From Dehalococcoidia bacterium (GTDB lineage: Bacteria > Chloroflexota > Dehalococcoidia > SM23-28-2 > RBG-16-64-32), in assembly GCA_963665775.2 (NCBI GenBank), contig CAXXTF010000002.1, positions 224,001 through 288,000 on the forward strand: a stretch of 64,000 bases of DNA. The letters are read 5' to 3'. Made by a program: the position numbers and the translations under genes. Positions 1-64,000 of this stretch are shown here, one piece after another (positions within the stretch are counted from its first letter, which is position 1; every line of letters starts with the position of its first letter). Under the pieces are notes generated by a model, which ran no database searches, had not been told where the DNA came from, and was given only the letters and a program-made list of their open reading frames with translations.

Positions 1-297
1 TATCCCTGCTAATCCTGAGCGGAGCGATCCAGAAACCGCCTCAATAGTTCGAGTTGGTCGTCGCCGGGTTCGGCGAGGTCAAAGGCCCCGACATAGCTAA
101 TCGTGTCGCCATCCTGAGGAATATAGCCGCCCCAACCGGGCACCCTGCGGAACTTCGCATTTGGCGCAGCCGCCGTCAAGCTATGCGCACCTGTGGGGGC
201 TCAAAATACGCGCTGATACCCCCGACGTTCGATTTGGCTGCTTAGTACCCGCTGCTCGGCCACCTGGTGGGCCTCGCTCCAAGGCCCAGGGGAAGGG

Positions 298-317
298 ACA
301 CTATTCAGCCATAGCGT
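298..317. repeat. Palindromic 7-6-7 putative recombination site (ACACTAT-tcagcc-ATAGCGT)
   Basis: Inverted arms around a 6-bp spacer; 19 bp (303-321) identical to 28225-28243. Confidence 0.7.
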
Positions 318-521
318 GCGGCTTCGTGGTATGAGCCGCAGCAGGCCGGCCCAGAATCCTCACAACGTCTTGTACCAAGATCTCGTCGTTCGCCTTCGAA
401 TGATTTTCTTGTCAAAGAACCCCAATAAGTTAGCGCTACTATAGCTTGTCTCAATTGACCGTATATGATATATGCCTAACATCAGCCTTAGAGTGGGCTG
501 ACGTTCACGTAAGGAGTTACC

Positions 522-2327
522 ATGGAAGAGAAAAACGGTTACTGGCAACGATACTGGCGCAGGAGGCTGACCCGGCGCACTTTGCTACGCGGCACGGCGC
601 TGGGCGCAGCCGGCCTGACGGCAGCGGCAATCGTCGGTTGCGGGGATGATGAAGAGGGGGTGGCGAGCCCGACGGCGACCCCTGCCGCCACGACTCCTTC
701 TGCCACGACGCCTTCCGCCACGGCGACACCGGTGATCAAGCGGGGCGGCCTCCTACGAATAGCCAACCGTTCACCGATCGCCTCCTTTGACCCTAACAGG
801 TCCACCGGCGGCGGGTCGCTGAACACCTTGGATCTCATTTACAGCCGGCTATTCAAGATGGCCTCGGGGCCCGGTACCCCGGTGTGGACGAGCAAGACGG
901 AAGGGGACTTGGTCAAGTCCTCCGATATCTCCCCCGACGGGCTCGTCTATACCTTCAAGCTCAGGGATAACGTAATGTTCCACCCACCCGTGAGCCGGCT
1001 CATGACAGCCGACGACGTGATTTTCTCCTGGCGACGTTTCAAGGGGGAGATTCCCGGCACTGAACCCGCCGCCGAAGTACAAAGACTTGCCTTTGTCAAA
1101 TCGGTGGAAAAGGTCGACGGCCTGACCGTACGCTTCACTTTGGACGAGCCCATCGGCACTCTCTTTGCCCAGCTCGTAAACCCCCACAGCCTGGCCATCT
1201 TTCCCCAGGAGATCGGCACGGCCTTCGACTCGGCGACGGAGGCAGCGGGGTCGGGACCGTTCATGCTTGAGAAGCACGACATCGGCAGCGTGGTCACTGT
1301 CCGTAGGAACCCCGATTGGCACTTTGGGCCCGATAAGCCCTACCTGGATGGGATCGAGCAGTTCATCATCCCTGAGTACGCCACCCAGTTCACCCAATTC
1401 CTTGGCGGAAATCTTGACCGGCTGACGGCCGTGCGGCCTACGGACTTAAAGCGAGTGATGGACACGGTGGAGGACGTGGTACTGGACATCTATTCCGGAG
1501 GATCGGTGCACGTTGTCGCCTTCTCCGGGAACGAGCCGGCGGCTCCCTGGACAAACCCGCTGGTGCGGCAGGCCCTCTCCATGGCCATCGATCGCGAGAC
1601 CATGGCCGAGGCCGCCTACGACTACACGGGTCTCAAGGCCCTGGGTATAGACGTTGAACCCGTCATAAATAACTTCTTCCCTTCGGGATACACGGACTAT
1701 TGGCTTAACCCACGAGGCACCGTGATTAAGCCGGAGAACGCCCGCTTCTTTAGCTTCGACCAAGAGGGGGCCAAGAACCTCCTGGCGCAAGCCGGCTATG
1801 GGGACGGATTCAGTGCTAAGTTCCACTATGTTACGACCTTCCCCTCGGAATACACGAAGATGGCCGAGCTGATGGTCCAGTATTGGGGCCAGATCGGAAT
1901 CAATTTTACACTGAGTGCGATCGACTACAGTGCTGACTACGCCCCAAAGATTCGCAAAGGTGACTTCGAAGGCCTGGCCTATATCATAGCGGGCGGCTCG
2001 CCCGACCCGGTGGATTTAGTGTCATTCATGTATGCTAAGGACGGCCCGCGCAATCCTAGCCGGGTCGACGACCTCGCCATCCAGGCCGCAATCAAGAAGA
2101 TCCAGCTTAATCCAAGTGAGGCCGAGCGGATTCAAGGATCCCTGGACCTGCAGAACGGACTCCTGCCTGAGAATATGTACTACATACCGACTCCAGGGGG
2201 CTCGGGCCCCGTGATTAACGCTAACCAAGCGTACATGAGAAACGTAATAGAGTATCACACGGTTGGAGGTTCGGGCGTCTACACAAACTCGGTCAACTTC
2301 CCCAACTTCTGGAGGGCCGACGTTTAG
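522..2327 (+). CDS. Peptide/nickel ABC transporter substrate-binding lipoprotein (family 5), Tat-type signal
   Basis: TRRTLL twin-Arg motif, IVGC lipobox, P/T linker, GSGPF and VRQALSMAIDR motifs; GGAG RBS. Confidence 0.92.
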   Translation: MEEKNGYWQRYWRRRLTRRTLLRGTALGAAGLTAAAIVGCGDDEEGVASPTATPAATTPSATTPSATATPVIKRGGLLRIANRSPIASFDPNRSTGGGSLNTLDLIYSRLFKMASGPGTPVWTSKTEGDLVKSSDISPDGLVYTFKLRDNVMFHPPVSRLMTADDVIFSWRRFKGEIPGTEPAAEVQRLAFVKSVEKVDGLTVRFTLDEPIGTLFAQLVNPHSLAIFPQEIGTAFDSATEAAGSGPFMLEKHDIGSVVTVRRNPDWHFGPDKPYLDGIEQFIIPEYATQFTQFLGGNLDRLTAVRPTDLKRVMDTVEDVVLDIYSGGSVHVVAFSGNEPAAPWTNPLVRQALSMAIDRETMAEAAYDYTGLKALGIDVEPVINNFFPSGYTDYWLNPRGTVIKPENARFFSFDQEGAKNLLAQAGYGDGFSAKFHYVTTFPSEYTKMAELMVQYWGQIGINFTLSAIDYSADYAPKIRKGDFEGLAYIIAGGSPDPVDLVSFMYAKDGPRNPSRVDDLAIQAAIKKIQLNPSEAERIQGSLDLQNGLLPENMYYIPTPGGSGPVINANQAYMRNVIEYHTVGGSGVYTNSVNFPNFWRADV

Positions 2328-2462
2328 AAGGGCCTTCAGCGGGGTATTTATGGAGCAAAGTGGCAGCATCTCCTTCTACCTAGCAAGGGCGGTGTAGACT
2401 ACCCGTGCTTCTGGAGGGCCGACGGCGAGAAGGGGTCCGGGTAGGACACCCAAAGGAGTTCA

Positions 2463-3410
2463 GTGCAGCGTTACTTAGCTAGACGGCTTCTCCTGGTGAT
2501 CGTGACCCTGATCGGGGTGTCGATGGTGGTGTTTATGGCCGTCCGCTTCTTGCCGGGGGACGTTGTTGTACAGCTAGCTGCGGAGCTGGGCGCCTCTCCC
2601 GAGTTCCGTGCGGCCATAGAAAAGAAGTATTCCCTGGGCGAGAACCTTCCCCAGCAGTACTTTGAATGGGCGGGCGATGTCCTATCCGGCGACCTGGGAA
2701 CCTCAATCATTAGCACTCGGCCCGTCGTAGATGAGCTGAAGGTCCGGCTGCCGCCTACTTTCCAGCTCGGCCTGATGGCCATGACCATCGCGCTGATCAT
2801 CTCCCTGCCGGTGGGCATTCTTTCCGCCATCCGTCAGGATTCTTTTATCGACTTTGTGGCCCGCAGCTTCGCTATCGGCCTGCTGGCGACGCCCAGCTTC
2901 TGGATCGGCCTCCTGGCCATCAGCTACGGGTTCATCTGGTTGGGCTGGACGCCGCCGTTGCGGTATCACAATCTGTGGGAGGACCCGGTGGCCAACATTA
3001 AGCTAATGTGGGTGCCGGCCCTCATCCTAGGCACTCACATAACTGGTACGGTCATGCGCCTGACCCGTTCGACGATGCTCGAAGTCCTCCGCCAGGACTA
3101 CATTCGGACTGCTTGGTCCAAGGGCCTTCGGGAGCGCGTCATTGTCACCCGGCACGCGCTGCGCAACGCTATTATCCCGGTGATTACTGTCATCGGTATG
3201 CAAGTCCCACTGCTGTTGGGTGGTACGGTTATCCTGGAATTCATCTTCTCGATCCCGGGAATGGGTAGTTACTTCTTGCTCTCCATTCAGCTAAGGGATT
3301 ATCCAGTGGTGCAGATCGTTGTCTTGATCTCGGCCGTGGCCGTAGTTATGAGCAATCTCGTCGTCGATCTGGCCTATTCGCTCTTCGATCCGCGGGTTCG
3401 TTACGCGTAG
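2463..3410 (+). CDS. ABC transporter permease, DppB/OppB family
   Basis: GDLGTS, DYIRTAWSKGL, RHALRNA and DPR motifs. Confidence 0.93.
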   Translation: MQRYLARRLLLVIVTLIGVSMVVFMAVRFLPGDVVVQLAAELGASPEFRAAIEKKYSLGENLPQQYFEWAGDVLSGDLGTSIISTRPVVDELKVRLPPTFQLGLMAMTIALIISLPVGILSAIRQDSFIDFVARSFAIGLLATPSFWIGLLAISYGFIWLGWTPPLRYHNLWEDPVANIKLMWVPALILGTHITGTVMRLTRSTMLEVLRQDYIRTAWSKGLRERVIVTRHALRNAIIPVITVIGMQVPLLLGGTVILEFIFSIPGMGSYFLLSIQLRDYPVVQIVVLISAVAVVMSNLVVDLAYSLFDPRVRYA

Positions 3411-3415
3411 AAGTC

Positions 3416-4312
3416 ATGGCTAGCGAATCGACTGTCTTAAAAGAGATCAGCCGTCCGGTCGATCTTACCCGCTGGGCAAAGGGGCTGTTACGTTTCGCCA
3501 GGCAGAAACCGCTCGGCACTTTCGGGGCCGTTGTTATCCTTATATTCCTCCTAGCGGCAGCGTTCGCAGACGTCGTAGCGCCCTATCGCTTCGACGACTT
3601 CGACATTCCGGGACGCTTCAGCGCGCCCAGCATCCACCACTTCTTTGGCACCGATGACCAGGGACGTGACGTTTTCAGTCGTATAATCTACGGGGCCCGC
3701 ACATCGGTCTTCACCGGCTTTGGGGTGGTGGCCATAACGACGGTGCTGGCCACTACCATCGGAATAATCTCCGGCTATTACGGCGGACTGGTCGACCTCA
3801 TCATGCAGCGCCTGGTCGATGTCTGGATGTCGTTTCCCGCGTTGGTCTTCCTTATTTTGTTTGCGTCGATCGTTGGGACGAGCATATTAACGCTCACCCT
3901 CGTGATATCCGTTCTGTTTGTGGCCCGCTCCTCACGGGTCATACGCAGCGCCACGCTGACGATCAAGGAAAATACGTACGTTGATGCTGCCAGAGTCCTC
4001 GGCTGCCGTGACATGCGCATCGTGCTACGTCACATTCTGCCGAACGTGGTTCCCATCATCCTCATTACAGCCTCTATCCAGATAGGTGCTGTCATCCTGA
4101 TCGAGTCGTCGCTATCTTTCCTTGGCTATGGTATTCCGCCCCCCTTCCCTTCCTGGGGCCGTATGCTTAACGAATCCCGGCTCGACATGATAAATCACCC
4201 GTACCTAGCCCTATTTCCAGGAGCAGCGATCGCTCTTACGGTGTATGCGTTCAACATGTTTGGCGACGCCCTGCGGGATGTACTGGATCCCCGTATGCGC
4301 GGATCAAGTTGA
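3416..4312 (+). CDS. ABC transporter permease, DppC/OppC family
   Basis: GTDDQGRDVFSR, YVDAARVLG, PSWG and GDALRDVLDP motifs. Confidence 0.93.
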   Translation: MASESTVLKEISRPVDLTRWAKGLLRFARQKPLGTFGAVVILIFLLAAAFADVVAPYRFDDFDIPGRFSAPSIHHFFGTDDQGRDVFSRIIYGARTSVFTGFGVVAITTVLATTIGIISGYYGGLVDLIMQRLVDVWMSFPALVFLILFASIVGTSILTLTLVISVLFVARSSRVIRSATLTIKENTYVDAARVLGCRDMRIVLRHILPNVVPIILITASIQIGAVILIESSLSFLGYGIPPPFPSWGRMLNESRLDMINHPYLALFPGAAIALTVYAFNMFGDALRDVLDPRMRGSS

Positions 4313-4932
4313 GGCAATGCATCCCTGTTTCTCGCTGACCCCTTTACCATCGGAGCCGGATGGTGGATGCCCTAGAGGTCTAGCCGCTCCGCCCTTGCCA
4401 GCCGGATGGGAGAGTGGGCACGGTTGCCGGATCCACGATCCGGGCCGCTATCCACCCGGCCCTCCAGATACGCTCTGCTCCGGGCAACAAGGCGGAACGA
4501 AGTCTGTGCCACACATTACGATGTTGACAGGAGGCGGTCTGGGAGTATTCTGGTTCCGCTAAGACACCTCTAACCACATCCGGTACTTATACGCCCAGGA
4601 ATTAAAGTAGCGCCAATAGGCCAGCGAGGCTGGGGGATGTCTCTCCTACGCGCAGCGCTGGCCGTCTCACGCGACCTGGGCATCCGCCCCCTCGTGGTGC
4701 GAGTCCTCTCCCAGCGAGATCCCGTCTCCGACTTAAACCCAATGCGTCTGAATCCTGACCGTAACGGAGTGCGTTTTCCTCGGGGTTCCTGAATCTGCGC
4801 CGTCGCGCCTAGAGCTAGATGCTTGGCAAGCAATCGGTCTAGACCGATTGACCTGTTTAGATACGGAACAGGTTCTGCCGATATCTCGGCACTCAAGCAA
4901 GCCACGAATGGTCATCGTCGTGATTCATGGTG

Positions 4933-4952
4933 ACACCATTAACTCATAGTGT
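4933..4952. repeat. Palindromic 7-6-7 site (ACACCAT-taactc-ATAGTGT)
   Basis: Same spacer and right arm as 29678-29697; A/B homology starts here. Confidence 0.75.
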
Positions 4953-4997
4953 CGTCGAGTCGTCGGCACTGGAGGGGGCCTGACGTAACATGGGGCC

Positions 4998-5243
4998 GTG
5001 GGCGATTGCGCATTCTGTGGCCGCAGGCCCGCTCCAGACTTTGCCGTGACTGCATGCGCCAGCGATCCGGAAGACGGTTCTTCGCACTGGCGGCGGGAGG
5101 TCTTGCCGGTCTGCCTGCGCTGCCACCGAGCGCTGGCGCATGCGGGTCCTGAAGGGCGGAAGCTGAAGACGACGGGTGAGCGCTGGTGGCTCGGGCACGG
5201 GCATGGGCAGATTGAGTCGAAAGGAGCGCCAAGCGCGAAGTGA
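4998..5243 (+). CDS. Small CxxC...CxxC (putative Zn-binding) protein, element A copy
   Basis: CAFC and CLRC motifs; near-identical paralog at 29743-29985. Confidence 0.65.
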   Translation: MGDCAFCGRRPAPDFAVTACASDPEDGSSHWRREVLPVCLRCHRALAHAGPEGRKLKTTGERWWLGHGHGQIESKGAPSAK

Positions 5244-5300
5244 TTGCCTTCCGGTGGTACACTCTGATTCCTATCGGACGGGCCAGAGGGAGGCCGAGTT

Positions 5301-5387
5301 ATGAGAGGGTGGGCCATCTGGGGGGCGACGGTGGCGATACTGCTGCTGGGCAACGCTATCGTCTGGCTGATGGTGGCTAATCCGTGA
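5301..5387 (+). CDS. 28-aa hydrophobic single-TM peptide (MRGWAIWGATVAILLLGNAIVWLMVANP)
   Basis: GGAGG RBS; frame conserved at 32716-32802, including synonymous changes. Confidence 0.5.
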   Translation: MRGWAIWGATVAILLLGNAIVWLMVANP

Positions 5388-5457
5388 ATTGGTCCTTGAA
5401 CGGTCTCGGCTCCAGGCTAGAGTCTGAGCGTTCTGGCACCATGGCCAAAATCGTGAT

Positions 5458-6369
5458 TCACATACCAGTGTCCAGACCCCTTTCCGCTTCTGCTTTCAGG
5501 ACCTCCAAGAGGTGCCCGCCCAACTCCCCCATCTCTCGATCATAGGAAACCGGCACCCAGTCCGCTGGGTCCTCTCGGATACGCCTCGCGGATTCAGCGT
5601 CTTCCTCAACCTCTTCCCACACGAGCGCCCGGGCCTTATCCACCGGGAAGACGCTCTCCCGTCGCCAGGCATTGCTGGGCGAAGCGCCATCCTTCATCTC
5701 GTCGAGTAGGTCCTCGATCAAGGGCCGGTCGTACTCCGAGATCTGCCTGACAATGCCGGTGGCGAACCCTTCAGCGAAGTCGAGCCCGATCGCCCTGCTC
5801 TCGTCGACCAAGTAGCCGTAGATCGCCTTCACGTCGCCCGCTAGTCGGCGGGCGCGGCCGATATGAAACTCCAGCGCCTCCGCTATCCGCTCATCGAGCT
5901 GAATGCCGCCCTTCTTGCCGAATGGCGATCGTTCTTTATTGCCCCAGATGCCCAGGCGGACGGTGCCGACGGTGACTCGCAGTTCCAACGGTTCGCCGGG
6001 CTTGAGGTTAGGATTCTTCACCAGCAGGGCGTCGGCGACGGCGGGGTCGAAGACGATGGCCTCCTCCAACTCGACGAGCGCCCGCTCGAACCAGAGGATG
6101 CGGTCCCGCAACAGGAGCTGCCTCCGAGCTTGGTCGACAAGCCGGGTCAGAAGATCCAGGTTCTCCAGGAGCGACTTGTATCGGCCGATTACGGTGTTGT
6201 AGCGGGTGCCTTCCTGGGGGTTCAGCGCCCGAACCATTTTGTGGCGGTCGCCCGGCGAGAGCACCGGCTCCTTGCGGAGGCCATCCTCGATGTCCAGGCG
6301 CGCCTTCTTTTCTGGCGACAGGCCGCTAATGATCTCTTGCAGGCGCTTCTCTGGCGACGTCATGGGCAC
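5458..6369 (-). CDS. Conserved hypothetical core protein, element A
   Basis: Full-length paralog at 32873-33778. Confidence 0.8.
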   Translation of the reverse strand: MPMTSPEKRLQEIISGLSPEKKARLDIEDGLRKEPVLSPGDRHKMVRALNPQEGTRYNTVIGRYKSLLENLDLLTRLVDQARRQLLLRDRILWFERALVELEEAIVFDPAVADALLVKNPNLKPGEPLELRVTVGTVRLGIWGNKERSPFGKKGGIQLDERIAEALEFHIGRARRLAGDVKAIYGYLVDESRAIGLDFAEGFATGIVRQISEYDRPLIEDLLDEMKDGASPSNAWRRESVFPVDKARALVWEEVEEDAESARRIREDPADWVPVSYDREMGELGGHLLEVLKAEAERGLDTGM

Positions 6370-6756
6370 CTATCCTCTCGGCTTCCTCCGGACGCTGTCC
6401 TCCAGGGCTCGCAGCCGTTCATCGAGGGTGCCTTTCTCCAGGAGGTTAACGCTTACTTGGGCCAGGTAGGCCAGGGTGCGGGAGCGTGCGATCGAGTTTT
6501 CTTGCGACAGGGTGTCTACGACTGCGACTTCGATGAGCCTTCGGATCTGGCCGACGGTCTCCAGCCCTTCGATGTCATAGGCGCTGGAGACGGCCTTCTC
6601 CTTGCGTCTGCGAAGGCCGCCCAGCCGCCTGGCCTCTGTCACCTCCTCGGCGTGGTCCGGCGAGTGCCAGAGGCAGAGGTCGCCGTCCTGCAAGGGAGCG
6701 GCCCGACAGGGTGTACCGTCGTCTTTGACGAACTTACAGGTACGAGCCGCCACCAT
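6370..6756 (-). CDS. Zn-finger (C..C..C..H) helical protein, element A
   Basis: CKFVKDDGTPC...CLWH; paralog at 33786-34163. Confidence 0.8.
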   Translation of the reverse strand: MVAARTCKFVKDDGTPCRAAPLQDGDLCLWHSPDHAEEVTEARRLGGLRRRKEKAVSSAYDIEGLETVGQIRRLIEVAVVDTLSQENSIARSRTLAYLAQVSVNLLEKGTLDERLRALEDSVRRKPRG

Positions 6757-6861
6757 TGACCACCTCTGCTAATCGGGGCCCTCGAAACGAGGCAGACCCC
6801 CGGAGGGGCCTGCCGTGCGCGCTATTCGGTTGTTGTGGGAAGTTCAGGCGGTCTCGAAGTC

Positions 6862-7251
6862 CTACGGCCAGTGGCCCTTGGGGCACCCCTGTGGCTCGAC
6901 GCCCTCCGGCGCCTGGAAGGGCTCCTGGCAGGCCGAGCAGAAGAAGAGTCCGTCCTCTAGATGGCTGATCAGGCCGTTGACCCGGTTGCCGTTGGACTTT
7001 GATGGCTTGATGGCTGCCTTCTTCGGCTTGGCCTCCTCGCTGCCAGCCAGGCTCCAGAAGCGCCAGCCGTTGCAGGACTTGCCGCCCATGACGGCGCTGC
7101 CGGCGGAAGATGGGCTGCTGTACTCGTGGCCGTCCTTCAGCCGGTAGCGGATACCGTCGTCTGCTTCGACCACCTCCGCCGTATACTCCTGGCCCTTGTA
7201 GCGGGCCACGAGACGCGTTCCAGGTGGTAGGTTCCTGTTCTCGATGGGCAT
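6862..7251 (-). CDS. RAMA/DUF2924-like protein with C-terminal Zn ribbon
   Basis: YSSPSSAG..V.G..CNGWRFW motif; CSAC...CPKGH; RBS before MPIEN. Confidence 0.7.
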   Translation of the reverse strand: MPIENRNLPPGTRLVARYKGQEYTAEVVEADDGIRYRLKDGHEYSSPSSAGSAVMGGKSCNGWRFWSLAGSEEAKPKKAAIKPSKSNGNRVNGLISHLEDGLFFCSACQEPFQAPEGVEPQGCPKGHWP

Positions 7252-7278
7252 GACGCCCCTCCTCTGAACTTGGTGCTC

Positions 7279-7309
7279 CATAACTCACTCTGGCCGGGAA
7301 CGAAGTCAA
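7279..7309 (-). promoter_or_regulatory. Promoter-like motif TTGACTT-N9/10-CWGAGYGA
   Basis: Recurs at 17021-17049 and 34708-34738, each just upstream of a minus-strand gene. Confidence 0.5.
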
Positions 7310-8550
7310 CGGGTCTTCCCCTCCTTCTCGGCCTTAAGGCCGGTGAATGACTCCCAACGGGCGATCGCTATCCGGCAATAGTGTGGGTCCAGTTCTAGGC
7401 CATAGCAGACCCTCCCTGTCCGCTCGGCGGCGATGAGGGTGGTGCCGGAACCGAGGAAGAGATCGAGGACGATGTCGCCCGGTCGGCTGCTGTTCTCGAT
7501 GGCCCGCTCCACCAGGGCCAGTGGCTTCATCGTGGGGTGCAGCTCCGACTCCGATGGGCGGGGGATCGTCCAAACGTCACCCTGATCGCGGTCGCCGCAC
7601 CAGTGGTGCGCGGCTCCCTCCCGCCAGCCGTACCAGATGGGCTCGTAAGCGCGCTGGTAGTCAGCCCGGCCGAGGGTGAAGCGATCCTTGGCCCAGATAA
7701 TGGTGTCCGACCAGTGGCCGCCAAGTTCCTCCAGGACACGGGAAACTGTCGGCCACTCCTTCGTGGACATGCAGACGTAGAGGGCTCCCTCGACACTGGT
7801 CAAGAGATTCTTGGCCCAAGCCCGGCAGAACGCCTCCCACTCTTCAGGCTCAAGAGCGTCGTTCTTGATTCGGCGCTTGCGGGTGCCGCGCTGCTGGCCA
7901 CCGTGGTCCCCATAGCTCACGTTGTACGGCGGGTCCGTGAAGGCCAAGGAGGCCTGCCGTGTGTCTGCCAGGCGGCCAACGTCGCCGCCCTCGGTAGCAT
8001 CGCCGCACATGATGCGATGGTCGCCGAGTTGCCAGACCTCGCCGCGCTCAACGCCAGGGTCTGGTTGGGCTGCCTCCAGGGCTGCATCGAGGTCAAACGA
8101 CTCGGGGCGGTTCCGTTTCTCGCGGCTGTCGAGGGTGCGGAGCAGGTTCTTGATTTCGTCCTCCGCGAAGCCGGTGAGAGTAATGTCGACATCGGGGGTG
8201 TCCTGGAGATCGGCGAGAAGGCGGGCCAGTAGCTCCTGGTCCCAGTCACCGGCGATGCTGTTGAGAGCCAGGTTCAGGAGCTTGGCCTGCTCGGTAGTAA
8301 TGTTGAGGTAGATGACCGGCACCGTGTCTAGGCCGAGCCGGCGGGCAGCGAGGAGGCGCTGGTGACCGCCGATGACCACCGAGTCCTGGCGCCGGGCGAT
8401 GATGGGGTCAACTAGGCCAAACTCCCGGATGCTGCGGGTGAGCGCATCCAGTTCGGTATCAGAGATGCGGCGGGGGTTAAAGGGGTCGGGGCGCAGATCT
8501 TCAACGCATACGTAATCGACCTCAAGCTCGTCACGAATGCTGCTGGGCAT
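7306..8550 (-). CDS. ParB/Srx-N domain fused to N6/N4 DNA methyltransferase, element A
   Basis: NPR and GHQRL ParB motifs; DPPY, HPTMKP and DLFLGSGTT motifs. Confidence 0.92.
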   Translation of the reverse strand: MPSSIRDELEVDYVCVEDLRPDPFNPRRISDTELDALTRSIREFGLVDPIIARRQDSVVIGGHQRLLAARRLGLDTVPVIYLNITTEQAKLLNLALNSIAGDWDQELLARLLADLQDTPDVDITLTGFAEDEIKNLLRTLDSREKRNRPESFDLDAALEAAQPDPGVERGEVWQLGDHRIMCGDATEGGDVGRLADTRQASLAFTDPPYNVSYGDHGGQQRGTRKRRIKNDALEPEEWEAFCRAWAKNLLTSVEGALYVCMSTKEWPTVSRVLEELGGHWSDTIIWAKDRFTLGRADYQRAYEPIWYGWREGAAHHWCGDRDQGDVWTIPRPSESELHPTMKPLALVERAIENSSRPGDIVLDLFLGSGTTLIAAERTGRVCYGLELDPHYCRIAIARWESFTGLKAEKEGKTR

Positions 8551-10964
8551 CAGAGCACGTCCTCGGTTTGAATGGGCGGTCTCGACTTCTCTTCCAGTTC
8601 ATGGGCGGCTTTGCTGAGACGGTCCCGGTCTGCGCGGCCGACAAACGTTTGCCAGGCCGCTCGTCCCGCAATAACAGTCTCTCCTGGCCCAATCGGGAGC
8701 GCCGGAAATTCCAGTTCCTCCGCCAGCGCGAACGCGTAGGTCTGTAATGGTTGTTTGTCTGTGTCGGGGTGATCCTTGATGCGGTTCAACCGTTCAACCG
8801 CGTCCGCCTCAGCTCCGGTTTCTATATCTATATCCAGAGTGAGGGGCGGTTGAATGCCCGGTTGAATGGGGGTTTCAACCGCGCTTTCAACCGGCTCCTC
8901 GGATTCGGGATGTACCTGTTGATCACCATCCGGTTGAACGGTTGAACGGGAATCCTGCTGGTCGGAGCACACGAGCTCCTCAAGCCTTTCGGGGGTAGGC
9001 AGTGCCGGATGATCGTCCGGTGGAGGTTCGCCCGGTACGAGCCTTGCCGGCTGCCCCTTCTTTGTCTCGAGGTTAACAATATGGCCAAGGGAGATCGCGC
9101 GTTTCACTCGATACCACGAGGTATCCCGGGCCAGCCCAAGCTTCTCGCCGACCGCCTTGATAGTGAGGGGGTGCTGCCCGTCGTAGAGTTCGTGTACGGC
9201 GGCGATGGTCTCCCGAACCTGCTCTGTGAGTCCGCCGCTGGCCGATGCGGAGAAGGTATCGAGCAGAATCTGGCGGGCCACACGGTAGTCGTCGATCTCG
9301 GCGATGATCCTTCCGATGGAGTCACGTTGTCGCTGTATCTGATACAGCAGCGCAACGGTCTGGATTACCGTAAGGAGCTGGCGGAAGTCCCTCCGCATCC
9401 GCACTAATCGGTCGGGCACCGCATTAGCGAGGGCGTGCGCGAATGGAATCGTGACCGTACGGTCGCCGGCGATTTCAAGCCAGCGCTGCAGGTCGATGAA
9501 GGGCGTAAGGTCGTATGCAGGATCGACTCCGTTGACGCTCGCCGCGTGAGATAGGAGGACGGCTCGTGTCTGTCCGGGAGTATCGTCGACAGTCACTGCG
9601 AGGAGGCGGGTGCCCATCTGCTCCCCCAGCCGCCTGGTCGATGTCGTAATCAGCCCGGTGGGGCCGGGCTTTTCGATCCTGCGGGTCTTGAATTGGCCTG
9701 TGGCTGGGTCCTTCTCTACGACGTCGTAGCACATGACGAAATCGGAGGCGATCGAGCGGACGGCGGAAGCGGCCGGCCCGTCTTCCGGGATGGAATCGGC
9801 CTCGCACACGACCACTATCCGATGGGCGAAATCGGCGTCAGCGTAGACAAGGGCTCTGGCGCTGCCCGCCTTCTCCAGGTGATAGGCTTCAGCGGGCATG
9901 AGCTCCAGGGCGGCGTCGACGGCTCGGTTCTTGCCGGCGCTCGAAGGGGCGATGAAGGCGAGGTTTAGTGGCCGCTCCAGGAGGCGTGAAGTGAGGGAAA
10001 TGTAGGCCAGTAGTGGGGGCGTCAGATTGCCCGCGTAGCCACTTGAACTAACGGCCTCTCCAATCTTGTCGAGGAGATCAAGGGCCTGCAAGAGTTCGCG
10101 CACATGTGAGTAGAGCCTTCTAGCCTCGTCGCTCAGCGCGTCGGCCCGGATTTCAGATGCGGGCCTAGCTGAGGCCATCAACATCTCCAATCGAGCCCGA
10201 AACCGCACTGGGTCTCGCTCAACTGCTAGCCACAGGGCGTTCGGGTCTTTTGCCTCTGCCGGGGCCTCGATCATCCGGACATCGGGAAGGTCGGCGGCTA
10301 CCCCGGAAACGAGGCTGTCGCCGCCGCGATCCGGCTCGTGCCAGACGTAGACCTCGTCGATTCCCGCCGCATGGGCTCTCCAAGCCTCCTTCCAGGTACT
10401 CGCCCCGGGAATGCCGAGGGCGGCCAGGCCAGCATTCCAGAGCGTCCAGGAGTCGGATTCCCCCTCCACGAGGATGAGCTTTCCCTCGGATCGTGCCTTG
10501 TCGAGCCGCCAGAGGCCGTAGGGAACGGCCTTGTCGCCCCGCCGCCACGCGAACCGAGGCTCACTAGCAAGACTGAGCCTCTTCCGGAGCGATATGATCT
10601 CTCCGTTTCCGTCCAGGTAGGGCACGTCGACACATTTTGTCCTTCCAGAGCCGAAGATTCCCTCCGCGACGCCGAGTGATCTCAGGAATTCGACCGAGAG
10701 ACCCTTTGCCTCAGCGAGTTCGGACAGGGACAAGCCGGTTGGCCCACGATCAGGTAGCGGGATACCGAGGCGCTGGGCGAGGTCCAACGCGCCGCCACCC
10801 ATACCGCAGACATCGCAGTGCCAAACGGCCTTCGCTTTGTTCCAGCGGGCTGATGGGTGCTGATCGTCGTGCGCTGGGCAGAGGAACCGGATTTCTCCCC
10901 GTTCGGGCTTTCCCTGGCGGGCCATCACAGCTGCCTCGATTTGGGCTAGGAGGTCAGGATCCAC
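8550..10964 (-). CDS. Zn-finger/Toprim primase fused to P-loop ATPase, element A replication protein
   Basis: CPAHDD..CDVC zinc finger, VEGESD and EPDRGG Toprim motifs, APSSAGKN Walker A. Confidence 0.85.
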   Translation of the reverse strand: MDPDLLAQIEAAVMARQGKPERGEIRFLCPAHDDQHPSARWNKAKAVWHCDVCGMGGGALDLAQRLGIPLPDRGPTGLSLSELAEAKGLSVEFLRSLGVAEGIFGSGRTKCVDVPYLDGNGEIISLRKRLSLASEPRFAWRRGDKAVPYGLWRLDKARSEGKLILVEGESDSWTLWNAGLAALGIPGASTWKEAWRAHAAGIDEVYVWHEPDRGGDSLVSGVAADLPDVRMIEAPAEAKDPNALWLAVERDPVRFRARLEMLMASARPASEIRADALSDEARRLYSHVRELLQALDLLDKIGEAVSSSGYAGNLTPPLLAYISLTSRLLERPLNLAFIAPSSAGKNRAVDAALELMPAEAYHLEKAGSARALVYADADFAHRIVVVCEADSIPEDGPAASAVRSIASDFVMCYDVVEKDPATGQFKTRRIEKPGPTGLITTSTRRLGEQMGTRLLAVTVDDTPGQTRAVLLSHAASVNGVDPAYDLTPFIDLQRWLEIAGDRTVTIPFAHALANAVPDRLVRMRRDFRQLLTVIQTVALLYQIQRQRDSIGRIIAEIDDYRVARQILLDTFSASASGGLTEQVRETIAAVHELYDGQHPLTIKAVGEKLGLARDTSWYRVKRAISLGHIVNLETKKGQPARLVPGEPPPDDHPALPTPERLEELVCSDQQDSRSTVQPDGDQQVHPESEEPVESAVETPIQPGIQPPLTLDIDIETGAEADAVERLNRIKDHPDTDKQPLQTYAFALAEELEFPALPIGPGETVIAGRAAWQTFVGRADRDRLSKAAHELEEKSRPPIQTEDVL

Positions 10965-11238
10965 GGGGTCCCTCCACCAGATCGATGTCTATTCCCACAA
11001 CCTCGTCGGTTCGCTCGCCCACATTGGCCCTTGGCCACCGCTCCCACCAGTTGGTGATCGTATCGGAATCTTTCGAAGCGTACTTTAGGCCATGTGCGGT
11101 GAGGGGATGCTTGCCTGACAAAGGGCAGATCTCACCTTTTGGGCATTGGCAGACTCCAACATCGTCAGTCCACCAGATCGGCAGGAGGCACGCGCCCTCG
11201 CGGGCGCGTGCCAGGGCGGCCTGCTGCAGAGGGTTCAC
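10954..11238 (-). pseudogene. N-terminal fragment of bifunctional primase/polymerase (Prim-Pol)
   Basis: GKHP..HG..AS.D...I..WW..WP.ANVG...GIDID; ends just after DxD. Confidence 0.7.
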
Positions 11239-11459
11239 TACCGGTTAAGCCTCCGAAATGGCGGCCCGTCGTCCACTCCACCCGGGTGATGGCGCTTTCT
11301 TGCGCGATACCGGCGATCGCGCTCGAGCCTTCGGGTGCGACGTTCCTGTTCTTTCTCAAGTTTTCGCTGTGCCTGAGCTTCCCTCATGGCCGTGACATCG
11401 GCCTCAAGTCCTGGTAGGGGCGGGTTAACCATGTCGACCAGATCAATCTTGCTTCTCAT
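11238..11459 (-). CDS. Small basic hypothetical protein
   Basis: GGAGG RBS; overlaps both neighbours. Confidence 0.5.
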   Translation of the reverse strand: MRSKIDLVDMVNPPLPGLEADVTAMREAQAQRKLEKEQERRTRRLERDRRYRARKRHHPGGVDDGPPFRRLNR

Positions 11460-11575
11460 GGAACACCTCCAAGCCCACTCGTGCCGGCTACATTCGACCG
11501 ACGGTCGCCAGTCGTTAAGTCGGGCGCTATCATGTCAGGCAGGATGGCAGCCACTGCGCGAATCTCTGGTATCAC
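11456..11575 (-). CDS. 39-aa ORF coupled to the recombinase stop (possible primase N-terminal relic)
   Basis: GTGA overlap with recombinase stop, ATGA overlap with next ORF; ILPDMIAPDL resembles ILPDIIPPEL of the element B primase. Confidence 0.4.
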   Translation of the reverse strand: MIPEIRAVAAILPDMIAPDLTTGDRRSNVAGTSGLGGVP

Positions 11576-13188
11576 AGCTGTAAGACCCTTCGCGCCACTG
11601 TGTAGTTCTGACCTTCACGGGTGCCCCTGCAAGTCGAGACTACGGAGGGGAATCGGTATTCAACGACCGCGCTGGCGTGCTTGCGGCCGTCGCGCAGTTC
11701 CGTCTGCACCGTGATGCGTCTAACGAGCAGACGCACGATTTCTTGACGCTCCTCATCGCGGAGCCCTCCATCCAGGCGGCGGGTTATTTCGGCCAGGAGG
11801 TCGGGCGTCACCTCCAGCGCCTCCTCCGGATCTTCCTCGGGGCCCAAAGCAACAAGCCGCCGCTCTATCTCCGTCCGCTTGGAGGCGATCTCGCCCAAAC
11901 AGGTTTCCAGTTCTTCTGGGGTGAGATGCCCCCGAATGCGGAGGTCAAGGGCCCTCTTACGCTGCTGGTCGAGGTCGCGAATTGCAGCGGTAAGCGTGAT
12001 GGACTCCGCCTCAGCAACGGCTGCCTGGCCGCCGCCGCAGGATTCGATCGCCAGCTCGTCGAGCAGCTCGCCTGGGCTTCGGAGAAAGCGTTCGATGTCG
12101 GACCAGATGAGGGGCTCGATGGTATCGCCTCTGACCGACTTCCCATTGCAACGTCCCTCTATGGGGCCGCGCTCGACTAGCTGGCCGTTGCAGCGATACC
12201 AGGCGGCGCCGTTGCTCGTGCTGCCACAGTAGTTCAGGCCACAGATCCCGCAGCGGATTACGGAACGCAGTAGATAGGTTCGCTTGCTGTTCTTGGGGAT
12301 GATTCGATTGCGGGCCAGGGTTTCCTGGGCGGCGTACCAGACATCATCCGACACCAGGGGCTCGACAGGGGCAGAGATGACTTCCCGCCCGCCTACCCGG
12401 CTGCTACGCCGCCCAAATTGCAGCACGCCGCGAAACACAGGATTGACCACCAGGTTGCGAATGCGACCTGGTCGCCATATTCCTTGCGTTCGTTGGTCAC
12501 GGATGCCCCGGCCGTCTCGCTCGTATACTGTGGGAACACAGAGGAGGTTCAATTCATTCGCAATCCAGCGGCAGCTCTTACCTTCTACGCCCAACCAGTG
12601 GTAGATCCGGCGAACCAGGTGGGCGGCACTCCAGTCGCCCCAGATGAGGGTCTCGTCTGGCATGAGTCGGGCGGTCTGACGTCGTCCTTCCACTCGGTAA
12701 CCTAGGGGCACGATACCGCCGGTGTAGCGGCCTTCCCGTGCGGCGCGGTCCATGCCCCGAGCTGAGTCCGCTAGGAACTGGCGTCGCGCATAGCCAGCCA
12801 TGATGGACTGGAATCCAAAGATCGTCCGGTCGCCCAGCGATTCAGCGACCCCGATCAGCTCAATGCCCAGCAGGTCAACGAAGAGGTTGTAGGTGGTCAG
12901 GAGGTCGACCTCCTCACGGCCGAGCCGGCTCGCCCGCAGCACGATTATCTTGAGGAACTTCCCGGCTTTCGCGTCGGCGATCAACTGGCCGCCGGCGGGG
13001 CGTAATGCCATGGGTATCGTTCCGGAGAGGCCGTCGTCATCGTAGTAGCGGTAAAGGCGGTAATGGGGGTTCTGAGCGAGGAAGCGATCGATGGCCTCCC
13101 GCTGCGTCTTGATGGTCTCGCGGTCGCGCTGGTCATCGCTTGAAACCCGGAGATACGCCGCCACGGGGATGGCTTCTTGGTCTGTCAT
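11572..13188 (-). CDS. Large serine recombinase (integrase); 3' end spans the att site
   Basis: YLRVSS catalytic Ser, DDGLSG, SRLGR, recombinase domain, CGICG Zn ribbon, coiled coil. Confidence 0.95.
   Translation of the reverse strand: MTDQEAIPVAAYLRVSSDDQRDRETIKTQREAIDRFLAQNPHYRLYRYYDDDGLSGTIPMALRPAGGQLIADAKAGKFLKIIVLRASRLGREEVDLLTTYNLFVDLLGIELIGVAESLGDRTIFGFQSIMAGYARRQFLADSARGMDRAAREGRYTGGIVPLGYRVEGRRQTARLMPDETLIWGDWSAAHLVRRIYHWLGVEGKSCRWIANELNLLCVPTVYERDGRGIRDQRTQGIWRPGRIRNLVVNPVFRGVLQFGRRSSRVGGREVISAPVEPLVSDDVWYAAQETLARNRIIPKNSKRTYLLRSVIRCGICGLNYCGSTSNGAAWYRCNGQLVERGPIEGRCNGKSVRGDTIEPLIWSDIERFLRSPGELLDELAIESCGGGQAAVAEAESITLTAAIRDLDQQRKRALDLRIRGHLTPEELETCLGEIASKRTEIERRLVALGPEEDPEEALEVTPDLLAEITRRLDGGLRDEERQEIVRLLVRRITVQTELRDGRKHASAVVEYRFPSVVSTCRGTREGQNYTVARRVLQL
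11602..11643. other. attP-like junction between tandem elements A and B
   Basis: 20-bp arms match 14/20 as an inverted repeat around central TG (11622-11623); 11597-11630 identical to 38852-38885. Confidence 0.85.
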
Positions 13189-13190
13189 CG

Positions 13191-13346
13191 CTAAGCCTCC
13201 TGCCCGAACGGTGGCCGCTTTGGGAGCCCGAGGACTACACGCAAGGCCGCCAGCATGGCCCGTTCGTCAGGGTCGTAGTAACGCTCTAGTAGGGGGGCTG
13301 AATCAAGGCGTCCAGGCCTCGATTCCCTCCAATCGTTTTGCGACAA
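13191..13346 (-). CDS. 51-aa ORF directly upstream of the integrase (candidate accessory factor/RDF)
   Basis: TTG start after GGAAGGGGG; ends 2 nt before integrase ATG; ...ERYYDPDERAMLAALRVVLGLPKRPPFGQEA. Confidence 0.4.
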   Translation of the reverse strand: MSQNDWRESRPGRLDSAPLLERYYDPDERAMLAALRVVLGLPKRPPFGQEA

Positions 13347-13468
13347 GCGAAACCCCCTTCCGAGGCCGGGCCTGCCAGCGAGGCCACCAGAAGGGAGTCA
13401 GAGGAATATTCTTCTTCTGCTTGCCCTGGTTAGCAGGCCCAGACGTTTAGGTCTTCACCTGCCTTGGC

Positions 13469-13505
13469 GTGACTAACATCGTCACAATGTGACGCGGCAC
13501 GTCAC
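13469..13505. promoter_or_regulatory. Two tandem GTGAC-N7-GTCAC palindromes (operator-like)
   Basis: 13469-13485 and 13489-13505, 20-bp period, upstream of the integrase operon. Confidence 0.5.
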
Positions 13506-14743
13506 GAAGAGACGCGACCCAGATCAATGCTCCAGAAGACGGGCTCGTGGGGGTGGTAACTGAAATCGGAGCCGCGGACGATGGAGTTTCTCAGATATTG
13601 GGCCATGCGAGGAAGAACCTCTTCAATGGCTTGATATACCCGCTGAAGGGCGTGCCAGACACTGCTGCGGGCGCGCTCCGATTGAGCTACCACTTTCCGA
13701 GGCTTGCCTCGAATGCCAAGAGCTCCCGCCAAATGATCGCGAATCGTCTGCAATTCGTGTTCTTCTGCATCAGAGAGGCCGAGGCTGCCCTTCTTAGCAT
13801 CAAGTTCCTCGATTCGCCGCTGGTATTGCTGGCGCGCCTCTCTATCTACCAGGTCTTCATTGTCGTACCCGGTCGACGACGCCAGGGCAGCTAGATCCTC
13901 GTTGCCGGTGCGGGTAGTGGGTAGGTGCCCTTCAGCCAAGGCGACGAGTTCCATGGCTCGAAATGTCCGTCCGGGATGCTGCAAAAGGTGCGCTAGATAG
14001 AGCATCCTGACTCGATGGGGAATGGTCTCAAGCTGGTTGTCATAGACGAGTTCCCACAGTTTGCCCCGCCTGCGTAGTGAATACGGAGTATTGATGGCCT
14101 GCCCGGGGCCACCTAGGGCAAGACCTGAGAAGTCGAAGTGAAGTTCGGTCCCCTCCAGGCGCATGGCATGGCCGAGCGGCAGCCAGTTGCCGGGCGGACT
14201 CCAACTTGGGCTCTCCTGACTAAGGACAAAGAGTACGGCTGTTGGCTCGCGGGGAAGGTTCCTGTCGAAGACTGAGATTGCGTCCGGCCAGCACGCCCCT
14301 CGGAGGAGATACGCGGGCCGTGGCCCGGTCGGCGGTGAGGCAAGGCCCAGGCTCCAAGAGCGGCCACGGATTACTTCGGCTGGAGTGGCCTCGGTTTGAA
14401 GCGCGACTCCCAATTTCTTCGCGATAGTGCCGGGATCGACGCGCCACTGCCACAGACTGCTGGGCTCCAAGAAGACACGACCGTTGTTTGGGCAGGGGAT
14501 GAATGGCCGCGGCGGTAATCCTCCTGATTCGAGGAACAATACCCGCTCTGAATGCGGTTCATCACACTCCTCGCATGATACGCGATCCAGCGCTGATGAC
14601 CGCAGCAGGAACCCCGCTTCCTCCAGACTATCCACGGCTCCAGCAGGCCAGAGACTGGCTTCGTTCGCCAGCACTACCCTGGGCGCGTCCCCCGCCAGGT
14701 CAGCGCGGCGAAGCAGGTCGTTAACGATATCGATGAGCGTCAC
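13502..14743 (-). CDS. Hypothetical protein with CxxC and a possible C-terminal regulator-like domain
   Basis: 413-aa ORF; CEEC..CP; YLAHLLQHPG...ERARSSV pattern recalled from regulator C-termini. Confidence 0.7.
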   Translation of the reverse strand: MTLIDIVNDLLRRADLAGDAPRVVLANEASLWPAGAVDSLEEAGFLLRSSALDRVSCEECDEPHSERVLFLESGGLPPRPFIPCPNNGRVFLEPSSLWQWRVDPGTIAKKLGVALQTEATPAEVIRGRSWSLGLASPPTGPRPAYLLRGACWPDAISVFDRNLPREPTAVLFVLSQESPSWSPPGNWLPLGHAMRLEGTELHFDFSGLALGGPGQAINTPYSLRRRGKLWELVYDNQLETIPHRVRMLYLAHLLQHPGRTFRAMELVALAEGHLPTTRTGNEDLAALASSTGYDNEDLVDREARQQYQRRIEELDAKKGSLGLSDAEEHELQTIRDHLAGALGIRGKPRKVVAQSERARSSVWHALQRVYQAIEEVLPRMAQYLRNSIVRGSDFSYHPHEPVFWSIDLGRVSS

Positions 14744-15945
14744 GCGAGGACGAGGTCGGGCACCTGTTCAAGGCCCGAATCAACCAGCACTTTGCGAATC
14801 ACGCCGTCCATGCCCTCCTGATCCAAGAGGCAACCATTGCGGGTCAGAGTGAAAGTCCGCGTCCTGCCTCGACGTCGCTTGCCCAAGGGGCGGAAAAAGG
14901 CTTGGAGCTTGGCCTTGTCAACGTCCATCAGGGCTAGAGGGTATCGGTCGGTTTGGGGGCCGGGACTGGTCGCGAAGTACTTGTCGGCTGCGAAGATGAC
15001 CCCAAGCCCGGCAGGGCCACCGACCTGCAGGATTAGTTGTCGACCTCCGTCCCGGTCGCGTAGATGTATCCACTTCACTTCGATGCTCTCGAGGCCAGTG
15101 GATGCGTCGATAACGAACGAGAAGCCCGCTTCCTTCAAGAGATCGAGGCGATAGGCCCTTTCGGCGCCTGGGTCGGCCCCGAGGTCGATACCCAGAATCG
15201 TTCTGGCGAATATCTCTTGCAGGTCCCGGACCTTGTCCTTCGCACCCTGGCAAAACGTTTCGAGCATGTGGCGGTCAGGCGAATAGAAGAACAGGAGATC
15301 CGTCGCGGGTCGGTACTTGCGGCGCACTAGCTTCTCTTCCTCGTACTCAAGCATCGTCTGCCCATAGTCTTCGGGGTACGCGATGTATAGATACCCGGTG
15401 GATCGTTGCAGCCATTCCACATGGCAGTGTTGACCGCGACCCTCCCGCTGAAGTAAATACCCCGTTAGCTGTGCCGACAGGCGCTTCCACCCGGCTTCAC
15501 TCGTATCGGGCTCAGCTTCCGGTATGCCGCGTCTGCGACGCCAATACCGTGCGTTTAGGGTGTCGGCACCTCGAAAGCGGAGGATGTCGGCAAAGAGATC
15601 CTCACGGTTTACAAGGGCCCATATGGCAACGTCGTAGGCACCATCCAGATCAGTAAGCACTCGCGTAAGGTCTTCACCCTGGAAGCGCGCCTCCTCGTAG
15701 AGAAGCCGCATCCCTTCAACGTCCGCAAGTTCGTATACATCTTGGAGGTCTTGGTCTAGGTCTGTCTGCTGGGCGGATGGAAGTCGTTGAAGCGCATCGC
15801 AAAGGGCTTCGACATCCGCATCTTCTTGGTGGAGACAGGGGACGTCTAACAGGGGTCGACGTGCTCCGAAGTACTCGCGCACGAGCGCCCAGGAGATATG
15901 GTGGAGGACCCCTTTTCTAGAGAATGCGTAGCGGCGCTTCGACAT
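14740..15945 (-). CDS. Hypothetical protein
   Basis: 401-aa ORF with 4-bp overlap to the next gene. Confidence 0.75.
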   Translation of the reverse strand: MSKRRYAFSRKGVLHHISWALVREYFGARRPLLDVPCLHQEDADVEALCDALQRLPSAQQTDLDQDLQDVYELADVEGMRLLYEEARFQGEDLTRVLTDLDGAYDVAIWALVNREDLFADILRFRGADTLNARYWRRRRGIPEAEPDTSEAGWKRLSAQLTGYLLQREGRGQHCHVEWLQRSTGYLYIAYPEDYGQTMLEYEEEKLVRRKYRPATDLLFFYSPDRHMLETFCQGAKDKVRDLQEIFARTILGIDLGADPGAERAYRLDLLKEAGFSFVIDASTGLESIEVKWIHLRDRDGGRQLILQVGGPAGLGVIFAADKYFATSPGPQTDRYPLALMDVDKAKLQAFFRPLGKRRRGRTRTFTLTRNGCLLDQEGMDGVIRKVLVDSGLEQVPDLVLA

Positions 15946-16059
15946 GGGTCCGGTGCTCTCGTGGTACGGCTAGCTTACCAATGTTGGCTCTATTCTAACC
16001 CATCTTGGACAGGGCGTGTAGGCACTTTAGCTAAAATGCCATAGGGCAGCGCCCATGAG

Positions 16060-16998
16060 TTAGAGGCCTATTGCCGCCGCCACCTTATCCCAGCCTCGAT
16101 CCTCCTGTCCCTCTAGCCGTCGCAAGTAAACCGTCGTCACTGCGAGCGAGCTGTGATCCAGGAATTGGCTGACGTCCTCCACAGATTCACCGGCGTCTCG
16201 TCGCAGCTTGGCAGCCGAGTGACGGAGGATGTGAACACCAGCGGGCGGGAGGTCGGCCTTCCGGAGATAGTACCGTAGGTTCCCATAGAAGGTTCCGCTG
16301 GTCAGGTCGTGGCCTCCTCTAGAGTGCTGCGAGGGCCACAGCGACTCCTCCGGACTCATCGTGTATAGATTCTTGCCCCAGGCTGCGAGGGATCGCTCGA
16401 TTGCCTCGAATGCTGGTCGTGGAAGTTCTCTCTTCCCCTGTTTGCCACCCTTGCCTCGGTAGGTGTAGAACAAGCCGCCTGTCTGCAAGATGTCCCCTGC
16501 CTTGAGGTTCAGCACCTCGGAGCGGCGGCGACCAGTCAGCGTCAGGGTCAGGATGATTGCCCGGTCGCGGAGGACAGCTGGGGAGTCCGGAATTACCTCC
16601 AGCAGGCGGCGTATCTCCTCGGCGCTCAGTCCTCTCGGAGGGCTGGGTGAGGTTCTTGGCCGCTCGATCTCGTCGCACGGGTTCGAGGATACGATCTTCA
16701 TGCGGATGAGGAAGCGGTAGAACGAGCTCACGCAGGCAAGCCGGGCACCCACTGTGATCGACGAGGGCTTCTTACCGGAAGGACCGATGCCGTGTGCGAA
16801 GCCGAACACCTCCTGGCTCGTGATCTCGTTTGGAGGCTTGCCCATCGAGCCAAAGAAGTGCTGCAGCATTCTGGAGTAGCTCTCTACCGTGCGACTGGAG
16901 CCACTGCGGCGTTCCTTCTCGGCGAGGAAGGCATAGAAGGCCTGCTGCCAGCCCGGCGTCCGCTCGTCGAAGAGTACAATATCGTCAGTCATGCTCAC
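16060..16998 (-). CDS. Tyrosine recombinase (Xer-like, SAM-like N-terminus plus catalytic domain)
   Basis: RDRAI..TGRRRSE (R), GKGGK (K), HILRH, LDHSS, TTVY (Y). Confidence 0.95.
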   Translation of the reverse strand: MSMTDDIVLFDERTPGWQQAFYAFLAEKERRSGSSRTVESYSRMLQHFFGSMGKPPNEITSQEVFGFAHGIGPSGKKPSSITVGARLACVSSFYRFLIRMKIVSSNPCDEIERPRTSPSPPRGLSAEEIRRLLEVIPDSPAVLRDRAIILTLTLTGRRRSEVLNLKAGDILQTGGLFYTYRGKGGKQGKRELPRPAFEAIERSLAAWGKNLYTMSPEESLWPSQHSRGGHDLTSGTFYGNLRYYLRKADLPPAGVHILRHSAAKLRRDAGESVEDVSQFLDHSSLAVTTVYLRRLEGQEDRGWDKVAAAIGL

Positions 16999-17037
16999 CT
17001 CTTGTTCTCAAGTCAGTAAGCATGTTCGCTCTGACGC

Positions 17038-17057
17038 ACACGAAGTCAAGTTAGTGT
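17038..17057. repeat. 7-6-7 site (ACACGAA-gtcaag-TTAGTGT) overlapping the recombinase -35 box
   Basis: 9-bp arms with 1 mismatch; TTGACT on the minus strand at 17044-17049. Confidence 0.6.
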
Positions 17058-18156
17058 GCACTACTGGTGCGGGTCTGGTGATTTGCGGACGGTGATAGAA
17101 TGCCCCTGGAATGCGCACGGGATCGCTCACGAGGGGAGGACACTCACGAGACGGTTGAACGCCGGCGCTACCAAATGGATCGTCCTTCCTCTGATGCTTA
17201 TGATCGCCGTCGCGGCGGCATCGAGCGGTTGTGCTGGTGGCGGCGATGAGGGCGGCCCTGCAGGTGGGACCCCGACTCTAGCTCCCACAGACAGCCCAAC
17301 GCCCGAATCTACGCTAACGTCCACGCCGACAGCTGCACCGACGATCTCGCCTTTCTCTTCACCGACCGCGACTCTCCAGCCGACATCTACCGCAGTTCCG
17401 CCGCTCGGCTTCACCATCCATTTCATCGACGTCGGCCAGGGCGATGCGACTCTTATTGTCACCGACACCGGTGAGACTTTCTTGGTGGATGGTGGGCGCA
17501 GTAAGACTCGGATCAGGGACCGTCTCGACCGACTTGGAATTGACGAATTGGACGCGATCCTGGTTACCCACCAGGACATAGACCACTTTGCGGGTCTGAT
17601 GGCGGTTCTCGAGGACTATGACATTGAACGGATCTACTGGAACGGCGCGCCAGATGGCTCGACCTTCGACAGCTTCATGACTCTATCCTTGGACGAGGGC
17701 GCGGAGATTTCCGTGATCGGCCGGGGCGACGTGGTCAAGCTGGGAGGAATGGAGATTCAGGTGCTCCACCCAGGTGGGCTAACGGGCGACAAGAACATCG
17801 ACTCCATCGTCCTTCTTGTCCAATGCGGGACAGTTGAGTATCTGCTGATGGGCGATGCGGAGATGGAGTCCGAACAGTCCATGATCGCGGCGGGAATGCT
17901 AGAGGATGTCGAGGTGCTAAAGGTGGGGCACCATGGCTCACGAACCTCAACGTCTGAGGCATTCCTGGATGTTGTCAGCCCCGAATATGCCGTAATCAGC
18001 GCGGGACTAAACAGCCAGTACGGCCATCCCCATCAGGAGACACTGGATGTGCTGAACTCAGCTGGCGTTCAGATCTTCCTTACTGACACGACGGAGGACC
18101 CAGACGGTGTGACGCTGACAACGGACTGCAGCGAGGTCTTGGTCGTTGAACCGTGA
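17056..18156 (+). CDS. ComEC/Rec2-like metallo-beta-lactamase-fold lipoprotein (start uncertain)
   Basis: FIDVGQGD, THQDIDH, KVGHHGS and YGHP motifs; P/T linker. Confidence 0.88.
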   Translation: MHYWCGSGDLRTVIECPWNAHGIAHEGRTLTRRLNAGATKWIVLPLMLMIAVAAASSGCAGGGDEGGPAGGTPTLAPTDSPTPESTLTSTPTAAPTISPFSSPTATLQPTSTAVPPLGFTIHFIDVGQGDATLIVTDTGETFLVDGGRSKTRIRDRLDRLGIDELDAILVTHQDIDHFAGLMAVLEDYDIERIYWNGAPDGSTFDSFMTLSLDEGAEISVIGRGDVVKLGGMEIQVLHPGGLTGDKNIDSIVLLVQCGTVEYLLMGDAEMESEQSMIAAGMLEDVEVLKVGHHGSRTSTSEAFLDVVSPEYAVISAGLNSQYGHPHQETLDVLNSAGVQIFLTDTTEDPDGVTLTTDCSEVLVVEP

Positions 18157-18160
18157 ACCA

Positions 18161-18180
18161 CCACTATGGCGCAATAGTGG
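18161..18180. repeat. 7-6-7 site (CCACTAT-ggcgca-ATAGTGG)
   Basis: Perfect 8-bp arms, 4 bp after the upstream stop. Confidence 0.7.
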
Positions 18181-18290
18181 TCGCCCGTTGAGGTAGTCCC
18201 GAATCCCGCACGGGCGGCTTCCGGATGTAGTGGCTGTACAGCGTTGAAGCGTCGTCGTACTCTCGATCTTTTCTGTTAATCTACATCTCG

Positions 18291-19091
18291 ATGGCTCAGC
18301 AACCCGATTATTCCCTCCTAGACCGTCCGGAGATCATCTCGATCATGTTTCACCCACGACCGGAATGGTCGAGCCCTCCCTCTGGTGCCACCGATCATCT
18401 GGTGCCTGTGGCAGAAGGCGTTGCAGTAGCCTGCCGCTTCTATCGCAACGATAAGGCAGCCCCCTCCATCCTCTACTTCCATGGCAATGGCGAGGTGGTG
18501 AGGGATCACGACTCTATCGCCCCTTTTTATCAGCGGTCGGGTCTCAACCTATTCGTCGCTGACTATCGCGGCTACGGCGCTAGCGGGGGCCTCCCCAACT
18601 TCTCAACGATGCTCTCCGACGCTCGTCGGATCTTCGAGGCCTTTCGGGAGACGCTGGTCACTGAAAGCTGTGATGCTGCTCACTTCGTCATGGGCCGCTC
18701 CCTCGGCGCACTATCGGCTGTGGAGGTGGCGGCCCATTTTGGCCGGCAGCTCCGGGGACTCATCATCGAAAGCGGCGCTGCTGGTACTAGCGGCTGGTCG
18801 CGTTTTGCTCCCTCGGACGGTGACCCCTCCGCATGGCAAGAACTGCAACGGCTGCATCTGGCGAAGGTACAATCCATCACTATTCCGGTTCTGTCCATCC
18901 ATGCTGAGCTAGATGAGCTCATTCCGTTGGCCCAGGCCGTGGAATTGCAAGAGATCATCGGGTCGAGCCAGAAGCAATTGATCGTCATCCCGGCCGCAGG
19001 CCACAACGACATCATGCATGTCGGAATGGAGCAGTACTTCACAGCTCTAAGGAAGTTCATCTTCGGGACTATGCGTGACCAAACCAGATGA
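18291..19091 (+). CDS. Alpha/beta hydrolase
   Basis: YFHGNGE, DYRGYG, GRSLG and AGHND motifs. Confidence 0.9.
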   Translation: MAQQPDYSLLDRPEIISIMFHPRPEWSSPPSGATDHLVPVAEGVAVACRFYRNDKAAPSILYFHGNGEVVRDHDSIAPFYQRSGLNLFVADYRGYGASGGLPNFSTMLSDARRIFEAFRETLVTESCDAAHFVMGRSLGALSAVEVAAHFGRQLRGLIIESGAAGTSGWSRFAPSDGDPSAWQELQRLHLAKVQSITIPVLSIHAELDELIPLAQAVELQEIIGSSQKQLIVIPAAGHNDIMHVGMEQYFTALRKFIFGTMRDQTR

Positions 19092-19106
19092 CGCCATTCC
19101 GAGCGC

Positions 19107-19126
19107 ACGCTATGACCTGTGAGTGT
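19107..19126. repeat. 7-6-7 site (ACGCTAT-gacctg-TGAGTGT), reverse orientation
   Basis: Reverse complement GGTGACACTCA-caggtc-ATAGCGTGCG matches the extended arms of the 4933 and 298 sites. Confidence 0.7.
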
Positions 19127-19138
19127 CACCTAGGCCGT

Positions 19139-19174
19139 TCGGAGATGCTGCACGGGACGATGCAGCATCTCCGA
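19139..19174. terminator. Perfect 14-bp hairpin
   Basis: TCGGAGATGCTGCA-N8-TGCAGCATCTCCGA; no U-tract. Confidence 0.45.
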
Positions 19175-19199
19175 GAATCACTGCCAAGGAGCCTCGCTC

Positions 19200-19272
19200 A
19201 TGCCTAATAAAGATCTCGAGAAACGCCTCTGGGACGCGGCCGATGAGTTGCTCGCAAACTCGAAGCTGAAGC
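19200..19272 (+). pseudogene. hsdM: N-terminal remnant of type I R-M methyltransferase
   Basis: AAGGAG RBS; LEKRLWDAADELLANSKLK is a typical HsdM N-terminus, then similarity stops. Confidence 0.65.
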
Positions 19273-19285
19273 GACTAAGTACGTT

Positions 19286-19507
19286 CTACGGCACAGGCTC
19301 CAGAATGACGACTGGGATCTCGCGCTTGGTGCGCGCCTGTCCGGTTCTGCGCCCTGGCGTGGATAGAAGCAGCCTCTGGATGGGTTCCGGACCGCTGGCG
19401 AAGGTGAAATCCCACATATGACCGTCGGTGCCGTCGCTCTCGAGATAGCGGGTGACGTGGTCCTTGACCCAGTCGCGGAGCAGAGTGGGAACGGAAGATT
19501 CAGGCAT
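19286..19507 (-). pseudogene. Internally deleted deazaflavin-dependent nitroreductase (DDN/Fqr) family gene
   Basis: YLESDG.DGH..LLL.T.GRRTG joined directly to the C-terminal T.REIPVVILEP. Confidence 0.65.
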
Positions 19508-19533
19508 CCGCTGCTTCCTTTCGGTCGGCGAGG

Positions 19534-22146
19534 CTAAGCCGTGGATCTGTCTGCGAACCACGACGCCAGCTGGGTCTGGTTCGTCTCAATCCACTTCACG
19601 TTCAGCCGGATGCGCTCCAGCGATTGCCAGACGGTCCTCTTCGCGGCGGGGACTGGGTGAGCCTCGAAGAACTCCTCGACCTCCTGAGCACGCTTCAATG
19701 TAGCGAAATCACCCGTGATGGCAACCAATCGCATGATTGCGAAGCCACCGCGGGCGTACCGTCGATCTAGCTCCGCCCAATTGTCCTTAGCCCACTGCCA
19801 CGTCAGATCGCGTCCGTGCCGGTTCGCGGCGGCCGACACGACCACCATCGGGGTATCCTGCGAGCGCACTTCGGGCGAGAGGGAGCGTTCCAGTGTCTCC
19901 TGGATCAACTCCGGTTGCCGGAAACGGGTGAGCGCCCCCAGGAGCCGCATGCGCTCCTCATGCAGGTTCGCCCGCTTCTCCAAATCCCATAGCCTATCGT
20001 AGGTGGAGCGGTCTCCCTGTTCGGCCGCCAGGTTGTATACCGTGCCCCGAATGTCCGGATGCAGGGAGCCGAAATCTCCGGTCAGCCGTGCGAAGCGCTT
20101 TTCGGCTTCAACCAGGATGTCACGGTCGCCGTAGGAGCCCGCTTGCCCTAGCACCGTGCTCCGTAGCAGGGAGTCCAGGTGCAGCTCTCCCGGCCGGGCA
20201 TCCCAGCCCACGCGCTGGATAATCCCGCTAAAGAGCGACCGGGCGAAGGCGTTAAACCGGGACAGGAATGGGGCATCGAGCAACAACGCCTCCAGTGAGC
20301 GCAGATTGCCCGATAGGTCGCTCCATACCGAGACGTCGTTCTCGTCCGTGTATGCCTCAATCAGCGAGAGATAGATTATGGCGGGAATGAAGCCGGCCCG
20401 CATGAGGGCGAAGGCATCGTTCTGGAGCCCGAGACGATCGGCGGCCGGCAGTTCCAGCGTCTTCACGGCCGAGCCCAGCCTATCCCACTCAGCCGGCGAA
20501 TAGTTCACGCGGAAGAAGCCGGTCTCCCCGGCGTTCACCTTGATCCAGTCCAGAGGATGTGAAGGCGGGTCGTTGCGCAGGCTCACCGATGCCCGCGGCC
20601 CGTCCATCAGCTGGGCGGCTGTCTCCGCTGAACGCGCCGTGATGACGCTGATCGGGACCTGCCAGGTAGTCTGGTCTTCGTCATCCTCGCTGAGGAGATG
20701 ATCATAGAGGAAGCGGCGCTGGGACAGGTTCAGACGCACCTCGGAGTCGCCTCGCTCGGCTTCGACTTGAAGCAGGGGGTAACCAGTCTGCTTGACCCAT
20801 GAGTCCATTATGGCGGTGACCGGCCTGGCAGAGGCTGCCTCCAGGGCGGCCCAGAGGTGCTCAGTCCGGGCGTTGGCATACTGGTGGGCGGCGAGGTAGG
20901 CGCGAAGTCCGTCGCGGAACGTTTCAGCACCCAGCATCTCCTCCAGCATGTGCAGGATGGCAGCCCCTTTTCGGTAGCTGATGGCATCGAACAGCTCTCG
21001 GATCTCGGCCGGATTTCGCACCTTGGCTTCGATGGGATGGGAGGCCCGAAGGCCGTCCAGGTTCAGCCCGACGTTGGTGTCCTCGTAGATGAACTGGGTC
21101 CACATGTGCCAATCGCGGAACAGATGATCGACGGCCTTGGTGCCCATCCAGGAGGCGAAGCTCTCATTTAGCCACAGGTCATCCCACCACTCCATGGTAA
21201 CCAGATCGCCGAACCACATATGCGCCATCTCGTGCGCTACCACTTCGGCGATGCGCTGGCGGGTGTTGGCGGCCGAGTTCGCGGGATCATACAGGAGAGC
21301 CGTCTCCCGATAGGTAATCGCGCCCCAGTTCTCCATCGCGCCAGAGGCGAAGTCCGGGATAGCGATGTGGTCTAGCTTGGACAGCGGGTAGACGATGCCG
21401 AAGTAGTCGTTGAGGTAGGCGAGCAGTCCGACTGAGGTCTCCAGGGCGAACCGTCCCTGCTCCTCACTGCCGCGGGTTGCCCATACCCTTACCACAGTGC
21501 CGTTCGCTGCTGTCGACTCCACCGAGGCGAAGTCCCCGACGATGAAGGCCAGAAGATAGGTTGACATCTTGGGCGTCTGAGCGAAGCGGACCGCCTTCAT
21601 GCCGCTTGGCAGGGGGGTCTCCCCCTCCACATTCGTATTCGAGATTGCGGCCAGATCGGCTGGGACGATCAGAGTCACGTCAAAGATCGCCTTGATGTCT
21701 GGCTCATCCCAGCACGGGAACGCGCGACGGGCATCCGTCGCCTCGAACTGAGTCGTCGCTATGAGGCGCTGCTGGCCCTGGCCGTCCGCATACTGACTCC
21801 GGTAAAACCCCCGGAGCTGGTCGTTGAGCGTGCCGCTGAACTGGATACTGAGCTTGGCGTCTCCCCTGGGAATCGTGTCGCTAAAGGAGAAGCTGACGGT
21901 CTCGTGGGTTTCGTCCAGGTCGATGCTTGTGGCTGACTGCGTTACGCCTCCTGTGGGGACGATCTGCGCGCCGGCGATCTGGAGCTCCGCCGCGTTGATC
22001 GTGATCTGAGTGGTGGGGGCTGCCACCTCTATGTCTATGATCTCCTCGCCCTTGAAGGAGAACCCTTTCAGATCCACAGTGAGAGTGAGGCTGTATCTTG
22101 TGGGGCGTGCGTCTGAGGGCAGCCGAAAGGGAGAGGGTGTGGCCAT
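19534..22146 (-). CDS. pepN: M1 family aminopeptidase N (puromycin-sensitive type)
   Basis: TQFE, GAMEN, HEMAH-x18-E motifs, ERAP1-like C-terminus. Confidence 0.95.
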   Translation of the reverse strand: MATPSPFRLPSDARPTRYSLTLTVDLKGFSFKGEEIIDIEVAAPTTQITINAAELQIAGAQIVPTGGVTQSATSIDLDETHETVSFSFSDTIPRGDAKLSIQFSGTLNDQLRGFYRSQYADGQGQQRLIATTQFEATDARRAFPCWDEPDIKAIFDVTLIVPADLAAISNTNVEGETPLPSGMKAVRFAQTPKMSTYLLAFIVGDFASVESTAANGTVVRVWATRGSEEQGRFALETSVGLLAYLNDYFGIVYPLSKLDHIAIPDFASGAMENWGAITYRETALLYDPANSAANTRQRIAEVVAHEMAHMWFGDLVTMEWWDDLWLNESFASWMGTKAVDHLFRDWHMWTQFIYEDTNVGLNLDGLRASHPIEAKVRNPAEIRELFDAISYRKGAAILHMLEEMLGAETFRDGLRAYLAAHQYANARTEHLWAALEAASARPVTAIMDSWVKQTGYPLLQVEAERGDSEVRLNLSQRRFLYDHLLSEDDEDQTTWQVPISVITARSAETAAQLMDGPRASVSLRNDPPSHPLDWIKVNAGETGFFRVNYSPAEWDRLGSAVKTLELPAADRLGLQNDAFALMRAGFIPAIIYLSLIEAYTDENDVSVWSDLSGNLRSLEALLLDAPFLSRFNAFARSLFSGIIQRVGWDARPGELHLDSLLRSTVLGQAGSYGDRDILVEAEKRFARLTGDFGSLHPDIRGTVYNLAAEQGDRSTYDRLWDLEKRANLHEERMRLLGALTRFRQPELIQETLERSLSPEVRSQDTPMVVVSAAANRHGRDLTWQWAKDNWAELDRRYARGGFAIMRLVAITGDFATLKRAQEVEEFFEAHPVPAAKRTVWQSLERIRLNVKWIETNQTQLASWFADRSTA

Positions 22147-22501
22147 AGGTTATCTTCCCTTAACTATACCGGTCATGCGAGAGGTAGTAGCCCGGGCCGC
22201 CGTGCGCGGACCCACCGCCTCGTGGGCTTTGTGCATCCTTGCGGCCCTCTCGGGTGCCTATGTTTCTAGCAGGCAGATTATATAGCGCCCCTCCGAAGCT
22301 GAGTCAATGGCGTGTCCCGACTCCTGCCACCGGTACATGTTGTACGTCGTGGGGCAGCTATTCCCTATCCAAAGTCAGGAATCCCTCTTAGCTCCAACGC
22401 AGCACCTGCCATGGCTGAAGCCAAAGATATGCGAAAGTGAGGCGGATCAAGTGGGTATAGACTATCCCGATTCCTGCCTTCATCGCTCGGTCGCGTACGA
22501 T

Positions 22502-22521
22502 GCACTATCCACACATAGTGT
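22502..22521. repeat. 7-6-7 site (GCACTAT-ccacac-ATAGTGT)
   Basis: Intergenic; matches consensus. Confidence 0.7.
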
Positions 22522-22582
22522 TGCTTCGGCGGTGAGCTGACCAGACTCGTCGGCGGCCTCGGAGGGTTTCTGGCTCTGAGCC

Positions 22583-23452
22583 TTAGCCGTCCGCTAAGAA
22601 CGCCTCCACTACCTCCAAGAAGCGGTCCAGCTGTTCGTGGTGGACCCAGTGACCAGCGCCCTCGATAACTGCCGAGCGATAGAAGGGGAGTGCGCGGGCT
22701 CTTGCCTGCCACTCCGGATGAGCGGACCAGCTCTCGCCTCCAGCTACGAGCAGCACGGGCGCTCGAATGTTGGCCCAAAGCTCCTCGCCCCCGTCAGGGT
22801 GCAGACCGCCTGCGACGAGGTAGTTATCAAACTTCCACGAGTAGGTGCCGTCTTCGTTTTTCCGGATGCCATGAAGGGCCAAATGGCGAGCGATACCGGG
22901 GCTGACTCGCGGGTTCACCTCAATTATTCGGCGAGTAGCTTCCTCTACGGAAACATGCCTGCGCAATCGTCGTCGCTCCCCGTGGCGCCTGCTGTCGATC
23001 CAATGCCGCATTCGTGCAGGGGGAGCCATGCCGTCCGGGCTGTGAGCGACCACGGGAGGGCCGAGTCCCTCGACCGCTATCACTTTCGACACTCTCTCCG
23101 GAAATACTCCGGCATACTGCAGGGCGATATTTCCGCCGCGGGAGTAACCCATGATGGCAAGTGAACCCTCAATCGTTTCCGCTAGAGTCGCAATGTCCAA
23201 GACAAAATCAGGTGTCCCGTAGGAGCCATCTGTAACCCACTCACTATCGCCATGACCCCTAAGATCGGGAGCGTAGATCGTATAGCGGTTCTTGAGCGTC
23301 CGCGCCACGAAATCCCAGCTTCTGCAGTGCTCCCTGCTGCCATGGATAAGCAGGAGCGGAGGGCCGCCGCTTTCACGCCATACCACGTAGTGCAGCCGGA
23401 GCCGCTGAGATTCATAGAAGTGCGACTCGGGCTCATCGAGGCCGAAGCGCAT
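22583..23452 (-). CDS. Alpha/beta hydrolase
   Basis: DLRGHGDS, GYSRG and AGHWVH motifs. Confidence 0.9.
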   Translation of the reverse strand: MRFGLDEPESHFYESQRLRLHYVVWRESGGPPLLLIHGSREHCRSWDFVARTLKNRYTIYAPDLRGHGDSEWVTDGSYGTPDFVLDIATLAETIEGSLAIMGYSRGGNIALQYAGVFPERVSKVIAVEGLGPPVVAHSPDGMAPPARMRHWIDSRRHGERRRLRRHVSVEEATRRIIEVNPRVSPGIARHLALHGIRKNEDGTYSWKFDNYLVAGGLHPDGGEELWANIRAPVLLVAGGESWSAHPEWQARARALPFYRSAVIEGAGHWVHHEQLDRFLEVVEAFLADG

Positions 23453-23525
23453 GGAATGTCACCCTAATCTTCATGTCATCATATTGATGGAAACGTCTGG
23501 GGTGGAGAATAACATATCTGGGGGG

Positions 23526-23545
23526 AGGCTATGCAGACATAGTGG
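23526..23545. repeat. 7-6-7 site (AGGCTAT-gcagac-ATAGTGG)
   Basis: Intergenic; CTAT-N6-ATAG core. Confidence 0.6.
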
Positions 23546-23744
23546 TCCCGGCTAACAGGCGGCGGCTCAGGAAAACGGTCCGTCTTTCCAGGGACAGCGA
23601 CACACTATCCGGTTGAAATGTAGCTGGGGCCTCCATGCCTAAACGATTGGCGGCCACTAAGACTAGATGCCGACTATGGGCGATTTCCGAACGTAGGGAG
23701 CGTGATCGCTACCGCGCCTCACGCTTCCCCCGAAGCGCGCCACA

Positions 23745-24950
23745 CTACGCCACCAGTCCCCGGTCCATCAACTCTCTGATCTGTCCCTCTGTATAGCCGA
23801 TCTCCGCCAACACCCCGGCAGTGTGCTGGCCTACCTCGGGGGCCGGAGTGGGAGTCGGGAAGGCCTGGCCAGCGACTTTTATCGGAGTGGCCACCATCTT
23901 TAGCTGGCCGATGCCGGGCCGTCGCTGGTCTACGATCATCTCTCTGGCCTTGAAGAGCTCAGTGTTTTCGACCTCGTCCCGCGGATAGTACGGTGCCCCG
24001 GCGATGTTGTAGTCGACAAAGATCTCCGTCCACTCTTCCCTCGTCCTCGTGCGAAACACTTTGACCAGTTCTTCGCGCAGCTCACCATCGGCGGAGGCCA
24101 GCTCCATGCGGCTCGCGCTCCAATCACCCCGACTGGCTAGGTCCGGCCGCCCCACGACCTCACAGAAATGCTCCCAGAAGTGCTGCTCGATGGACTGAAG
24201 CAGGATCCACCCGTCGTCTTTCGTCTGGTAGTATCCGGCCTTGGCCGATCGTCCTGCCTTCGAAGCGGGCGAGCCGAGATCCGCGCCGTTCAGGACCGGG
24301 AGCATCTCCAGCCCAAGGGCCATGAGGGTTGAGTCAGCGCAGGAGATGTCGAGGTAGGCGCCCTCCCCGGCGTCCCGGGCCTGGATGAGCGCTGCACATA
24401 TGCCGAGCGCCGCCATCCAGCCACCGTAGATACCGCCGCGGGGATACGAGGAGGTCGGGCGGTCCTGGACGGCACCATCGTCCCCGGAGGAGGGCGGAGG
24501 GGCCATGCCGGTAACGGCATCGAAGCCGCCGCCATGGCTGGCCAGCTGGGCGAAGGGTCCGGTCTGGCCGAATCCGGTTACCGAGCAGTAGACGATCCTG
24601 GGATTGACGAGGCTAATCCGGTCATAGCCCAGACCGAGCTTGGCCAGTGCGTCAGGCCTAGCGCTTTCCACGAATACATCGCAGCTGCTGGCAAGATCGT
24701 AGACGACCTGCCGCCCCTCATCCGTCCGGAAATCGACGGCGATATCGCGCTTGTTCCGGTTGAAGCAGAGGAACGAACGCATCATTCCGGCCAGCTCGCC
24801 GGTGCCGCTTCCGGTTCTCATGTAATCGCCGATCGTGGGCTCCTCAACCTTGATCACGTCGGCGCCCATATCGGCGAGAAGCATCGTCGCTAGGGGACCG
24901 GGCAACAGTCGCGAGAGATCAAGAACCTTGATCCGATTGAGCAGACGCAC
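23745..24950 (-). CDS. CaiB/BaiF family III CoA-transferase
   Basis: VLDLSRLLPGP, GADVIKVE, NRNKR and GFGQTGP motifs. Confidence 0.92.
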   Translation of the reverse strand: MRLLNRIKVLDLSRLLPGPLATMLLADMGADVIKVEEPTIGDYMRTGSGTGELAGMMRSFLCFNRNKRDIAVDFRTDEGRQVVYDLASSCDVFVESARPDALAKLGLGYDRISLVNPRIVYCSVTGFGQTGPFAQLASHGGGFDAVTGMAPPPSSGDDGAVQDRPTSSYPRGGIYGGWMAALGICAALIQARDAGEGAYLDISCADSTLMALGLEMLPVLNGADLGSPASKAGRSAKAGYYQTKDDGWILLQSIEQHFWEHFCEVVGRPDLASRGDWSASRMELASADGELREELVKVFRTRTREEWTEIFVDYNIAGAPYYPRDEVENTELFKAREMIVDQRRPGIGQLKMVATPIKVAGQAFPTPTPAPEVGQHTAGVLAEIGYTEGQIRELMDRGLVA

Positions 24951-25168
24951 AGGTGACCTCCTTGGTTCATCACGGCAAGGCAGAGTGCAGCGAAATCGTA
25001 CCGGCGCCTCGGTGGCAGGCCAACGGACGTCGATAGCGCAGCCCCCCGGCGTCCGGCGCGATGACCATGCGGACGCACCGCACGTTCGAGCCGATGCGCC
25101 GAGAATATGCTAGGTATGGTGACCTGTCAACCGAAGCCTGCTTGGAGCGGCAGAGCCTGGCTGTTACC

Positions 25169-25188
25169 ACACGATGAAGTCATAGTGC
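25169..25188. repeat. 7-6-7 site (ACACGAT-gaagtc-ATAGTGC)
   Basis: Intergenic; matches consensus. Confidence 0.65.
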
Positions 25189-25276
25189 GGGCCTCGGCCC
25201 CGCCATACTAATTCAGCGTTGAGGATCGCTATCAAGCCATGTATGATGGCCTCGACACTCGAACAAGGCACTGGCC

Positions 25277-26014
25277 ATGAATGCCCGCAGTCCGCTGACC
25301 GCAGCTGTTTTAGCGCTAATACTTATTGTTATTGGGGCTTGTGGGGGTAGCGAAAGGGCAGCTACGATCCTGCCAACGGCAACGCCGGTCGAAACCAGCA
25401 CGGCTCCAGCTGAGCCAACAGCCAACCCCAAGACCTCTAGCCCCGCTGCAACTGCTGTCGAAGGTGATGAGCTTGTTGAGCGGCTACCGGAGGCACTCCT
25501 AGCTTTGGAGGATATGCCGGCAGGGTGGACAGTGAGGGTGATAGTCGACGATGAAGAGGACGACGGCTCGACCATTTGCGGCGTGGCCTCCGGGCAGTTC
25601 TCCAGAGACGCATTCGCACGTTTCACTGCCGATTTCCAGAAAGCTGAGTTCGGGCCTTTCTTGGATCAAGTGGTCGATTACTTTCCAGAGGGCGAGGCGG
25701 AGCGGGTCATGGCGGAGTTCAGTGATGCCTTTCGCTCGTGTACTGAATGGACTGTGATCGAAGAGGATGGGACGGAAACCACCTGGCGGCTCGGTCCCCT
25801 ATCGTTTCCCAAGATCGGTGATGAGACGTTCGCATTCCGAATGTCCACGGTGACGTTCCTCGGCGCTGTGGAATTGGATTTCATTACTTGGCGACGGCAG
25901 GACATTGTTGTCGTGATAGCGCATACTAGCATCGGATTTGAGGGCATCGATGGAGAACAAACCGAGGCATTCGTGCGGCGCGCAGACGAGAAGTTGAGAG
26001 CTTTCTTGGATTAG
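25277..26014 (+). CDS. Hypothetical lipoprotein
   Basis: IGAC lipobox, P/T linker. Confidence 0.8.
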   Translation: MNARSPLTAAVLALILIVIGACGGSERAATILPTATPVETSTAPAEPTANPKTSSPAATAVEGDELVERLPEALLALEDMPAGWTVRVIVDDEEDDGSTICGVASGQFSRDAFARFTADFQKAEFGPFLDQVVDYFPEGEAERVMAEFSDAFRSCTEWTVIEEDGTETTWRLGPLSFPKIGDETFAFRMSTVTFLGAVELDFITWRRQDIVVVIAHTSIGFEGIDGEQTEAFVRRADEKLRAFLD

Positions 26015-26105
26015 GCGCCGCAGCGTTCCTCACCTCGTCTGGACATCAGCTTTCCCTCTGTTGCGGCCCCGCCGCCGTGTCGCAGCATGGAGTTTGAATG
26101 GGCCC

Positions 26106-26125
26106 CCACGATCGACACATCGTGG
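26106..26125. repeat. 7-6-7 site (CCACGAT-cgacac-ATCGTGG)
   Basis: Perfect 9-bp arms with 6-bp spacer, between convergent genes (could also act as a terminator). Confidence 0.55.
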
Positions 26126-26205
26126 GGTTACCACACGGCGCGAGCCAGGCCGGATGACATCCCTCGGCCGGCCACGCCAGGTCTGCGGCGTTACGCGCTT
26201 GCTGA

Positions 26206-27360
26206 TTATTGCCACAGTGCTAGGAGCGTCTGTTCCAGCTCCACCTTTTCCCGCCGATAACGCTTGGAGGGGGGCTCCAGCGTTACTCTGGGGCCCGGCA
26301 TGCCGTAGAAGTTCCCCGAGGCATATGCGGCCATACCGTCGCCCACCTCTACATAGCAGAAGCCATGGCCCGTGAACCGGGTTGCGGTGCTCTCTCCTGC
26401 GATCTCTGCCGCTACGTTCGCCGCCACCACGCGGGCCTCCTCGTCCGCAAACACTCCGGCCTTGGGAAGGTACATGCCGATCGGCAATCTGACAGCCGTC
26501 ACGTCGCCGATGGCGAAGACCCCAGAGTAGCGCGTCTGGAGGGTTGTCGGGTCAACGGGGACCCAGCCTGAAGCGTCGACGAGCCCGCTCTCTCGCACCG
26601 CCGCCGGCGCGATGTGTGGCGGCACGCCCACCAGCAGGTCGAAGGAGGTGTCGTCTAACTCGAATAGAATCCTTCTGGAGGCGGGATCTATCTTCATCGG
26701 AATCTGCTCCCAGTGAAGCTCAATGTCCCGCTCTTCAAGCATCTCGATGAGGGCGGTTCCGAGATTGGCGCCGGCTACGAGCATCGGCTGGTCCTCGGGG
26801 GTGTAGAGGGCGATCTCTGTCCGCTGCCGGACACCCCGGTGGCGAAGGAGCGATTCAATGAGGAAGGCCGCTTCATAGGGCGCGGACGGGCAAGAGAAGG
26901 GGGTTCTGCTTACGAGGACGACGATGCGACCGCCGTTGAACTCGTTGAGCGTTCGCTGTATCTGCAGGGCGCCATCGCTCTCGTATAAATTGAGCGCCGA
27001 TTCCGCGAAGCCTGGAACCGCCTGGGGATTCGTCTCGGTCCCCAGGGCCAGGATGATATAGTCGCCCTCCAGGGTGCCGGCTGTGGTCTGCACGGTCTTG
27101 GCAGCCGGGTCTATCGCCTGAATCTCCGCCTGAACCACTTCGATGCCGGTGCTCGCCAACCGTGATAGCTCGCGTTCTCCGTCCCTCGGATCCTTCCTCT
27201 CCCCTGTCATGACCCATAGGTTGGACATGCAGAGCGAGAAGGCGTGCCTCCTTTCGATCACCACTATGCGGTGCTCGGCCGGCGATAGCCTTCGCAGGTG
27301 GCTGGCCGCCGTCAGGCCACCGATGCCGCCGCCCAAGACTAGTATCGTTTTCCTGCTCAT
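26206..27360 (-). CDS. Sulfide:quinone oxidoreductase-like FAD-dependent oxidoreductase
   Basis: GGGIGG, CPSAPYE, FAIGD, PKAG and GFCY motifs. Confidence 0.85.
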   Translation of the reverse strand: MSRKTILVLGGGIGGLTAASHLRRLSPAEHRIVVIERRHAFSLCMSNLWVMTGERKDPRDGERELSRLASTGIEVVQAEIQAIDPAAKTVQTTAGTLEGDYIILALGTETNPQAVPGFAESALNLYESDGALQIQRTLNEFNGGRIVVLVSRTPFSCPSAPYEAAFLIESLLRHRGVRQRTEIALYTPEDQPMLVAGANLGTALIEMLEERDIELHWEQIPMKIDPASRRILFELDDTSFDLLVGVPPHIAPAAVRESGLVDASGWVPVDPTTLQTRYSGVFAIGDVTAVRLPIGMYLPKAGVFADEEARVVAANVAAEIAGESTATRFTGHGFCYVEVGDGMAAYASGNFYGMPGPRVTLEPPSKRYRREKVELEQTLLALWQ

Positions 27361-27370
27361 TGCCGCCTCC

Positions 27371-27694
27371 CTAGCCGAAGGTGAGGACGCGGTCCGCCTC
27401 CTCCGTAAGTCGCACCAGGTCATCCATAGTGGACATGGGACACACGGCGCTTGCGTCCATCTGACGCAGGCGCAGGCACGTGCCACAGCTCAGGGCGACG
27501 CCCCCCAGCTCGTCGAAGCGCAGCAGCAGCCTTTGGACATCCATGCGTTCGTCCCCGATGCCCTCTATCTCGACGGCCGGTCCCAGGAGGAAGACGTTCG
27601 CCTCATGGCCGCGAGACAGGGCGGCCGAACCGAAGCGAAGGGCGTTCCACACCGTCTCAGTTTCGGTCGTATTGATCACCAGCAGGTACTTCAT
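27371..27694 (-). CDS. DsrE family sulfur-relay protein
   Basis: VFLLG..V, CGTCL and C-terminal ADRVLTF motifs. Confidence 0.85.
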   Translation of the reverse strand: MKYLLVINTTETETVWNALRFGSAALSRGHEANVFLLGPAVEIEGIGDERMDVQRLLLRFDELGGVALSCGTCLRLRQMDASAVCPMSTMDDLVRLTEEADRVLTFG

Positions 27695-27904
27695 GGCACC
27701 TCTCCCTTCGCGCTGGCGGACCAGCCCCTGCAATAGAGCAAATCGACCTTCATGTTCACCTCCATAAGTTTAGGTATACCGCTACCATGATATCCCTATG
27801 GCAAGGCTGCTGTGACCAATCCGTGACGTGTCGCTTGACGAGCCGAGGGGCGATAGCCTAATTTACGCATCGACTTCTCAACTAATTTGGGGGGTATGTC
27901 TCTT

Positions 27905-28084
27905 ATGGGCAAGATGGTCGAATGCAACAAGGTGAACCCAGCCAGCGGCTGCAGCGACGTCGTTCGCGGTGAGACTGAGGAGGAGCTCCTGAAGAACGCG
28001 GCGGAGCACGCGAAGGAGCACGGGCTCGTAGAGGTAACGCCAGAGCTTATGGAGAAGATGAAGGCCAACATCGAGAAAGAGTAA
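27905..28084 (+). CDS. DUF1059-like small metal-binding protein (start approximate)
   Basis: C...GC...RGETEEEL....EHAKEHG. Confidence 0.8.
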   Translation: MGKMVECNKVNPASGCSDVVRGETEEELLKNAAEHAKEHGLVEVTPELMEKMKANIEKE

Positions 28085-28219
28085 CACCCGCGAGCCGCTC
28101 GGGCTCCCGAAAATCCCAACGCTATCAAACCTATGTTAGCGCCCGCCTGGTATGTCACGGCAGGCTGGTTAAGTCAGCCACCACGGCCTGGCTAATTTCA
28201 ACGATAAAGAGGGGATGGC

Positions 28220-28239
28220 TTACCATTCAGCCATAGCGT
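28220..28239. repeat. 7-6-7 site (TTACCAT-tcagcc-ATAGCGT)
   Basis: Shares 19 bp with the site at 298. Confidence 0.7.
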
Positions 28240-28376
28240 GCGGTCCGGCTGACACTGCTTACAGTGAGCATGCTGCGCGAGACAGAACGAGGGAGCCTGT
28301 GACCTTTGACGGGTGCCTCAGGCAGGACTAGACTTGCCTCACGGCAGGGCCGCGCCGAGAAATTAGGAGGTACTCA

Positions 28377-28592
28377 ATGGCTCATCGGTTTGAGCATAAA
28401 GGATTTCAAGTCGAGATAGATCCTGACCGTGAGGGAGGACCGCGGATGAGGATTGCGGATAGCGAGATTCCCGTCCGACGGATTGGCAACCAGTTTATCA
28501 CCCCCTTACTTCCATATGTGAAAGCGGAGGACCTGACTGATTTAGCGAGGGCAGTAGTTGAGCAGTCCCGAGACTTCGAGACTCATGAGTGA
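28377..28592 (+). CDS. Tyrosinase cofactor (MelC1/caddie-like), minimal
   Basis: AGGAGG RBS; directly upstream of tyrosinase; I....I.V.R....F.T..LPY.......LARAVVE pattern. Confidence 0.65.
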   Translation: MAHRFEHKGFQVEIDPDREGGPRMRIADSEIPVRRIGNQFITPLLPYVKAEDLTDLARAVVEQSRDFETHE

Positions 28593-28614
28593 CAGGCAGT
28601 AGTCCACGGAGGAG

Positions 28615-29529
28615 ATGAAGATGGTGATCCGAAGAAACGTGAGACACTCTTCCGATTCCGAAAAGCGAGAGTTTATTGCTGCCCTGCTAAGTCTCAAAGT
28701 TGAAGTCGGACCTGATGGGATTAGTACTTATGATCGGCACACACGCTGGCATATGGAAGCCATGGCCAAGGCGACTGATCCCGCGAGGCCTTGGTGGGAG
28801 CAGAACCAACCGCATCGAGGTCCAGCGTTTCTACCATGGCACCGGATGTTTCTTCGCTCGGTAGAGTGGGAACTCCAACGCGTTTCTGCAAACCCTAATC
28901 TAGGCATCCCTTATTGGGACTGGACTCAAGATGCGGCTAATCCAGCAAGTTCTCCTATTTGGGACCCCAGCCTCCTGGGTGGCAACGGCGACATATCGAA
29001 TAACGATGTCGTGACGACAGGCCCTCTCTCGAATCCGCTAACCTGGACAACTGTTCAACCACAGATCTCGCAACAGGGAGACCTGCTCGGCTTTCAGCCA
29101 GGAGGAGGTCTTCGCCGCAGATTTACCAATTCTATCGGTGTCCCCACGCAGGACGAAGTTGACCAGGTGCTCAATATGAGCGTCTATGATACGGACCCAT
29201 TGGATTCAACATCCACAGGCAGCTTCCGCAACACACTGGAGGGTTGGGTAGGGCCAGGCCTTCACAACCAAGTGCATGCATTCGTTGGTGGAGACATGAT
29301 GGCAGGCACTTCCCCCAACGATCCCGTCTTCTATCTGCACCATTGCCAGGTAGACCGAATTTGGGCCATCTGGCAGCGACGCTTTCCGAATAATCCCTAC
29401 ATTCCAGAAATTGGCGCCTCTGCTGGTCACAACCTTCGTGATCCCATGTTCCCATGGGATGGCCAGGCAACCAGCAAGCTGGTGACTCCTGAGGGGATGT
29501 TGAATCTGGGGAGTGTCATATACGCATAG
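28615..29529 (+). CDS. Tyrosinase (MelC2-like)
   Basis: HRGPAFLPWHR (CuA), PYWDW, HNQVH...SPNDPVFYLHH (CuB). Confidence 0.95.
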   Translation: MKMVIRRNVRHSSDSEKREFIAALLSLKVEVGPDGISTYDRHTRWHMEAMAKATDPARPWWEQNQPHRGPAFLPWHRMFLRSVEWELQRVSANPNLGIPYWDWTQDAANPASSPIWDPSLLGGNGDISNNDVVTTGPLSNPLTWTTVQPQISQQGDLLGFQPGGGLRRRFTNSIGVPTQDEVDQVLNMSVYDTDPLDSTSTGSFRNTLEGWVGPGLHNQVHAFVGGDMMAGTSPNDPVFYLHHCQVDRIWAIWQRRFPNNPYIPEIGASAGHNLRDPMFPWDGQATSKLVTPEGMLNLGSVIYA

Positions 29530-29677
29530 CATACGGTTAATAGGGGCGCCCACGATGGCTGGCAACCTGACCTGGTTGGACACGGACGCAATCTTGGCAC
29601 GCCTCACCGGGCCCCACCACCTTAGCCCGTTGTCGGCCGAAGAAGAACCATGTTCCCTCCCGCACAGCGCCCGGGAG

Positions 29678-29697
29678 ACGCTATTAACTCATAGTGT
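29678..29697. repeat. 7-6-7 site (ACGCTAT-taactc-ATAGTGT)
   Basis: Counterpart of the 4933 site. Confidence 0.75.
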
Positions 29698-29742
29698 CGC
29701 CGAGTCATCGGCGATCGACGGGGCCTCACGTACCATAGGGTC

Positions 29743-29985
29743 ATGGGCGATTGCGCGTTCTGTGGCCGCAGCCCCGCTCCAGACTTTGCCGTGACCGCAT
29801 GCGCGAGCGATCCGGAAGACGGTTCTTCGCACTGGCGGCGGGAGGTCTTGCCGGTCTGCCCGCGCTGCCACAGAGCGCTGGGACAAGCGGGGCCTGAGGG
29901 GCGGAAGCTGAAGACGACCGGTGAGCGCTGGTGGCTCGGGCACGGGCGCGGAAAGATAGAGTCGAAAGTAGCGCCAGAGGGTTAG
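29743..29985 (+). CDS. Small CxxC...CxxC protein, element B copy
   Basis: Paralog of 4998-5243. Confidence 0.65.
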   Translation: MGDCAFCGRSPAPDFAVTACASDPEDGSSHWRREVLPVCPRCHRALGQAGPEGRKLKTTGERWWLGHGRGKIESKVAPEG

Positions 29986-30727
29986 GTGAGTCTCCCTTGG
30001 GGAGTTAAATTCTGGCGATTAGCCACTGCCCTGGGACGGCCTTGTGTCGCCCGCATCTCTCATATTCGCTGGACGTTATGATAGGTGTGATTCGCCAAAG
30101 GCCCCCTGTATCGCCTAGATGGCTCCTCATCATCGCTGCGACCGCCCTTCTGGCGTTGGCCTGCGGCCGTGGCCAAGAGCCCACCACCACTGTCCCTCCA
30201 GCCGCCAGTGAGTCGACAGCTGGGGGCACTCCGACGCCGGCACTGACCCCCTCGCCTACGCCTACCTCTACGCCTACTCTGACACCTTCGCTGGTCTCGA
30301 CACCTAGCCCGATGCCGAGCCCCACACCGGGTGTCGAGCCTGACTATACCCCGTTCCCGCCGCCGGGCCTTACTGACCTTCAGGTAAGGGAGCTAATCCA
30401 GCGCGCTTATCTGGTGGCATTCAATTTGAATGTTCCGTACCCTGCTTACTGGGCAGGAGAAACAACATGGACAGCCGTCGTGTACTTGGAACCGAATATT
30501 TACCGGCTCTACGTTGGCGCAGACGGCTCCTACGATGCTCGCATCAACAACGTGCGCCCGCCTGAGGGAACGTTTCGTACGATGATAATTGGGATAGACT
30601 ACGGAAATACGAACATCGGCGAAGTGTTTGACGCCTATTTGGTGGGCGCCCAACGGCGGATCAACGAGGATTATGCCGCATATGCTGCTGCTACTGGGTG
30701 ACCTGCCCCCCTAAACGCTACCACAGG

Positions 30728-31591
30728 CTATGTTAGTGTGGCCATCGCCGTAGTCTCCAGGGATGGCGCGGTGGAGCCCGGCCATGGCACGATCGCTTGC
30801 GGTGCTGGCGGCCGGTAGCCGAGAGCGCTATGCGGGCGCACCTCGTTGTAGTTCCGTCGCCACCGCTCGCAGAGGACCTGTGCTTCCAGCACCGTGTCGA
30901 ACACCTCCCCATTCAATAGTTCATCACGTAGCTTCCCATTGAACGACTCGATGTAGCCGTTCTCCCAGGGGCTCCCGGGCTCGATATACAGAGTCTGCAC
31001 GCCTACCCGCTCTAGCCAGGTCCGGAGCGCACGTGCCGTGAACTCTGGCCCGTTGTCCGAGCGCAGGTAGCGAGGCGTCCCGCGCTCGACGAAGAGCTGG
31101 GCCAGCTCTGCCAGCACGTCATCACTGGTGATCTGCCTCGCCACCTGGATAGCCAGGCACTCCCTTGTGAACTCGTCCAGCACCGTCAAGAGCCGCAGGG
31201 GACGGCCGTCGCTGGTGCGGGTAAACACGAAGTCGTAGCTCCAGACGTGGTTGGGCTCAGTCGGCCTGAGCCTAACGCAGGAGCCATCGGTCAGCCATAG
31301 CCGCCTCCGCTTCGGCTGCTTCGCCGGCACCTTCAGCCCTTCCCGCCGCCAGAGCCGCTCTACCCGCTTGTGGTTCACCCGAAAACCCTCCTCTCGCAGC
31401 AGGGCGGTCACCCGTCGGTAACCGTAGCGCCCGTACTCGGTCGCTAGCTCCACCATCCGCCTCAGCAGCCTCCCTTCATCGTCGGGAGGAGAACCCCACC
31501 GCCGCTGCGTCGATCGCTCCTGCCCCAGGGCCTGGCAGGCCCGGCGCTCCGAGATGACCGCGTGGCCCAACGCATTCCGCACCCAGGCCAC
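30728..31591 (-). CDS. IS3 OrfB DDE transposase
   Basis: YGYRR, WSYDF, SDNGPEF and NGYIESFN motifs. Confidence 0.95.
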   Translation of the reverse strand: MAWVRNALGHAVISERRACQALGQERSTQRRWGSPPDDEGRLLRRMVELATEYGRYGYRRVTALLREEGFRVNHKRVERLWRREGLKVPAKQPKRRRLWLTDGSCVRLRPTEPNHVWSYDFVFTRTSDGRPLRLLTVLDEFTRECLAIQVARQITSDDVLAELAQLFVERGTPRYLRSDNGPEFTARALRTWLERVGVQTLYIEPGSPWENGYIESFNGKLRDELLNGEVFDTVLEAQVLCERWRRNYNEVRPHSALGYRPPAPQAIVPWPGSTAPSLETTAMATLT

Positions 31592-31614
31592 CGCCTGTCG
31601 TCTCTTGGCCGGGC

Positions 31615-31893
31615 TCAGAAGTTTCCCTGCGCCGCCTCCTTTAGGATGGCGTTGTCCAGGGAGAGATCGGCTACCAGCTTCTTCAGCCGCAGGTTCTCCT
31701 GCTCCAGCTCCCGCAGCCGTTTGGCCTGCTCCCTCCTCAGGCCGCCGTACTCCTTCCGCCAGCGGTAGTAGGTCTGCTCTGCCACGCCCAGCTTCCTGCA
31801 GACCTCGGGCACAGCCAGGCCCTTAGCCAGCCCGACCTCCGCCTCCCTCAACTTGTTGATGATCTCCTCTGCCGTGTGATGCTGCCTGCCCAA
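31615..31893 (-). CDS. IS3 OrfA (HTH); -1 frameshift signal GGGAAAC at its end
   Basis: TYYRWRKEYGG, LEQENLRLKKLVADL. Confidence 0.93.
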   Translation of the reverse strand: MGRQHHTAEEIINKLREAEVGLAKGLAVPEVCRKLGVAEQTYYRWRKEYGGLRREQAKRLRELEQENLRLKKLVADLSLDNAILKEAAQGNF

Positions 31894-32584
31894 TCCTTCT
31901 GCCCCCTTTCTCTGGTCCAGAACCCCTGATTACTAACATTGGGCCTGGACTCGTTTTCGGGGGCAAGGTCATGGGTATGACGACACGTTCGTGTCTTTCG
32001 TGAACACGAACATTTTGATATCGTCGTCCGACATAGGCGATCCGACCAGCGCCGCCGACGTTTACGCCTTGCTGCAAGCCCGCGGGTTCAATCAGGACGA
32101 GTACGACATAGTGGCCGTACTGGATTTTGACGCTAACGATCCTAAGGGTGGCTTCTACGACGGCGGCAATTTCATTTATGTGGGTTGGATTTTCGACGAC
32201 TGTAGAAACCCCGAGGATGACACGTTCTGTAAGGAGGGCCAGGGGGTTCTCGATGAGGACGCGACGTATCTCTTAGCGGCTACCATTTATCATCACGAGG
32301 TCGGACACTTCTTCGGATGGGAACATGAGTGGCCGTTCAGGCAATTGCCCTGCTGCCCCACTCTTATCACCGAATCAATACTTTACGGCTGGGGGGACAC
32401 CGACGGTGATGGCATCCCGGAAATCCTGGACCCAACACCATATGGCATGTCAATAGCGGTGCCATCAGGTTAGGCACCCGGCGGTTACTAGGTGTGTAGG
32501 CCTCATCGTCTCCGTTTCGCTGAAAGGCAGCGATCCGCAAGGCGGCTCTACCCACTAGCGGGATATACCGCCATTCTTCCCGCT

Positions 32585-32870
32585 CTGCCACAGAGCGCTG
32601 GTGGCTCGGGCACGGGCATGGGCAGATTGATTCGATAGGAGCGCCAAGCGCGAAGTGATTGCCTTCCGGTGGTACACTTTGATTCCTATCGGACGGGCCA
32701 GAGGGAGGCCGAGTTATGAGAGGGTGGGCCATCTGGGGGACGACGGTGGCGATACTGCTGCTGGGCAACGCTATCGTGTGGCTAATGGTGGCTAGTCTGT
32801 GAATCGGTCGCCGAGGGATCTCGACCCGAGGGCAGGGTCTGTTCGTTCTGGCACCATAGCCTATATCGAG
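32585..32870 (+). repeat. Second copy of the CxxC-gene 3' end and downstream region (matches ~5178-5450)
   Basis: Near identity to element A; includes the 28-aa peptide ORF at 32716-32802. Confidence 0.8.
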
Positions 32871-32872
32871 AT

Positions 32873-33778
32873 TCATCCACGAGCGTCCAGCCCCCTTTCC
32901 GCCTCCCCTTTCAGGACCTCGAAGAGGTGGCTGCCCAACTCGTCCATCTCCCGATCGTACGAAGCCGGCATCCAGTCCTCAGGATCGTCCCGGATACGTC
33001 GAGCCGTTTCGGCGTCCTCCTCTATCTCTTCCCATACGAGCGCCCAGCGCCTATCTACCGGGAATACGCTTTCCCGCCGCCAGGCTTCGCTGGGCGGAGC
33101 GCCATCCTCCCTCTCGTGGAGCAGGTCCTCCAGCAGAGGCCGGTCGTACTCCGAGATCTGCCGGACCGCCACGGTAGCGAACCCTTCGAGGAAGTCGATC
33201 CCGACCGCTCGGCTCTCCTCGATCAGATAGCTGTAGATGGCCTTCACCTCGCCAGCCAGCCGCCGGACCCGCCCGACGAGGAGTCCCAGTACCTCCACTA
33301 TTCGCTCATCGAGCTGAACGCCGCTGGTCTTGCCGATTGGGGATCGCTTCTTCTTTCCCCAGACACCGAGGCGGACGGTCCCCAGAAACGCCCGAATCTC
33401 CAACGGTTCGCCGGGCTTGAGGTTAGGATTCTTCACCAACAGGGCGTTTGCGACAGCGGGGTCGAACACGATCGCCTCCTCCATCTCGACCAGCGCCCGT
33501 TCAAACCAGAGGATGCGGTCGCGCTCAAGGAGCTGCCTCCGCGCTTCATCGACCAGCTGAGCCAGCAAACGAAGGTTAGGTAGAAGCACCTGGTACCGGG
33601 TTATTACCGCGTGATAGCGGTCCCACTCCTGGCTGCTGAGCGCCCGAACCATCTTTAGACGGTCGCCCGGGGAGAGCGCCGGCTCCTTGCGGACGGTGTC
33701 CTCTATGGCTAGGCGCGCCTTCTCCTCGGGAGAGAGGGCACGAATGATCTCTTCCAGTCGTTTCTCTTTGGACGTCAT
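32873..33778 (-). CDS. Conserved hypothetical core protein, element B
   Basis: Paralog of 5458-6369. Confidence 0.8.
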   Translation of the reverse strand: MTSKEKRLEEIIRALSPEEKARLAIEDTVRKEPALSPGDRLKMVRALSSQEWDRYHAVITRYQVLLPNLRLLAQLVDEARRQLLERDRILWFERALVEMEEAIVFDPAVANALLVKNPNLKPGEPLEIRAFLGTVRLGVWGKKKRSPIGKTSGVQLDERIVEVLGLLVGRVRRLAGEVKAIYSYLIEESRAVGIDFLEGFATVAVRQISEYDRPLLEDLLHEREDGAPPSEAWRRESVFPVDRRWALVWEEIEEDAETARRIRDDPEDWMPASYDREMDELGSHLFEVLKGEAERGLDARG

Positions 33779-33785
33779 AGGGACC

Positions 33786-34163
33786 CTAGGCGTTCCTCCG
33801 AAGCGTATCTTCCAGGGCTTCGAGCCTGCTCTCCAGCTCGCCCTTTTCCAGCAGGTTTACGCTCACCTGGGCCAGGTAGGCGAGGGCGCGGGAGCGGCCG
33901 AGGGAGTTCTCCAGGGACAGGGTATCTACGGCCGCCACTTCGACCAGTCTCCGGATCTCGCTGACAGTGCCGAGCCCCTGGAAATCGTAGGCGCTGGCGA
34001 CGGTCTGCTCCTTGCGCCGGCGGAGGCCACCGAGCCGCCGAGCCTCCGCGACCTCCTTGGCGTGCTCAGGTGAATGCATGAGACAGAGTTCGCCATCGCG
34101 GAGCGGCTGCGCCTGGCAAGGGCTGCCGTCCTCTTTGAGGGCGTTGCAGGCCCGGGATGCCAC
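33786..34163 (-). CDS. Zn-finger helical protein, element B
   Basis: Paralog of 6370-6756. Confidence 0.8.
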   Translation of the reverse strand: MASRACNALKEDGSPCQAQPLRDGELCLMHSPEHAKEVAEARRLGGLRRRKEQTVASAYDFQGLGTVSEIRRLVEVAAVDTLSLENSLGRSRALAYLAQVSVNLLEKGELESRLEALEDTLRRNA

Positions 34164-34275
34164 TATTTGCCACCTCTGCTGGTAAGGGGGGTAGGTGGTG
34201 CCAGCTGACCCTGGAGCGGATGGGCAGGCCCCTCACGGACCTGCCCTGTGCTGCTATTCGATTGTCGGCTCCGAC

Positions 34276-34680
34276 TTAGGGGGAAGCCTCCGGCTGGTCC
34301 GGCTTGTGGCCCTGGGGGCAGCCCTGGGGCTCGACGCCCTCCGGCGCCTCGAACGCCTCCATGCAGGCGCTGCAGAAGTAGCGACCGTCCTCCAGTAGCT
34401 CGAAGGTTGAGGAAGCCTTCTTCTTGGCGGGACGCTTGGGTGGGTTCTTCGGAGCCGAGTCCTCCTCGCTGTCTGCGAGGCTCCAGAAGCGCTAGCCGTT
34501 GCAGGACTTGCCGCCCATTACGGCGCGGCCGGCGGACGATGGGCTGCTGAACTCCTGGCCGTCTTCCAGCTGGTAGCGGATGCCCTCCTCCGTCTCGATG
34601 ACCTCGCAGACGTAGTCCTGGCCCTTGTAGCGGGCAGCCAGGCGGGTTCCGGCCGTCAGGCTTCTGTTCTCGACGGGCAT
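34276..34680 (-). pseudogene. RAMA/DUF2924-like gene with in-frame TAG at 34492-34494
   Basis: TGG in copy A is TAG here; the downstream frame stays homologous to TAA at 34276. Confidence 0.8.
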
Positions 34681-34709
34681 GAAGCACCTCCTTGGATTTG
34701 GTGCTCACA

Positions 34710-34934
34710 TCAGTCACTCAGTTCCGAAGACAAGTCAAGATGGTCCCGCCAAACCTCGGGCCAACAGAGTGAGATACCTGTCTCCGGGTCCAAATCGGCC
34801 AAGGAACCGGCGGCGCAGAGGCGACTGCCAAAATGATATTTCTCGCCTTTAAGAACGACTACCACGGGCTCTCCCCTGAATTCCTTCCCGCAGTCGTGAC
34901 ACTTCTGGATTTCGATCTGCTGTCCGAGTTCCAT
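34710..34934 (-). CDS. Small CxxC hypothetical protein (element B only)
   Basis: GGAGGG RBS; CHDC. Confidence 0.55.
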   Translation of the reverse strand: MELGQQIEIQKCHDCGKEFRGEPVVVVLKGEKYHFGSRLCAAGSLADLDPETGISLCWPEVWRDHLDLSSELSD

Positions 34935-34943
34935 TATTCCCTC

Positions 34944-36221
34944 CTATCTGACTCTTTCGGCATTTCCACCGCTAAAGCTTTCCCAGCGAGCAATCGCTAT
35001 CCGGCAATAGTGTGGGTCTAGCTCTAGGCCATAGCAGACCCGCCCGGTGCGCTCGGCGGCGATGAGAGTGGTGCCTGAACCGAGGAACAGGTCCAAGACC
35101 ACATCGCCTTGCTGGCTGCTGTTCTCGATGGCCCGCTCCACCAGGGCCAGCGGCTTCATCGTCGGGTGGAGCTCCGACTCCGCCGGGCGCGGGATCGTCC
35201 AGACATCACCCTGGTCGCGGTCGCCACACCAGTGGTGCTTGGCTCCGTCCCGCCACCCGTACCAGATCGGCTCGTACTGGCGCTGGTAGTCGGCCCGACC
35301 GAGAGTGAAGCGGTCCTTAGCCCAGATGATGGTGTCGGACCAGTGGCCGCCCAGCTCGTCGAGGATGCGCGAGACGACCGGCCACTCCTTCGTGCTCATG
35401 CAGATGTAGAGGGCGCCCTCGACACGGGTCAAGAGGTTCTTTGCCCAGGCGCGGCAGAACGCCTCCCACTCCTCCGGCGACAGAGAATCGTTCCTGACCT
35501 GGCGTTTGCGGGAGCCCCGCTGCTGGCCGCCGTGGTCGCCGTAGCTGACGTTGTAAGGAGGGTCAGTGAAGGCCACGGAGGCCTGTCCTGTGTCTACCAG
35601 GCGCTCCACGTCGCCGGTGTCGGTAGCATCGCCGCACATGATCCGATGGTCGCCGAGCTGCCAGACCTCGCCCCCCTCAACGCCAGGGTCTGCCCTGGCT
35701 GCCTCCAGGGCAGCGTCGAGGTCAAACGTCTCCGGGCGGTCCCGCCTCTCACGGACATCGAGCGATCGGAGCAGGTTCTTGATCTCGTCCTCCTCGAAAC
35801 CCGAAAGGGTGAGATCGATGTCGGGAACGCTTCCTAGCTCCGAAAGGAGGCGGGCAAGCAGATCCTGGTCCCAGTCGCCTGTGATGCGGTTGAGGGCCAG
35901 GTTCAGGAGCTTGGCCTGCTCCATAGTGAGTTCCACGAAGATGACTGGAACGGTGGCGTAGCCGAGGCGGCGGGCTGCCAGGAGGCGCTGATGGCCGCCG
36001 ATGACGGTCGCGCCCTCTCGCCGGGCGATGATGGGATCTACCAGGCCAAACTCCTGGACACTGCGGGTGAGGCTGTGCAGCTCGGCCTTGGTGATCCGAC
36101 GGGGGTTTGCGGAGTCGAGGCGGAGCGCGTCGATGGGGACTTGCTCGATGGCGAGGTGCCGATCTCGCTCCTTCATCATGCTAGCCTTCACGCTGACACC
36201 CCCCGCAAATATCACTGACAC
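34944..36221 (-). CDS. ParB-N / DNA methyltransferase, element B (start uncertain)
   Basis: Paralog of 7306-8550. Confidence 0.92.
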   Translation of the reverse strand: MSVIFAGGVSVKASMMKERDRHLAIEQVPIDALRLDSANPRRITKAELHSLTRSVQEFGLVDPIIARREGATVIGGHQRLLAARRLGYATVPVIFVELTMEQAKLLNLALNRITGDWDQDLLARLLSELGSVPDIDLTLSGFEEDEIKNLLRSLDVRERRDRPETFDLDAALEAARADPGVEGGEVWQLGDHRIMCGDATDTGDVERLVDTGQASVAFTDPPYNVSYGDHGGQQRGSRKRQVRNDSLSPEEWEAFCRAWAKNLLTRVEGALYICMSTKEWPVVSRILDELGGHWSDTIIWAKDRFTLGRADYQRQYEPIWYGWRDGAKHHWCGDRDQGDVWTIPRPAESELHPTMKPLALVERAIENSSQQGDVVLDLFLGSGTTLIAAERTGRVCYGLELDPHYCRIAIARWESFSGGNAERVR

Positions 36222-38830
36222 TGACGACGCTCATCCTCATGCCGCACTGGTGACAGCGCGGAACGTCTTGCGGATGTTCGGAGGGCATCTTCCGCCCATC
36301 ATCCGCATTTGAATCTGAATCTGACCGAATAGCATGCGGATGTTGTGCGTATGTTGAGGCCGCGACCTGGGCAACATCCGCAGTTTTATCGGCCTTGGCG
36401 GTCTCCAGGTGCCAGAGCGCCCCCTTGCTGTGCTCGTCCTCGCCGGCCCGGCGTATGAATACGTGGTCGAACCGCCGGTCGCGCCGCTCGGCCAGCGCCT
36501 TGCCCAAACGTGTCCTGAGCGATCGGTCGGAGGCACCTTCCCTGACCCTCTCGAAGACACTGGGGAGTAGGTCCAACCCCTGGGTGAGCAACTGCGCCGC
36601 CTTGACCGGCTCGACCCCGTGCTCATCCCACCAGGCGTGGCAGAAGCTCCGCCATTCCTCGGTCTCGGCGTCGGCGTGGCGGTAAAGCTCTTCGCGGTTG
36701 GCGAGGAAGCCGGCTATGCCAGCGGCCTGTAGGGTGCCACCGACGACAGATGACCATCCCTCGTACGATCCGAGCGGCTTGCCGTCCCAGGCCGGGCGGC
36801 CCCGAGCAAGCCAGTTCTGAATCAGGATGAGGAATGCCCACACGAGTTCGTGACGATGGCGCTGCAGCCAGCCACTGAGGTTTTCGTGCCGAAAGCTGGT
36901 GCGCTCCCAGGGTCTGTCAACCTTCGCGTCGAGCCGAATCCACACCGCCCGTCGGGCGATCTCGTCGCCCATGTGGAGGTTGTTTCCCGTCGCTAGCCAC
37001 ACTGCCCGGTTCGGCAGCTCGATGGTTTGGGTCTTGCCGAGCAGACGGTCAGACCAGATCGTAGCCGTCAGCAGTGCGGCAAGGGTGCCAGATTCGAGGC
37101 GGCGCTTAATGTTATCGAAGAGACCGATAGGGCTGCCGGCCAAGAGGAGAGCGGTGATCCGCTTTCTCAGCTCCTCTTCGTTGCGGGCCTCCGTCATAAC
37201 ACCTGGCACTGTGCCGCTCGTGATGATCCCGATTCCAGCGGTCAGCAGGCCCTTCCCCGTACCAGCTGCTGGCGCGTCTATCGCAAAGAGCGGCGTAGGT
37301 CCGTCGATCATCTCGCGGGTGATGGCGGTGATGGGCGCGGCCATAGCGTTGGCCCGCGACGCATCTTCTGCAAAGGGAAAGTCGGCTAGCCACTCTTGGC
37401 CGATGAGCTGCTTTGCCCGTTTCAGATCCGTAGCGTCCGGTCGATCGGGGACGCATGGGACTGGTTCCCCACTTGGCTCGTAGTACAGGCCTGTGCTTGG
37501 CTGGTATCCCACGTGTGTGACGAGCGTGCCGTCGGGAGCAAAGGTGGGCGTGCCGATGACGCCGCGGAGCACAGGAAGGAGCTTGGGCAGCGCCTCCATA
37601 TCCTCGATGACATCACGCGGTGGCCGGGCTGGCTTCGGCCCGTCATCGGTCAGCTTGACCCAGTCTGCAATGCGATCTAGTCGCCCCTTTAGCCCGGGAA
37701 GACCCAGGTGCACTATTCGCGCCGGGCCACGGTCGCGCCGCACCTCCGCAATGGAGTCCATGCTCAAAGAATCTTGGCGGGTCGTTGCATCTGTGCAGGG
37801 CCTGCCAGGCGTCGTCAGCGATCTCGTGCAGGTGTCGATTGGAGATTACGATTCGAGGTAGATCAGCCTCTGGTGCCGGCATAGAGGCGGCTGGATGTGG
37901 GCCCGCCCCGGACGGACTACGAGGGGCGGGAGAAGCGCCCGTGCTGACGGCTTTCTCTATCGTCCCTTGTCCGTAGGTTCGGCCATCGCCATGATGCCGC
38001 TCGTCCCACTTCTCGCGATACAGGCCTGATCGCCGGAAGAGTCCGTCCATGCGGCCTGCGTCGCCTCCGGTCCAATACGCGAGTTGCGACGCTAGGGCCA
38101 GATCAGCCTCACTCTGCGAGGGGTACTCACTCCAGTCCCCGTTCCATAGGCGCTCGAAACGGGCTCCGTTCGCGGCATTCCTGGCCCGCTGGATGATCTC
38201 AAGGTCATCGATGTGGATGGGCTCTCGGTCTTCCGGTTCTCTTCGCCTCGCTTCGGGTTTGAGTCGGCTGTGGAGCTGAGCGATTTCAGCTGGCCGCTGT
38301 TCGATAGAGAGTGGCGTTTCTGGGAGATGGATGCCGGTTACTGTGAAGTAGCGGGCCCTGTCGTACATTTCGATGTGGCCGACCTTCGCGCTGGAGGGCA
38401 ATGTACCCTCGACGAATATCTTGGCGCCGCGCCCCGAGGGGGAGACCTCGGTGTAGCTATCCAGGAGAGAGATGATCTCGCAGGCCCAGGGCTCTATGTC
38501 GGCGGTTTCCGGGTCGCGACACTTGTCGAGGTCGATTCCGGCGTACGGGTCACCTGGCGTGAAAACGAATCCGACGCCAGCCGCTCGCTTCCCCTTCACT
38601 AGCCGTAGAGCTTCGTCGTACGTTCCCCATGTCGCGCTATCTGTTGACGATGCTATTCCGCCTGTGTGCGGGTTGAGGGGAGGCTTCGTGAGCTTCCCGT
38701 CTCGCTCTCGCCACCTCCAAGCGACCCATTGTCGCCGGGACTTGAGTTCAGGGGGTATGATGTCTGGCAGAATGATGGGCATCGCGGTAGCATCGGTCGC
38801 GCCGTCCGTCCGTCGGGATGCAAGCGTCAT
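36181..38830 (-). pseudogene. NrS-1-like primase-polymerase plus P-loop helicase-like domain, split by a frameshift near 37760
   Basis: QWVAW..TKPP, GIDLD, YTEVSPSG.G, SQSEADLAL; second ORF has AAGTGKG; frames join as FEHG/DSIAEV. Confidence 0.7.
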
Positions 38831-38885
38831 AGCTGCAAGACCCTCCGGGCGACTGTGTAGTTCTGACCTTCACGGGTGCCCCTGC
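38827..38885. other. Right attachment junction of element B, carrying the integrase 3' tail
   Basis: 34-bp identity with 11597-11630; minus strand encodes TREGQNYTVARRVLQL*. Confidence 0.88.
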
Positions 38886-39353
38886 GGCTATTACGGCGAC
38901 CCGACGAAGCACTGCACCTGCTCGGAGGCGACGGTCAGCCGCTACCGGCAGCGCATATCCGGGCCGCTCCTGGACCGCATCGACATCTTCGTGGAGGTGC
39001 CACGGGTGGACTACGAGAAGCTTACCGAGGAGAACCAGGCGGAGGGCTCCGCGGAGGTTCGAGCGCGGGTGGAGAAGAGCTGGGAGCGGCAGCGTTCGCG
39101 GTTCTCGGAGTCACGGCTGTCGAGCAATGCGGAGATGGGGCCCGTCGAGGTGCGCGAGTTCTGCCAGCGCTTCCTGGACGAGGCGGCGAACTCCCTGCTA
39201 CGGATGGCCATGCAGCAGCTCGGCCTGTCGGCACGGGCCTTTCACCGGGTGTTGAAGGTGGCACGCACGGTAGCTGATCTGAGTGGTTCTGAGGGGGTCA
39301 CCGCCGCCCAGGTGGCCGAGGCGCTGCAGTACCGTCAGCGCGGCCAGAGCTAG
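38877..39353 (+). pseudogene. comM: 3' half of comM/YifB Mg-chelatase-like ATPase
   Basis: CPCGYYGD...CTC...ISGPLLDRID...LSARAFHRVLKVARTVADL...EALQYR. Confidence 0.95.
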
Positions 39354-39601
39354 CAGCGGATTGGCGGCGTTTCCAATTTCCAGGGGATGCGCAGGAGAGC
39401 CTTCGCGACGCTCAGGGTCTGATCTGAACGACAGCGAAGGGATAAACGCCGCGTAGAACCTAGCTCCCTGGGCGAACTTACCGCTTGCTAAGCGTACGAT
39501 GATATGAGGGCCGGAGGGCGGCGCCTCAGCGCCTGCATCACTGGGTGACACGTGGCGGCGGTGACGCGTGGCGGGATAATGGTGGCGAGGCGTAAGGTAG
39601 G

Positions 39602-40447
39602 TTGCGTATGGCGGATCAGCTGAACGAGATCGGGCCGCTTCGGGGGCTATTGGCGCATGCCCAGCTCAGCCTCATCAGCGATGTCGACGGCACCATCGCT
39701 CCCATCGTCCCGAACGCTGAGGAGGCGGCGATCTCCCCTCGCTGCCGTGCGCTTCTAAGCGAACTGATGGGGCGCGGCGTACGGCTGGCTTTAGTCACCG
39801 GACGTTCCCTGGAGGTGGCGCGGGCCATGCTGGGGCTGGGTGGAGCAGCCTACGCGGCCAACCATGGCCTCACTCTCTGGGTGGAAGGTCGCGAGGAGAC
39901 GCCGGCGGTCGCTGGCGAATATGCGAGCCGGGCGCGTGAGGTAGTGAAGGAGCTGGCCGGTCTGGACATTCCGGGCGTCGTTCTGGAGGAGAAGGGGCCG
40001 GTGCTGGCCGTGCACTACCGACGTGCTGGCGACGAAAGGGCGGCCAGGGAGGCGGTGTTGGGCGCCATAGCCGCCTCGCCCGCGGCGCGGGCTTTCCGGC
40101 TTCACGAGGGGCGGAAGGTGATCGAGCTACGCCCGCCCCTGGACGTGGATAAGGGGACGGCTCTGGCGGCGCTCGTGTCGCGGCTAGGCCTGGAGGCGGT
40201 GATCTGTCTGGGGGACGATGCCACGGACATCGATATGTTCCGCGCCCTCGGTCGGCTACGGGAAGGCGGGCTGCTGGGGGCCAGCGTGGCGGTACGTAAT
40301 GAGGAGGCGACTCCGCAGGTGGTGGCCAGCGCGGACTACTGGGTGGATGGGATACCAGGGGTGGAGTGGCTGCTCCAGGAGATGCTCACAGCCCTCCCCG
40401 AGACACCGCCAGAAGGTCGCGCAACTGGCGCTCCAACCAGAAGGTGA
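39602..40447 (+). CDS. otsB: Trehalose-6-phosphate phosphatase
   Basis: DVDGTI, TGR, HYR, DKG and GDDATD HAD motifs; adjacent to otsA. Confidence 0.92.
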   Translation: MRMADQLNEIGPLRGLLAHAQLSLISDVDGTIAPIVPNAEEAAISPRCRALLSELMGRGVRLALVTGRSLEVARAMLGLGGAAYAANHGLTLWVEGREETPAVAGEYASRAREVVKELAGLDIPGVVLEEKGPVLAVHYRRAGDERAAREAVLGAIAASPAARAFRLHEGRKVIELRPPLDVDKGTALAALVSRLGLEAVICLGDDATDIDMFRALGRLREGGLLGASVAVRNEEATPQVVASADYWVDGIPGVEWLLQEMLTALPETPPEGRATGAPTRR

Positions 40448-41915
40448 TATCCTCCTCCTGGATGAGGCGCTTGAGGGCGGCGGCACGGCGTCGCCGTTCG
40501 GTCCCGGACATAGTGAGGGCCTGCTGCAGGGCTCGCACGGTGCCCTCCAGGTCTGTGGGGCAGATGGTCAGGGCGTACTCTGACAGCTGGTCGGAGGAGC
40601 CGGCCGTCTCGGAGAGGATGAGGACGCCGTCTCCCTTGTTGACTAGGGGGCCCTCCTTGGATACGAGATTCATGCCGTCGATGATGGGGTTAACCAGGAG
40701 CACGTCGTACAGTGACATACCGGCGATGGCCTGCGCGTAGTTGTTCTCGTAGAACACTCGGACAGGCTGCCAATCGGTACCGCCGTACTGGTCGTTGATG
40801 GAGTCGACGGCCTCGAATATCTCGTCGGTGTAGGTCTGATAGGCCTCCAGTTCGCTTCGGGAAGGCACCAGGAACTGCAAGAGGTTGACCTTGCCTTGGA
40901 GCTCTGGCTGACGCTCGATCAGAAGCTCGAAAGCGCGCAGTCCGCGGACGATGTTCTTGCTGGGCTCAGAGCGGTCCACCCGGACGATGGTATGCTGGCC
41001 CAGAAACGGCTGTAACAGCTGTTTGCGCTCCTGGACCTCCGGCGACTGGGCGAAGGCCAGGAGGCCGGCGGCATCTATGGAGATGGGGTAGTTACAGACG
41101 TGGGTGGTGTGTCCCTGGTAGGTGACCTGGCGCTGCTGGTAGTCGATAATGGCACCCTTGAGCATGGACTCGCAGCAGTGGAGGAAGTTGCGCACGTCGC
41201 TGGTGGCCTGGAGGCCCACGATGTCGGCGGCGCAGAGCTCCGCGTGGATCGTCTTGCGCATGAACTCCGGGAGGATACCCCAATAGCGGGGGCCCGGCCA
41301 GGGGATGTGGGTGAAGTGCAGGATGGTGGCTTTGGGCATCTCCCGCCGCACAGTAGCAGCCGCCAGGTACAGATGGTAGTCCTGAAGGAGGACGTAGGGG
41401 GGCTCCGGATCCTCGCGCGCCTCCTCGACTATGGCCTGGGCGACGGCCTCGTTCATGGGGACGTATCCGCTCTCCCAGGCCTGGTATATGGAGCGGCCGA
41501 TGTTCGGTGTGCGGGGGGTGTTCCACATGTAGTGCTGGATGAACCAAAGGAGGGGGTTACAGATGGTGTAGTAGTGGCGCTGATAGACGGCCGGCGGTAC
41601 CAGGACAAAGCGCACGTATATCTCGTTATCGGGGAGCCTGAGGAGGCCGTGTTCGGCCTCCGCGGCGGCCTGGCGGTCGCCATCGGTCATGGCAGTGGCG
41701 ATCCAGGTGGCTGGGACGAACCGGGTGGCGGCCATGAGGGCGGTGACCATGCCGCCGCTGCCTCGCTGAGCATCCAGCGAGCCGTCAGGCTTTACCTGAA
41801 ACTCGATGGGGCCGCGGTTGCTGGCGATGATGAGCCGGCGCCGGGCCAGCATCTGCTGGCAGAGGGCTTCGAGTCTCTGGAGCTTACCTTGGGCGCCGCT
41901 TTCAACGGTGGTCAT
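40386..41915 (-). CDS. otsA: Trehalose-6-phosphate synthase (GT20)
   Basis: SNRGP, QDYHL, HIPWP and DGMNLVSKE motifs. Confidence 0.92.
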   Translation of the reverse strand: MTTVESGAQGKLQRLEALCQQMLARRRLIIASNRGPIEFQVKPDGSLDAQRGSGGMVTALMAATRFVPATWIATAMTDGDRQAAAEAEHGLLRLPDNEIYVRFVLVPPAVYQRHYYTICNPLLWFIQHYMWNTPRTPNIGRSIYQAWESGYVPMNEAVAQAIVEEAREDPEPPYVLLQDYHLYLAAATVRREMPKATILHFTHIPWPGPRYWGILPEFMRKTIHAELCAADIVGLQATSDVRNFLHCCESMLKGAIIDYQQRQVTYQGHTTHVCNYPISIDAAGLLAFAQSPEVQERKQLLQPFLGQHTIVRVDRSEPSKNIVRGLRAFELLIERQPELQGKVNLLQFLVPSRSELEAYQTYTDEIFEAVDSINDQYGGTDWQPVRVFYENNYAQAIAGMSLYDVLLVNPIIDGMNLVSKEGPLVNKGDGVLILSETAGSSDQLSEYALTICPTDLEGTVRALQQALTMSGTERRRRAAALKRLIQEEDITFWLERQLRDLLAVSRGGL

Positions 41916-42011
41916 AAGCTTTAGGTGCAGGATGGGTGATCAGGCGAGGGTTGTCAACCGCGGGCCCCTGCCTTGCTGGGGGTGGCGGGCCGGACTAATA
42001 TGTAGCTGGCT

Positions 42012-42087
42012 GCCCCCGTAGCTCAGTCGGATAGAGCGCCGGCCTCCGGAGCCGGAAGCCCGGGTTCGAGTCCCGGCGGGGGTACCA
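42012..42087 (+). tRNA. tRNA-Arg(CCG)
   Basis: Full cloverleaf; CCGGC-CTCCGGA-GCCGG anticodon arm, GTTCGAG, encoded CCA. Confidence 0.95.
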
Positions 42088-42260
42088 TTTGTATCTGGAA
42101 ACGCGACCTCACCGTAATGCCGCCGAGAGAATGGCCAGCTCCGCACGATAGCTTTAGCGGCGAGTTATGGTGCGCAGCCGCCAGTCCGTGAGGATGTGGA
42201 GATCCGGGGCGTCGGCGTGAGCCTCCCGAGGTTTCTTTCGCTAACAAAGGAGGGCCGAGA

Positions 42261-42809
42261 ATGTTGAAGACATTATTGATTTCGGTTGTAACCTTTGGCC
42301 TAGGAATTGCCGTGGCGATCCCAGTCTACCAAAGCTTCGCGAATCACGAAGCAGGGGAAACGTACACGGGTGCCCACGATGACGGTGGAGCCGTCACGGC
42401 GCGGGTGTCGAGTAACGGCACTGAGCTGACCTTCTTCCAGGCATCGGATGTTCCGTTAGACCCCTTCGACTGCCCAGGCCAGACTGTGGACGTGAATCTC
42501 AGCAAGGTACCGATCAATGAGCTTGTCCACTACTATATCCGGGATCAGGTGGTAAGCGGCGTGACCGTCGAGGTGTTAGGCGACTTCGAGATTCCCGGCT
42601 TCACGATCGGCTTCATTCGTGTCGAGATTGGAGACTGCTCCAGCATCTCTTCTTTTGCGGCTGGAGTTGACCGCGCTGCACCTGCTGGCGTGTTCGGTGA
42701 TGTTGATTGCGACGGAGACGTGGACGCCGTGGACTCGTTCAAACAACTGCAGTACGTTGCGGGCCTATCGGTGACGCAAACGGAGCCCTGCCCGGACATC
42801 GGCAGCTGA
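42261..42809 (+). CDS. Secreted protein with a C-terminal dockerin-like Ca-binding motif
   Basis: Signal peptide; GDVDCDGDVDAVDS. Confidence 0.75.
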   Translation: MLKTLLISVVTFGLGIAVAIPVYQSFANHEAGETYTGAHDDGGAVTARVSSNGTELTFFQASDVPLDPFDCPGQTVDVNLSKVPINELVHYYIRDQVVSGVTVEVLGDFEIPGFTIGFIRVEIGDCSSISSFAAGVDRAAPAGVFGDVDCDGDVDAVDSFKQLQYVAGLSVTQTEPCPDIGS

Positions 42810-42883
42810 CCCGGCAGCGGCTCGTTCGATGAGCGCGGCCTCCTCGCTAGGGCCGGGAGACGTGGGCGGCCAGGTGACTGGCG

Positions 42884-43168
42884 CTAGACGGCCCGCTGGG
42901 GCAGGTGCTCGACGATCATGTCCAGGGCCTCTCCGCGTTGGACCCAGCGCTGCAGCTCGCGATGAAGCAGACGGCTGATCTTCTGCAGCGCCTGGGCGCG
43001 GTCGGGAGCCTGCTTATGGGCTAGGGCCGTGTGCACCTCTCGCAAAGCGGCGTCGCAGACGTTGGCCATCCGCCAGGCGAGGAACCAGCGGTCGTTCAGG
43101 TCAACCCAGGCGTCGCCGGTTTTCGTCTCCTGTCGTGTTGCCGTTGTCGCCATTGATTGAGCCATCAC
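42884..43168 (-). CDS. Hypothetical protein
   Basis: Only plausible ORF in the gap. Confidence 0.55.
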   Translation of the reverse strand: MMAQSMATTATRQETKTGDAWVDLNDRWFLAWRMANVCDAALREVHTALAHKQAPDRAQALQKISRLLHRELQRWVQRGEALDMIVEHLPQRAV

Positions 43169-43324
43169 TTTCTCTTAGATTCATCGATATTAGATGCTCG
43201 GTGGCCTTCCTTTGTTACATGAATCCCCTGTCTGTACGTACCGTACTGGTATACTGGAGTGGAATGCGGTCGAGCGTAGAGGTGATTAGACCTGCCTAGA
43301 CGACAGAGAAGACGGAAGAGGGGG

Positions 43325-44098
43325 ATGTCCTCCGCCGACGACTTCGCGGTCCGGAGGCGGAGGGCGCCGTTCCCCATCAACCTGATCTTCAACTACAAAA
43401 TCGTTTACGTCATCTTCATTGTGGCGCTAATCGGCGGTTTGGCAGCCGTTGGCCTGGGTGGCCTGTCCGGTAGTGGCCACACTCCGGTGCCCATCGTCGA
43501 TATTGGGGAGACGCCACAGCCCACAGCGACGCCGGCTGGCGTGCGCTTCCCCGACGGGCCGGTCCGCGACCCCGAGGCGACTCAACCGCACAAGGCTATC
43601 CTCGTGACCAACGGGGGCGAGATCGAGATAGAGCTCTTCACGGACGCGCCGGAAGCGGTGAATAGCTTCGCCTTTCTTGCTGAGAATGGCTTCTACAACG
43701 GCACGATCTTCTTCTATGTGAACCGCAACTTCTTCGCTCAGGCCGGCGATCCGGCCTGCAGCGTGAGCGAAGGGAGCACCTGTACCGGTGTGGGGGGCCC
43801 CGGATACTCCCTGCCTGTAGAGGACACCACTGTCGGTCATGAGCGGTGGGCAGTGGTAGCGCCGGCGGTGGTCGAAGGGGAAGAAGTGCACGGCAGCCAG
43901 TTCCGTATCCTGTTCAACGCGGATGAGCGGCTGGATGGCAAGGAGACCGTGTTCGGGAGAGTGGTGGCTGGGCAGGAGATACTGGAAGACCTGTCCGACT
44001 TCGTTCCCTGCTCCGTGACCGAGACCGACAGCTGTGATCCCGACCTCGATGTGTCATCGGCGCTGCTGATCGAAGAGGTCATCGTCGAGCCGGCGTAG
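43325..44098 (+). CDS. Membrane-anchored cyclophilin-type peptidyl-prolyl isomerase
   Basis: FLAENGFYNG, QAGDP, GGPGY, GSQF and TVFGRV motifs. Confidence 0.85.
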   Translation: MSSADDFAVRRRRAPFPINLIFNYKIVYVIFIVALIGGLAAVGLGGLSGSGHTPVPIVDIGETPQPTATPAGVRFPDGPVRDPEATQPHKAILVTNGGEIEIELFTDAPEAVNSFAFLAENGFYNGTIFFYVNRNFFAQAGDPACSVSEGSTCTGVGGPGYSLPVEDTTVGHERWAVVAPAVVEGEEVHGSQFRILFNADERLDGKETVFGRVVAGQEILEDLSDFVPCSVTETDSCDPDLDVSSALLIEEVIVEPA

Positions 44099-44121
44099 AC
44101 GAGCCCGGGAGAGTACAGTAA

Positions 44122-44150
44122 GGCCGACCATATTGGTCGGCCAGTCTTTG
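44122..44150. terminator. Hairpin between convergent genes
   Basis: GGCCGACCA-TAT-TGGTCGGCC followed by a T-rich run. Confidence 0.6.
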
Positions 44151-44172
44151 GTTTCTCGCTGCTACAGGTGCG

Positions 44173-44394
44173 CTAGCTCTTCTTCTCCTCGGTAGTTTCC
44201 GCAGTCACGGGCTCTTCCTCGTTGTCCGTCGCCTCTTCCTGGCCCTCCTTCACCTCTCGGCGGAACTCGCGGATGCCGCGGCCGACACCTTTGCCGATGT
44301 CACCGATACGGCTGGCGCCGAAGAGCACCACTACGATAGCCAATATAATTAATAGTTCTGCCGGCCCCAGGCCCGGGGATATTAGAAACGGCAT
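44173..44394 (-). CDS. tatA: Twin-arginine translocase subunit TatA
   Basis: GLG..ELLII...LFG..R...G..IREFR. Confidence 0.93.
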   Translation of the reverse strand: MPFLISPGLGPAELLIILAIVVVLFGASRIGDIGKGVGRGIREFRREVKEGQEEATDNEEEPVTAETTEEKKS

Positions 44395-44437
44395 AACATC
44401 GCCTCCTGCCTTTCAGGACTAGCATAGCACCGGCCTG

Positions 44438-44809
44438 TTACTCTGGCAACCGTCGTGAACCGGCAAGACGTTCGACGGCTGACATAAGGAGGATGAAGCC
44501 TGACGCCACCGCCAGCGCGGCCAGGCCTATCTGCCACAAGCCGCCAATCAGGAAGAAGATACCCACGGCAGCAGAGAATCCCAGTGACGACACGATAGCG
44601 ATTCGGGCAACCACAATGCCCAGGGGCATCCGGGGCAACGGCGGCTCTGGTTCTTTTAGCGGCCTCTCCTCCTCCGGCCGTTCCTGCTGCTGGGGCGCGG
44701 CGCGCTCGCCCACTGATCGGCCTGCCCGTGGCGGACCCTTTCTTGCGCGTCGGGTGATGGCGGTCGCCGACGGGGCCCGCTGCTCCTGGCCGGTATTCCC
44801 TTCGCTCAT
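44438..44809 (-). CDS. Hypothetical membrane protein
   Basis: Two C-terminal hydrophobic helices. Confidence 0.6.
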   Translation of the reverse strand: MSEGNTGQEQRAPSATAITRRARKGPPRAGRSVGERAAPQQQERPEEERPLKEPEPPLPRMPLGIVVARIAIVSSLGFSAAVGIFFLIGGLWQIGLAALAVASGFILLMSAVERLAGSRRLPE

Positions 44810-44995
44810 CGCTCGATCAGCCCCTGCCGTCGCGGGCCGGCGTAGTCACCGTACACCTTCTTAACTTCCGTTCCAGTGGGCGTAACTCCTGCGTTCATGA
44901 TGCAGCCAGACGGAGCACCCATTTTCGCGGGCCCGTGAGAGTGTGCCCATCGCTGGTGATCGGTGTGAGCGTCACGGGAACGGCCGCGCCTCAGC

Positions 44996-45808
44996 CTAGC
45001 GGCCACTGAAGTTCGGGTCTCGCTTCTCTTCGAATGATCGCCGCCCCTCCTTGGCATCCTCGGTTAGCTGGGGGATGACGTTAGCGATGGCAGCCATCTC
45101 CAGAGACGTTTCGAAGCCGAGCTCCAGGCCACGCACCATCATCAGCTTGCCCAGCCTGAGGGCGATGGGCGGGCCTTTAGCTATTTTCGCTGCCAGTTCC
45201 TGGGTCGCTTCCTCCAACTGGTCGTGAGGCACGAGCTTGTTGAGCAGACCGTACCGTTCGGCCTCCTGACCGTCCACGAAGTCGCCGGTGTAGAGCATCT
45301 CCAGCGCCTTCGCCAGGCCGACGACCCTGGGCAGGAAGAAGGTGCCTCCCGTGTAAGGAAGCACCCCGCGCTTCACAAACGCTACCTGAAACCGGGCCTT
45401 ATCGGAGCCGATCCGGAGATCGCAGGCGAGGGCCAGGTCCAGGCCGCAGCCGGTGCAGGCGCCGTTGACGGAGGCGATGGTGGGTTTGTCCAGATTGCGA
45501 ATCGTCTTCGTGATGAGCTGGAACCCGCGACGCATGCGCTGGCGGCGGCCGTCAATCCCCCAGTTCTCCTGCGGCAGGTCACTTGTGACGGCGCCCGGCG
45601 TGAAATCCGCCCCCGAACAGAAGCCGCGCCCGGCGCCCGTGATGACGATAACTCTCACCTCCGGGTCCAGATCTGATTTCAGCAGGCAGTTCACCAACTC
45701 CGTAGAGAGGTCCTGGGTCAACGCATTGAGCCGCTCTGGACGGTTCAGGGTAATCCAGGCCACGTTCCCCGCTTGGCGGAAGATGAGGCTGGAATACTGT
45801 GATGCCAT
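44996..45808 (-). CDS. Enoyl-CoA hydratase/isomerase family protein
   Basis: LNRPERLNA, FCSGAD, KPTIASVNG and LACDLRI motifs. Confidence 0.93.
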   Translation of the reverse strand: MASQYSSLIFRQAGNVAWITLNRPERLNALTQDLSTELVNCLLKSDLDPEVRVIVITGAGRGFCSGADFTPGAVTSDLPQENWGIDGRRQRMRRGFQLITKTIRNLDKPTIASVNGACTGCGLDLALACDLRIGSDKARFQVAFVKRGVLPYTGGTFFLPRVVGLAKALEMLYTGDFVDGQEAERYGLLNKLVPHDQLEEATQELAAKIAKGPPIALRLGKLMMVRGLELGFETSLEMAAIANVIPQLTEDAKEGRRSFEEKRDPNFSGR

Positions 45809-45965
45809 AAGGAGGTACCCTCTCTCTCAGAGTGGGCTAGAGCATGCTATCTGGGTGATAGTCTACCAGCGACGCGCGACTGCGATCGGAAGTGCGGGCG
45901 TCCAAGTCGGTCCCGGTCAGACATCGATCTCGACCACGAACGCGAACCGACTCGTATCTGGAGGC

Positions 45966-46015
45966 TGGTCGGGGTGGGCAGATTCGAACTGCCGGCCTCC
46001 TGTTCCCCAACCAGG
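45966..46015 (-). pseudogene. 3' fragment of tRNA-Pro(GGG) (att-like relic)
   Basis: TTGGGGA loop, GGCAG-TTCGAAT-CTGCC T-arm, CACCCCG-ACCA; no complementary 5' acceptor strand. Confidence 0.75.
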
Positions 46016-46478
46016 CTGCGTACCTCCCATAGACTCCCATAGAGACCCATTATATACCTACTGTTTCCCGTCAGCATTAAGGGAACAGTGGGTAAGCAGC
46101 TCTTCGTGCGCATCTGAGGGCTTGCTCTCGCTCTCCAAGTGGCGGTAAGGTGCTGCCCAGAAGGGAGGAGCGAGAGTGGCAGAGATTGGCGGCTGCCTGC
46201 CCTTCAGGAGCGTTGCAGAGGGCACTCCTCCCCTCCTTGCTCAACGGGTGGATCAAGAACAGGAGCGGGTGCTGCCGGTCTTGGCTTGAAGGGCAGGGCC
46301 AGGCGGTTCGTGGGGAGAGTTGAGCTGCAACGAGTTGATGAGGAGGGAACGCAAACCGGTAAAAGGCGGGCCAGTTGACAAGCTGTTTCGTAAAGAGCAA
46401 TATTCGGCCATGAAGCGGTGCTAGCCACAAGCCGGTCCAGGTTTGATAAGGCGATGTCATCGTAGGTAAGGTGCAATT

Positions 46479-47687
46479 ATGGATTTCGAGATCACATTCA
46501 CCCCGGATATTGAAGCCTTCCGCAGCGAGGTCTCGCGGTGGCTAGATGAAGACCCTCCCGAGTTTTCGCCCTCCGTTGCCTACTCGGAGGATGAGGATGA
46601 CGATGGTGTGGAATGGAACAAGCGGCTAAGCTTCCGTCGCAAACTGGGCGGGCAAGGCTGGCTGTATCCGACCGCTCCGAACGAGTACGGTGGCGGCGGG
46701 CTGACATCAGACCACGCCATCATCATCTCCCAGGAGTTGGAGCGGCGCGGTATACCCAGTATGCAGGACCTAGGCCACATGGCCTCGGCCTGCATACTGG
46801 TGTGGGGCACTGAGGAACAGCGGCGGCGCTTTGCTGAGCCCATCCTTACCGGCGAGGCGACGACCTGGCAGCTGCTCACCGAGCCCCAGGGCGGGACCGA
46901 CCTGGCCAGCGCCCAAACGCGGGCGGTCCGTGACGGCGATGATTACATCGTCAATGGTAACAAGGTCTTCGTAGCCGGGCGGCAGGGGGTGGACTTTCTC
47001 TGGACCCTGGTGAACACCGATCCGAACGGGCAACGCCATCGGAACCTGACCTACCTGATGATCCCGGGCGACCTCCCTGGAATTACGGTCACTCCCATGA
47101 GCCTGCTCTCCGGCTTCCGAGGAGGGGTGTTCTTCGACAATGTGCGGGTGCCGGGCTCATGCCGTATCGGTCCGGAGAACGAGGCCTGGACAACAGTGGC
47201 CAGCAGCAACATGGAGTTGGAGCACGGCGGCGGCGGCAATATTGCGACCGACCGACAACTGCAGGCATTAATCGCCTTCCTCAAGGAGACAAAGGCAAAA
47301 GGCGAGCCGCTCCTAAGGGACGAGGGGCTTCGCGACTTATTTGCCCAGGCGTATATAGAGCGCGAGACGGAACGACTCTTCGGCCTGCGAAACTTCTGGA
47401 TGCGAAACAGCCGCGTTCCCATGGCCCACGAGGGACCGCAGCTCAATCACTGGCGAAAAGGGCACCCCCATAGCTTTGCGCGGGCAGCCCAGGATATCCT
47501 GGGTTATTATGCCCTCACTCAGGACCCCGCGTACGCGCCCGCGGCGGGGCTGCTGGAGCAACAGCAGCGGGGGGCGTTCGCCATGCAGCACGCAGGGGGC
47601 GGCTTCAACATCCAGGCGACGGTCCTCGCCCGGAGGTTGGGCATTGGGCGAACCGTCCAGGAAGAGGCGGGGCGGGTGAACCTGTGA
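46479..47687 (+). CDS. Acyl-CoA dehydrogenase family protein
   Basis: EYGGGG, TEPQGGTDLAS, NGNKVF and VFFDNVRVP motifs. Confidence 0.92.
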   Translation: MDFEITFTPDIEAFRSEVSRWLDEDPPEFSPSVAYSEDEDDDGVEWNKRLSFRRKLGGQGWLYPTAPNEYGGGGLTSDHAIIISQELERRGIPSMQDLGHMASACILVWGTEEQRRRFAEPILTGEATTWQLLTEPQGGTDLASAQTRAVRDGDDYIVNGNKVFVAGRQGVDFLWTLVNTDPNGQRHRNLTYLMIPGDLPGITVTPMSLLSGFRGGVFFDNVRVPGSCRIGPENEAWTTVASSNMELEHGGGGNIATDRQLQALIAFLKETKAKGEPLLRDEGLRDLFAQAYIERETERLFGLRNFWMRNSRVPMAHEGPQLNHWRKGHPHSFARAAQDILGYYALTQDPAYAPAAGLLEQQQRGAFAMQHAGGGFNIQATVLARRLGIGRTVQEEAGRVNL

Positions 47688-47767
47688 GGGACACAAATGT
47701 CCGGGTCGTCGATCGCGTCAGGCCGGTCACATCTTCAGCGCCAGAAAGCTTATCAAGGAAGTGATAG

Positions 47768-48916
47768 ATGGATCTCTCCCCCAATGAGCAGCAACAGCAA
47801 CTGAAGGATGTCGCTCGAGACTTTGTGAGACGGGAGGCCTCCCGGGAGACCCTGGTCGCTATGGACAGGGAAGGCGTAACCTTTGAGCGAGAGCTGTGGC
47901 GGAAGGCTGCCTCCCTGGGATGGCTGGGCGTGGCCATCCCGCCGGAGTACGGCGGCGAGGGGACGTCCCTGCTCGATGCGGCAGTCATCTACGAGGAGTT
48001 AGGCCGTGGCCCCGTCCCCGGCCCCTTCTTCGATTCGTCCGTCCTGTGTGCCCAGATCATCTTGGCTGGAGGCACGGAAGAACAGAAACGCAGCCTGCTG
48101 CCCGCTATCGCCAGCGGCGAGCGCATCTTCACCCTGGCTGCTCTGGACCCCTCACCCCGGTGGGGCCCAGAGTACGTGCGGATGGGGGCGACTCCGGGCA
48201 ATGGTGGCTTTGATCTGAACGGCGTTAAGCCGTTCGTACTGTACGCCTCGGTGAGCGACTCGTACCTGGTCGCCGCCCGCACGTCAAACGCGGGGTCGAA
48301 CGCTGAGGACGGCATTTCCCTGTTCGTGCTGGATAGAGACACACCCGGTGTCCGGGTGAGGGAGCTCGCAGGAAGACCGCTTGAAGGGCTCATCTCGGGC
48401 GTTAGTGAGGTCACCCTGGACGCTGTCCGGCTGCCGGCATCAGCGGTGTTGGGCGAGACCGGGGAGGGATGGCGCTACCTAGAACGAGCCGCGATACAGG
48501 CCATCCCGGTGCTCTGCTCCTACGAGGTCGGAGGGATGGAGGCGCTTACTGAGATGGCCATCGAGTACAGCCAGAGCAGGGTTGTGTTCGGTCAGCCGAT
48601 TGGACGGTTCCAGCGGGTACAGGACCGGATCATCGACGCCGTCAACCACAGGGATGCCGCCCGCTGGATCAACTACGAAACCATCTGGAAGCTCGAGACC
48701 GGCCGCCCGGCTGAGGCAAGCGTGCATATGGCCAAAGCCGTGGCGAGCGAGGGCTACTACGAGGCGTCTGACCTTACGGCCGCCGTCTTCGGGGGGTTAG
48801 GCGTCGAACCAGGGACCGGTGTGAACAAACATATCAAGATGTCGCGAAGGCTCTACTCGTACCTTGGCGACCCGGTATACCACCGGGGCCGGTTGGTAGA
48901 TGCTCTGGACGTCTAA
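47768..48916 (+). CDS. Acyl-CoA dehydrogenase family protein (likely partner subunit)
   Basis: PEYGGEG, RVVFGQPIGRFQ, FGGLG. Confidence 0.92.
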   Translation: MDLSPNEQQQQLKDVARDFVRREASRETLVAMDREGVTFERELWRKAASLGWLGVAIPPEYGGEGTSLLDAAVIYEELGRGPVPGPFFDSSVLCAQIILAGGTEEQKRSLLPAIASGERIFTLAALDPSPRWGPEYVRMGATPGNGGFDLNGVKPFVLYASVSDSYLVAARTSNAGSNAEDGISLFVLDRDTPGVRVRELAGRPLEGLISGVSEVTLDAVRLPASAVLGETGEGWRYLERAAIQAIPVLCSYEVGGMEALTEMAIEYSQSRVVFGQPIGRFQRVQDRIIDAVNHRDAARWINYETIWKLETGRPAEASVHMAKAVASEGYYEASDLTAAVFGGLGVEPGTGVNKHIKMSRRLYSYLGDPVYHRGRLVDALDV

Positions 48917-49361
48917 CGGCAGTTCCACTCTGAGACTCCTTCAGCAACCCAGGGTAGCGGGCAGGGCGGGGCAAAGGAGGAGAAGGGACGAGATGAACGC
49001 CAGGCTCGGTCAGGCGATGTCTCAACGCTGGCCCATTACCTGATTGAGTCATCCCTCCAGATACGGATGGGATTTTGGCACCCCACAGGCCTCCTACGTC
49101 AACGATGTTCCTCAAACCTAGTATGGCTCGTTGATCCCTGCGCGGGGCGCGGTGCTAACGTCGCCCGCCGCCAGCCTGACGGAACTTGGCGACTGGTCAT
49201 TCACCACGACCTCGGTACGGATTGATCCAGCTTCTGCCGGCTGCTACCCTAGCACCGCTAGTGCTAGTTGGGGGAGCCCGATGCGGCTATTCGTCGACAA
49301 TGACCTGAATTGGCCAGGCGAATCGGTGGCCTATACTGGCTTTGCACAATAAACCCCGTTT

Positions 49362-50594
49362 TCAGGCTACTTTCTGTGCAAGACCGAGTTGTGCACAAAA
49401 ATTAGGTTCGACTCCAAACTCGTGAATCGCTTGGATCAGCACGCAGATATTATGGCATAGAACCTTACAGAGGACTTCGTTGACCATGCCGCTGTCGCTC
49501 TTGCTGCGGACCGAATCTCCGAATTTTGCCTTGCACATCGAGAACACCGTCTCCACATTGGAACGACGGTGGTAATGAGTCATAAACGCTTCCCGGTTAA
49601 GCATAAAGTAATGGTACATGCGGCCCCACGCCGAGTTTTCCGTGGTCGGGAGCGTATTGCTCTTGAACGGAACGAACGGCGTTGCGTCAATGGTCTCGAC
49701 CGCTGCCAAGTTCTTGTGGCTCAGGTACGCCTTGTCCGCCGAGATTTCGGACATGTGAAAGTTCCTGGCGGTCTGCTCCAAGAGAGGCACGAAGTAGGTG
49801 GTATCGTGAGCTTCCCATCCGCTCACATCGACGCTGGTGACAATATGCGTGTTGACTCCGCACATCAGATGCACCTTGACCCACTCGCGGTTGTCGATGT
49901 CTCGCCCGTACTTTTTGTTGTACCAGCGGATGAAGCGGGACGTGGTGAAACCGCTAGAGTCAATGGCGAATTGAGTCTCCACGGCTTTGAGCGGGAGGCT
50001 GCTTACGGTGACCAAGTGCTTGAGGATCGGTGTCATATCGGGATTGGAAAGGTAGTTTGTGACCGAGTTGAAGTGAGGAGTGCTGGCGACCAGGCCCTCA
50101 GGTTTAGCGTCCCGAAGGTCGCTGGTAAAACGTCGGGAAGAGAAGCCGGTGTAAACCTTGTAGGCCGAAGCAAAGAGCATGTCTGCCAGCGGGAGTGCTG
50201 GACGGCCTCTGCCTTCGTGGATAGGCTGCTGGATACCCCTACAGAGATCAGCCAACAGGACGCCGAACCGAGTCTTTTCCTCGGATTGCGCTGCATTGTA
50301 AGCCGTCCAGTTCTGAGGGTAAGTCTTGCGCGTGACCTTGGTCACCCGGACCGCTTCAGTCTCCGTAACCATTCCGTTCTCGTCAGTCTCGCGCTCCATG
50401 ACATACTCGACCGCCCACAGGTGCTTGCACTTCACTTGGCGGGTTTCATGATCGGGGCACGAACATCGGAGCCCAGGTATAACGGTGTACCTCTCGCCGT
50501 CCTTGGCTTGAGACGGCACCAACCAGGTATCATCCTGTCTACGTATCCTGCTCTTAGCCGCTATCTCCAATCCTCTTTGCTGCCTAGCGTCCAT
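49362..50594 (-). CDS. IS4/IS5-superfamily-type DDE transposase with N-terminal SWIM zinc finger
   Basis: CSCPD..CKH; IDSSG, KVH, ADKAY, YHRRSNVETVFS. Confidence 0.9.
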   Translation of the reverse strand: MDARQQRGLEIAAKSRIRRQDDTWLVPSQAKDGERYTVIPGLRCSCPDHETRQVKCKHLWAVEYVMERETDENGMVTETEAVRVTKVTRKTYPQNWTAYNAAQSEEKTRFGVLLADLCRGIQQPIHEGRGRPALPLADMLFASAYKVYTGFSSRRFTSDLRDAKPEGLVASTPHFNSVTNYLSNPDMTPILKHLVTVSSLPLKAVETQFAIDSSGFTTSRFIRWYNKKYGRDIDNREWVKVHLMCGVNTHIVTSVDVSGWEAHDTTYFVPLLEQTARNFHMSEISADKAYLSHKNLAAVETIDATPFVPFKSNTLPTTENSAWGRMYHYFMLNREAFMTHYHRRSNVETVFSMCKAKFGDSVRSKSDSGMVNEVLCKVLCHNICVLIQAIHEFGVEPNFCAQLGLAQKVA

Positions 50595-50699
50595 GTCTGC
50601 TTCCCCCCTTAACTTACCTAGCAGTATATTACCACCAAGGGCTTGCAATGTCAACCTTGTGAGCATATACTACAAAGGGATTACTACTAGGGGTGCAGA

Positions 50700-50846
50700 A
50701 TGGCCATTATTGCGATGAAAGGGTATGCCTGTGAGCGATGTGAGCATAAGTGGGCACCCAGGGCATTAGGCCAGGAGCCGAAGGTATGCCCGAAGTGCAA
50801 GAGTCCTTATTGGAACACTCCTCGCAAAGCAACCAAGACCGGCTAG
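50700..50846 (+). CDS. 48-aa Zn-ribbon protein
   Basis: MAIIAMKGYACERCEHKW...CPKCKSPYWN; below the ORF-track cutoff. Confidence 0.75.
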   Translation: MAIIAMKGYACERCEHKWAPRALGQEPKVCPKCKSPYWNTPRKATKTG

Positions 50847-50855
50847 GAGGCAAGC

Positions 50856-51731
50856 ATGGCAAAGAAAGGCGAAGAGATGATCTCGTTCCCTGGTGAAATG
50901 GGAATCAACGAGTTCAAAGGAAAGCCAATCCGGAAGGTTTTCGAGGAAGGGGAATGGTTTTTCTCCATTAGCGATGTGGTCGGCGCAATCGTTGAAACCG
51001 ACAGGCCCTCCAGGTATTGGTCAGCCCTCAAGCGCAAGCTGACAAAAGAGGGCTCCGGTCAGTTGTCCGAAAATATCGGACAACTGAAAATGACCGGTCC
51101 AGACGGCAAGGAGTACCCAACTGATGCAGCAAATGCCGAAACAATGTTCCGCATCATCCAGTCTATCGGGTCGCCCAGAGCGGAGCCATTCAAGAGATGG
51201 CTCGCCAAGGTAGCGTTTGAGAGGATTCAGGAATTCCAGAATCCAGAACTCGGCATCCAGAGGGCAATACTCGACTACCAAATTCAAGGACATTCAGACG
51301 ACTGGATAAAAGCGCGTATCCGGACTGTTCTAAGTCGCAAGGAACTAACCAGCGAGTGGGCCAGTCGTAGGGTGACAGAGGGCAAGGAATACGCAGTATT
51401 AACCAACGTGATTTCCCAGGAGACGTTCAATATCGCCATCAAAACGCACAAAGAGGTGAAAGGTCTGGCCAAGGGGCACAATCTTAGAGACCATATGACC
51501 GACATGGAGTTGGTCTTGACCATGCTAGGTGAAACATCTACTGCCGAGCTGGCCCGTGCGAGAGACTCACAAGGATTTAGTGAAAATAAAGAAACTGCTC
51601 ATGCTGGAGGCAAAATTGCTGGTGACGCGAGGGAGAACTTTGAGAGGCAACTGGGCCGACCTGTTGTCTCAAGCAGCAATTTCCTTCCCGAGAGAGGCGA
51701 CCAGAGGCAACTTCCACAAGGTGAGGCATAG
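50856..51731 (+). CDS. Bro-N domain protein
   Basis: IRKV....WFFSISDVV...YWSALKRKL, AEPFKRWLA, NLRDHMT. Confidence 0.88.
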   Translation: MAKKGEEMISFPGEMGINEFKGKPIRKVFEEGEWFFSISDVVGAIVETDRPSRYWSALKRKLTKEGSGQLSENIGQLKMTGPDGKEYPTDAANAETMFRIIQSIGSPRAEPFKRWLAKVAFERIQEFQNPELGIQRAILDYQIQGHSDDWIKARIRTVLSRKELTSEWASRRVTEGKEYAVLTNVISQETFNIAIKTHKEVKGLAKGHNLRDHMTDMELVLTMLGETSTAELARARDSQGFSENKETAHAGGKIAGDARENFERQLGRPVVSSSNFLPERGDQRQLPQGEA

Positions 51732-51737
51732 ACTGGC

Positions 51738-52553
51738 ATGATAATCGAAGCACCGCTAATGCCATCCAGTGAACGCCGTGGGGGCACCCACGCTGCTGCC
51801 ATCCGGTATCCAGGATCGAAATGGAGCCTTGCCGACCGGATCATCGAGCTATTCCGGCCACACTATCATTACGTCGAGCCGTTCTTCGGCTCGGGTGCGG
51901 TGTTCTTCTCAAAGCCGAGAGTCCCCCACGAAGTCATAAACGATAGGAACAGCCAGGCAACCAACCTTTTCTTGGTCCTTCGGGATCAGACCGAGGAACT
52001 ATGTTGGAAGTTGGAAGCTACGCCATGGTCCCGAGACGAATACGACCTATCGCACATCATCACGGCCGACGCCGTTGAGAACGCCCGTCGGTTCGTGGTG
52101 CGTTGCTGGCAGGCTCATGGAAGCGACCTCGCTAAGAAAACCGGCTGGAAGAACCGTGGCCCGAGTCAGCGGGCAGGGGGAATGTCTCACCGATGGAATA
52201 AGGTTCCTGAACAGCTACGAAGGCTAGCTGATCGGCTGAAAGACGCCGAGATTGAGAATCGTGATGCTCTTGAGGTTATTGAGCGACATGCTGCGGAGGA
52301 TTGCCTAATTTACGCCGACCCACCCTATCCGCACTGCGTCCGAACTCAACACATGTACAGCGATGAGATGGACGACGACGCCCACATATTGCTACTGAAG
52401 GCACTTCTCGCGCACCCCGGCCCCGTGGTGGTGAGCGGCTACGGCAACGAGATATACGACGATATGCTCAGCGGATGGAGCCGCGTCGCTATGAAACCAC
52501 CCAAGGTAGAGAAACAGGCAGTTCGGCTTGAAGTCCTTTGGGTGAAGCCGTAG
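51738..52553 (+). CDS. DNA adenine methyltransferase (Dam/D12 class)
   Basis: YPGSK, YVEPFFGSG, IND and DPPY motifs. Confidence 0.92.
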   Translation: MIIEAPLMPSSERRGGTHAAAIRYPGSKWSLADRIIELFRPHYHYVEPFFGSGAVFFSKPRVPHEVINDRNSQATNLFLVLRDQTEELCWKLEATPWSRDEYDLSHIITADAVENARRFVVRCWQAHGSDLAKKTGWKNRGPSQRAGGMSHRWNKVPEQLRRLADRLKDAEIENRDALEVIERHAAEDCLIYADPPYPHCVRTQHMYSDEMDDDAHILLLKALLAHPGPVVVSGYGNEIYDDMLSGWSRVAMKPPKVEKQAVRLEVLWVKP

Positions 52554-52558
52554 GCAAG

Positions 52559-53320
52559 CTATTTAGGCCAGAGAGCCTTGAAGTAATTCTGAGCCTTGGC
52601 AAGGGGAGACATGATGGGAGCAACCTCTAGACAGAACGTTTCGGTTACCCAGTCGGCCCAAGACAGTAGCGGGAAGTATTTCAACTGCCCACCGGAATTC
52701 ATGTAGCACTGCCAGAGCCGGTGGCGTCGTCCTCCGTCGTCAATGTAGCCGTTGAGCGAAGCCCCTTCAAAGAGCCAATCTACGGCACCCTTCGGATCGG
52801 CGATCTTTAGGTTGATCGGGAAGCAAAGGACTTGAAACTTTCGCCATTTCGCGTCGTGAGCGAGCACGCTATATCGGCTGCCAGCAATGTCTATTGAGTC
52901 CGCAACCGCCGTTTGCCAACCCGATACAAGGTCCACGATGGCGGGTCCGGCGAGCGTCGGATCAGTGGCCCAATTGATCTGGAGAGCAAGAAGATGCTTC
53001 CTGAACGTAGCGGCTGCGTTTGAAAGCTCCATGAAGCTGGACAGGTTCTTGGGTGGTTGCATCGCAGTCATCTTGCAGGAGATACCGAATGGCTTGCCCT
53101 CTGCCTGGATCAAGACATCAAATATCCCCTTATCCTCGGGCGTGGTGCCCTCAAGCACAGCAGCTAATGCCCGCTCGTAATCACGGAACCCAGGCATTGA
53201 CCCGCCAGCCTTTAAGGTTACCTGGCCGCTCCCGTCCCTGAAACTACTCAGGGTGAGGCGCAGCCTCTCTAGTTCCCGGCCGTTGAGGGGTCGATCCTTG
53301 TAGGGAGCGTACACGCACAA
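52559..53320 (-). CDS. Putative restriction endonuclease (PD-(D/E)xK-like)
   Basis: Convergent with the MTase; DYE...FDV...ISCK pattern; function inferred. Confidence 0.5.
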   Translation of the reverse strand: MCVYAPYKDRPLNGRELERLRLTLSSFRDGSGQVTLKAGGSMPGFRDYERALAAVLEGTTPEDKGIFDVLIQAEGKPFGISCKMTAMQPPKNLSSFMELSNAAATFRKHLLALQINWATDPTLAGPAIVDLVSGWQTAVADSIDIAGSRYSVLAHDAKWRKFQVLCFPINLKIADPKGAVDWLFEGASLNGYIDDGGRRHRLWQCYMNSGGQLKYFPLLSWADWVTETFCLEVAPIMSPLAKAQNYFKALWPK

Positions 53321-53595
53321 ATACTACCCGTCGCAGAGTTTTTGTCCAAGGCCGCCGTTCCCATTAAGAATTATTTGTGCAGACCGTTGATTATTTGTGC
53401 AGGACGCCTTTTATGTGCAAAGCCGCCTATACTGTTATCATTGCACCAGCAGGCAGGGCATTCGACATCCTTTCCTATCCTGACGAGTGCTGCGATCTGC
53501 CTCTGGGGGGAGATGATCCCAAAGGTATCTCAGAGGCCAGTCGGGGCCGCCGGAGAGGTCGAGCGGGAAGCTAGTCAGGCGCGAGTAATGTAGTC

Positions 53596-56106
53596 ATGGC
53601 GGAACTGAATTGGGCACCAGCGTCTCCTTGGAAGACACGGGTTAGCCGGCTAATCGGCCGCTACCTGAGCTGGGAGGACTGGCTTACACTCGGCTTATGC
53701 CTCGGGACGGTGCTGAGCGTATCGCTATCGCTGGAGGCAGCCAACTGGTCCCGCGTCATGCCTGCCTTAGCGGAGGTGGGCGCGCTGGCGCTGCTGGCGT
53801 CGCTGGTACTTGCCCGCTCACCCCTTTCGGCTTTACGGGCCTGGCCGATGGCGGCGTTGGCAGGCATGGCCGTGGCTTTCTGGCAGGCGATGATGATGGT
53901 AGGGCCCGGCAGCCTGGCTGAGCGGCTGGACGCCATCCATTTCCGTTTTCAGGCGTGGTTCGAGCTGGCGTATACCAGCGGCATCACTAACGACTCGCTC
54001 CCCTTCAACGTGTCGGTTGTCGGCTACGTTTGGATGGGGGTGTTCCTGTTCGGATGGAGCCTCTTCCGCTGGCACAATCCCTGGCTGGGACTGATCCCCG
54101 GCGCTGTAGCGCTGGCTGTCGTCATGGTGCATGCCGGTCAGTCGCAGCCCATCGCCATCTTCTTCTACGTCCTGTTTGGTCTGCTGTTGGTGATGCGGTC
54201 GAACTTGACGGCGCTGATTGGCTGGTGGCGGGCCGAGGGAGTGACGTATCCACCTCTAATCAGCCTCTCCTTTATGCGCTTCACGGTCTTAGCAGTGCTG
54301 CTCCTGATGCTGGTAGCCTGGATCGCACCGGTACGCTCCATCCCCCCACCGAACCTACCGGACTCCCTCGTACGCCAGTTTGACTGGATCGGTATTCAGT
54401 TCGAGGGGCTGACCGGCCCCTTGCGCGGCAAGAGGCAGATCGTACCGGTCCACAGCTACGCGCCTGTGCTTCGTTTTCAGCGCAGCATCTTCCAGGGCGG
54501 CGTCGGCGCGAGCGACCGGGAGCTGCTGTCGGTGACGACGGACATTCCGTCGTTGGAGGGTCCCTTTCTCCTGCGGGGAGCCGTTTACGGTGAGTACGCC
54601 GTCGGCGGCTGGAAGGCCGGGCCTAGCCAACCGGTAGCGCCACCCTCGGATATGGAAGCACGTGTCCGGGAGCGCTTGGAGGATGGTTCCTTGGAGGGGC
54701 AGCTCGTCTCCCTGATGGTGACCGTGGAGGCCAAAAGCGTGGTGGGGACGGTGCTCTTCTCATTGGGCCAACCGGTAGCGGCCGATGTCGCTTCGCGGAT
54801 CACGGCGCCAGAAGGCAGCCTGCGCACGTCAACCATATTCATCCCGGAGAGGGAGCCTGTCCCATTAACCGATGAAGAGATCCTGACGTGGGTGCCTGAG
54901 GATGCCATCGGCTTCACCCTGGACAGCTCCGGCCAGCGCTTGTCCGTGCAATTGATCAATGATCCGAAAGCAGCCCTCATTGATACGCTGGTGATGAGGC
55001 CGGATGAGCCCCTAGCCGAGGGTGAGTCGTACGAGGTACTGGGGCTGGTTCAGGCTGCGTCGCCGGATGATCTGGTGGATGCTGGGCAGGCCTACCCCTC
55101 ATGGGTGACGGATCAGTACCTCCAGTTGCCGGCAAGCCTTCCCAGCCGAGTGGGGCTGTTCGCTTACGATATCGCCGTGTCGGCTCAATCCTGCGATGAC
55201 TCGGCCTCCCCCCTCTTCGGGAATCCCTGCACCGATGAGGTGACGCCTTATGACCGCGCGAAAGCGATCGAATCGTACTTGCGTCAGTTGCCGGTGGCGG
55301 GCACAGCCGGCGACATACCGCCGGGCGTGGACCCAGTGGACTACTTCCTGTTCGAGTCTCAGGGCGGGCATTTTGACCTGCACGCCTCGGCCATGGTCGT
55401 GCTGTTGCGTGCCGTGGGTGTGCCGGCGCGGATAGCTGTCGGCTTCGTCCTAGATGAGGAGGACTTGGACCCCAGGTCGGGCGTCTATGTGGTGCGGGAT
55501 AGCAATGCCTACGTCTGGGCAGAGGTGTATTTCCCCGATCACGGCTGGATCCCATTCAGCCCCGCGCCAGACCGCCCAGCAGTGCTTATTCCAGAGCTCG
55601 GCGAGATCCCGGAATTGGATGAAGTCCTAGACGATCCTTTGGACTTCCTCGAAGATCTCCTTTTCGAATTCGACAATCCGTCCGGACCGGAGGTCGAGCT
55701 CCTCGATACGAGCGGGTCCGGCTCCGGCACTGGCTACACCACATTGATCGTTTTGGGGATTGCCGCCTTGGTGGCGGCGGTCGTAGGCAGCCTGGCATTC
55801 GGCTGGCAGAGGTTGGTGGTTGGCCTGCCGTATCCGCAGCAGGTATGGGAGAAGACGGTACGTCTCTCCTCCTGGGCGGGGCGGCCGCCGCAGTCCGGCC
55901 AGACGCCGAGCGAGTTCACCGCTCACCTGAAACACACGACGCGGGAGGTGTCAGACATTTCGGCTCTAGCTGACGCCTACAACCGCTCCCGATTTGGGAA
56001 CCGCGAGCCGAGCGGCGAGGAGAACGAGCGTCTGCGCCAGCTCTGGCCCCACCTGCGCGCGTCCTTGCTGAAGAATATCATCGGTCGGGCCTGGCGCCGT
56101 CGCTGA
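53596..56106 (+). CDS. Transglutaminase-like (TgpA-type) multi-pass membrane protein
   Basis: N-terminal TMs; DYFLFE..G....ASAM.VLLR..GVPAR.A.GF; WAEVYFP..GW. Confidence 0.88.
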   Translation: MAELNWAPASPWKTRVSRLIGRYLSWEDWLTLGLCLGTVLSVSLSLEAANWSRVMPALAEVGALALLASLVLARSPLSALRAWPMAALAGMAVAFWQAMMMVGPGSLAERLDAIHFRFQAWFELAYTSGITNDSLPFNVSVVGYVWMGVFLFGWSLFRWHNPWLGLIPGAVALAVVMVHAGQSQPIAIFFYVLFGLLLVMRSNLTALIGWWRAEGVTYPPLISLSFMRFTVLAVLLLMLVAWIAPVRSIPPPNLPDSLVRQFDWIGIQFEGLTGPLRGKRQIVPVHSYAPVLRFQRSIFQGGVGASDRELLSVTTDIPSLEGPFLLRGAVYGEYAVGGWKAGPSQPVAPPSDMEARVRERLEDGSLEGQLVSLMVTVEAKSVVGTVLFSLGQPVAADVASRITAPEGSLRTSTIFIPEREPVPLTDEEILTWVPEDAIGFTLDSSGQRLSVQLINDPKAALIDTLVMRPDEPLAEGESYEVLGLVQAASPDDLVDAGQAYPSWVTDQYLQLPASLPSRVGLFAYDIAVSAQSCDDSASPLFGNPCTDEVTPYDRAKAIESYLRQLPVAGTAGDIPPGVDPVDYFLFESQGGHFDLHASAMVVLLRAVGVPARIAVGFVLDEEDLDPRSGVYVVRDSNAYVWAEVYFPDHGWIPFSPAPDRPAVLIPELGEIPELDEVLDDPLDFLEDLLFEFDNPSGPEVELLDTSGSGSGTGYTTLIVLGIAALVAAVVGSLAFGWQRLVVGLPYPQQVWEKTVRLSSWAGRPPQSGQTPSEFTAHLKHTTREVSDISALADAYNRSRFGNREPSGEENERLRQLWPHLRASLLKNIIGRAWRRR

Positions 56107-56351
56107 GCCAGGGACTGCCGCTAGATCGCCCCCCGCCCCGCCTGAGGTCGAAATCCCGGCTGGTTCGAGTGGTCTAATCCCGCTTGGCCGTGTCACTCGT
56201 CAGTGTTTCGGCACGGCCGAGTGTGGAGGTGTCTCGGTAGGCGGAGCGGTGGACGGTTTCGCTATGCCGGCGCTGGGCGCGTTGCTATCATTTGGGACAT
56301 GAAAAGCGCTTCGCTCAGGATAGACATGGGTTGTTCGTGCAGCGGGCGGGA

Positions 56352-57720
56352 TTATGGCCCCGCTTGGGCACGGGCCAGGCCGTAGATGGCGTTGTCAAAC
56401 GTGAGAACCAGGATTTCTCCATCCGGTAGCTCGGCGAAGGACGAGATGGAGGCGCCTGAGTGTACCAGGAGGATGGCTGGGCTCGTGTCGCTGGCAGTGT
56501 CGAAGGCCCATATCTTTCCGCTGCAGAAGTCGCCGTAAACGTACCAGCCGTTCAGCTCTGGCATCTCCGAGCCCCGGTAGACGAAGCCGCCGATGATCGC
56601 GGTGCAGACCTCCTGGCCGTGGCCGTAGGCGGCGCGAGGGAGGATGTAGGGCGTCTTGTCACAGGCGTCCGCCGCGACGCCGAAGCAGGTGGGGCCTTCC
56701 ATAACGTTCCAGCCGTAATTCCCTCCCCTTACCACCTGGTCCACCTCTTCCCATCGGGCGAATCCGACGTCCGCTGCCCAGATATTCCCGGTCTCTCGAT
56801 CGAAGCTGAAGCGCCAGGGGTTACGGAAGCCGTGGGCGTAGATTTCGTCCGCATTGCCGCCCGGGCCGTCGGCGAAGGGGTTGCCTGCCGGGATTGTGTA
56901 GCCGCCGTCGCCTGAGACGTCGAGCCGGAGGATGGAGCCGAGGAGCGTCTGGAGGTTTTGGCCGCGGCCATCCGGGTCACTGACGGCGCTGTCGGTGCCG
57001 CCATCACCCATGGCCACATAGAGATATCCGTCCGGTCCGAAGGCGAGCTGGCCACCGTTGTGCCACCAGAATCTATCGTCCAGATCGATGAGGATCTCCT
57101 CGCTGGCCATGCTGAGCACACCGTCGACCACCTGGAAGCGAGAGACGATCATACGGGTCTTGAACTCGTCGGAGCGGGGAGGGGCGTTGTAGAAGATGTA
57201 TACTCGGCTGTCGCTGGCGAACTCCGGGGAGAAGGCGATGCTCAGCAAGCCTTCCTCACCTCCCCCTTCTCCTATCCCTGTTATGACCTTCTGGGACAGA
57301 TCCCCGAACAGGATCGGGGAGAAGGCCCCGCTGAGGGAGACGTGCTAGAGGAAGCCGATCTGGGTAATGACCACGGCTTCGTCCGGTGAACCAGGTATCG
57401 GTGTCACCCCCAGCATCCGATCGAACGTCGCCGTAGTGACGGCCGGGGCGAGCTGGTAGGCGCCCTCCTCCGGCGGGGAGTTTGGGGTGGGCGTAGGGGT
57501 TGGATCCGCTGTCGGCGTGGGATCCGGTGTTGGTGTGGGCGTAGGCGTCACCGTCACCGTAGGCGTACCCATCGGCGTGGGCATTGCTGTCGTCAGAGGT
57601 GTGGGGATAGGTGTGGCCGTGGCTGACGGGAGTGGGTCTGTGCCAGTCCCGCCGCAGGCTGCGCCGACCAACAGGCCGACCAGGGCCAGGGAGGCGAAAA
57701 GCAGGAGAGGCGATCGTAGG
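56352..57720 (-). pseudogene. PQQ-dependent glucose/sorbosone dehydrogenase lipoprotein with in-frame TAG at 57345-57347
   Basis: EEGLLSIAF.P, HNGG, GDGG and GFRNPWRF; the two ORFs are in frame across the stop; no clear start. Confidence 0.8.
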
Positions 57721-57886
57721 TGTTTATGGCGCCCTCCACTCGTTGATCCCCCGAACTTGCGAGTTCATCTGATCGGTAGGCCACCGACTGTCGCGCCGCT
57801 ATCGTCGCCGGTTGTCGGCTCACCGTTTTCTAGGACGAGATGTAGTAAGCTTCTTTCCAAACGAGACGGGCCACGCGGAGGTCGAG

Positions 57887-58366
57887 ATGGCTTTGAGCTA
57901 CAGGAGAGGGATGGAGCTAGTCCTCTATGACGAGAGCCTGTTTGCCTGGAGAGAATCGGTGGAAGCCCTTGAGCAGAGCGAGTGGCTTCTAAGCTGGGCC
58001 CTGCGTGTCATCAGGGCGACGGTCAAGCTCTCGACGCCCTTTTGGATTATCGCGACCCTTATCAGCGTCGGCCTATCGCCGTTGCTCCAGCCGACTCGGG
58101 GGCTGGCGTTCCTCCCGCTTCACTGGCTCGTGCTAACGCCGCTACTGGGCATCGTTCTCTTGACGAGCGATCTGTGGACGCGGATGCCGCCGGCAAGGCC
58201 CCTGCTGCTGTTTGTGGGGTGTTTCAGTGTCGCGTCTGCTATGGTGATGATATCCCTGATACCGGATGACCCCGGCGTGCGTCGTGCGAAGCACATTCTC
58301 TGCGAGCTGTGGCCGTTCAGTCAGCGCCGCCTTCAGTGGATTGCGGAGCACGGCAGCGGGAAGTAG
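57887..58366 (+). CDS. Hypothetical membrane protein
   Basis: GGAGG RBS; hydrophobic helices. Confidence 0.6.
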   Translation: MALSYRRGMELVLYDESLFAWRESVEALEQSEWLLSWALRVIRATVKLSTPFWIIATLISVGLSPLLQPTRGLAFLPLHWLVLTPLLGIVLLTSDLWTRMPPARPLLLFVGCFSVASAMVMISLIPDDPGVRRAKHILCELWPFSQRRLQWIAEHGSGK

Positions 58367-58438
58367 GGCCGAGCCAAGGGATGACTCGGCCCCGGGGATC
58401 AGCTAGGCGCGAACATTAGATAAGGTGACCCGGATGAC

Positions 58439-59419
58439 GTGGCTTCGGATTCAGTGGAGGGTGCCGTGAAGATCGGCTTGATGGTTGAGGGACAGAACAA
58501 CCTTACCTGGGAACGATGGAGCCACATCGTGGCCCTTGCGGACAGGCTCGGGTTTCATTCCCTCTTTCGCTCTGACCATTATTTCATCCGATCGCAGCGT
58601 GACTCGCTCGAGGCATACCTTTCCTTCGTCCTCGCGGCCAGGGAGAGCAGCCGCATACGTTTCGGGCCGCTGGTCACTCCCGTAACGTTCCGCTCGCCCG
58701 TTAACGTGGGCCGGATGGCGGCTCAGATCGACGTGCTGAGCGGAGGGCGATTCGTGATGGGTCTGGGTGCGGGTTGGAATGAGGCCGAACACCGCGCCTA
58801 CGGCATTCCGTTCCCATCGGCAGGGGAACGGCTTGACCGTCTTGAGGAGGCGATCAACCTGATGAAGGCGCTCTGGGCTCCGGGGCGGGCCACGTACCGG
58901 GGCCGCTTCTACCAGATTGAGGAGGCCGACTGCCTCCCCAAGCCGCAACCCGGCCGCCCGCCGATCCTGATCGGCGGTTCCGGCGAGCGTCGTACGTTGC
59001 GCTTGGTGGCGAAGTACGCCAGTGAGTGGAACTGTGTAAACCTGAGTCCGCAGGCATTCGCCGACAAGAGTGCGGTGCTGGAACGGCACTGCGAAGCCGT
59101 CGGGCGCGATCCGAAGAGCATCTCTCGCTCCATGATGACTTTTGGGCTTATCGGTCCCACCAAGGAGAGCATCGATCGGATAACGCGCCGCTTGATGGAG
59201 CTCGTTTCGGCAGGGCCAGAGACGTCGCTGGAGCAGTTCCAGGAGCAGTCCCGGGCTCGCGGTATGGTCGTCGGGCAGCGCGAGGAGGTCTTGGAGTGGC
59301 TCGGCCAACTGGCCGAGCGGGGGCTGCAAGAGGTGATGTTCCAGCATCTCGACTTCGATTCCGACGAGGTGCCGGAGTTCCTCGCTTCCGATATCATGCC
59401 AAGAGTGGCGGACCTTTAG
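58439..59419 (+). CDS. LLM-class (F420-dependent) oxidoreductase
   Basis: FRSDH, SGGRF..GLGAGW...EH, IGGSGE..TLR. Confidence 0.92.
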   Translation: MASDSVEGAVKIGLMVEGQNNLTWERWSHIVALADRLGFHSLFRSDHYFIRSQRDSLEAYLSFVLAARESSRIRFGPLVTPVTFRSPVNVGRMAAQIDVLSGGRFVMGLGAGWNEAEHRAYGIPFPSAGERLDRLEEAINLMKALWAPGRATYRGRFYQIEEADCLPKPQPGRPPILIGGSGERRTLRLVAKYASEWNCVNLSPQAFADKSAVLERHCEAVGRDPKSISRSMMTFGLIGPTKESIDRITRRLMELVSAGPETSLEQFQEQSRARGMVVGQREEVLEWLGQLAERGLQEVMFQHLDFDSDEVPEFLASDIMPRVADL

Positions 59420-59488
59420 GAGCCGCCTCTGCGCCGCGCTTCCCCAAATGGTCGCACCAATGCTAGCCTCTGATACAGGAGGTCGTAG

Positions 59489-59765
59489 ATGGCCATAGAC
59501 AACAGAGGCCTCACGGATGCCGACATAATCGGCTATGTGGAGTCCCTCTTTAACTGGGGCAGATGGGGGTGGCGGGTCTGCACGCCTCCGTGTTGCCTTG
59601 GTTACGCTCGCGGACGGGGACGTGATCGTGCGGGATCGGGAGACCGGATCGACCTGGTCCGGTCTGTCCGGTGAGGCGATCGACGGGCCCCTGGCCGGTC
59701 GTAGGCTGCAACAGCTGCCGACCTTCTACGCCTTCTGGTTCAGCTGGACGGATTTCTTCACCTAG
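59489..59765 (+). pseudogene. Chimeric remnant: cyclase-like N-terminus joined to a DUF3179-like C-terminus
   Basis: NWGRWG after a good RBS; DRETGSTW...GPLAG..L...FWFSW in another frame. Confidence 0.55.
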
Positions 59766-59801
59766 GCCGAGCTGTACGAGGGGATGAGCGGAGCCTAATT
59801 C

Positions 59802-60248
59802 GTGCGCAGACTGTTCTCAGTTATCCTACCGCCTGGTGCTGCGCGCCGCCTGCTTCGGAGGCAAGGGTCAGGAAGCGTCGTGGATTTGGCCGCCCTACGG
59901 CAGCTTGTTCTGGGCCGATCGATGCTGGCCGTGGGATTGATCGCCGCTTTAGCCGGGGCCGGGTTGGCCGCGGGGATCATGGTGCATGGCGCGCTCGTGG
60001 ATGGTATCACCTATACAACGGTCTCCTGGGCGCTCATCGCCCCCCTGTGGAGCCTCCAGGCGTTGCTGTGGCTGCTCGTCCGTCGCTGGTTGGTGGCGGC
60101 CGCGGTACCGCTGGGCGGGCTGGCCGTCTTCGCCGGCATGTACTACGGCGACGTCTACGGCCAGTTCCCGGCTGGAGCGCTCTTCCTGCTGGCAACGGCC
60201 GTGGTGTTTCTCCCTAACCAGGCGAAAGGGGAAGAACCTCTCCGGTGA
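59802..60248 (+). CDS. Hypothetical membrane protein
   Basis: Four hydrophobic segments. Confidence 0.55.
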   Translation: MRRLFSVILPPGAARRLLRRQGSGSVVDLAALRQLVLGRSMLAVGLIAALAGAGLAAGIMVHGALVDGITYTTVSWALIAPLWSLQALLWLLVRRWLVAAAVPLGGLAVFAGMYYGDVYGQFPAGALFLLATAVVFLPNQAKGEEPLR

Positions 60249-60322
60249 GGTCGAGGGGGTGCGGGCCGGCAAGTGGAGAAGGTCTCAGCCATACACTCGG
60301 TGTGTGTAAGCGCCGGGGGGCG

Positions 60323-61282
60323 CTACTCTTCCGCCCAGGAAGGTTGCTCCAGCCCGAACAGCTCAGCGGCGTTGCGGTACCACATCAGCTCCTTCTCCTC
60401 GTCGGTGAGCCCCAGTTCGTCGAAAATATCGACGAACCGCTCGACGTGCTCATGTATCTCGTCGGCCTGGCAGTCCGACCCGAACATCAGCTTCTCTAGC
60501 GGAATCTCCCTACCGATGAGCCCTCTCTCCACGGCGTGGCGCTCGATCGTCTCGCCGCCGGACATGTCGAAGTAGACCCAGCGCCGCCAGCGGGCGACCG
60601 AGGCCGACTCGTCGTAGTTGCCGGTGCCACCGAGGTGAGCGCCGATGATCTTCAAGCGTGGGAAGCGGTTGGCGATGGACTCCAGGTGAAAGGGGCGCAT
60701 GTAGGTCGCCGATATCTCCCGCGGACCGACGATACGCGGCGGTGTCGTACCCTCCGGTTGCGGCGGCCGTCCCTGTCGCTCCGCTTCCGCTGCCTCCGCT
60801 CGTGCCCGCTCGGCGTTGGCGTCCATCTCCCGCATTCGCCGAGCCATCTCCGGGTCGCGCCGGGGATGGCGGGCGAGAAGGTCGATGCCGCCGCCGAGGA
60901 TGCCACAGTGAAACAGGATGGGCATCTCCAACTCCTCGGCCGCCCGGTAGGTGGGGAAGAAGTCGCGATCGTCATACTCCTTGCGGGTGCCGATTATCTT
61001 GAGGCCGCGATATCCCATGCGGTTGAGCTCGTGAACGCGCTCGTACGACGTTTCCTGCGGATCGACGACGGCGTGGGGCACGAAGAGGTCTTCGTGCTTG
61101 GCCGCGATCTCGATGCACTGCTCGTGCGTGAGGCCGAAGCGGCCGCCGCAGAGCAGGCTGGCTTTCACCACATGGGTCTCCCGTAGCCGCTCCGCGAGAT
61201 GGTCGACATTGGCCTGTGGCACGGCGTCCGGCTGCTGGAAATTGCGGGGGAAATGAACGTGGATATCCCAGATTCTCAGCAT
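60323..61282 (-). CDS. Amidohydrolase_2 family protein
   Basis: DIHVH, PILFHCG, AHLG and FGSD motifs. Confidence 0.9.
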   Translation of the reverse strand: MLRIWDIHVHFPRNFQQPDAVPQANVDHLAERLRETHVVKASLLCGGRFGLTHEQCIEIAAKHEDLFVPHAVVDPQETSYERVHELNRMGYRGLKIIGTRKEYDDRDFFPTYRAAEELEMPILFHCGILGGGIDLLARHPRRDPEMARRMREMDANAERARAEAAEAERQGRPPQPEGTTPPRIVGPREISATYMRPFHLESIANRFPRLKIIGAHLGGTGNYDESASVARWRRWVYFDMSGGETIERHAVERGLIGREIPLEKLMFGSDCQADEIHEHVERFVDIFDELGLTDEEKELMWYRNAAELFGLEQPSWAEE

Positions 61283-61390
61283 AGATCTCCTTGTATGAGC
61301 TTGGGGATGGCAACGCCCTATCCCCGACCTTGAGGGTTCGCGCCGCGGAGCTATTTGGGCCGGCGCTCAGGCGTCACTCGGCGGTCTCCC

Positions 61391-62371
61391 TCACTGCGCG
61401 GCCAGAATTCTCTTCCCTTGCTCCTTCACTAGCGGCGCGACCTTCTGGGCGACTAGCTCCAAAGTCCGCATGTCGGCCGGCGCTTGCACGCTGACAATGA
61501 AGTCGCTTACACCGAGCTTTACATAAGGCAACAACCGCTCCGCGCACTGCTCAGGCGTGCCGACCAGGGCGCGCTGACGAAACGCTTGCACGTCGGTGTT
61601 TTGCCTGGCGGCGAGACGCTGCGCCTCCTCCTTCACCTCGCCCTCCGTCTCTCGTACCAGCGCCTGGATGACCAGCGACTTCCGAATGTCAGCGGGGTCT
61701 CGCCCAACGTCTCGGCAGTGTCCCGCCAGGATATCTAGCTTCCTCTGGTAGGCGTCCGTGGGCAGGAAGAAGGTGTTCCAGCCATCGGCGGATTCAGCCA
61801 CGACCCGCAGTGTCAGCCGCTCGCCGGCGCCGCCGATCCATAGGGGAATGCGAGGCTGCTGAACAGGCTTCGGCTCGCAATGGGCATCCGTGATCGTGTA
61901 GTAGCGGCCCTGGAAGGTGGTTCGTTGATCTGTCCAGAGGCCCCTCAGGATCTTCGCTGCCTCCCCCAGCATGCGAATGCGGCGCCCGGCCGATGGGAAG
62001 GGGATGCCGTACTGATTGTGCTCCATCTCGTACCAGGCGGCGCCGACGCCCAACTCTAGGCGTCCGCCGGAAACGTGGTCGATCGTGGCCGCAACCTTGG
62101 CGAGGACGGCTGGGTTGCGGTACGTGCAGCCGACGACCAGGATGCCGCAGCGGATGCGTGTCGTGTGGGCCGCCATCGCTGAGAGAAGGGTGAGCCCCTC
62201 GAAGCAGGGGCCTTCGGGATCGGACCGCATGGGCAGGAAATGATCGAACACGGAGGCCCAGTCATAGCCCAGCTCCTCCGCCTGTCGCCATAGGCTCAGG
62301 TACTCGGCGAAGGTCGTGTTCTGCGGGCCGGAGTGGATGCCGAAGCGGATCTGCCCATCGAATATCTGCAC
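61391..62371 (-). CDS. LLM-class (F420-dependent) oxidoreductase
   Basis: FDHF, YRNPA.LAK, SGGRLELG; GTG start inferred. Confidence 0.92.
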   Translation of the reverse strand: MQIFDGQIRFGIHSGPQNTTFAEYLSLWRQAEELGYDWASVFDHFLPMRSDPEGPCFEGLTLLSAMAAHTTRIRCGILVVGCTYRNPAVLAKVAATIDHVSGGRLELGVGAAWYEMEHNQYGIPFPSAGRRIRMLGEAAKILRGLWTDQRTTFQGRYYTITDAHCEPKPVQQPRIPLWIGGAGERLTLRVVAESADGWNTFFLPTDAYQRKLDILAGHCRDVGRDPADIRKSLVIQALVRETEGEVKEEAQRLAARQNTDVQAFRQRALVGTPEQCAERLLPYVKLGVSDFIVSVQAPADMRTLELVAQKVAPLVKEQGKRILAAQ

Positions 62372-62493
62372 GCTAAAGTGATACACGTCCGGATGGCATC
62401 CCGTCAAGTGGAGCGGGGTGCCAGGACCCCATCCGTATCCTTCGAGGCGGGCCGCCGATCCGCCCCTTAGTTTTGGGCGCTCCGGGTAGTCTG

Positions 62494-63696
62494 CTAGGCC
62501 GTTACCCGGCGCCCTGACCAGGGGCGGCGTCCTCCCCGACGCCCCTGGGCTCTCATCGTCGTGGCAGCCGGCGCCGCGATCGGCTCTCCGGTCGGGCTCA
62601 CCCGGGGTAGCCGCCGGCCCAGCTGTCGCTCTATCGCTTGCCACTTCGTCAGGTCGATGGCGCTCACCAGCGTAAAGGCTCGTCCGGACCGTCCCATCCG
62701 GCCGGTACGTCCTGCCCGGTGGGCAAACAGTTCGGCCGTGTCCGGCAACTCGTAGTTGATGACTCGTTCTATGTGGAGGATGTCCAGCCCCCGGGCTGCC
62801 ACGTTGGTCGCCACCAGTATCGAGGATCGGCCCGAACGGAAGCGCTCCAGCGCCTGCTCCCGCGCGGCCTGGCTTAGGTTGCCCTCCAGAACGGACACCA
62901 CGTAGCCCAGCCGTTGAAGTCGGTCGCCGAGCTTGCGAACGCCTCGCTTGGTCCGACCGAACACCAGAGTCGTCCCCTCCGCCGACTGGTTCAGCAGCTT
63001 CACGAGCACACTGAATTTGTCCTCTGAGTAGGCCTCGACCACGACGTGGTCGATGTCAGGCTCTGAGCCGTCCGTCTCCTCCGAGACCAGCACCTCCGGT
63101 TCCATCAGGTACCGCGCGCTGAGGCGCTCCACCCACTCCGGAATCGTCGCCGAGAACATCGACGTCTGTCGGCTCCTGGGGGTTAGTGAGAGGATGCGCT
63201 CCACGTCTGGAGCGAACCCCTTGTCCAACATCTCGTCCGCCTCATCGAGCACCAGAGTCCGTACACGTTCCAGCCGCAGCGTTCGGTGGCTCAGGTGGTC
63301 CAGGATGCGGCCTGGTGTGCCTACCACTACCTGAGCGCCGGCGGCCAGGGCTGACTCCTGTGGCCCGTACCCCACGCCGCCGTAGATCAGTGCCACCTTG
63401 ATCCTAGCCCCTCTGCCCAGGGCGCCCACCACCGCAGCCACCTGACGGGCCAGCTCTCGCGTCGGTGTCAGCACCAGGGCTTGCACCTGTCTAAGCTGAG
63501 GATCACAATGCTCGATGAGCGGGAGCGCGTAGGCCAGGGTCTTGCCCGAGCCCGTCTGCGCTTGGCCGATTAGATCACGGCCCTGTAGCAGCAGCGGGAT
63601 CGAGCGCTCCTGGATTGCCGTTGGCGTGTGAATGTCCATTTCGGCCAGCGCACGGCGGCTCGTATCACAAAGTTCAAAGTCATGGAAGGAGGACAA
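62494..63696 (-). CDS. DEAD-box RNA helicase
   Basis: Q motif, GSGKT, PTRELA, DEAD, SAT, ARGLD, HRAGRTGR. Confidence 0.95.
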   Translation of the reverse strand: MSSFHDFELCDTSRRALAEMDIHTPTAIQERSIPLLLQGRDLIGQAQTGSGKTLAYALPLIEHCDPQLRQVQALVLTPTRELARQVAAVVGALGRGARIKVALIYGGVGYGPQESALAAGAQVVVGTPGRILDHLSHRTLRLERVRTLVLDEADEMLDKGFAPDVERILSLTPRSRQTSMFSATIPEWVERLSARYLMEPEVLVSEETDGSEPDIDHVVVEAYSEDKFSVLVKLLNQSAEGTTLVFGRTKRGVRKLGDRLQRLGYVVSVLEGNLSQAAREQALERFRSGRSSILVATNVAARGLDILHIERVINYELPDTAELFAHRAGRTGRMGRSGRAFTLVSAIDLTKWQAIERQLGRRLPRVSPTGEPIAAPAATTMRAQGRRGGRRPWSGRRVTA

Positions 63697-63781
63697 GAGA
63701 TGCGTTCCTTTCGAGTGGGGGGAGAGGGTGACGTGTTAAAGGGAGAATTGGTTCAACAACCGTGGTAGTAAATGTATTAGG

Positions 63782-63811
63782 ATTATAACTGATCTACCCG
63801 CCCTTTGACAA
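63782..63811 (-). promoter_or_regulatory. Sigma70-type promoter for the helicase
   Basis: TTGTCA-N18-TATAAT. Confidence 0.6.
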
Positions 63812-64000
63812 ATTCAAGCCCTACACACTCCTCGGTAGATGGCCTCGCTGCCGTCATAGCGCTCGGTTGGCATCGGTTCTCTGCCAGTCGATCTGCTTAC
63901 GGCATCGGCCGGGCAGCGCCGCGCTCCCAGCGCCGGCAGTATATCATCCGGCAAATTCGCCACGTCTTCTCGCAGGCCGGCTGTGTCGTGCAACATTGGA

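Follow-up and report, generated by a model that had tools for sequence, protein, structure and literature searches.

Ordered arrays of spacer-coded 20-bp sites suggest slot-by-slot cargo exchange in tandem integrative elements of a Dehalococcoidia bacterium

The window, that is, the whole 64,000-nucleotide stretch analysed here, contains two tandem integrative elements (A and B) inside comM, the halves of which flank them. Short palindromic sites divide the cargo of these elements into slots, and the best reading of the sequence comparisons, which we consider probable, is that segments are exchanged between like slots by a tyrosine recombinase acting on sites with matching spacers. The comparisons show the site architecture, the spacer classes with their conserved order and orientation, the presence of unrelated cargo in equivalent slots, homology that ends inside sites, and the linkage of the arrays to a tyrosine recombinase gene.

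The complete element is B (about 11631-38885, about 27 kb). It begins with two recombinase genes, one for a serine recombinase and one for the Xer-like tyrosine recombinase TyrRec1, and continues with the site array, a conserved core, a CCGGCA site and a replication module. The backbone features of both elements are the following.

5458-7309, minus strand: element A core, encoding proteins of 303, 128 and 191 aa without family match
7306-8550, minus strand: ParB-N6/N4 methyltransferase gene of element A, holding a CCGGCA site in its 3' end
8550-11238, minus strand: element A replication module, an 804-aa primase-like protein (CHC2 zinc finger) and a 94-aa primase-like ORF
11572-11630: tandem (attP-like) junction of the element A right end and the element B left end, with a 15-mer ending in TGCCCCTGC, as in attR
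11572-13188, minus strand: large serine recombinase, element B integrase (Pfam, NCBIfam)
13502-15945, minus strand: two conserved unknown proteins (413 and 401 aa), syntenic between both recombinase genes in relatives
16060-16998, minus strand: Xer-like tyrosine recombinase TyrRec1, candidate enzyme for the 20-bp sites
29977-32592: insertion in the element B core compared with A, including an rve-type transposase (30728-31591, minus strand)
32873-34717, minus strand: element B core (301, 125 and 184 aa)
36181-38830, minus strand: element B replication module, a 528-aa primase/helicase-like protein and a 395-aa primase-polymerase
38827-38885: attR of element B, followed by the 3' part of comM (Mg-chelatase family, about 38871 to 39353)

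The features of a large serine recombinase integrative element were all found, namely Resolvase, Recombinase and zinc-ribbon domains (Pfam) and att repeats at the ends in the target gene; the 15-mer CACGGGTGCCCCTGC is present twice, at 11616-11630 and 38871-38885. The serine recombinase, separate from TyrRec1, serves to integrate the element into comM. The ESM Atlas returned nothing for the 303-aa core protein; for the 401-aa protein, the clusters returned were all unnamed and partly viral. Viral contigs yielded no relative of the core and one relative of TyrRec1, at the edge of its contig, and so gave no free circular form for comparison.

The site consensus is the 20-bp palindrome ACACTAT-N6-ATAGTGT, made of 7-bp inverted arms around an asymmetric 6-bp spacer. 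Searching the window for ACRCYAT-N6-ATAGYGT with at most two mismatches gave 21 matches on both strands, corresponding to 11 positions, against an expectation of 0.83 matches (largest value 6); none of 100 shuffles attained 21. All matches lie within 1-35013 and none in the other 29 kb. Two weak sites, at 17038 (GTCAAG) and 26106 (CGACAC), add to those of the initial annotation.

298-317: TCAGCC site (ACACTAT/TCAGCC/ATAGCGT), left border of the element A cargo slot
4933-4952: TAACTC site (ACACCAT/TAACTC/ATAGTGT); A/B homology starts at 4929
7365-7384: CCGGCA site of element A, within the 3' end of the ParB-N6/N4 methyltransferase gene
17038-17057: GTCAAG site, first of the array, 40 bp upstream of the TyrRec1 start
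18161-18180: GGCGCA site, from the motif search
19107-19126: GACCTG site, from the motif search
22502-22521: CCACAC site, from the motif search
23526-23545: GCAGAC site, from the motif search
25169-25188: GAAGTC site, from the motif search
26106-26125: weak CGACAC site (10 of 14 arm positions)
28220-28239: TCAGCC site (TTACCAT/TCAGCC/ATAGCGT), left border of the tyrosinase slot, with a degenerate left arm (10 of 14 arm positions)
29678-29697: TAACTC site (ACGCTAT/TAACTC/ATAGTGT), bordering the element B core
34994-35013: CCGGCA site of element B, within the 3' end of the ParB-methyltransferase gene (34944-36221, minus strand)

Genome-wide, 79 sites matched at least 11 of the 14 arm positions compared with 18 in a reversed-sequence control, and the recurring spacer classes hold 57 of these 79 sites and none of the 18 control sites; the total is estimated at about 60 sites per 2.35 Mb, with spacers in about 12 recurring classes. 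Conservation is limited to the 7-6-7 core, the flanks being without signal. No spacer is palindromic, and every pair of classes differs at two or more bases except CCACAC and CGACAC, whose single-base difference makes strict heterospecificity doubtful for that pair.

The order of the sites in element B is GTCAAG, GGCGCA, GACCTG, CCACAC, GCAGAC, GAAGTC, CGACAC, TCAGCC, TAACTC, core, CCGGCA. The initial annotation had proposed tabulating spacer order against cargo across relatives, and this comparison came out in its favour: in 10 arrays of other genomes, all having two or more classified sites, the spacer order of the window was followed by 21 site pairs and contradicted by none (11 to 0 without two spacer classes added after inspection of the loci in other genomes), and 201 of 231 ORFs from 24 arrays had no relative in any other array. 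Orientation was uniform for 49 of 49 classified sites in recombinase-anchored arrays of other genomes. Within the genome itself, 36 of 50 neighbouring site pairs follow the canonical order, a value attained by none of 2000 label shuffles, this statistic being partly circular because the canonical order came from the same genome; the remaining pairs are disordered (4), in opposite orientation (8) or of the same class (2). The whole architecture, from methyltransferase through TyrRec1, recurs at G033:C4, and an independent genome (G031) carries recurring spacer classes of its own, some of them common to the studied genome. GACCTG is the spacer class most conserved among relatives and is present in at least one Thermoleophilia MAG.

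Short, extragenic, repeated palindromes at this density could also be REP- or MITE-like mobile sequences spread by a transposase and lying near the recombinase by accident. We consider this very improbable since the sites are clustered in fixed-order arrays rather than scattered, such ordered arrays are seen in many genomes and motif excess accompanies TyrRec1. Moreover, no convincing Y1/RAYT transposase was found: the one marginal Y1_Tnp match scored 20.8 bits against a 23-bit cut-off and attained 23.4 bits only with in-frame neighbours added.

The slots between which spacer-matched exchange is proposed hold the following genes.

522-4312, plus strand: element A cargo (Pfam), an SBP_bac_5 solute-binding protein (522-2327) and two ABC permeases (2463-3410 and 3416-4312)
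17056-18156, plus strand: slot 1, metallo-beta-lactamase-fold hydrolase
18291-19091, plus strand: slot 2, alpha/beta hydrolase
19534-22146, minus strand: slot 3, M1 aminopeptidase
22583-23452, minus strand: slot 4, alpha/beta hydrolase, with a 97% identical copy elsewhere on the same contig
23745-24950, minus strand: slot 5, CoA-transferase family III
26206-27486, minus strand: slot 7, FAD-dependent pyridine nucleotide-disulphide oxidoreductase
28615-29529, plus strand: slot 8, tyrosinase, with a 71-aa ORF upstream

We confirmed that the ABC operon (the solute-binding protein and both permeases) lies between the TCAGCC site at 298 and the TAACTC site at 4933, and that the tyrosinase lies between the sites with the same spacers at 28220 and 29678, as the initial annotation had placed them. 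The TCAGCC-to-TAACTC slot occurs five times in the genome with five unrelated cargos: an ABC transporter, a tyrosinase, a PQQ propeller protein, an SRPBCC protein with a radical-SAM enzyme, and a PKD protein with a sortase-like protein. The mark of cassette exchange, the same ordered pair of unlike spacers enclosing different cargo in two or more elements, was thus found for these slots. When the window array and the C1 array were compared slot by slot, no homology emerged, and the core-adjacent cargo of 10 metagenomic relatives is of at least 7 different kinds. Two loci (L007 and L014) have same-slot cargo families in common at the protein level only; nucleotide homology is absent, so that they are uninformative on breakpoints. 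The proposal that cassettes have been swapped between spacer-matched slots is supported by sequence comparison.

Self-blastn placed the onset of A/B homology at 4929 and 29674, 4 bp before the TAACTC sites, with nothing homologous leftward, in agreement with what had been claimed. The two TCAGCC sites do share an identical 19-bp run (303-321), but the similarity further left amounts to 10 of 17 ungapped matches and not to the 12 of 17 first given. The expectation that breakpoints lie at the sites was borne out in part. Of the 212 pairs of sites with a common spacer, 187 have neither flank in common, 24 have exactly one and 1 has both, and in the 24 one-flank pairs identity ends inside the site. 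C1:778312 and C2:194822 show 100% identity through left arm and spacer and no relationship past that point, and the cassette 22503-23544 is 96.7% identical to its copy on the same contig, exactly site to site. Around CCGGCA sites, 970010 and 983922 are 100% identical in the left flank and 87% in the right, and 231365 and 970010 are 65% identical in the left flank and 95% in the right. The 488-aa, 245+181-aa, p854 and L013/L022 cassettes, however, have only one boundary at a site, which indicates that part of the cargo turnover is not site-mediated.

Nearly all of these palindromic sites lie between genes, often just 3' of a stop codon (the site at 18161 lies 5 bp past the stop at 18156), and the element encodes a ParB-domain protein. 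They might accordingly be read as protein-binding or RNA elements that punctuate operons (operators, insulators, ParB-type sites or gene-end hairpins), with spacer classes kept by descent. This explanation, to which we give little probability, would leave unexplained the exact asymmetric spacers retained despite unrelated flanks in 187 of the 212 pairs, as well as the fixed order and orientation and the homology stopping within 20 bp. In addition, no Rfam family matched the sites at the gathering threshold, the only match being a tRNA at 42012-42084.

The arrays are linked to TyrRec1. This protein scored above the Pfam cut-offs (PF00589, 69.1 bits against 27.1; PF02899, 25.4 against 22.3) and aligns with XerD (1a0p) with an E value of 1.4e-16. 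The motifs R (TGRRRSE), K (GKGGK), HILRH and DHS...TVY are present; we take the roles of these residues (R, K, HxxR, H/W and the tyrosine nucleophile) to be those in XerD. TyrRec1 scored below the NCBIfam equivalog cut-offs for XerD (110.2 bits against 329.6), XerA (110.3 against 220) and XerC (102.3 against 335). Both full copies of its gene have a site 40 bp upstream of the start, and a third copy of this site with its flank, at C2:60949, has no recombinase match nearby. Motif excess was observed in all six TyrRec1-positive relatives (+13 to +41) compared with a median near 0 in 34 negatives, kin among them not being independent, and also in four relatives without a TyrRec1 match (G002, G017, G023 and G037). 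A second tyrosine recombinase family, TyrRec2, also adjoins sites. We infer that TyrRec1 acts on the 20-bp sites. Identity of the sites with the host dif was considered and rejected: no site lies within 30 kb of the C2 cumulative GC-skew extremes, and only one (GAGTTA class) is near the C1 maximum.

We propose the following mechanism. The 20-bp sites are most likely the core recombination sites of the element-encoded TyrRec1 and would divide the variable middle of an integrative, self-replicating element of about 27 kb. Strand exchange would take place inside the spacer and therefore only between sites of the same class, presumably owing to a need for spacer identity, so that unlike neighbouring sites within one element would leave the cargo undeleted. 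Partner elements could be co-resident in tandem, elsewhere in the chromosome or as an excised replicating circle. A crossover at one class (X) would generate a cointegrate or a hybrid, the cointegrate route being presumed, and a second at another class (Y) would exchange the X-to-Y segment exactly. Spacer order would stay while each slot gained its own history and cargo. In its broadest form, one Xer-like recombinase and at least 10 mutually incompatible 6-bp spacers would constitute an ordered, address-coded, multi-slot landing pad, with an alphabet (including GACCTG, CCACAC, GCAGAC, GAAGTC and CGACAC) common across families of Chloroflexota-type genomes and cargo swapped slot by slot, on a kept backbone, between any two elements that meet, in effect a network of gene exchange with its own address system; arguments for and against this generalization seem to us evenly balanced.

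On the best reading, the nearest mechanistic parallels are the dif modules of Acinetobacter and engineered cassette exchange, from which the present elements differ in having a dedicated recombinase and a series of spacers that is ordered and conserved. The dif modules lie between pdif sites on Rep_3 plasmids, which XerC/XerD recombine. According to PMC13141974, such sites take part in rearrangements with one another when their spacers are identical or nearly so, and a single module whose spacers match on both sides is proposed to be replaced via a cointegrate; pdif examples in its Table 1 have arms ..CGTATAA/TTATGTTAA.. Both systems consist of accessory gene modules between short sites of the Xer type, with spacers of 6 bp; the dif modules have distinct XerC and XerD arms (11-6-11) and alternating C/D and D/C sites, whereas here both arms are the same inverted 7-mer, with nothing conserved outside, and the sites keep one orientation. 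Identical arms point to one recombinase rather than XerC plus XerD. In the present case, the element itself encodes the recombinase, beside the first site of the array; this element is integrated in the chromosome of Chloroflexota-type genomes and is self-replicating, and about ten spacer classes keep a fixed order between families. One-sided homology at same-spacer sites gives comparative support to same-spacer recombination of the dif-module kind, which we infer for these arrays.

Integrons (IntI, attI, attC) likewise have a tyrosine recombinase gene divergent beside the first site of a cargo array. Integrase score and site type ruled out this identity: TyrRec1 is far below the integron integrase cut-offs (TIGR02249, 52 bits against 265; NF011946, 32 against 435), and attC sites are long, folded, imperfect palindromes of variable sequence that recombine with one another, while the sites here are 20-bp palindromes of the double-strand type in fixed order, with multi-gene cargo on both strands. 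Xer/dif and Cre/loxP resemble the present system in recombinase fold, catalytic motif and inverted arms around a 6-bp centre, but have one site per replicon instead of many heterospecific ones. In engineered recombinase-mediated cassette exchange, one recombinase acts on heterospecific lox or FRT sites with identical arms and unlike spacers, and a cassette between two unlike sites is swapped with a same-pair cassette and not excised; the present system would be natural, would have about ten slots in series versus one, and would share the spacer dependence. Tycheposons and similar integrative, replicating cargo elements, too, reportedly combine a recombinase gene with a primase/helicase module for replication and a variable cargo, and some stand in tandem; to our knowledge, no internal heterospecific site series has been described in them. 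Literature searches, with most subscription journals and supplements outside their coverage, found no paper on such a system.

If the mechanism holds, the arrays would be a natural counterpart of multi-site cassette exchange and would carry the spacer-matching logic of dif modules into another phylum, where it would operate with a dedicated recombinase and ordered slots. In a little studied host group with small genomes, a mobile backbone would then remain stable while ordinary metabolic and surface genes reshuffle between copies and hosts. Genome engineering would gain a useful set of about ten orthogonal sites served by one small recombinase, and the role of short conserved linkers in driving the modular evolution of mobile elements would become a directly testable model.

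The sites could instead be real tyrosine-recombinase sites for multimer resolution or inversion control, their order reflecting descent from one ancestral element and the cargo changing mainly by ordinary indels. A Xer-like recombinase with a site beside its own gene is the usual layout of a resolution system, several cassette boundaries are off-site, the insertion in the element B core contains an IS, and the arrangement is stable in public data (below). Yet resolution would need only one site, while the order of about ten heterospecific sites is maintained from family to family; the 24 one-sided pairs, the cassette common exactly site to site and the flank relationships that switch sides across CCGGCA also argue against this explanation, which we regard as unlikely.

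Finally, we compared Logan contigs of public runs X8, X10, X11 and X13 (small-share X1-X7 left out) with window positions 10001-30000. In all four runs, which represent 3 samples from 2 studies, the arrangement of the window recurs at 99% or more. No recombination event was seen, and the contigs, in which rare variants would be lost, contain no joint at any site. They bridge 17038-19107, 25169-26106 and 28220-29678; the slot-4 cassette repeat (97%) accounts for the contig breaks at 22548 and 23505, and a joint of 13206 to 16079 corresponds to the paralogous C1 copy.

All four sites on which the initial annotation had built its comparison are present in the window as 20-bp units in which a 6-bp middle separates 7-bp inverted arms (ACACTAT-N6-ATAGTGT), and we name them by this spacer:

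298: TCAGCC site, ACACTAT-TCAGCC-ATAGCGT
4933: TAACTC site, ACACCAT-TAACTC-ATAGTGT
28220: TCAGCC site, TTACCAT-TCAGCC-ATAGCGT
29678: TAACTC site, ACGCTAT-TAACTC-ATAGTGT

The segment 298-4933 encodes a family-5 solute-binding protein and two ABC permeases, and a tyrosinase is encoded between 28220 and 29678, confirming that the same two spacers enclose different genes in elements A and B, two integrative elements inserted in comM. As had also been proposed, homology between A and B in a self-comparison starts at TAACTC (4929/29674), with nothing related leftward. The TCAGCC pair shares the 19 identical bases claimed for it (303-321), but the matches further left number 10/17 and not 12/17. Scanning with a degenerate site pattern (at most two mismatches) gave 21 matches on both strands, corresponding to 11 positions, all confined to the window's first 35 kb; the shuffle expectation was 0.83, and 21 was reached in 0/100 shuffles. 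A relaxed scan added two weak sites, at 17038 and 26106. The sole Rfam match at the gathering threshold is a tRNA gene in the host part (42012-42084).

The 15-mer CACGGGTGCCCCTGC occurs at 11616-11630 and at 38871-38885. Directly after the second copy comes the 3' part of comM, and after the first the sequence which, on the other contig of the assembly (C1), follows the 5' part of comM. These contexts identify 38827-38885 as attR and 11572-11630 as a tandem (attP-like) junction, and therefore two tandem elements in the window, with the following parts:

Element B (about 11631-38885), in order
11572-13188: large serine recombinase
Between the serine recombinase and TyrRec1: two conserved uncharacterised proteins
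16060-16998: TyrRec1, a Xer-like tyrosine recombinase
17038, 18161, 19107, 22502, 23526: sites GTCAAG, GGCGCA, GACCTG, CCACAC, GCAGAC
25169, 26106, 28220, 29678: sites GAAGTC, CGACAC, TCAGCC, TAACTC
After TAACTC 29678: conserved core, broken by an IS-containing insertion
34994: site CCGGCA, within the 3' end of the ParB-methyltransferase gene
After the ParB-methyltransferase gene: primase/helicase-like protein and primase-polymerase
Element A (left of 11630), right part only, in order
Sites CGACAC (C2:218802, numbered on contig C2, where the window occupies 224001-288000), TCAGCC 298 and TAACTC 4933, core, site CCGGCA 7365, methyltransferase, primase

From this layout, the TCAGCC-TAACTC segment is slot 8 in a ten-site series, a slot being the cargo segment between two sites. 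Relative to A, the core of B carries a 2.6-kb insertion (29977-32592) bordered by a diverged 54-bp duplication (29923-29976 and 32593-32646). It includes an rve-type transposase (30728-31591), of which the contig holds further copies at 99 % identity. The CCGGCA sites (7365-7384 and 34994-35013) lie inside the last codons of the methyltransferase gene, so that recombination there would exchange the C-terminal tail of the protein; relatives have a different spacer, TGTCGA or TGCCAG, at this position. The halves of comM are on separate contigs, the 3' half and attR on C2 (window 38871-39353) and the 5' half on C1 (762306-763340), together with attL, a second serine recombinase, a TyrRec1 copy and an array whose last site is CGACAC. 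On C2, the CGACAC site at which element A starts precedes the same 2.5-kb molybdopterin-oxidoreductase cassette, and the split reflects either a rearrangement at the CGACAC site or repeat, or an assembly mis-join. The cumulative GC skew of C2 ends at -19868 without returning to zero, and C1 and C2 may thus be parts of one chromosome and not two replicons.

The sites of the window belong to a larger family. In the 2.35-Mb, two-contig assembly, 79 sites match at least 11 of the 14 arm positions, against 18 in a reversed-sequence control, and recurring spacer classes take in 57 of these 79 and none of the 18. The classes are CGACAC (10 sites), TAACTC (8), GCAGAC and TCAGCC (6 each), GAAGTC (5), GACCTG, CCACAC and CCGGCA (4 each), and GTCAAG and GGCGCA (3 each). 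Information in the position profile is restricted to the 7-6-7 core, with none across ten bases on either side. No spacer equals its own reverse complement, so each gives its site a direction, and class pairs differ at two or more positions, CCACAC/CGACAC excepted. None of the 57 sites has a spacer that starts with A or ends with T, a bias which may mark the cleavage positions.

Within this genome, the order of the spacers is kept while the cargo changes. C1 carries a second serine recombinase and a second TyrRec1, 93 % and 91 % identical to those of the window, followed by GTCAAG, GGCGCA, GACCTG, CCACAC, GCAGAC and CGACAC in the window's order and orientation, with cargo unrelated to the window's in every slot (for instance dockerin/cohesin-like proteins versus an M1 peptidase, and a beta-lactamase-fold protein versus an alpha/beta hydrolase). 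A third array, C2:970010-981397, presents the same series read backwards. Among 66 classified sites, 50 neighbouring pairs lie less than 15 kb apart: 36 follow the canonical order, a figure inflated because that order was derived from the same genome, four are out of order, including the A-to-B tandem boundary, eight have opposite orientation and two are of the same class. Label shuffles averaged 11.5 ordered pairs and never exceeded 20, with 36 reached in 0/2000, and when the nine pairs of the defining array were left out, 27 ordered pairs stood against 4 disordered ones. The TCAGCC-to-TAACTC pair occurs five times in the genome, around the ABC transporter, the tyrosinase, a PQQ beta-propeller protein, an SRPBCC protein with a radical-SAM enzyme, and a PKD-domain protein with a sortase-like protein. 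The non-canonical succession TAACTC then CCACAC is found twice (C2:1438329-1440013 and C2:1002579-1004221), one slot holding TyrRec2, a second tyrosine recombinase family, and the other an MFS transporter. The genome has six or more copies of an 854-aa molybdopterin oxidoreductase (75-99 % identity), including C2:219128-221692, C2:58134-60695 and C1:782385-784946; three copies are 98-99 % identical, two of them coming after a CGACAC site.

Relatives of TyrRec1 (62-78 % identity) were found at 25 loci in other genomes, annotated mostly as Dehalococcoidia or Chloroflexota MAGs, with two loci in one Thermoleophilia MAG, and the synteny of TyrRec1, a 401-aa protein, a 413-aa protein and the serine recombinase is kept at many of them. 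A GACCTG site or one-base variant lies in the same orientation on the array side of 16 of the 22 loci examined. The comparison suggested by the initial annotation, spacer order against cargo among relatives, showed the order to be kept: in the 10 arrays with at least two classified sites, 21 pairs match the window's order and 0 contradict it (11 to 0 without ATTGCA and GATGCA, spacer classes added after the relative loci had been inspected), and all 49 classified sites share one orientation. Cargo proved variable, since 201 of the 231 cargo ORFs in 24 arrays, and 113 of the 139 ORFs of at least 150 aa, have no relative in another array. At one locus (L016, 8679-8795 on the array side) the CCACAC-GCAGAC gap is just 77 bp, a nearly empty slot whose filler, with its GGTTCGATCCC motif, resembles the 3' part of a tRNA. 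The Thermoleophilia-annotated loci (L017 and L018, one record), whose phylum differs from that of the other matches, encode TyrRec1 at 66-68 % identity; the GACCTG site of L017 matches 10/14 arm positions and L018 has a weaker candidate (9/14). These loci suggest element transfer between phyla or a binning error.

The 303-aa core protein has relatives (42-55 % identity) on 15 metagenome contigs and in two genomes of the same order, in the layout methyltransferase, TGTCGA site, core, GCCTCC site, cargo, then GTGTCG and/or GACTTC, which correspond to CGACAC and GAAGTC of the window in reverse complement. In this set, the genes after the core represent at least seven different cargos. Contig C4 of genome G033 has the full methyltransferase-to-TyrRec1 layout over 28 kb, with sites in the expected order GCCTCC, GTGTCG, GTCTGC and CAGGTC. 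G031, a complete genome from a different family, has a set of recurring spacers of its own, part of them common to the present genome and part not.

Tyrosine recombinases generally exchange strands at both borders of a central region and need matching central regions. From site recognition onward, we infer that unlike neighbouring sites within one element would not recombine, so that cargo would not be deleted, that same-class sites of two elements would, and that two same-class crossovers would swap the segment between them. Such a mechanism would reproduce both the fixed order and the unrelated cargo in like slots, as well as class-specific arm variants moving with the flank and mosaic similarity switching at the CCGGCA site. 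The comparison among relatives supports the reading of spacers as addresses in the initial annotation, and judging from the sequences we consider spacer-matched recombination at these sites probable. The junctions were analyzed in 212 same-spacer site pairs over 60 bp on each side: neither flank is shared in 187, both in 1, and exactly one in 24, where identity stops inside the site. Thus C1:778312 and C2:194822 have identical left flank, left arm and spacer, the right arm differs and the sequence beyond is unrelated, and C1:782059 versus C2:218802 is the mirror image of this junction. The window's alpha/beta-hydrolase cassette (slot 4) has a 96.7 % identical copy at C2:980368-981415, and the homology extends exactly between the two sites, starting within CCACAC and ending within GCAGAC. 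Other shared cassettes (488-aa, 245+181-aa and molybdopterin-oxidoreductase, and also locus L013 versus L022) have one end only at a site, indicating that site-mediated exchange is not the sole route of cargo change.

TyrRec1 contains a phage-integrase catalytic domain, and in alignments with the structures of XerD and archaeal XerA it has the catalytic motif residues; its score is far under the equivalog cut-offs of XerC, XerD, XerA and integron integrases. Both full copies of the gene have a site 40 bp upstream of the start, and a third copy of this site and flank, at C2:60949, was found with no recombinase nearby. TyrRec1 is present in 13 of 65 genomes of the order. Among 40 relatives in which motifs were counted, all six TyrRec1-positive ones exceed the control (+13 to +41); the median of the 34 negative ones is near zero, with four still in excess (Mann-Whitney p 2e-4, kin not being independent). 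TyrRec2, present in three or more copies, also adjoins sites and may be the enzyme acting there. Besides the copy in the out-of-order slot, TyrRec2 is encoded at C2:341890 and 359497, and C2:218392 and C1:838179 hold fragments of it.

The closest described system is that of the Acinetobacter plasmid dif modules, which have distinct XerC and XerD arms, alternate in orientation and use the host Xer on Rep_3 plasmids, features that the present system lacks, as it lacks the IntI and attC of integrons. Its mode of working would resemble engineered cassette exchange with heterospecific sites. In the literature covered, which was incomplete, no integrative element with an ordered heterospecific site series was found described.

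Current recombination was sought in contigs assembled from four public sequencing runs (three samples, two studies), and no joint was seen at any site in them. These contigs cover window 10001-30000 at 99 % or more and span the sites, with a few strain-level differences, and the cassette order is identical in all four runs. Runs X10, X11 and X13 differ at scattered single bases, and X13 alone carries a 6-base insertion behind 22806.

Follow-up and report, generated by a model that had tools for sequence, protein, structure and literature searches.

In the SSV1-type tyrosine integrases that archaeal viruses and plasmids carry, attP lies within the integrase gene, which is whole only in the circle; integration splits the gene in two large parts and destroys the enzyme. 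In mycobacteriophage BPs, attP lies in the repressor gene, and integration changes the protein's C-terminus and removes a degradation tag. Tn916 and Tn4451 have circle-dependent expression, in which joining of the ends links a promoter again to genes from the opposite end, and tycheposons are replicative, cargo-carrying elements that form arrays. Tn916, Tn4451 and the tycheposons differ from the elements described here in that their recombinase protein itself is unaltered.

Two further published systems are precedents. In the Mx8 IntP/IntX system attP lies inside int, and integration produces a recombinant int whose 3′ end is new; the available parts of the reports describe the integrase after integration as altered, not inactivated (Tojo 1996; Magrini 1999; PMC4383910, PMC6070905). 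Mx8 shares both features with the comM elements that we describe, but it is a phage with a tyrosine recombinase and a target in a tRNA region. In the ssrA islands of Dehalococcoides, the 3′ end of the serine integrase gene dsiB always overlaps attL, and McMurdie et al. (2011, PMC3146451), as far as the available text goes, proposed that DsiB may be fully functional only on a circle or when it lies downstream of a neighbouring island; they found the overlapping portion of dsiB divergent and doubted that it is coding. By description these islands resemble our elements, since they come from the same phylum, have a reverse-strand serine integrase of ~540 aa at attL, carry ParB, methylase and primase-like genes, and occur in tandem. 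They differ in their target (ssrA versus comM), in having DsiA, an additional small recombinase (the ORFs that we scanned included no second serine recombinase of small size), and in keeping their module together at attL, whereas ours is split between both ends. The overlap is also divergent there, while the far-end tail described below is conserved. The elements catalogued by Durrant et al. (2022, PMC10083194) are alike in inserting into comM homologues: Mg-chelatase/ATP-dependent-protease (ComM/YifB) genes are the target of 12.4% of predicted site-specific large serine recombinases (LSRs) and competence genes are enriched among LSR targets, and the available part of that paper does not mention attP inside an LSR gene. 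When we searched the literature for serine integrases whose own gene contains attP, McMurdie 2011 was the only hit. A sequence-only reading of the DNA analysed here had known of no characterised serine-integrase case; the dsiB overlap of 2011 qualifies that statement, and the Mx8 precedent had gone unnamed. With dsiB and Mx8 as precedents and comM as a documented target, the design of an integrase gene spanning attP is not new in kind.

We analysed a 64,000-nucleotide stretch of a Dehalococcoidia contig (the window), in which the right part of an element A and an element B lie in tandem beside the 3′ half of comM and the integrase gene of element B (int_B) runs across their junction.

11572 to 13188, minus strand: int_B, a large serine recombinase of 538 aa (open reading frame and Pfam domains)
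11572 to 11622, minus strand: tail copy 1, codons 523-538 (TREGQNYTVARRVLQL) plus TGA (translation)
11600 to 11645, no strand: attP-like junction, a central TG flanked by 11600-11621 (P arm, element A) and 11624-11645 (P′ arm, element B) (dyad)
11622 to 11630, no strand: 9-bp identity TGCCCCTGC, common to attL on contig C1, the A/B junction and attR (alignment)
38827 to 38877, minus strand: tail copy 2, with the identical 16 residues, at element B's right end and next to the comM 3′ half (translation)
38877 to 39353, plus strand: comM 3′ half, 158 aa, beginning at CPC (domain search)

We identified int_B as a large serine recombinase by its domain order, its coiled-coil and its att dyad. The Resolvase (PF00239, 5.7e-20), Recombinase (PF07508, 5.8e-14) and Zn_ribbon_recom (PF13408, 3.7e-09) domains all pass their cut-offs, and residues Y12, R14, V15 and S16 show no variation across 43 aligned sequences. 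The coiled-coil in the zinc-ribbon domain is present (model helices 372-418 and 424-447) and matches that of the LI integrase (5uae_B, Z 8.8, rmsd 0.8, 56 aligned). Past attP x attB recombination by this enzyme probably left the footprints that we see in the sequence.

Exactly 9 bp are common to the three junctions, so that the crossover cannot be fixed from identity alone; they code CPC in comM and, on the opposite strand, part of CRG(T) in the integrase. Dyad symmetry reaches its maximum at the TG at 11622-11623, where 14 of 22 flanking pairs are complementary (compared with 3-11 at 31 other centres), and this TG has the imperfect dyad arms and the non-palindromic central dinucleotide of an att site. 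The crossover TG lies between integrase codons 522 and 523. Codons 1-522 belong to element B, and codons 523-538 with the stop are the right end of the adjoining element A, confirming the earlier claim that the crossover lies inside the integrase 3′ end: the last 16 codons sit across the tandem junction. The reading frame crosses the crossover, so the free and inserted forms of the enzyme end differently.

The same reading had noticed five synonymous differences between the two tail copies, and we find them at 11575, 11581, 11590, 11593 and 11596, all at third codon positions. By the Nei-Gojobori method there are 12.7 synonymous and 35.3 non-synonymous sites with 5 and 0 changes, respectively, an all-synonymous pattern with a p of about 0.0013 under random placement; pS is 0.395 and pN is 0 for this pair, as compared with 0.183 and 0.034 for the int body. 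Similarity ends at the stop codon, beyond which 18 of 60 nt are identical, which is chance level. The P arm of 22 bp is 100% identical in both copies, and these two alone are found genome-wide at ≤4 mismatches.

The comM gene is interrupted by the element, and its 158-aa half joins seamlessly with a 354-aa 5′ half on contig C1 (...FMLLAAMNSCPC/GYYGD...), the reading frame being restored at ...AAMNSCPC/GYYGD. This 5′ half, the left part of element A and its integrase lie at G000:C1:762.2-764.9 kb; the comM 5′/element A junction, which had been placed upstream, is neither in the window nor on its contig. The C-terminus predicted for that junction was borne out. The integrase adjoining the comM 5′ half, 530 aa long and 93% identical to int_B, ends in ...VVSTCRG+RSSWRPGA and a stop, that is, in 8 comM-antisense residues, while the tandem-junction integrase ends in ...VVSTCRG+TREGQNYTVARRVLQL and a stop.

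The insertion cut also detaches int from the genes for primase and ParB-methylase. These lie downstream in the same orientation, with stop codons that overlap start codons.

7306 to 11575, minus strand: overlapping ORFs in a chain, forming the right-end operon of element A
7306 to 8550, minus strand: ParB-methylase, element A
8550 to 10964, minus strand: CHC2 primase, 804 aa, element A
11456 to 11575, minus strand: 39-aa ORF of element A, whose GTG overlaps the TGA of tail copy 1 (GTGA)
16060 to 16998, minus strand: tyrosine recombinase, element B (domain search)
34944 to 37767, minus strand: remaining co-oriented replication module of element B (domain searches)
34944 to 36221, minus strand: ParB-N6/N4 methylase fusion, element B
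36181 to 37767, minus strand: 528-aa primase/polymerase C-terminal-like protein, element B
37643 to 38830, minus strand: primase-polymerase-like gene, element B (NrS-1 polymerase HBD domain; PHROG DNA primase)

In element A the 39-aa ORF is followed by a 73-aa ORF and then by a 94-aa Prim-Pol N-terminal remnant. In element B the primase-polymerase-like gene is the first after the tail in the circular form, and the TGA of tail copy 2 overlaps its ATG (ATGA). A stop/start overlap across attP is also observed at loci L100, L101/L102 and L108, with a Prim-Pol/D5 gene following. The small ORFs near int, which are candidates for a directionality factor, had no Pfam or PHROG match. The tyrosine recombinase of element B has a copy in the C1 element (~86% nucleotide identity) and is a putative multimer resolvase of the circle.

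We then compared the tail with known structures. The AF2 model of int_B (mean pLDDT 81.5, pTM 0.45) has a strand at residues 532-537 (block 531-538, mean pLDDT about 79), preceded by a linker at 517-528 with pLDDT <50. The attP-like junction corresponds to codons 515-530 and nearly coincides with this low-confidence linker. The closest structural match, SPbeta integrase (9dxh_A, Z 20.0, rmsd 9.8, 469 aligned), covers model residues 3..516, and solved LSRs align to int_B only up to about residue 516-528. The tail therefore lies beyond the canonical fold, and the inserted form is a complete enzyme minus an accessory strand. This is not the suicidal split of SSV-type integrases: residues 523-538 alone are exchanged, just a 16-residue accessory tail, in an enzyme of another family and from another domain of life. 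The C-terminal piece exchanged in Mx8 is reportedly much larger than this tail. A phmmer search of P0001 against solved structures matched the catalytic domains alone, and in a profile search SPbeta integrase aligned only to profile position 499, giving no residue-level equivalent for the tail or for SPbeta F532.

The same two forms recur across the family in Chloroflexota. Among 121 homologues, 48 carry the tail motif (full form), 71 carry a comM-antisense tail and 2 are unclear. The 5′ end of comM, in antisense, overlaps the 3′ end of int in 38 of 89 related loci; the loci with this overlap include L014, from unpublished genome G244. One pair, P0017 with a full tail and P0023 with an antisense tail, is 84% identical, and the alignment stops at ...VVSTCTG, the crossover codon. 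Y529 and R534 are invariant in 43 aligned full forms at 49-61% identity, so that the tail is conserved as protein among homologues, as the sequence-only reading had supposed. Of 11 far ends next to a comM 3′ half, 10 retain an uninterrupted tail frame that includes the motif, and these reach as far as an element sharing 39% integrase identity with the window; the sole far end without the motif, L187, has an integrase that is 37% identical. With the query used, no comM 3′ half was found in G301, G304, G307, G309 and G310. A search of IMG/VR found close contigs (L107, L108) with full-form integrases and no comM within reach; these have no terminal repeat and are thus no proof of a free circle.

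The extreme C-termini differ by subclade (-LQL, -IAA, -GRQKVAVG, -GSGKKP), which makes a conserved C-terminal degron unlikely. We rejected a degron as a general mechanism, suggested by the resemblance of -IAA/-LAA to the ssrA tag, since the other subclades end differently. The arrangement also differs from that of BPs in that the gene concerned is the integrase.

The reading that we favour, with a probability of roughly 0.5, takes these as integrative elements of Chloroflexota that replicate themselves, carry cargo and insert in comM at the CPC-motif codons. On this reading the tail works in the free-element enzyme and is kept by selection, and insertion probably alters that enzyme's activity or directionality. 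The circle or an array-internal copy encodes Int-538 with the conserved accessory tail, and the copy adjoining the comM 5′ half has its last 16 residues exchanged for 8 comM-antisense residues. The tail would be a short strand on a flexible linker, the linker itself being coded by attP DNA. The inserted form is predicted to be active because every canonical LSR domain is kept, and by analogy with Mx8 IntP/IntX its activity or directionality is probably changed. Upon insertion the replication genes would be deprived of the int promoter until excision, and array-internal copies would get the tail back from their left neighbour. Judged from sequence, a functional switch of the integrase by insertion, which the sequence-only reading had proposed for its directionality or stability, is plausible.

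A neutral by-product is a tentative and rather unlikely alternative. Here the attP/int overlap would result from a gapless operon and the required resemblance to the comM CPC codons, and nothing would be regulated; the free form would require or just tolerate the tail, and the tail-less enzyme would be equivalent. The truncated form does retain all canonical domains and the attP-coded stretch is a low-confidence linker. Inserted-form tails are variable, and those of P0057, P0061, P0086, P0091 and P0118 read on through 60-110 junk residues, suggesting that the inserted C-terminus itself is not selected. In the IAAS subclade (30 array copies), tail pN/pS is 0.96, as compared with 0.63 just upstream, which points either to something other than simple purifying selection on this tail or to a pS lowered by the attP constraint. 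We rejected pairwise dN/dS in this array subclade, which is no clean test, since synonymous change is held down by what attP requires of these very bases. Against neutrality stand the residues invariant across codon families, the strand predicted beyond the attP footprint, and the intact tails at nearly all far ends. In Mx8, the one comparable case, the available account also has the behaviour of the integrase altered (PMC6070905).

A more specific version, in which the tail is a built-in switch of directionality and site choice, is doubtful on present sequence evidence. The tail, tethered beside the YRFP surface on the second DNA-binding domain, would keep the enzyme integrative; once it is lost, and with no need for a separate directionality factor, the enzyme would lean towards excision or would accept attP x attL/attR and attP x attP pairings. 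Such relaxed partner choice would explain how heterogeneous elements stack into arrays at comM.

We consider it slightly more doubtful that tail loss inactivates the integrase and traps a single insert, as in SSV1, with exit only through a full-length enzyme from an array neighbour or a superinfecting element. Truncation is confined to the end copy of each array: in five arrays we observe one truncated copy each, at an array end, with the adjoining comM 5′ half seen in four of the five. Arrays at one comM gene reach 22 copies and about 1 Mb, which suggests accumulation without loss. F513 of the invariant YRFP lies near the cut and roughly matches, by position only, SPbeta F532, a residue that the available part of the SPbeta study reports as important for directionality (PMC11722253). 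However, the exchange is limited to 16 residues outside the canonical fold, and single inserts keep intact far-end tails, which argues for regular passage through a circle or for recent insertion.

Conservation at the DNA level only, the tail being no functional peptide but an in-frame reading of attP's P arm, is very improbable. It would account for the 22 bp of identity that begin the tail region in both copies and for the Tyr codon, which is always TAC; the N/S-Y codons lie at the expected site of the second DNA-binding domain on attP, a position inferred from what is available of the SPbeta work (PMC11722253). All five differences between the copies, on the other hand, fall outside the 22-bp arm and are synonymous, and R534 uses both AGR and CGN codons (AGG, AGA, CGC, CGT and CGA among them). 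Conservation reaches ~50 bp from the centre and halts at the stop codon, with variability of 0.09 within the tail and 0.35 after it.

At the A/B junction, contigs from three of four runs break at the repeated arm (11626); a 961-nt contig from run X5, of another study, spans 10744-11704 across the junction with 4 differences, and at least half of the junction's sampled words occur in 15 runs spread over 6 studies (P1-P6). That this junction is an assembly chimera formed at a short repeat is hardly credible given this bridging and the same architecture in other assemblies, even though the genome is rich in insertion sequences, both contigs terminate in them, and element A breaks between two contigs at a 3-kb gene with a paralogue, the Mo-oxidoreductase copies being at C1:782.0-785.0 kb and C2:218.8-221.8 kb.

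The directionality of serine integrases, which are widely used in genome engineering, is normally set by a separate factor. A family whose C-terminus toggles by insertion state would offer two natural isoforms for comparison, and the comM family is a concrete test bed for the idea floated for dsiB in 2011. Our analysis adds to the printed record that the far-end tail is conserved as protein and lies beyond the canonical fold, that the footprint of attP falls on a flexible linker, and that insertion uncouples int from the replication operon. Given the inactivation of comM and the very large arrays, these elements may shape competence and genome size in environmental Chloroflexota.

Elements A and B lie in tandem inside comM, and the integrase gene of element B (int) ends within the right end of element A. 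Its open frame carries the three Pfam domains of a large serine recombinase (LSR).

11572..13188, minus strand: integrase, open frame of 538 codons

The last 16 codons and the stop, here called the tail (11572-11622), recur at 38827-38877, immediately ahead of the comM 3′ fragment. The sequence-only reading had placed a tail at the right end of both elements, separated by five substitutions that are all synonymous, and both copies agree: each of the 5 base differences falls at a third codon position, and Nei-Gojobori counting (S = 12.7, N = 35.3 sites) gives 5 synonymous and 0 non-synonymous changes, with p ~0.0013 for random placement. All five lie outside the P arm (22 bp, 11600-11621), which is identical in the two copies and of which no further copy was found in the genome at ≤4 mismatches. 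Beyond the tail stop codon, identity between the two sides is 18/60, the chance level.

The source genome, G000, consists of two contigs, both rich in insertion sequences, and the comM 5′ half was located on contig C1 rather than on the window's contig, C2. There it is followed, on the opposite strand, by a second integrase with 93% identity over residues 1-524; both lie within G000:C1:762186-764949. Translation across this junction ends in ...VVSTCRG RSSWRPGA*, in which the 8-residue tail is comM antisense, as had been predicted for an inserted copy. The two comM halves rejoin in frame (...FMLLAAMNSCPC followed by GYYGD...). Exactly 9 bp (TGCCCCTGC, 11622-11630) are common to attL, the A-B junction, and attR, so the position of the crossover cannot be read from identity alone. 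Dyad symmetry peaks at the TG at 11622-11623, where 14/22 flanking pairs are complementary; the 31 alternative centres tried gave 3-11. This supports the central dinucleotide originally proposed. With 22-bp arms, the att site spans integrase codons 515-530. The coiled-coil part of the two integrases (11797-12144, codons 349-464) is nearly identical (pS 0.00-0.02, versus 0.25-0.33 in codons 1-232), suggesting recent gene conversion between the copies. One relative has its comM 5′ half split once more (L022:7823-8290 and 16853-17449); comM residues 199-354 adjoin the integrase and residues 1-199 lie ~8.5 kb further on, suggesting that another, different insertion has entered comM.

Across 6 studies (P1-P6), 15 runs contain half or more of the words sampled from the junction. 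Among four runs examined, one (X5) yielded a contig of 961 nt that covers 10744-11704 with 4 differences; in the remaining three, contigs stop at 11626, the point at which the assembly graph branches because the arm is repeated. Element A is split over two contigs, with its integrase end on C1. A rearrangement or mis-join may account for the split, and its likely position is a 3-kb molybdopterin-oxidoreductase paralogue whose copies at C1:782060-785035 and C2:218803-221778, the latter shortly before the window, are 97.9% identical. The genome also holds dozens of near-identical 1.27-kb and 1.7-kb insertion sequence copies; an rve-type copy lies inside element B (30699-31971), and both contigs end in such copies. 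Separately, 4 kb at 49338-53425 is 99.5-100% identical, inverted, to C1:793220-797287.

A protein search returned 687 homologues at E ≤1e-20, the best 120 of which are 50-66% identical to the query, except P0002 (99%); sources are named for few of these 120 and are Chloroflexi, Dehalococcoidia or Limnocylindrales. C-termini were classed for the best 120 of 687 plus the query. A script assigned 47 as full (with tail), 70 as antisense, and 4 as other; on inspection of the rows, P0079 was reassigned as full and both P0100 and P0111 as antisense. In the final classes, 48/121 have the tail motif (..[NSGC]Y....R[RT][VIL]..), 71/121 have a comM-antisense-type tail (such as GRDSWRPPA), and 2/121 are unclear. 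Either form occurs among close relatives, as in P0017 and P0023, which are 84% identical in an alignment ending at ...VVSTCTG. The int 3′ end is overlapped by the antisense comM 5′ end in 38/89 related loci, including L014 from an unpublished genome. Aligning 43/48 full forms (P0002, P0076, P0084, P0094, and P0103 left out) reveals Y529 and R534 to be invariant, and since the arginine persists across the codons AGG, AGA, CGC, CGT, and CGA, the constraint acts on the protein. The tail is conserved as protein in homologues; the sequence-only reading had named the opposite outcome as one that would refute it.

Were the tail to matter solely to the circle, one would expect single inserts to retain it where their opposite end meets the comM 3′ half. 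Eleven such far ends were examined: three ends from five genomes, five ends from five genomes, two array ends, and that of one complete element.

L039: whole element, 10.6 kb, far end among the 11 examined

An intact frame with the tail motif is present in 10/11, with examples TPEGQNYTMARRVVHL, GTPASQNYTILRRVVPL (from an element whose integrase shares just 39% identity with that of the window), and GIRVGQNYNKPLRRVVVM. The exception, DIRAESCLHLVVSLSLA at L187 (G285:C1:362963-366427), lacks the motif and comes from the most distant of the comM-targeting relatives examined (integrase identity 37%). The 5/0 synonymous pair and the invariant residues favor the proposed purifying selection on the tail. 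Among 30 array copies of one subclade, pN/pS is 0.96 in the tail versus 0.63 just upstream, which counts against simple purifying selection; because the same bases serve as attP, depressing synonymous change, the 0.96 is decisive neither way. Variability is 0.09 in the tail and climbs to 0.35 past the stop. The tail is a conserved peptide, maintained for the state in which the element is excised or sits inside an array.

An AlphaFold2 model built from 43 sequences (mean pLDDT 81.5) contains a hairpin at 489-511 and a strand at 532-537, the latter within a block (531-538) of mean pLDDT ~79; between them, pLDDT falls below 50 at 517-528. The model's pTM is 0.45, and no pairing partner for the tail strand is discernible. 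The poorly ordered part is the linker encoded by the attP DNA. The best solved match is the SPbeta integrase (9dxh_A; Z 20.0, rmsd 9.8, 469 aligned, model 3..516 to chain 9..537). Because no solved LSR aligned past about residue 528, the exchanged tail is an accessory extension, with every canonical domain kept in the inserted form. Within an invariant YRFP, F513 lies positionally near SPbeta F532, a residue linked to directionality control (PMC11722253); no residue-level alignment of the two was obtained, and their correspondence is a lead by position only.

In element B, the tail TGA overlaps the ATG of a primase-polymerase-like gene (ATGA), followed on the same strand by more replication genes and a ParB-methylase. 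In element A, it overlaps a GTG (GTGA) opening a chain of overlapping ORFs that runs to a Prim-Pol remnant, an 804-aa primase, and a ParB-methylase. Stop-start overlaps likewise occur in the relatives L100 (ATGA), L101/L102 (GTGA), and L108, where a Prim-Pol/D5 gene is next. In the circle, int accordingly heads an operon running across attP, and insertion severs it 16 codons short of the int stop; the replication genes would then be silent. A 94-aa ORF (10954-11238, minus strand) matches only the first 66/158 positions of the Prim-Pol profile and looks like a remnant of the replicase found right after the tail in relatives, which a CHC2-type primase appears to have replaced in element A. A third methylase-primase module, 84.6% identical to 7323-10920, lies at C2:966474-970071 with no matching P arm. 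Element B and the C1 element (presumed left part of A) also encode tyrosine recombinases (16060-16998 and L103:4482-5420; ~86% nucleotide identity), which may resolve circle multimers.

The observation is real and its structural reading right. The preferred reading, a regulatory role in which the enzyme would be changed and the replication operon uncoupled, is plausible, with a probability of about 0.5; a neutral by-product is less probable. Of predicted site-specific LSRs, 12.4% are directed at comM-type genes (Durrant 2022, PMC10083194), and Mx8 and SSV have been given as examples of tyrosine integrases that run across attP (PMC4383910). The 3′ end of dsiB in Dehalococcoides ssrA islands always overlaps attL, and dsiB, it was suggested, may reach full function solely on the circle or when located downstream of a neighbouring island (McMurdie et al. 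2011, PMC3146451). That overlapping portion was judged divergent and unlikely to code, whereas the tail here is a conserved peptide. The earlier statement that no characterised serine case is known holds in that our literature search found no characterised serine integrase with attP inside its own gene beyond this dsiB remark, but the overlap itself had been pointed out in 2011. As the arrangement is already in print, the system is placed with a known kind, as its comM-targeting relative.

Tandem arrays appear to be the main source of the full-form proteins found in databases; the largest arrays are in two metagenome assemblies.

L024-L099: array loci of OZ253578.1 and OZ244593.1, genomes G306 and G307

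As assembled, OZ244593.1 (G306) contains 9 integrases within 407.5 kb, bounded by comM 3′ and 5′ halves, at a spacing of 25-74 kb; the elements therefore differ. OZ253578.1, likewise as assembled, contains 22 integrases, one degraded and two inverted, over ~970 kb of a 3.80-Mb chromosome, across the record's start. Three further assemblies have 3, 2, and 2. Every array has exactly one truncated copy, at one array end (5/5), with comM 5′ shown beside that copy in 4/5. The five genomes, all metagenome assemblies, were chosen for holding full-form copies and so give no measure of array frequency. These very large comM arrays are a more surprising by-catch than the design of the integrase.

Follow-up and report, generated by a model that had tools for sequence, protein, structure and literature searches.

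A 312-aa Xer-like tyrosine recombinase gene (rec; 16060-16998, minus strand) lies within a 64,000-nucleotide stretch of an uncultured Dehalococcoidia genome (GCA_963665775.2 CAXXTF010000002.1:224001-288000; hereafter the window), where it is read divergently from a row of short palindromic sites that separate unrelated cargo genes. The protein has Pfam matches to Phage_integrase (5.1e-19) and to the N-terminal SAM-like domain Phage_int_SAM_1 (1.7e-05), and in an alignment to XerD (1a0p) the R..HxxR..H..Y residues, including GRRRSE, HILRHS, DHS and the terminal Y, are in register. It falls below the NCBIfam cut-offs for XerD (110.2 bits against 329.6), XerA (110.3 against 220) and XerC (102.3 against 335.15), and far below those of the integron-integrase models TIGR02249 (52 bits against 265) and PRK15417 (32.2 against 435). 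A paralogue with 91% identity is found at C1:766491-767420 and a relic at C2:60738-60909 (C1 and C2 coordinates refer to this genome, G000), each next to a site with the spacer cttgac. Downstream of rec is a conserved backbone (11572-15945, minus strand) that encodes an unknown protein of 401 aa (14740-15945), an unknown protein of 413 aa (13502-14743) and a large serine recombinase (11572-13188). Pfam and PHROG searches were made for these proteins, and no PDB relatives were found. Members of these families, although not always all three, follow rec in the loci L013, L014, L016, L019, L020 and L023 and others from other genomes.

The cargo of this element, which we refer to as element B, occupies nine slots between 17056 and 29529: an MBL protein (17056-18156, plus strand), a hydrolase (18291-19091, plus), an M1 aminopeptidase (19534-22146, minus), a second hydrolase (22583-23452, minus), a CoA-transferase (23745-24950, minus), an unknown gene (25277-26014, plus), an SQR-like gene (26206-27486, minus) with DsrE (27371-27733, minus) and an unknown gene (27796-28158, minus), and a tyrosinase (28615-29529, plus). 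Pfam searches mostly confirmed the names given to these units in the preliminary description, namely MBL, two alpha/beta hydrolases, M1 aminopeptidase, CoA-transferase III, SQR-like flavoprotein, DsrE and tyrosinase, while the proposed hsdM relic and DUF1059 were not confirmed.

The preliminary description listed 11 sites with the consensus RCRCTAT-N6-ATAGYGY, nine in element B and two in a second element, A, and all 11 are present at those positions. The proximal site (17038-17057, ACACGAA gtcaag TTAGTGT, spacer class CTTGAC, PWM score 18.4) lies about 40 bp upstream of the rec start codon. The identical site lies beside all three rec copies in the genome and at -59 to -66 in the metagenome loci L064-L066 and L129. 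It is followed by sites of class GGCGCA (18161-18180, score 19.5), CAGGTC (19107-19126, score 16.4), CCACAC (22502-22521), GCAGAC (23526-23545), GAAGTC (25169-25188, score 21.2, which holds the same position in the inverted array C2:970010-981397), CGACAC (26106-26125), GGCTGA (28220-28239, TTACCAT tcagcc ATAGCGT) and GAGTTA (29678-29697). The last of these forms the border between the array and the conserved backbone, as backbone-side homology to 4929-5231 (89%) and to C1:53802-53966 starts here. In element A, sites of class GGCTGA (298-317) and GAGTTA (4933-4952) bracket an ABC-transporter cargo (522-4312), whereas the equivalent slot in element B holds the tyrosinase gene. Two sites of a further class, CCGGCA, were missed in the preliminary description (7365-7384, score 21.6, and 34994-35013 in the element B backbone). 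These lie inside the 3' ends of the ParB-methylase genes, and the status of the first is uncertain. The four identical copies in the genome are all genic, and two of them (C2:970010 and C2:983922) share both flanks.

Three of the 11 sites match the consensus exactly (298, 22502 and 29678), against 0.00 expected in 100 shuffles, while the others have one mismatch (4933, 25169), two (18161, 19107, 23526), three (17038, 28220) or four (26106, CCACGAT cgacac ATCGTGG, PWM score 12.6). It is important to note that at up to three mismatches the count within the window alone is not convincing, with 20 observed against 12.35 +/- 3.40 expected and 3 of 100 shuffles reaching 20. The weak sites therefore stand only because they carry recurrent spacer classes in the expected order; site 26106 matches in class and position those in element A and at C1:782059, and site 28220 has the same class and order as site 298. 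Across the 2.35 Mb genome there are 39 hits at up to one mismatch against 0 in the reversed genome, and 67 sites with a PWM score of 16 or more against 1. By crude gene calls, 53 of these 67 sites are fully intergenic in a genome that is 83% coding, and the sites cluster in islands. Information content is confined to the two 7-bp arms (consensus ACACTAT-N6-ATAGTGT), which are nearly identical on both sides, with outer positions carrying 0.09 bits or less. The earlier statement that the spacer ends in C in at least one orientation of every site holds for 89 of 103 high-scoring sites.

The sites are linked to the recombinase gene well beyond this genome. In 25 loci from other genomes that carry rec homologues, 48 sites were found against 1 control in 414 kb, almost all on the 5' side of rec. 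Similarly, 63 metagenome loci carry 39 sites in 191.5 kb upstream of rec against 3 in 147.9 kb downstream, with 0 in the controls. Relatives with rec average 5.8 motif hits (n=6) compared to 1.8 in those without (n=34; one-sided Mann-Whitney p=2e-4), although the genomes are kin and not independent. One relative, G017, has 9 motif hits but no rec was found in this genome, which is 86% complete in about 340 contigs. In addition, several site clusters in G000 have no rec copy nearby, so that action in trans must be assumed.

The 6-bp spacers fall into recurrent classes, 39 among 103 sites. Upstream of rec these classes appear in the same order and orientation in every array compared (46 of 46 order comparisons), in a sample that covers relatives, named MAGs and 63 metagenome contigs. 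All 16 classes seen twice or more have one orientation relative to rec, and this was repeated in the metagenome loci. For instance, GGCGCA is always second from rec and always in the same orientation (12 of 12 in metagenome loci), and CAGGTC, the most widespread class, has the same orientation in 15 of 15 and 8 of 8 cases, with flanks unique on both sides in 16 of 18 sites. The PWM was trained on G000 sites, so classes with diverged arms are under-sampled in other genomes. While the order of the sites is kept, the DNA between equivalent sites is not: 141 of 149 equivalent-slot comparisons show under 10% tblastx cover, including all four slots between the two G000 copies whose recombinases are 91% identical. 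In locus L028 one slot is empty, with 77 bp between the sites.

Breaks in homology fall on the sites. Of 416 low-copy self-HSP ends, 22 lie within 25 bp of a site, against a mean of 2.07 and a maximum of 6 in 200 randomisations, and recent duplicates (at least 97% identical) end at the sites. The 1048-bp hydrolase cassette is duplicated at 96.7% identity exactly from site to site (22503-23544 and C2:981415-980368), with unrelated flanks; its ends are the sites at 22502 and 23526, and the left arm of the latter, AGGCTAT, is shared with C2:980367, a chimera of two known sites. Either flank of a class can be replaced independently, as C2:977217 has the left flank of C1:313251 and the right flank of C1:683709. 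Furthermore, each arm tends to travel with its own flank, which would place the crossovers in the spacer. Arms follow their own flank in 12 of 15 informative pairs, with 2 contrary and 1 tie, and arm differences total 11 on the shared side against 30 on the unshared side. However, over all 27 one-flank pairs this test is not significant (19/8 against 12/15, Fisher p=0.098), and the pairs are not independent. The sites do not track promoters: 13 lie between convergent genes, 14 between divergent genes and 29 between tandem genes, close to the genome's own mix of 276, 329 and 958.

Our results support the proposal of the preliminary description that a recombinase encoded by the element shuffles cargo genes as cassettes at these sites, as each in silico check proposed there came out in favor. 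Two refinements are needed. The spacers are slot-specific and their order is conserved, so the data fit exchange of cargo between equivalent sites of related elements better than integron-style capture at one site, and catalysis by this recombinase is inferred from linkage and site architecture only. With moderate confidence, we interpret the region from 16060 to 29697 as the variable arm of an integrative element found in Dehalococcoidia and other Chloroflexota, in which rec is read away from a row of about ten 20-bp core-type sites, each with two 7-bp inverted arms around a 6-bp overlap region. As every site in a row has a different overlap sequence, sites within one row are probably incompatible with one another and the row would be stable in cis. 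A site could pair with the same-overlap site in another copy of the element, whether co-resident or incoming, so that one crossover joins two elements at that address and a second crossover at another address resolves them. The net result would be that the block of cargo between the two addresses is swapped while the order of addresses is kept. That overlap identity is required and that exchange proceeds by two crossovers are both inferences, and no recombination event was observed in the assembled contigs, which cannot show rare junctions. Two classes in the same row, CCACAC and CGACAC, differ by a single base, so orthogonality may be leaky, and the interpretation does not explain the origin of new cargo.

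Other explanations appear unlikely. The host XerC/XerD pair, or another host recombinase, might act on sites that mimic the lineage's own dif, with the 312-aa recombinase serving only the element, for example in dimer resolution or integration. In favor of this possibility, inverted arms and a 6-bp spacer are the Xer plan, the best profile hits of the enzyme are XerD, XerA and XerC, site clusters exist away from any rec copy, and the genome encodes other Xer-like tyrosine recombinases, for example at C2:638035 and C2:1181640. However, the polarity of the sites to the 5' side of rec in 25 plus 63 independent loci and the relation between motif counts and the presence of rec among relatives speak against it, as do the 7-bp, nearly identical arms, which are unlike the 11-6-11 XerC/XerD boxes. 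No canonical ATAA-N6-TTAT core exists in the genome, and no host dif could be identified for comparison. Integron-like traffic, in which each cassette is a circle with one site that inserts into and excises from any compatible site while the order is inherited by descent, is about equally unlikely. The divergent recombinase gene with a first site 40-105 bp upstream resembles an integron, and a few arrays hold same-class or near-same-class sites in direct order around a segment (cttccg twice in the array G031_3; caggtc and gaggtc in G042), which fits single-site insertion of circles as well. Yet if a site belonged to its cassette, site class and cargo would travel together, whereas the classes are kept while the cargo on either side is replaced independently, and neighboring sites almost always differ in spacer.

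It is similarly doubtful that the sites bind a non-recombinase protein of the element, such as a repressor, a partition protein or an insulator, with cargo replaced by homologous or illegitimate recombination that uses the conserved 20-mers as microhomology. A 7-6-7 palindrome suits any dimeric DNA-binding protein, and the G000 elements encode ParB-domain methylases and HTH proteins. In contrast, 13 of 56 intergenic sites lie between convergent genes, the spacer, which such proteins usually do not read, is kept per slot across genomes whose flanks are unrelated, and ParB-methylase genes are not found near rec in the loci from other genomes, whereas the sites are. The hairpins are not unusually stable (z from -0.7 to -2.6) and no T-run was seen after them in the flanks inspected, so they are not terminators. 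Least likely is that the large serine recombinase acts on the sites. It is part of the conserved backbone in many loci, but several loci with sites (L018, L021, L022, L024, L026 and L027) have no serine recombinase within 10 kb, and large serine recombinases would be expected to use sites of about 40-50 bp with a 2-bp crossover.

A further possibility, which we put forward only tentatively, is that one recombinase recognizes one arm sequence while a set of mutually incompatible 6-bp overlap sequences acts as slot addresses, such that arrays are inert in cis but can swap any slot in trans with any related element. This would be a third way, beside integrons and pdif modules, in which site-specific recombination builds gene-cassette platforms. 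It appears widespread in uncultured Chloroflexota (3569 recombinase clusters at E<=1e-40) and also occurs in one Thermoleophilia MAG. If our interpretation holds, abundant soil and sediment Chloroflexota carry a cassette platform built on a principle so far known only from engineered systems. This would explain how metabolic genes such as hydrolases, oxidoreductases, transporters and sulfide-oxidation genes are reshuffled in a phylum where mobile elements are poorly known, and would give the old idea of modular exchange at fixed boundaries a defined molecular mechanism. It would also supply one recombinase with many candidate orthogonal 20-bp sites, directly useful for multiplex genome engineering.

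Literature searches found no description of such a system, and the known systems closest to it differ in several respects. In the pdif (Xer/dif-like) modules of Acinetobacter plasmids (PMC7399989, PMC5790767, PMC12907356, PMC11705084), short double-stranded sites with inverted arms and a 6-bp spacer also bracket unrelated gene modules, and the same module is found in different contexts, as seen here for the duplicated hydrolase cassette. Here, however, a dedicated recombinase gene sits at the head of the array, the arms are 7 bp and nearly symmetrical rather than the distinct 11-bp XerC and XerD boxes of 28-bp sites, and the sites form long ordered rows with slot-specific spacers on integrated chromosomal elements of Chloroflexota. 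Integrons likewise have a tyrosine recombinase gene read divergently from highly diverse cargo with a first site just upstream, but the enzyme described here is far below the IntI cut-off, the sites are 20-bp duplex-type sites rather than folded attC sites, judged by their size and hairpin energies without an attC model, and the cargo genes lie on both strands, with 2-4 genes in several slots, rather than as mostly promoterless, co-oriented cassettes. Modular exchange in lambdoid phages and the variable-region hotspots of SXT/R391 ICEs also combine a conserved backbone with fixed positions at which unrelated cargo alternates between relatives, although those exchanges probably proceed by homologous or Red-like recombination at linker homologies and appear to involve neither palindromic core sites nor a linked tyrosine recombinase. 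The logic proposed here is that of recombinase-mediated cassette exchange with heterospecific lox or FRT sites, a laboratory design for which our searches found no natural counterpart. In both, one arm type carries several distinct and presumably incompatible spacers, and exchange between like-addressed sites would swap the segment between them and keep the order, which is what the conserved order with unrelated cargo looks like.

The pattern RCRCTAT-N6-ATAGYGY occurs exactly three times in the window, against 0.00 expected, and the other eight sites listed in the preliminary description are present with 1 to 4 mismatches. At up to 3 mismatches, however, the window count is not significant by itself (20 against 12.35 +/- 3.40). 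Thus, the motif was tested on the whole genome (G000; two contigs, C1 and C2, totaling 2.35 Mb, in which the window is C2:224001-288000). In G000 there are 39 hits at up to 1 mismatch, against 0 in the reversed genome. With a weight matrix of the two arms, which was trained on this same genome, 67 sites score 16 or more, against 1 in the control. Information content lies only in the two 7-bp arms (0.9-2.1 bits per position), while the five positions outside carry 0.09 bits or less. A crude self-trained gene caller (2179 genes, 83% coding) placed 53 of the 67 sites as fully intergenic, with 3 overlapping a gene end and 11 inside genes, although these gene calls are rough. The sites cluster in a few islands, at C1:767-782 kb and 814 kb, and at C2:218-259 kb (overlapping the window), 306-354 kb, 918-1025 kb and 1430-1441 kb.

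The genic sites include the two cggcaa-class copies and four identical ccggca-class copies in ParB-methylase genes. In the window, the genes at 7306-8550 and 34944-36221 (minus strand) encode ParB_N plus N6_N4 DNA-methylase fusion proteins, and each carries the identical site-like sequence TCGCTAT ccggca ATAGTGT inside its 3' end. Two of the four genomic copies (C2:970010 and C2:983922) share both flanks, and the sequence may represent either a working site or a conserved coding motif. A further 20-mer resembling the motif (GCGCTATATSGACATA..) recurs once per genome in many relatives (G002, G003, G017, G018, G023 and others; loci L045-L056). Its flanks show that it lies in a coding region, since the conservation pattern between L055 and L056 reads R-Y-I/M-D-I. 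It is not a recombination site or dif, and is a source of false positives for loose motif scans.

The 6-bp spacers are not random but fall into recurrent classes, used in both orientations. Within G000 these include CGACAC (10), GAGTTA (8), GCAGAC (6), GGCTGA (6) and CAGGTC (4), and among 103 high-scoring sites in all sequences examined there are 39 classes. In 89 of the 103 sites the spacer begins with G when read from at least one side, indicating that the proposal that every spacer ends in C in at least one orientation describes a strong tendency and not a law.

Window 16060-16998 (minus strand) encodes a 312-aa tyrosine recombinase (gene rec) with an N-terminal SAM-like domain. Its best profile matches are XerD, XerA and XerC, all far below the curated cut-offs, and the integron-integrase model scores 52 bits against a cut-off of 265. 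The catalytic Arg, His-x-x-Arg, His and Tyr align with XerD 1a0p. The genome holds one 91%-identical paralogue (C1:766491-767420) and one relic (C2:60738-60909), and all three are followed, about 40 bp upstream of the start, by the same site ACACTAA-cttgac-TTCGTGT. The recombinase family is large (3569 clusters at E<=1e-40), and where it is named at all the names are generic: XerC, XerD or tyrosine recombinase. A second family of tyrosine recombinases (337-389 aa, about 26% identical to rec) sits beside or between sites at C2:1438444-1439457, C2:341890-343059 and C2:359617-360378, with the one at C2:1438444 lying between a GAGTTA site and a CCACAC site. Each has a copy of a ~106-bp repeat (82-85% identical) close by, and a further copy of this repeat lies about 2 kb before the window, at C2:221813-221918.

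Downstream of rec lie two conserved proteins of unknown function (401 and 413 aa; window 13502-15945, minus strand) and a large serine recombinase. One or both of the unknown proteins recur beside the recombinase gene in loci L013, L014, L016, L019 and L023, and they are possible accessory factors. Pfam, NCBIfam and PDB profile searches with these proteins gave nothing useful, and the only hit was phrog_37634, of unknown function, for the 401-aa protein. The far side of the array abuts a backbone with a ParB-domain DNA methylase and primase or primase-polymerase genes. The whole is therefore an integrative element with a variable arm. Additionally, an IS element with an rve-family transposase (window 30695-31971; ORF 30728-31591, minus strand) is inserted just beyond the distal site, and more than 15 near-identical copies (98-99.7%) occur across both contigs. 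A ~150-bp repeat at C2:218132-218280, about 5.8 kb before the window, has at least seven copies at 79-82% identity on both contigs and may be a miniature mobile element.

A self-comparison of the genome revealed homology blocks that start or stop at sites. Window 22503-23544, which carries the alpha/beta hydrolase, is 96.7% identical to C2:981415-980368, with both ends at sites and nothing shared beyond them. Four further blocks each have one end at a site: C2:218803-221778 = C1:782060-785035 (97.9%), C1:776554-778331 = C2:194822-196617 (97.9%), C2:353961-355531 = C2:978814-980383 (98.2%) and C1:326433-331167 = C2:1430277-1435011 (99.9%). Overall, 22 of 416 ends of low-copy self-matches lie within 25 bp of a site centre, whereas random positions drawn near sites give a mean of 2.07 and a maximum of 6 in 200 trials. 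A second copy of the SQR/DsrE region (window 26341-26575 and 27633-28014 versus C2:1022346-1022957) is 97% identical but lacks about 1 kb of the middle, and is a deletion derivative of this cassette's content elsewhere in the genome. In assembled contigs from the runs X10 and X13, breaks occur at 22519-22548 and 23505-23534, the borders of the duplicated hydrolase cassette. This is expected from the two genomic copies and says nothing about ongoing recombination. In the marine-sediment run X1, pieces cover the aminopeptidase cassette with few differences, while several neighbouring cassettes have no cover.

Within a spacer class, either flank can be replaced independently. For instance, site C2:977217 has the left flank of C1:313251 and the right flank of C1:683709, three GCAGAC sites share the left flank and differ on the right, and 16 of 18 CAGGTC sites share neither flank with any other. 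Among site pairs that share exactly one flank, 15 are informative. In 12 of these the arm next to the shared flank is the more similar one, in 2 the reverse holds, and 1 is a tie, with arm differences totaling 11 on the shared side against 30 on the unshared side. A cruder test over all 27 one-flank pairs is not significant (p=0.098), and only the informative pairs show the trend. Site C2:980367 is a clear chimera, as its left arm and flank match window site 23526 and its right arm and flank match C2:353958. These patterns place the crossovers between the arms, in the spacer.

Reading away from rec in the window, the classes are CTTGAC, GGCGCA, CAGGTC, CCACAC, GCAGAC, GAAGTC, CGACAC, GGCTGA and GAGTTA, and then the backbone. 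The C1 copy has the same order but lacks GAAGTC, C2:970010-981397 has the same order inverted, and element A, a second element of this region, shows the last three classes. In contrast, the contents of the slots differ. The CTTGAC to GGCGCA slot holds MBL in the window and an unknown 334-aa protein in C1, and the GGCGCA to CAGGTC slot holds a 266-aa hydrolase, an unknown 344-aa protein or, at C2:918 kb, a CoA-transferase. Between CAGGTC and CCACAC lie the M1 aminopeptidase or, in C1, four genes including cohesin- and dockerin-like proteins. The CCACAC to GCAGAC slot contains the hydrolase cassette (two copies) or, in C1, a beta-lactamase-family protein, and is empty, at 77 bp, in locus L028. 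The GCAGAC to GAAGTC slot holds a CoA-transferase, or pirin plus glyoxalase, and the GAAGTC to CGACAC slot an unknown 245-aa protein or a thiolase-like protein. Between CGACAC and GGCTGA are found an SQR-like protein and DsrE, a Kelch protein, or a molybdopterin oxidoreductase plus two further genes. Finally, the GGCTGA to GAGTTA slot holds tyrosinase, an ABC-transporter binding protein and two permeases, a PQQ-propeller protein, a PKD-domain protein, or two others. The hsdM relic and the DUF1059 protein named among the cargo in the preliminary description were not confirmed.

Homologues of rec at 75-78% identity occur in 6 of 40 relatives of the same order. They also occur in 25 loci of named MAGs, which are Dehalococcoidia, other Chloroflexota, and one Thermoleophilia MAG at 66-68%. 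Those loci hold 48 sites against 1 control in 414 kb, nearly all on the 5' side of rec. In the Thermoleophilia MAG, an Actinomycetota MAG (loci L029 and L030; JAOSKU010000001.1), the nearby sites have arms that lean to GCACGAT/ATCGTGC, which suggests transfer across phyla and possible covariation of arm and enzyme. One 36% homologue lies on a Candidatus Chlorohelix plasmid, with one weak site-like match 13.7 kb away, and there is none in phages; these results were not informative. Relatives with rec have on average 5.8 motif hits and those without have 1.8, while the reversed-pattern controls give 0.7 and 1.3. It is important to note that these genomes are kin and not independent, and that the relative G017 has 9 hits with no rec found in an 86%-complete assembly.

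The arrays were extended in three complete chromosomes and all 23 arrays were anchored on rec. Every comparison of the order of shared spacers is concordant (46 of 46), and each of the 16 classes seen at least twice has a single orientation relative to rec, although many of the comparisons involve related genomes and are not independent. Lineage-specific classes also keep their order, as G042 and G043 share GGCCCG, GCGTGC, GGGAAG, GTGTGG and CAGGTC in that order. The DNA between equivalent sites is unrelated: of 149 slot comparisons, 141 have under 10% of the shorter segment covered by tblastx hits, 5 have 10-50% and 3 have 50% or more. Furthermore, an independent sample of 63 metagenome contigs with the 5' part of the gene repeats the picture, with 39 sites in 191.5 kb upstream, 3 in 147.9 kb downstream and 0 in the controls. 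In this sample CTTGAC is in the plus orientation in 7 of 7 cases, CAGGTC plus in 8 of 8, GGCGCA minus in 12 of 12 and CCCCAC minus in 4 of 4.

Arms that bind a dimer, a 6-bp central region and breakpoints inside that region are the signature of a tyrosine-recombinase core site. Because each row contains different spacers, sites of one row probably cannot complete strand exchange with each other, and the row would be stable, as inferred from the general requirement of tyrosine recombinases for overlap identity. Although no recombination was observed, the most likely mechanism is that sites with the same spacer in two copies of the element can recombine, and that two such events at different addresses swap the block between them and preserve the order of addresses. 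This accounts for the conserved order and orientation, the unrelated cargo, the independent replacement of either flank, the empty slot, and the travel of each arm with its flank. It does not explain how new cargo first acquires flanking sites. Direct repeats of one class around a segment (G031_3 and G042) suggest that single-site insertion of circles also happens at times.

Host Xer proteins acting as in pdif modules cannot be excluded, but this fits the polarity and co-occurrence with rec less well. A host dif was not found, and no ATAA-N6-TTAT core, the short motif that probably marks such a site, exists in the genome; dif has been predicted in three Dehalococcoides genomes (Kono et al. 2011, PMC3025954). 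An integron-like model in which each cassette owns its site conflicts with the retention of a class when the cargo on either side changes, and the serine recombinase is absent from several site-bearing loci. A pure binding-site role conflicts with spacer conservation across unrelated flanks and with sites in convergent gaps. Similarly, the sites occupy convergent, divergent and tandem gaps in about the genome's own proportions, and an operator function was therefore rejected as the main role. A terminator function was also rejected, since four sites folded as RNA give -9.8 to -14.5 kcal/mol, with z from -0.66 to -2.63, and no T-run was seen after them in the flanks examined.

The system works like pdif modules, in that duplex Xer-type sites bound the modules, and it looks like an integron, in that a divergent recombinase gene heads an array, but it fails tested defining features of both. 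Cassette platforms built by site-specific recombination are already known, and pdif and integron papers were recovered in our literature search, yet in that search we found no description of this motif, of ordered spacer classes, or of such arrays in Chloroflexota. While we place these arrays among such platforms, there is a real chance that they are of a distinct kind. The closest functional analogue is engineered cassette exchange with heterospecific lox sites.
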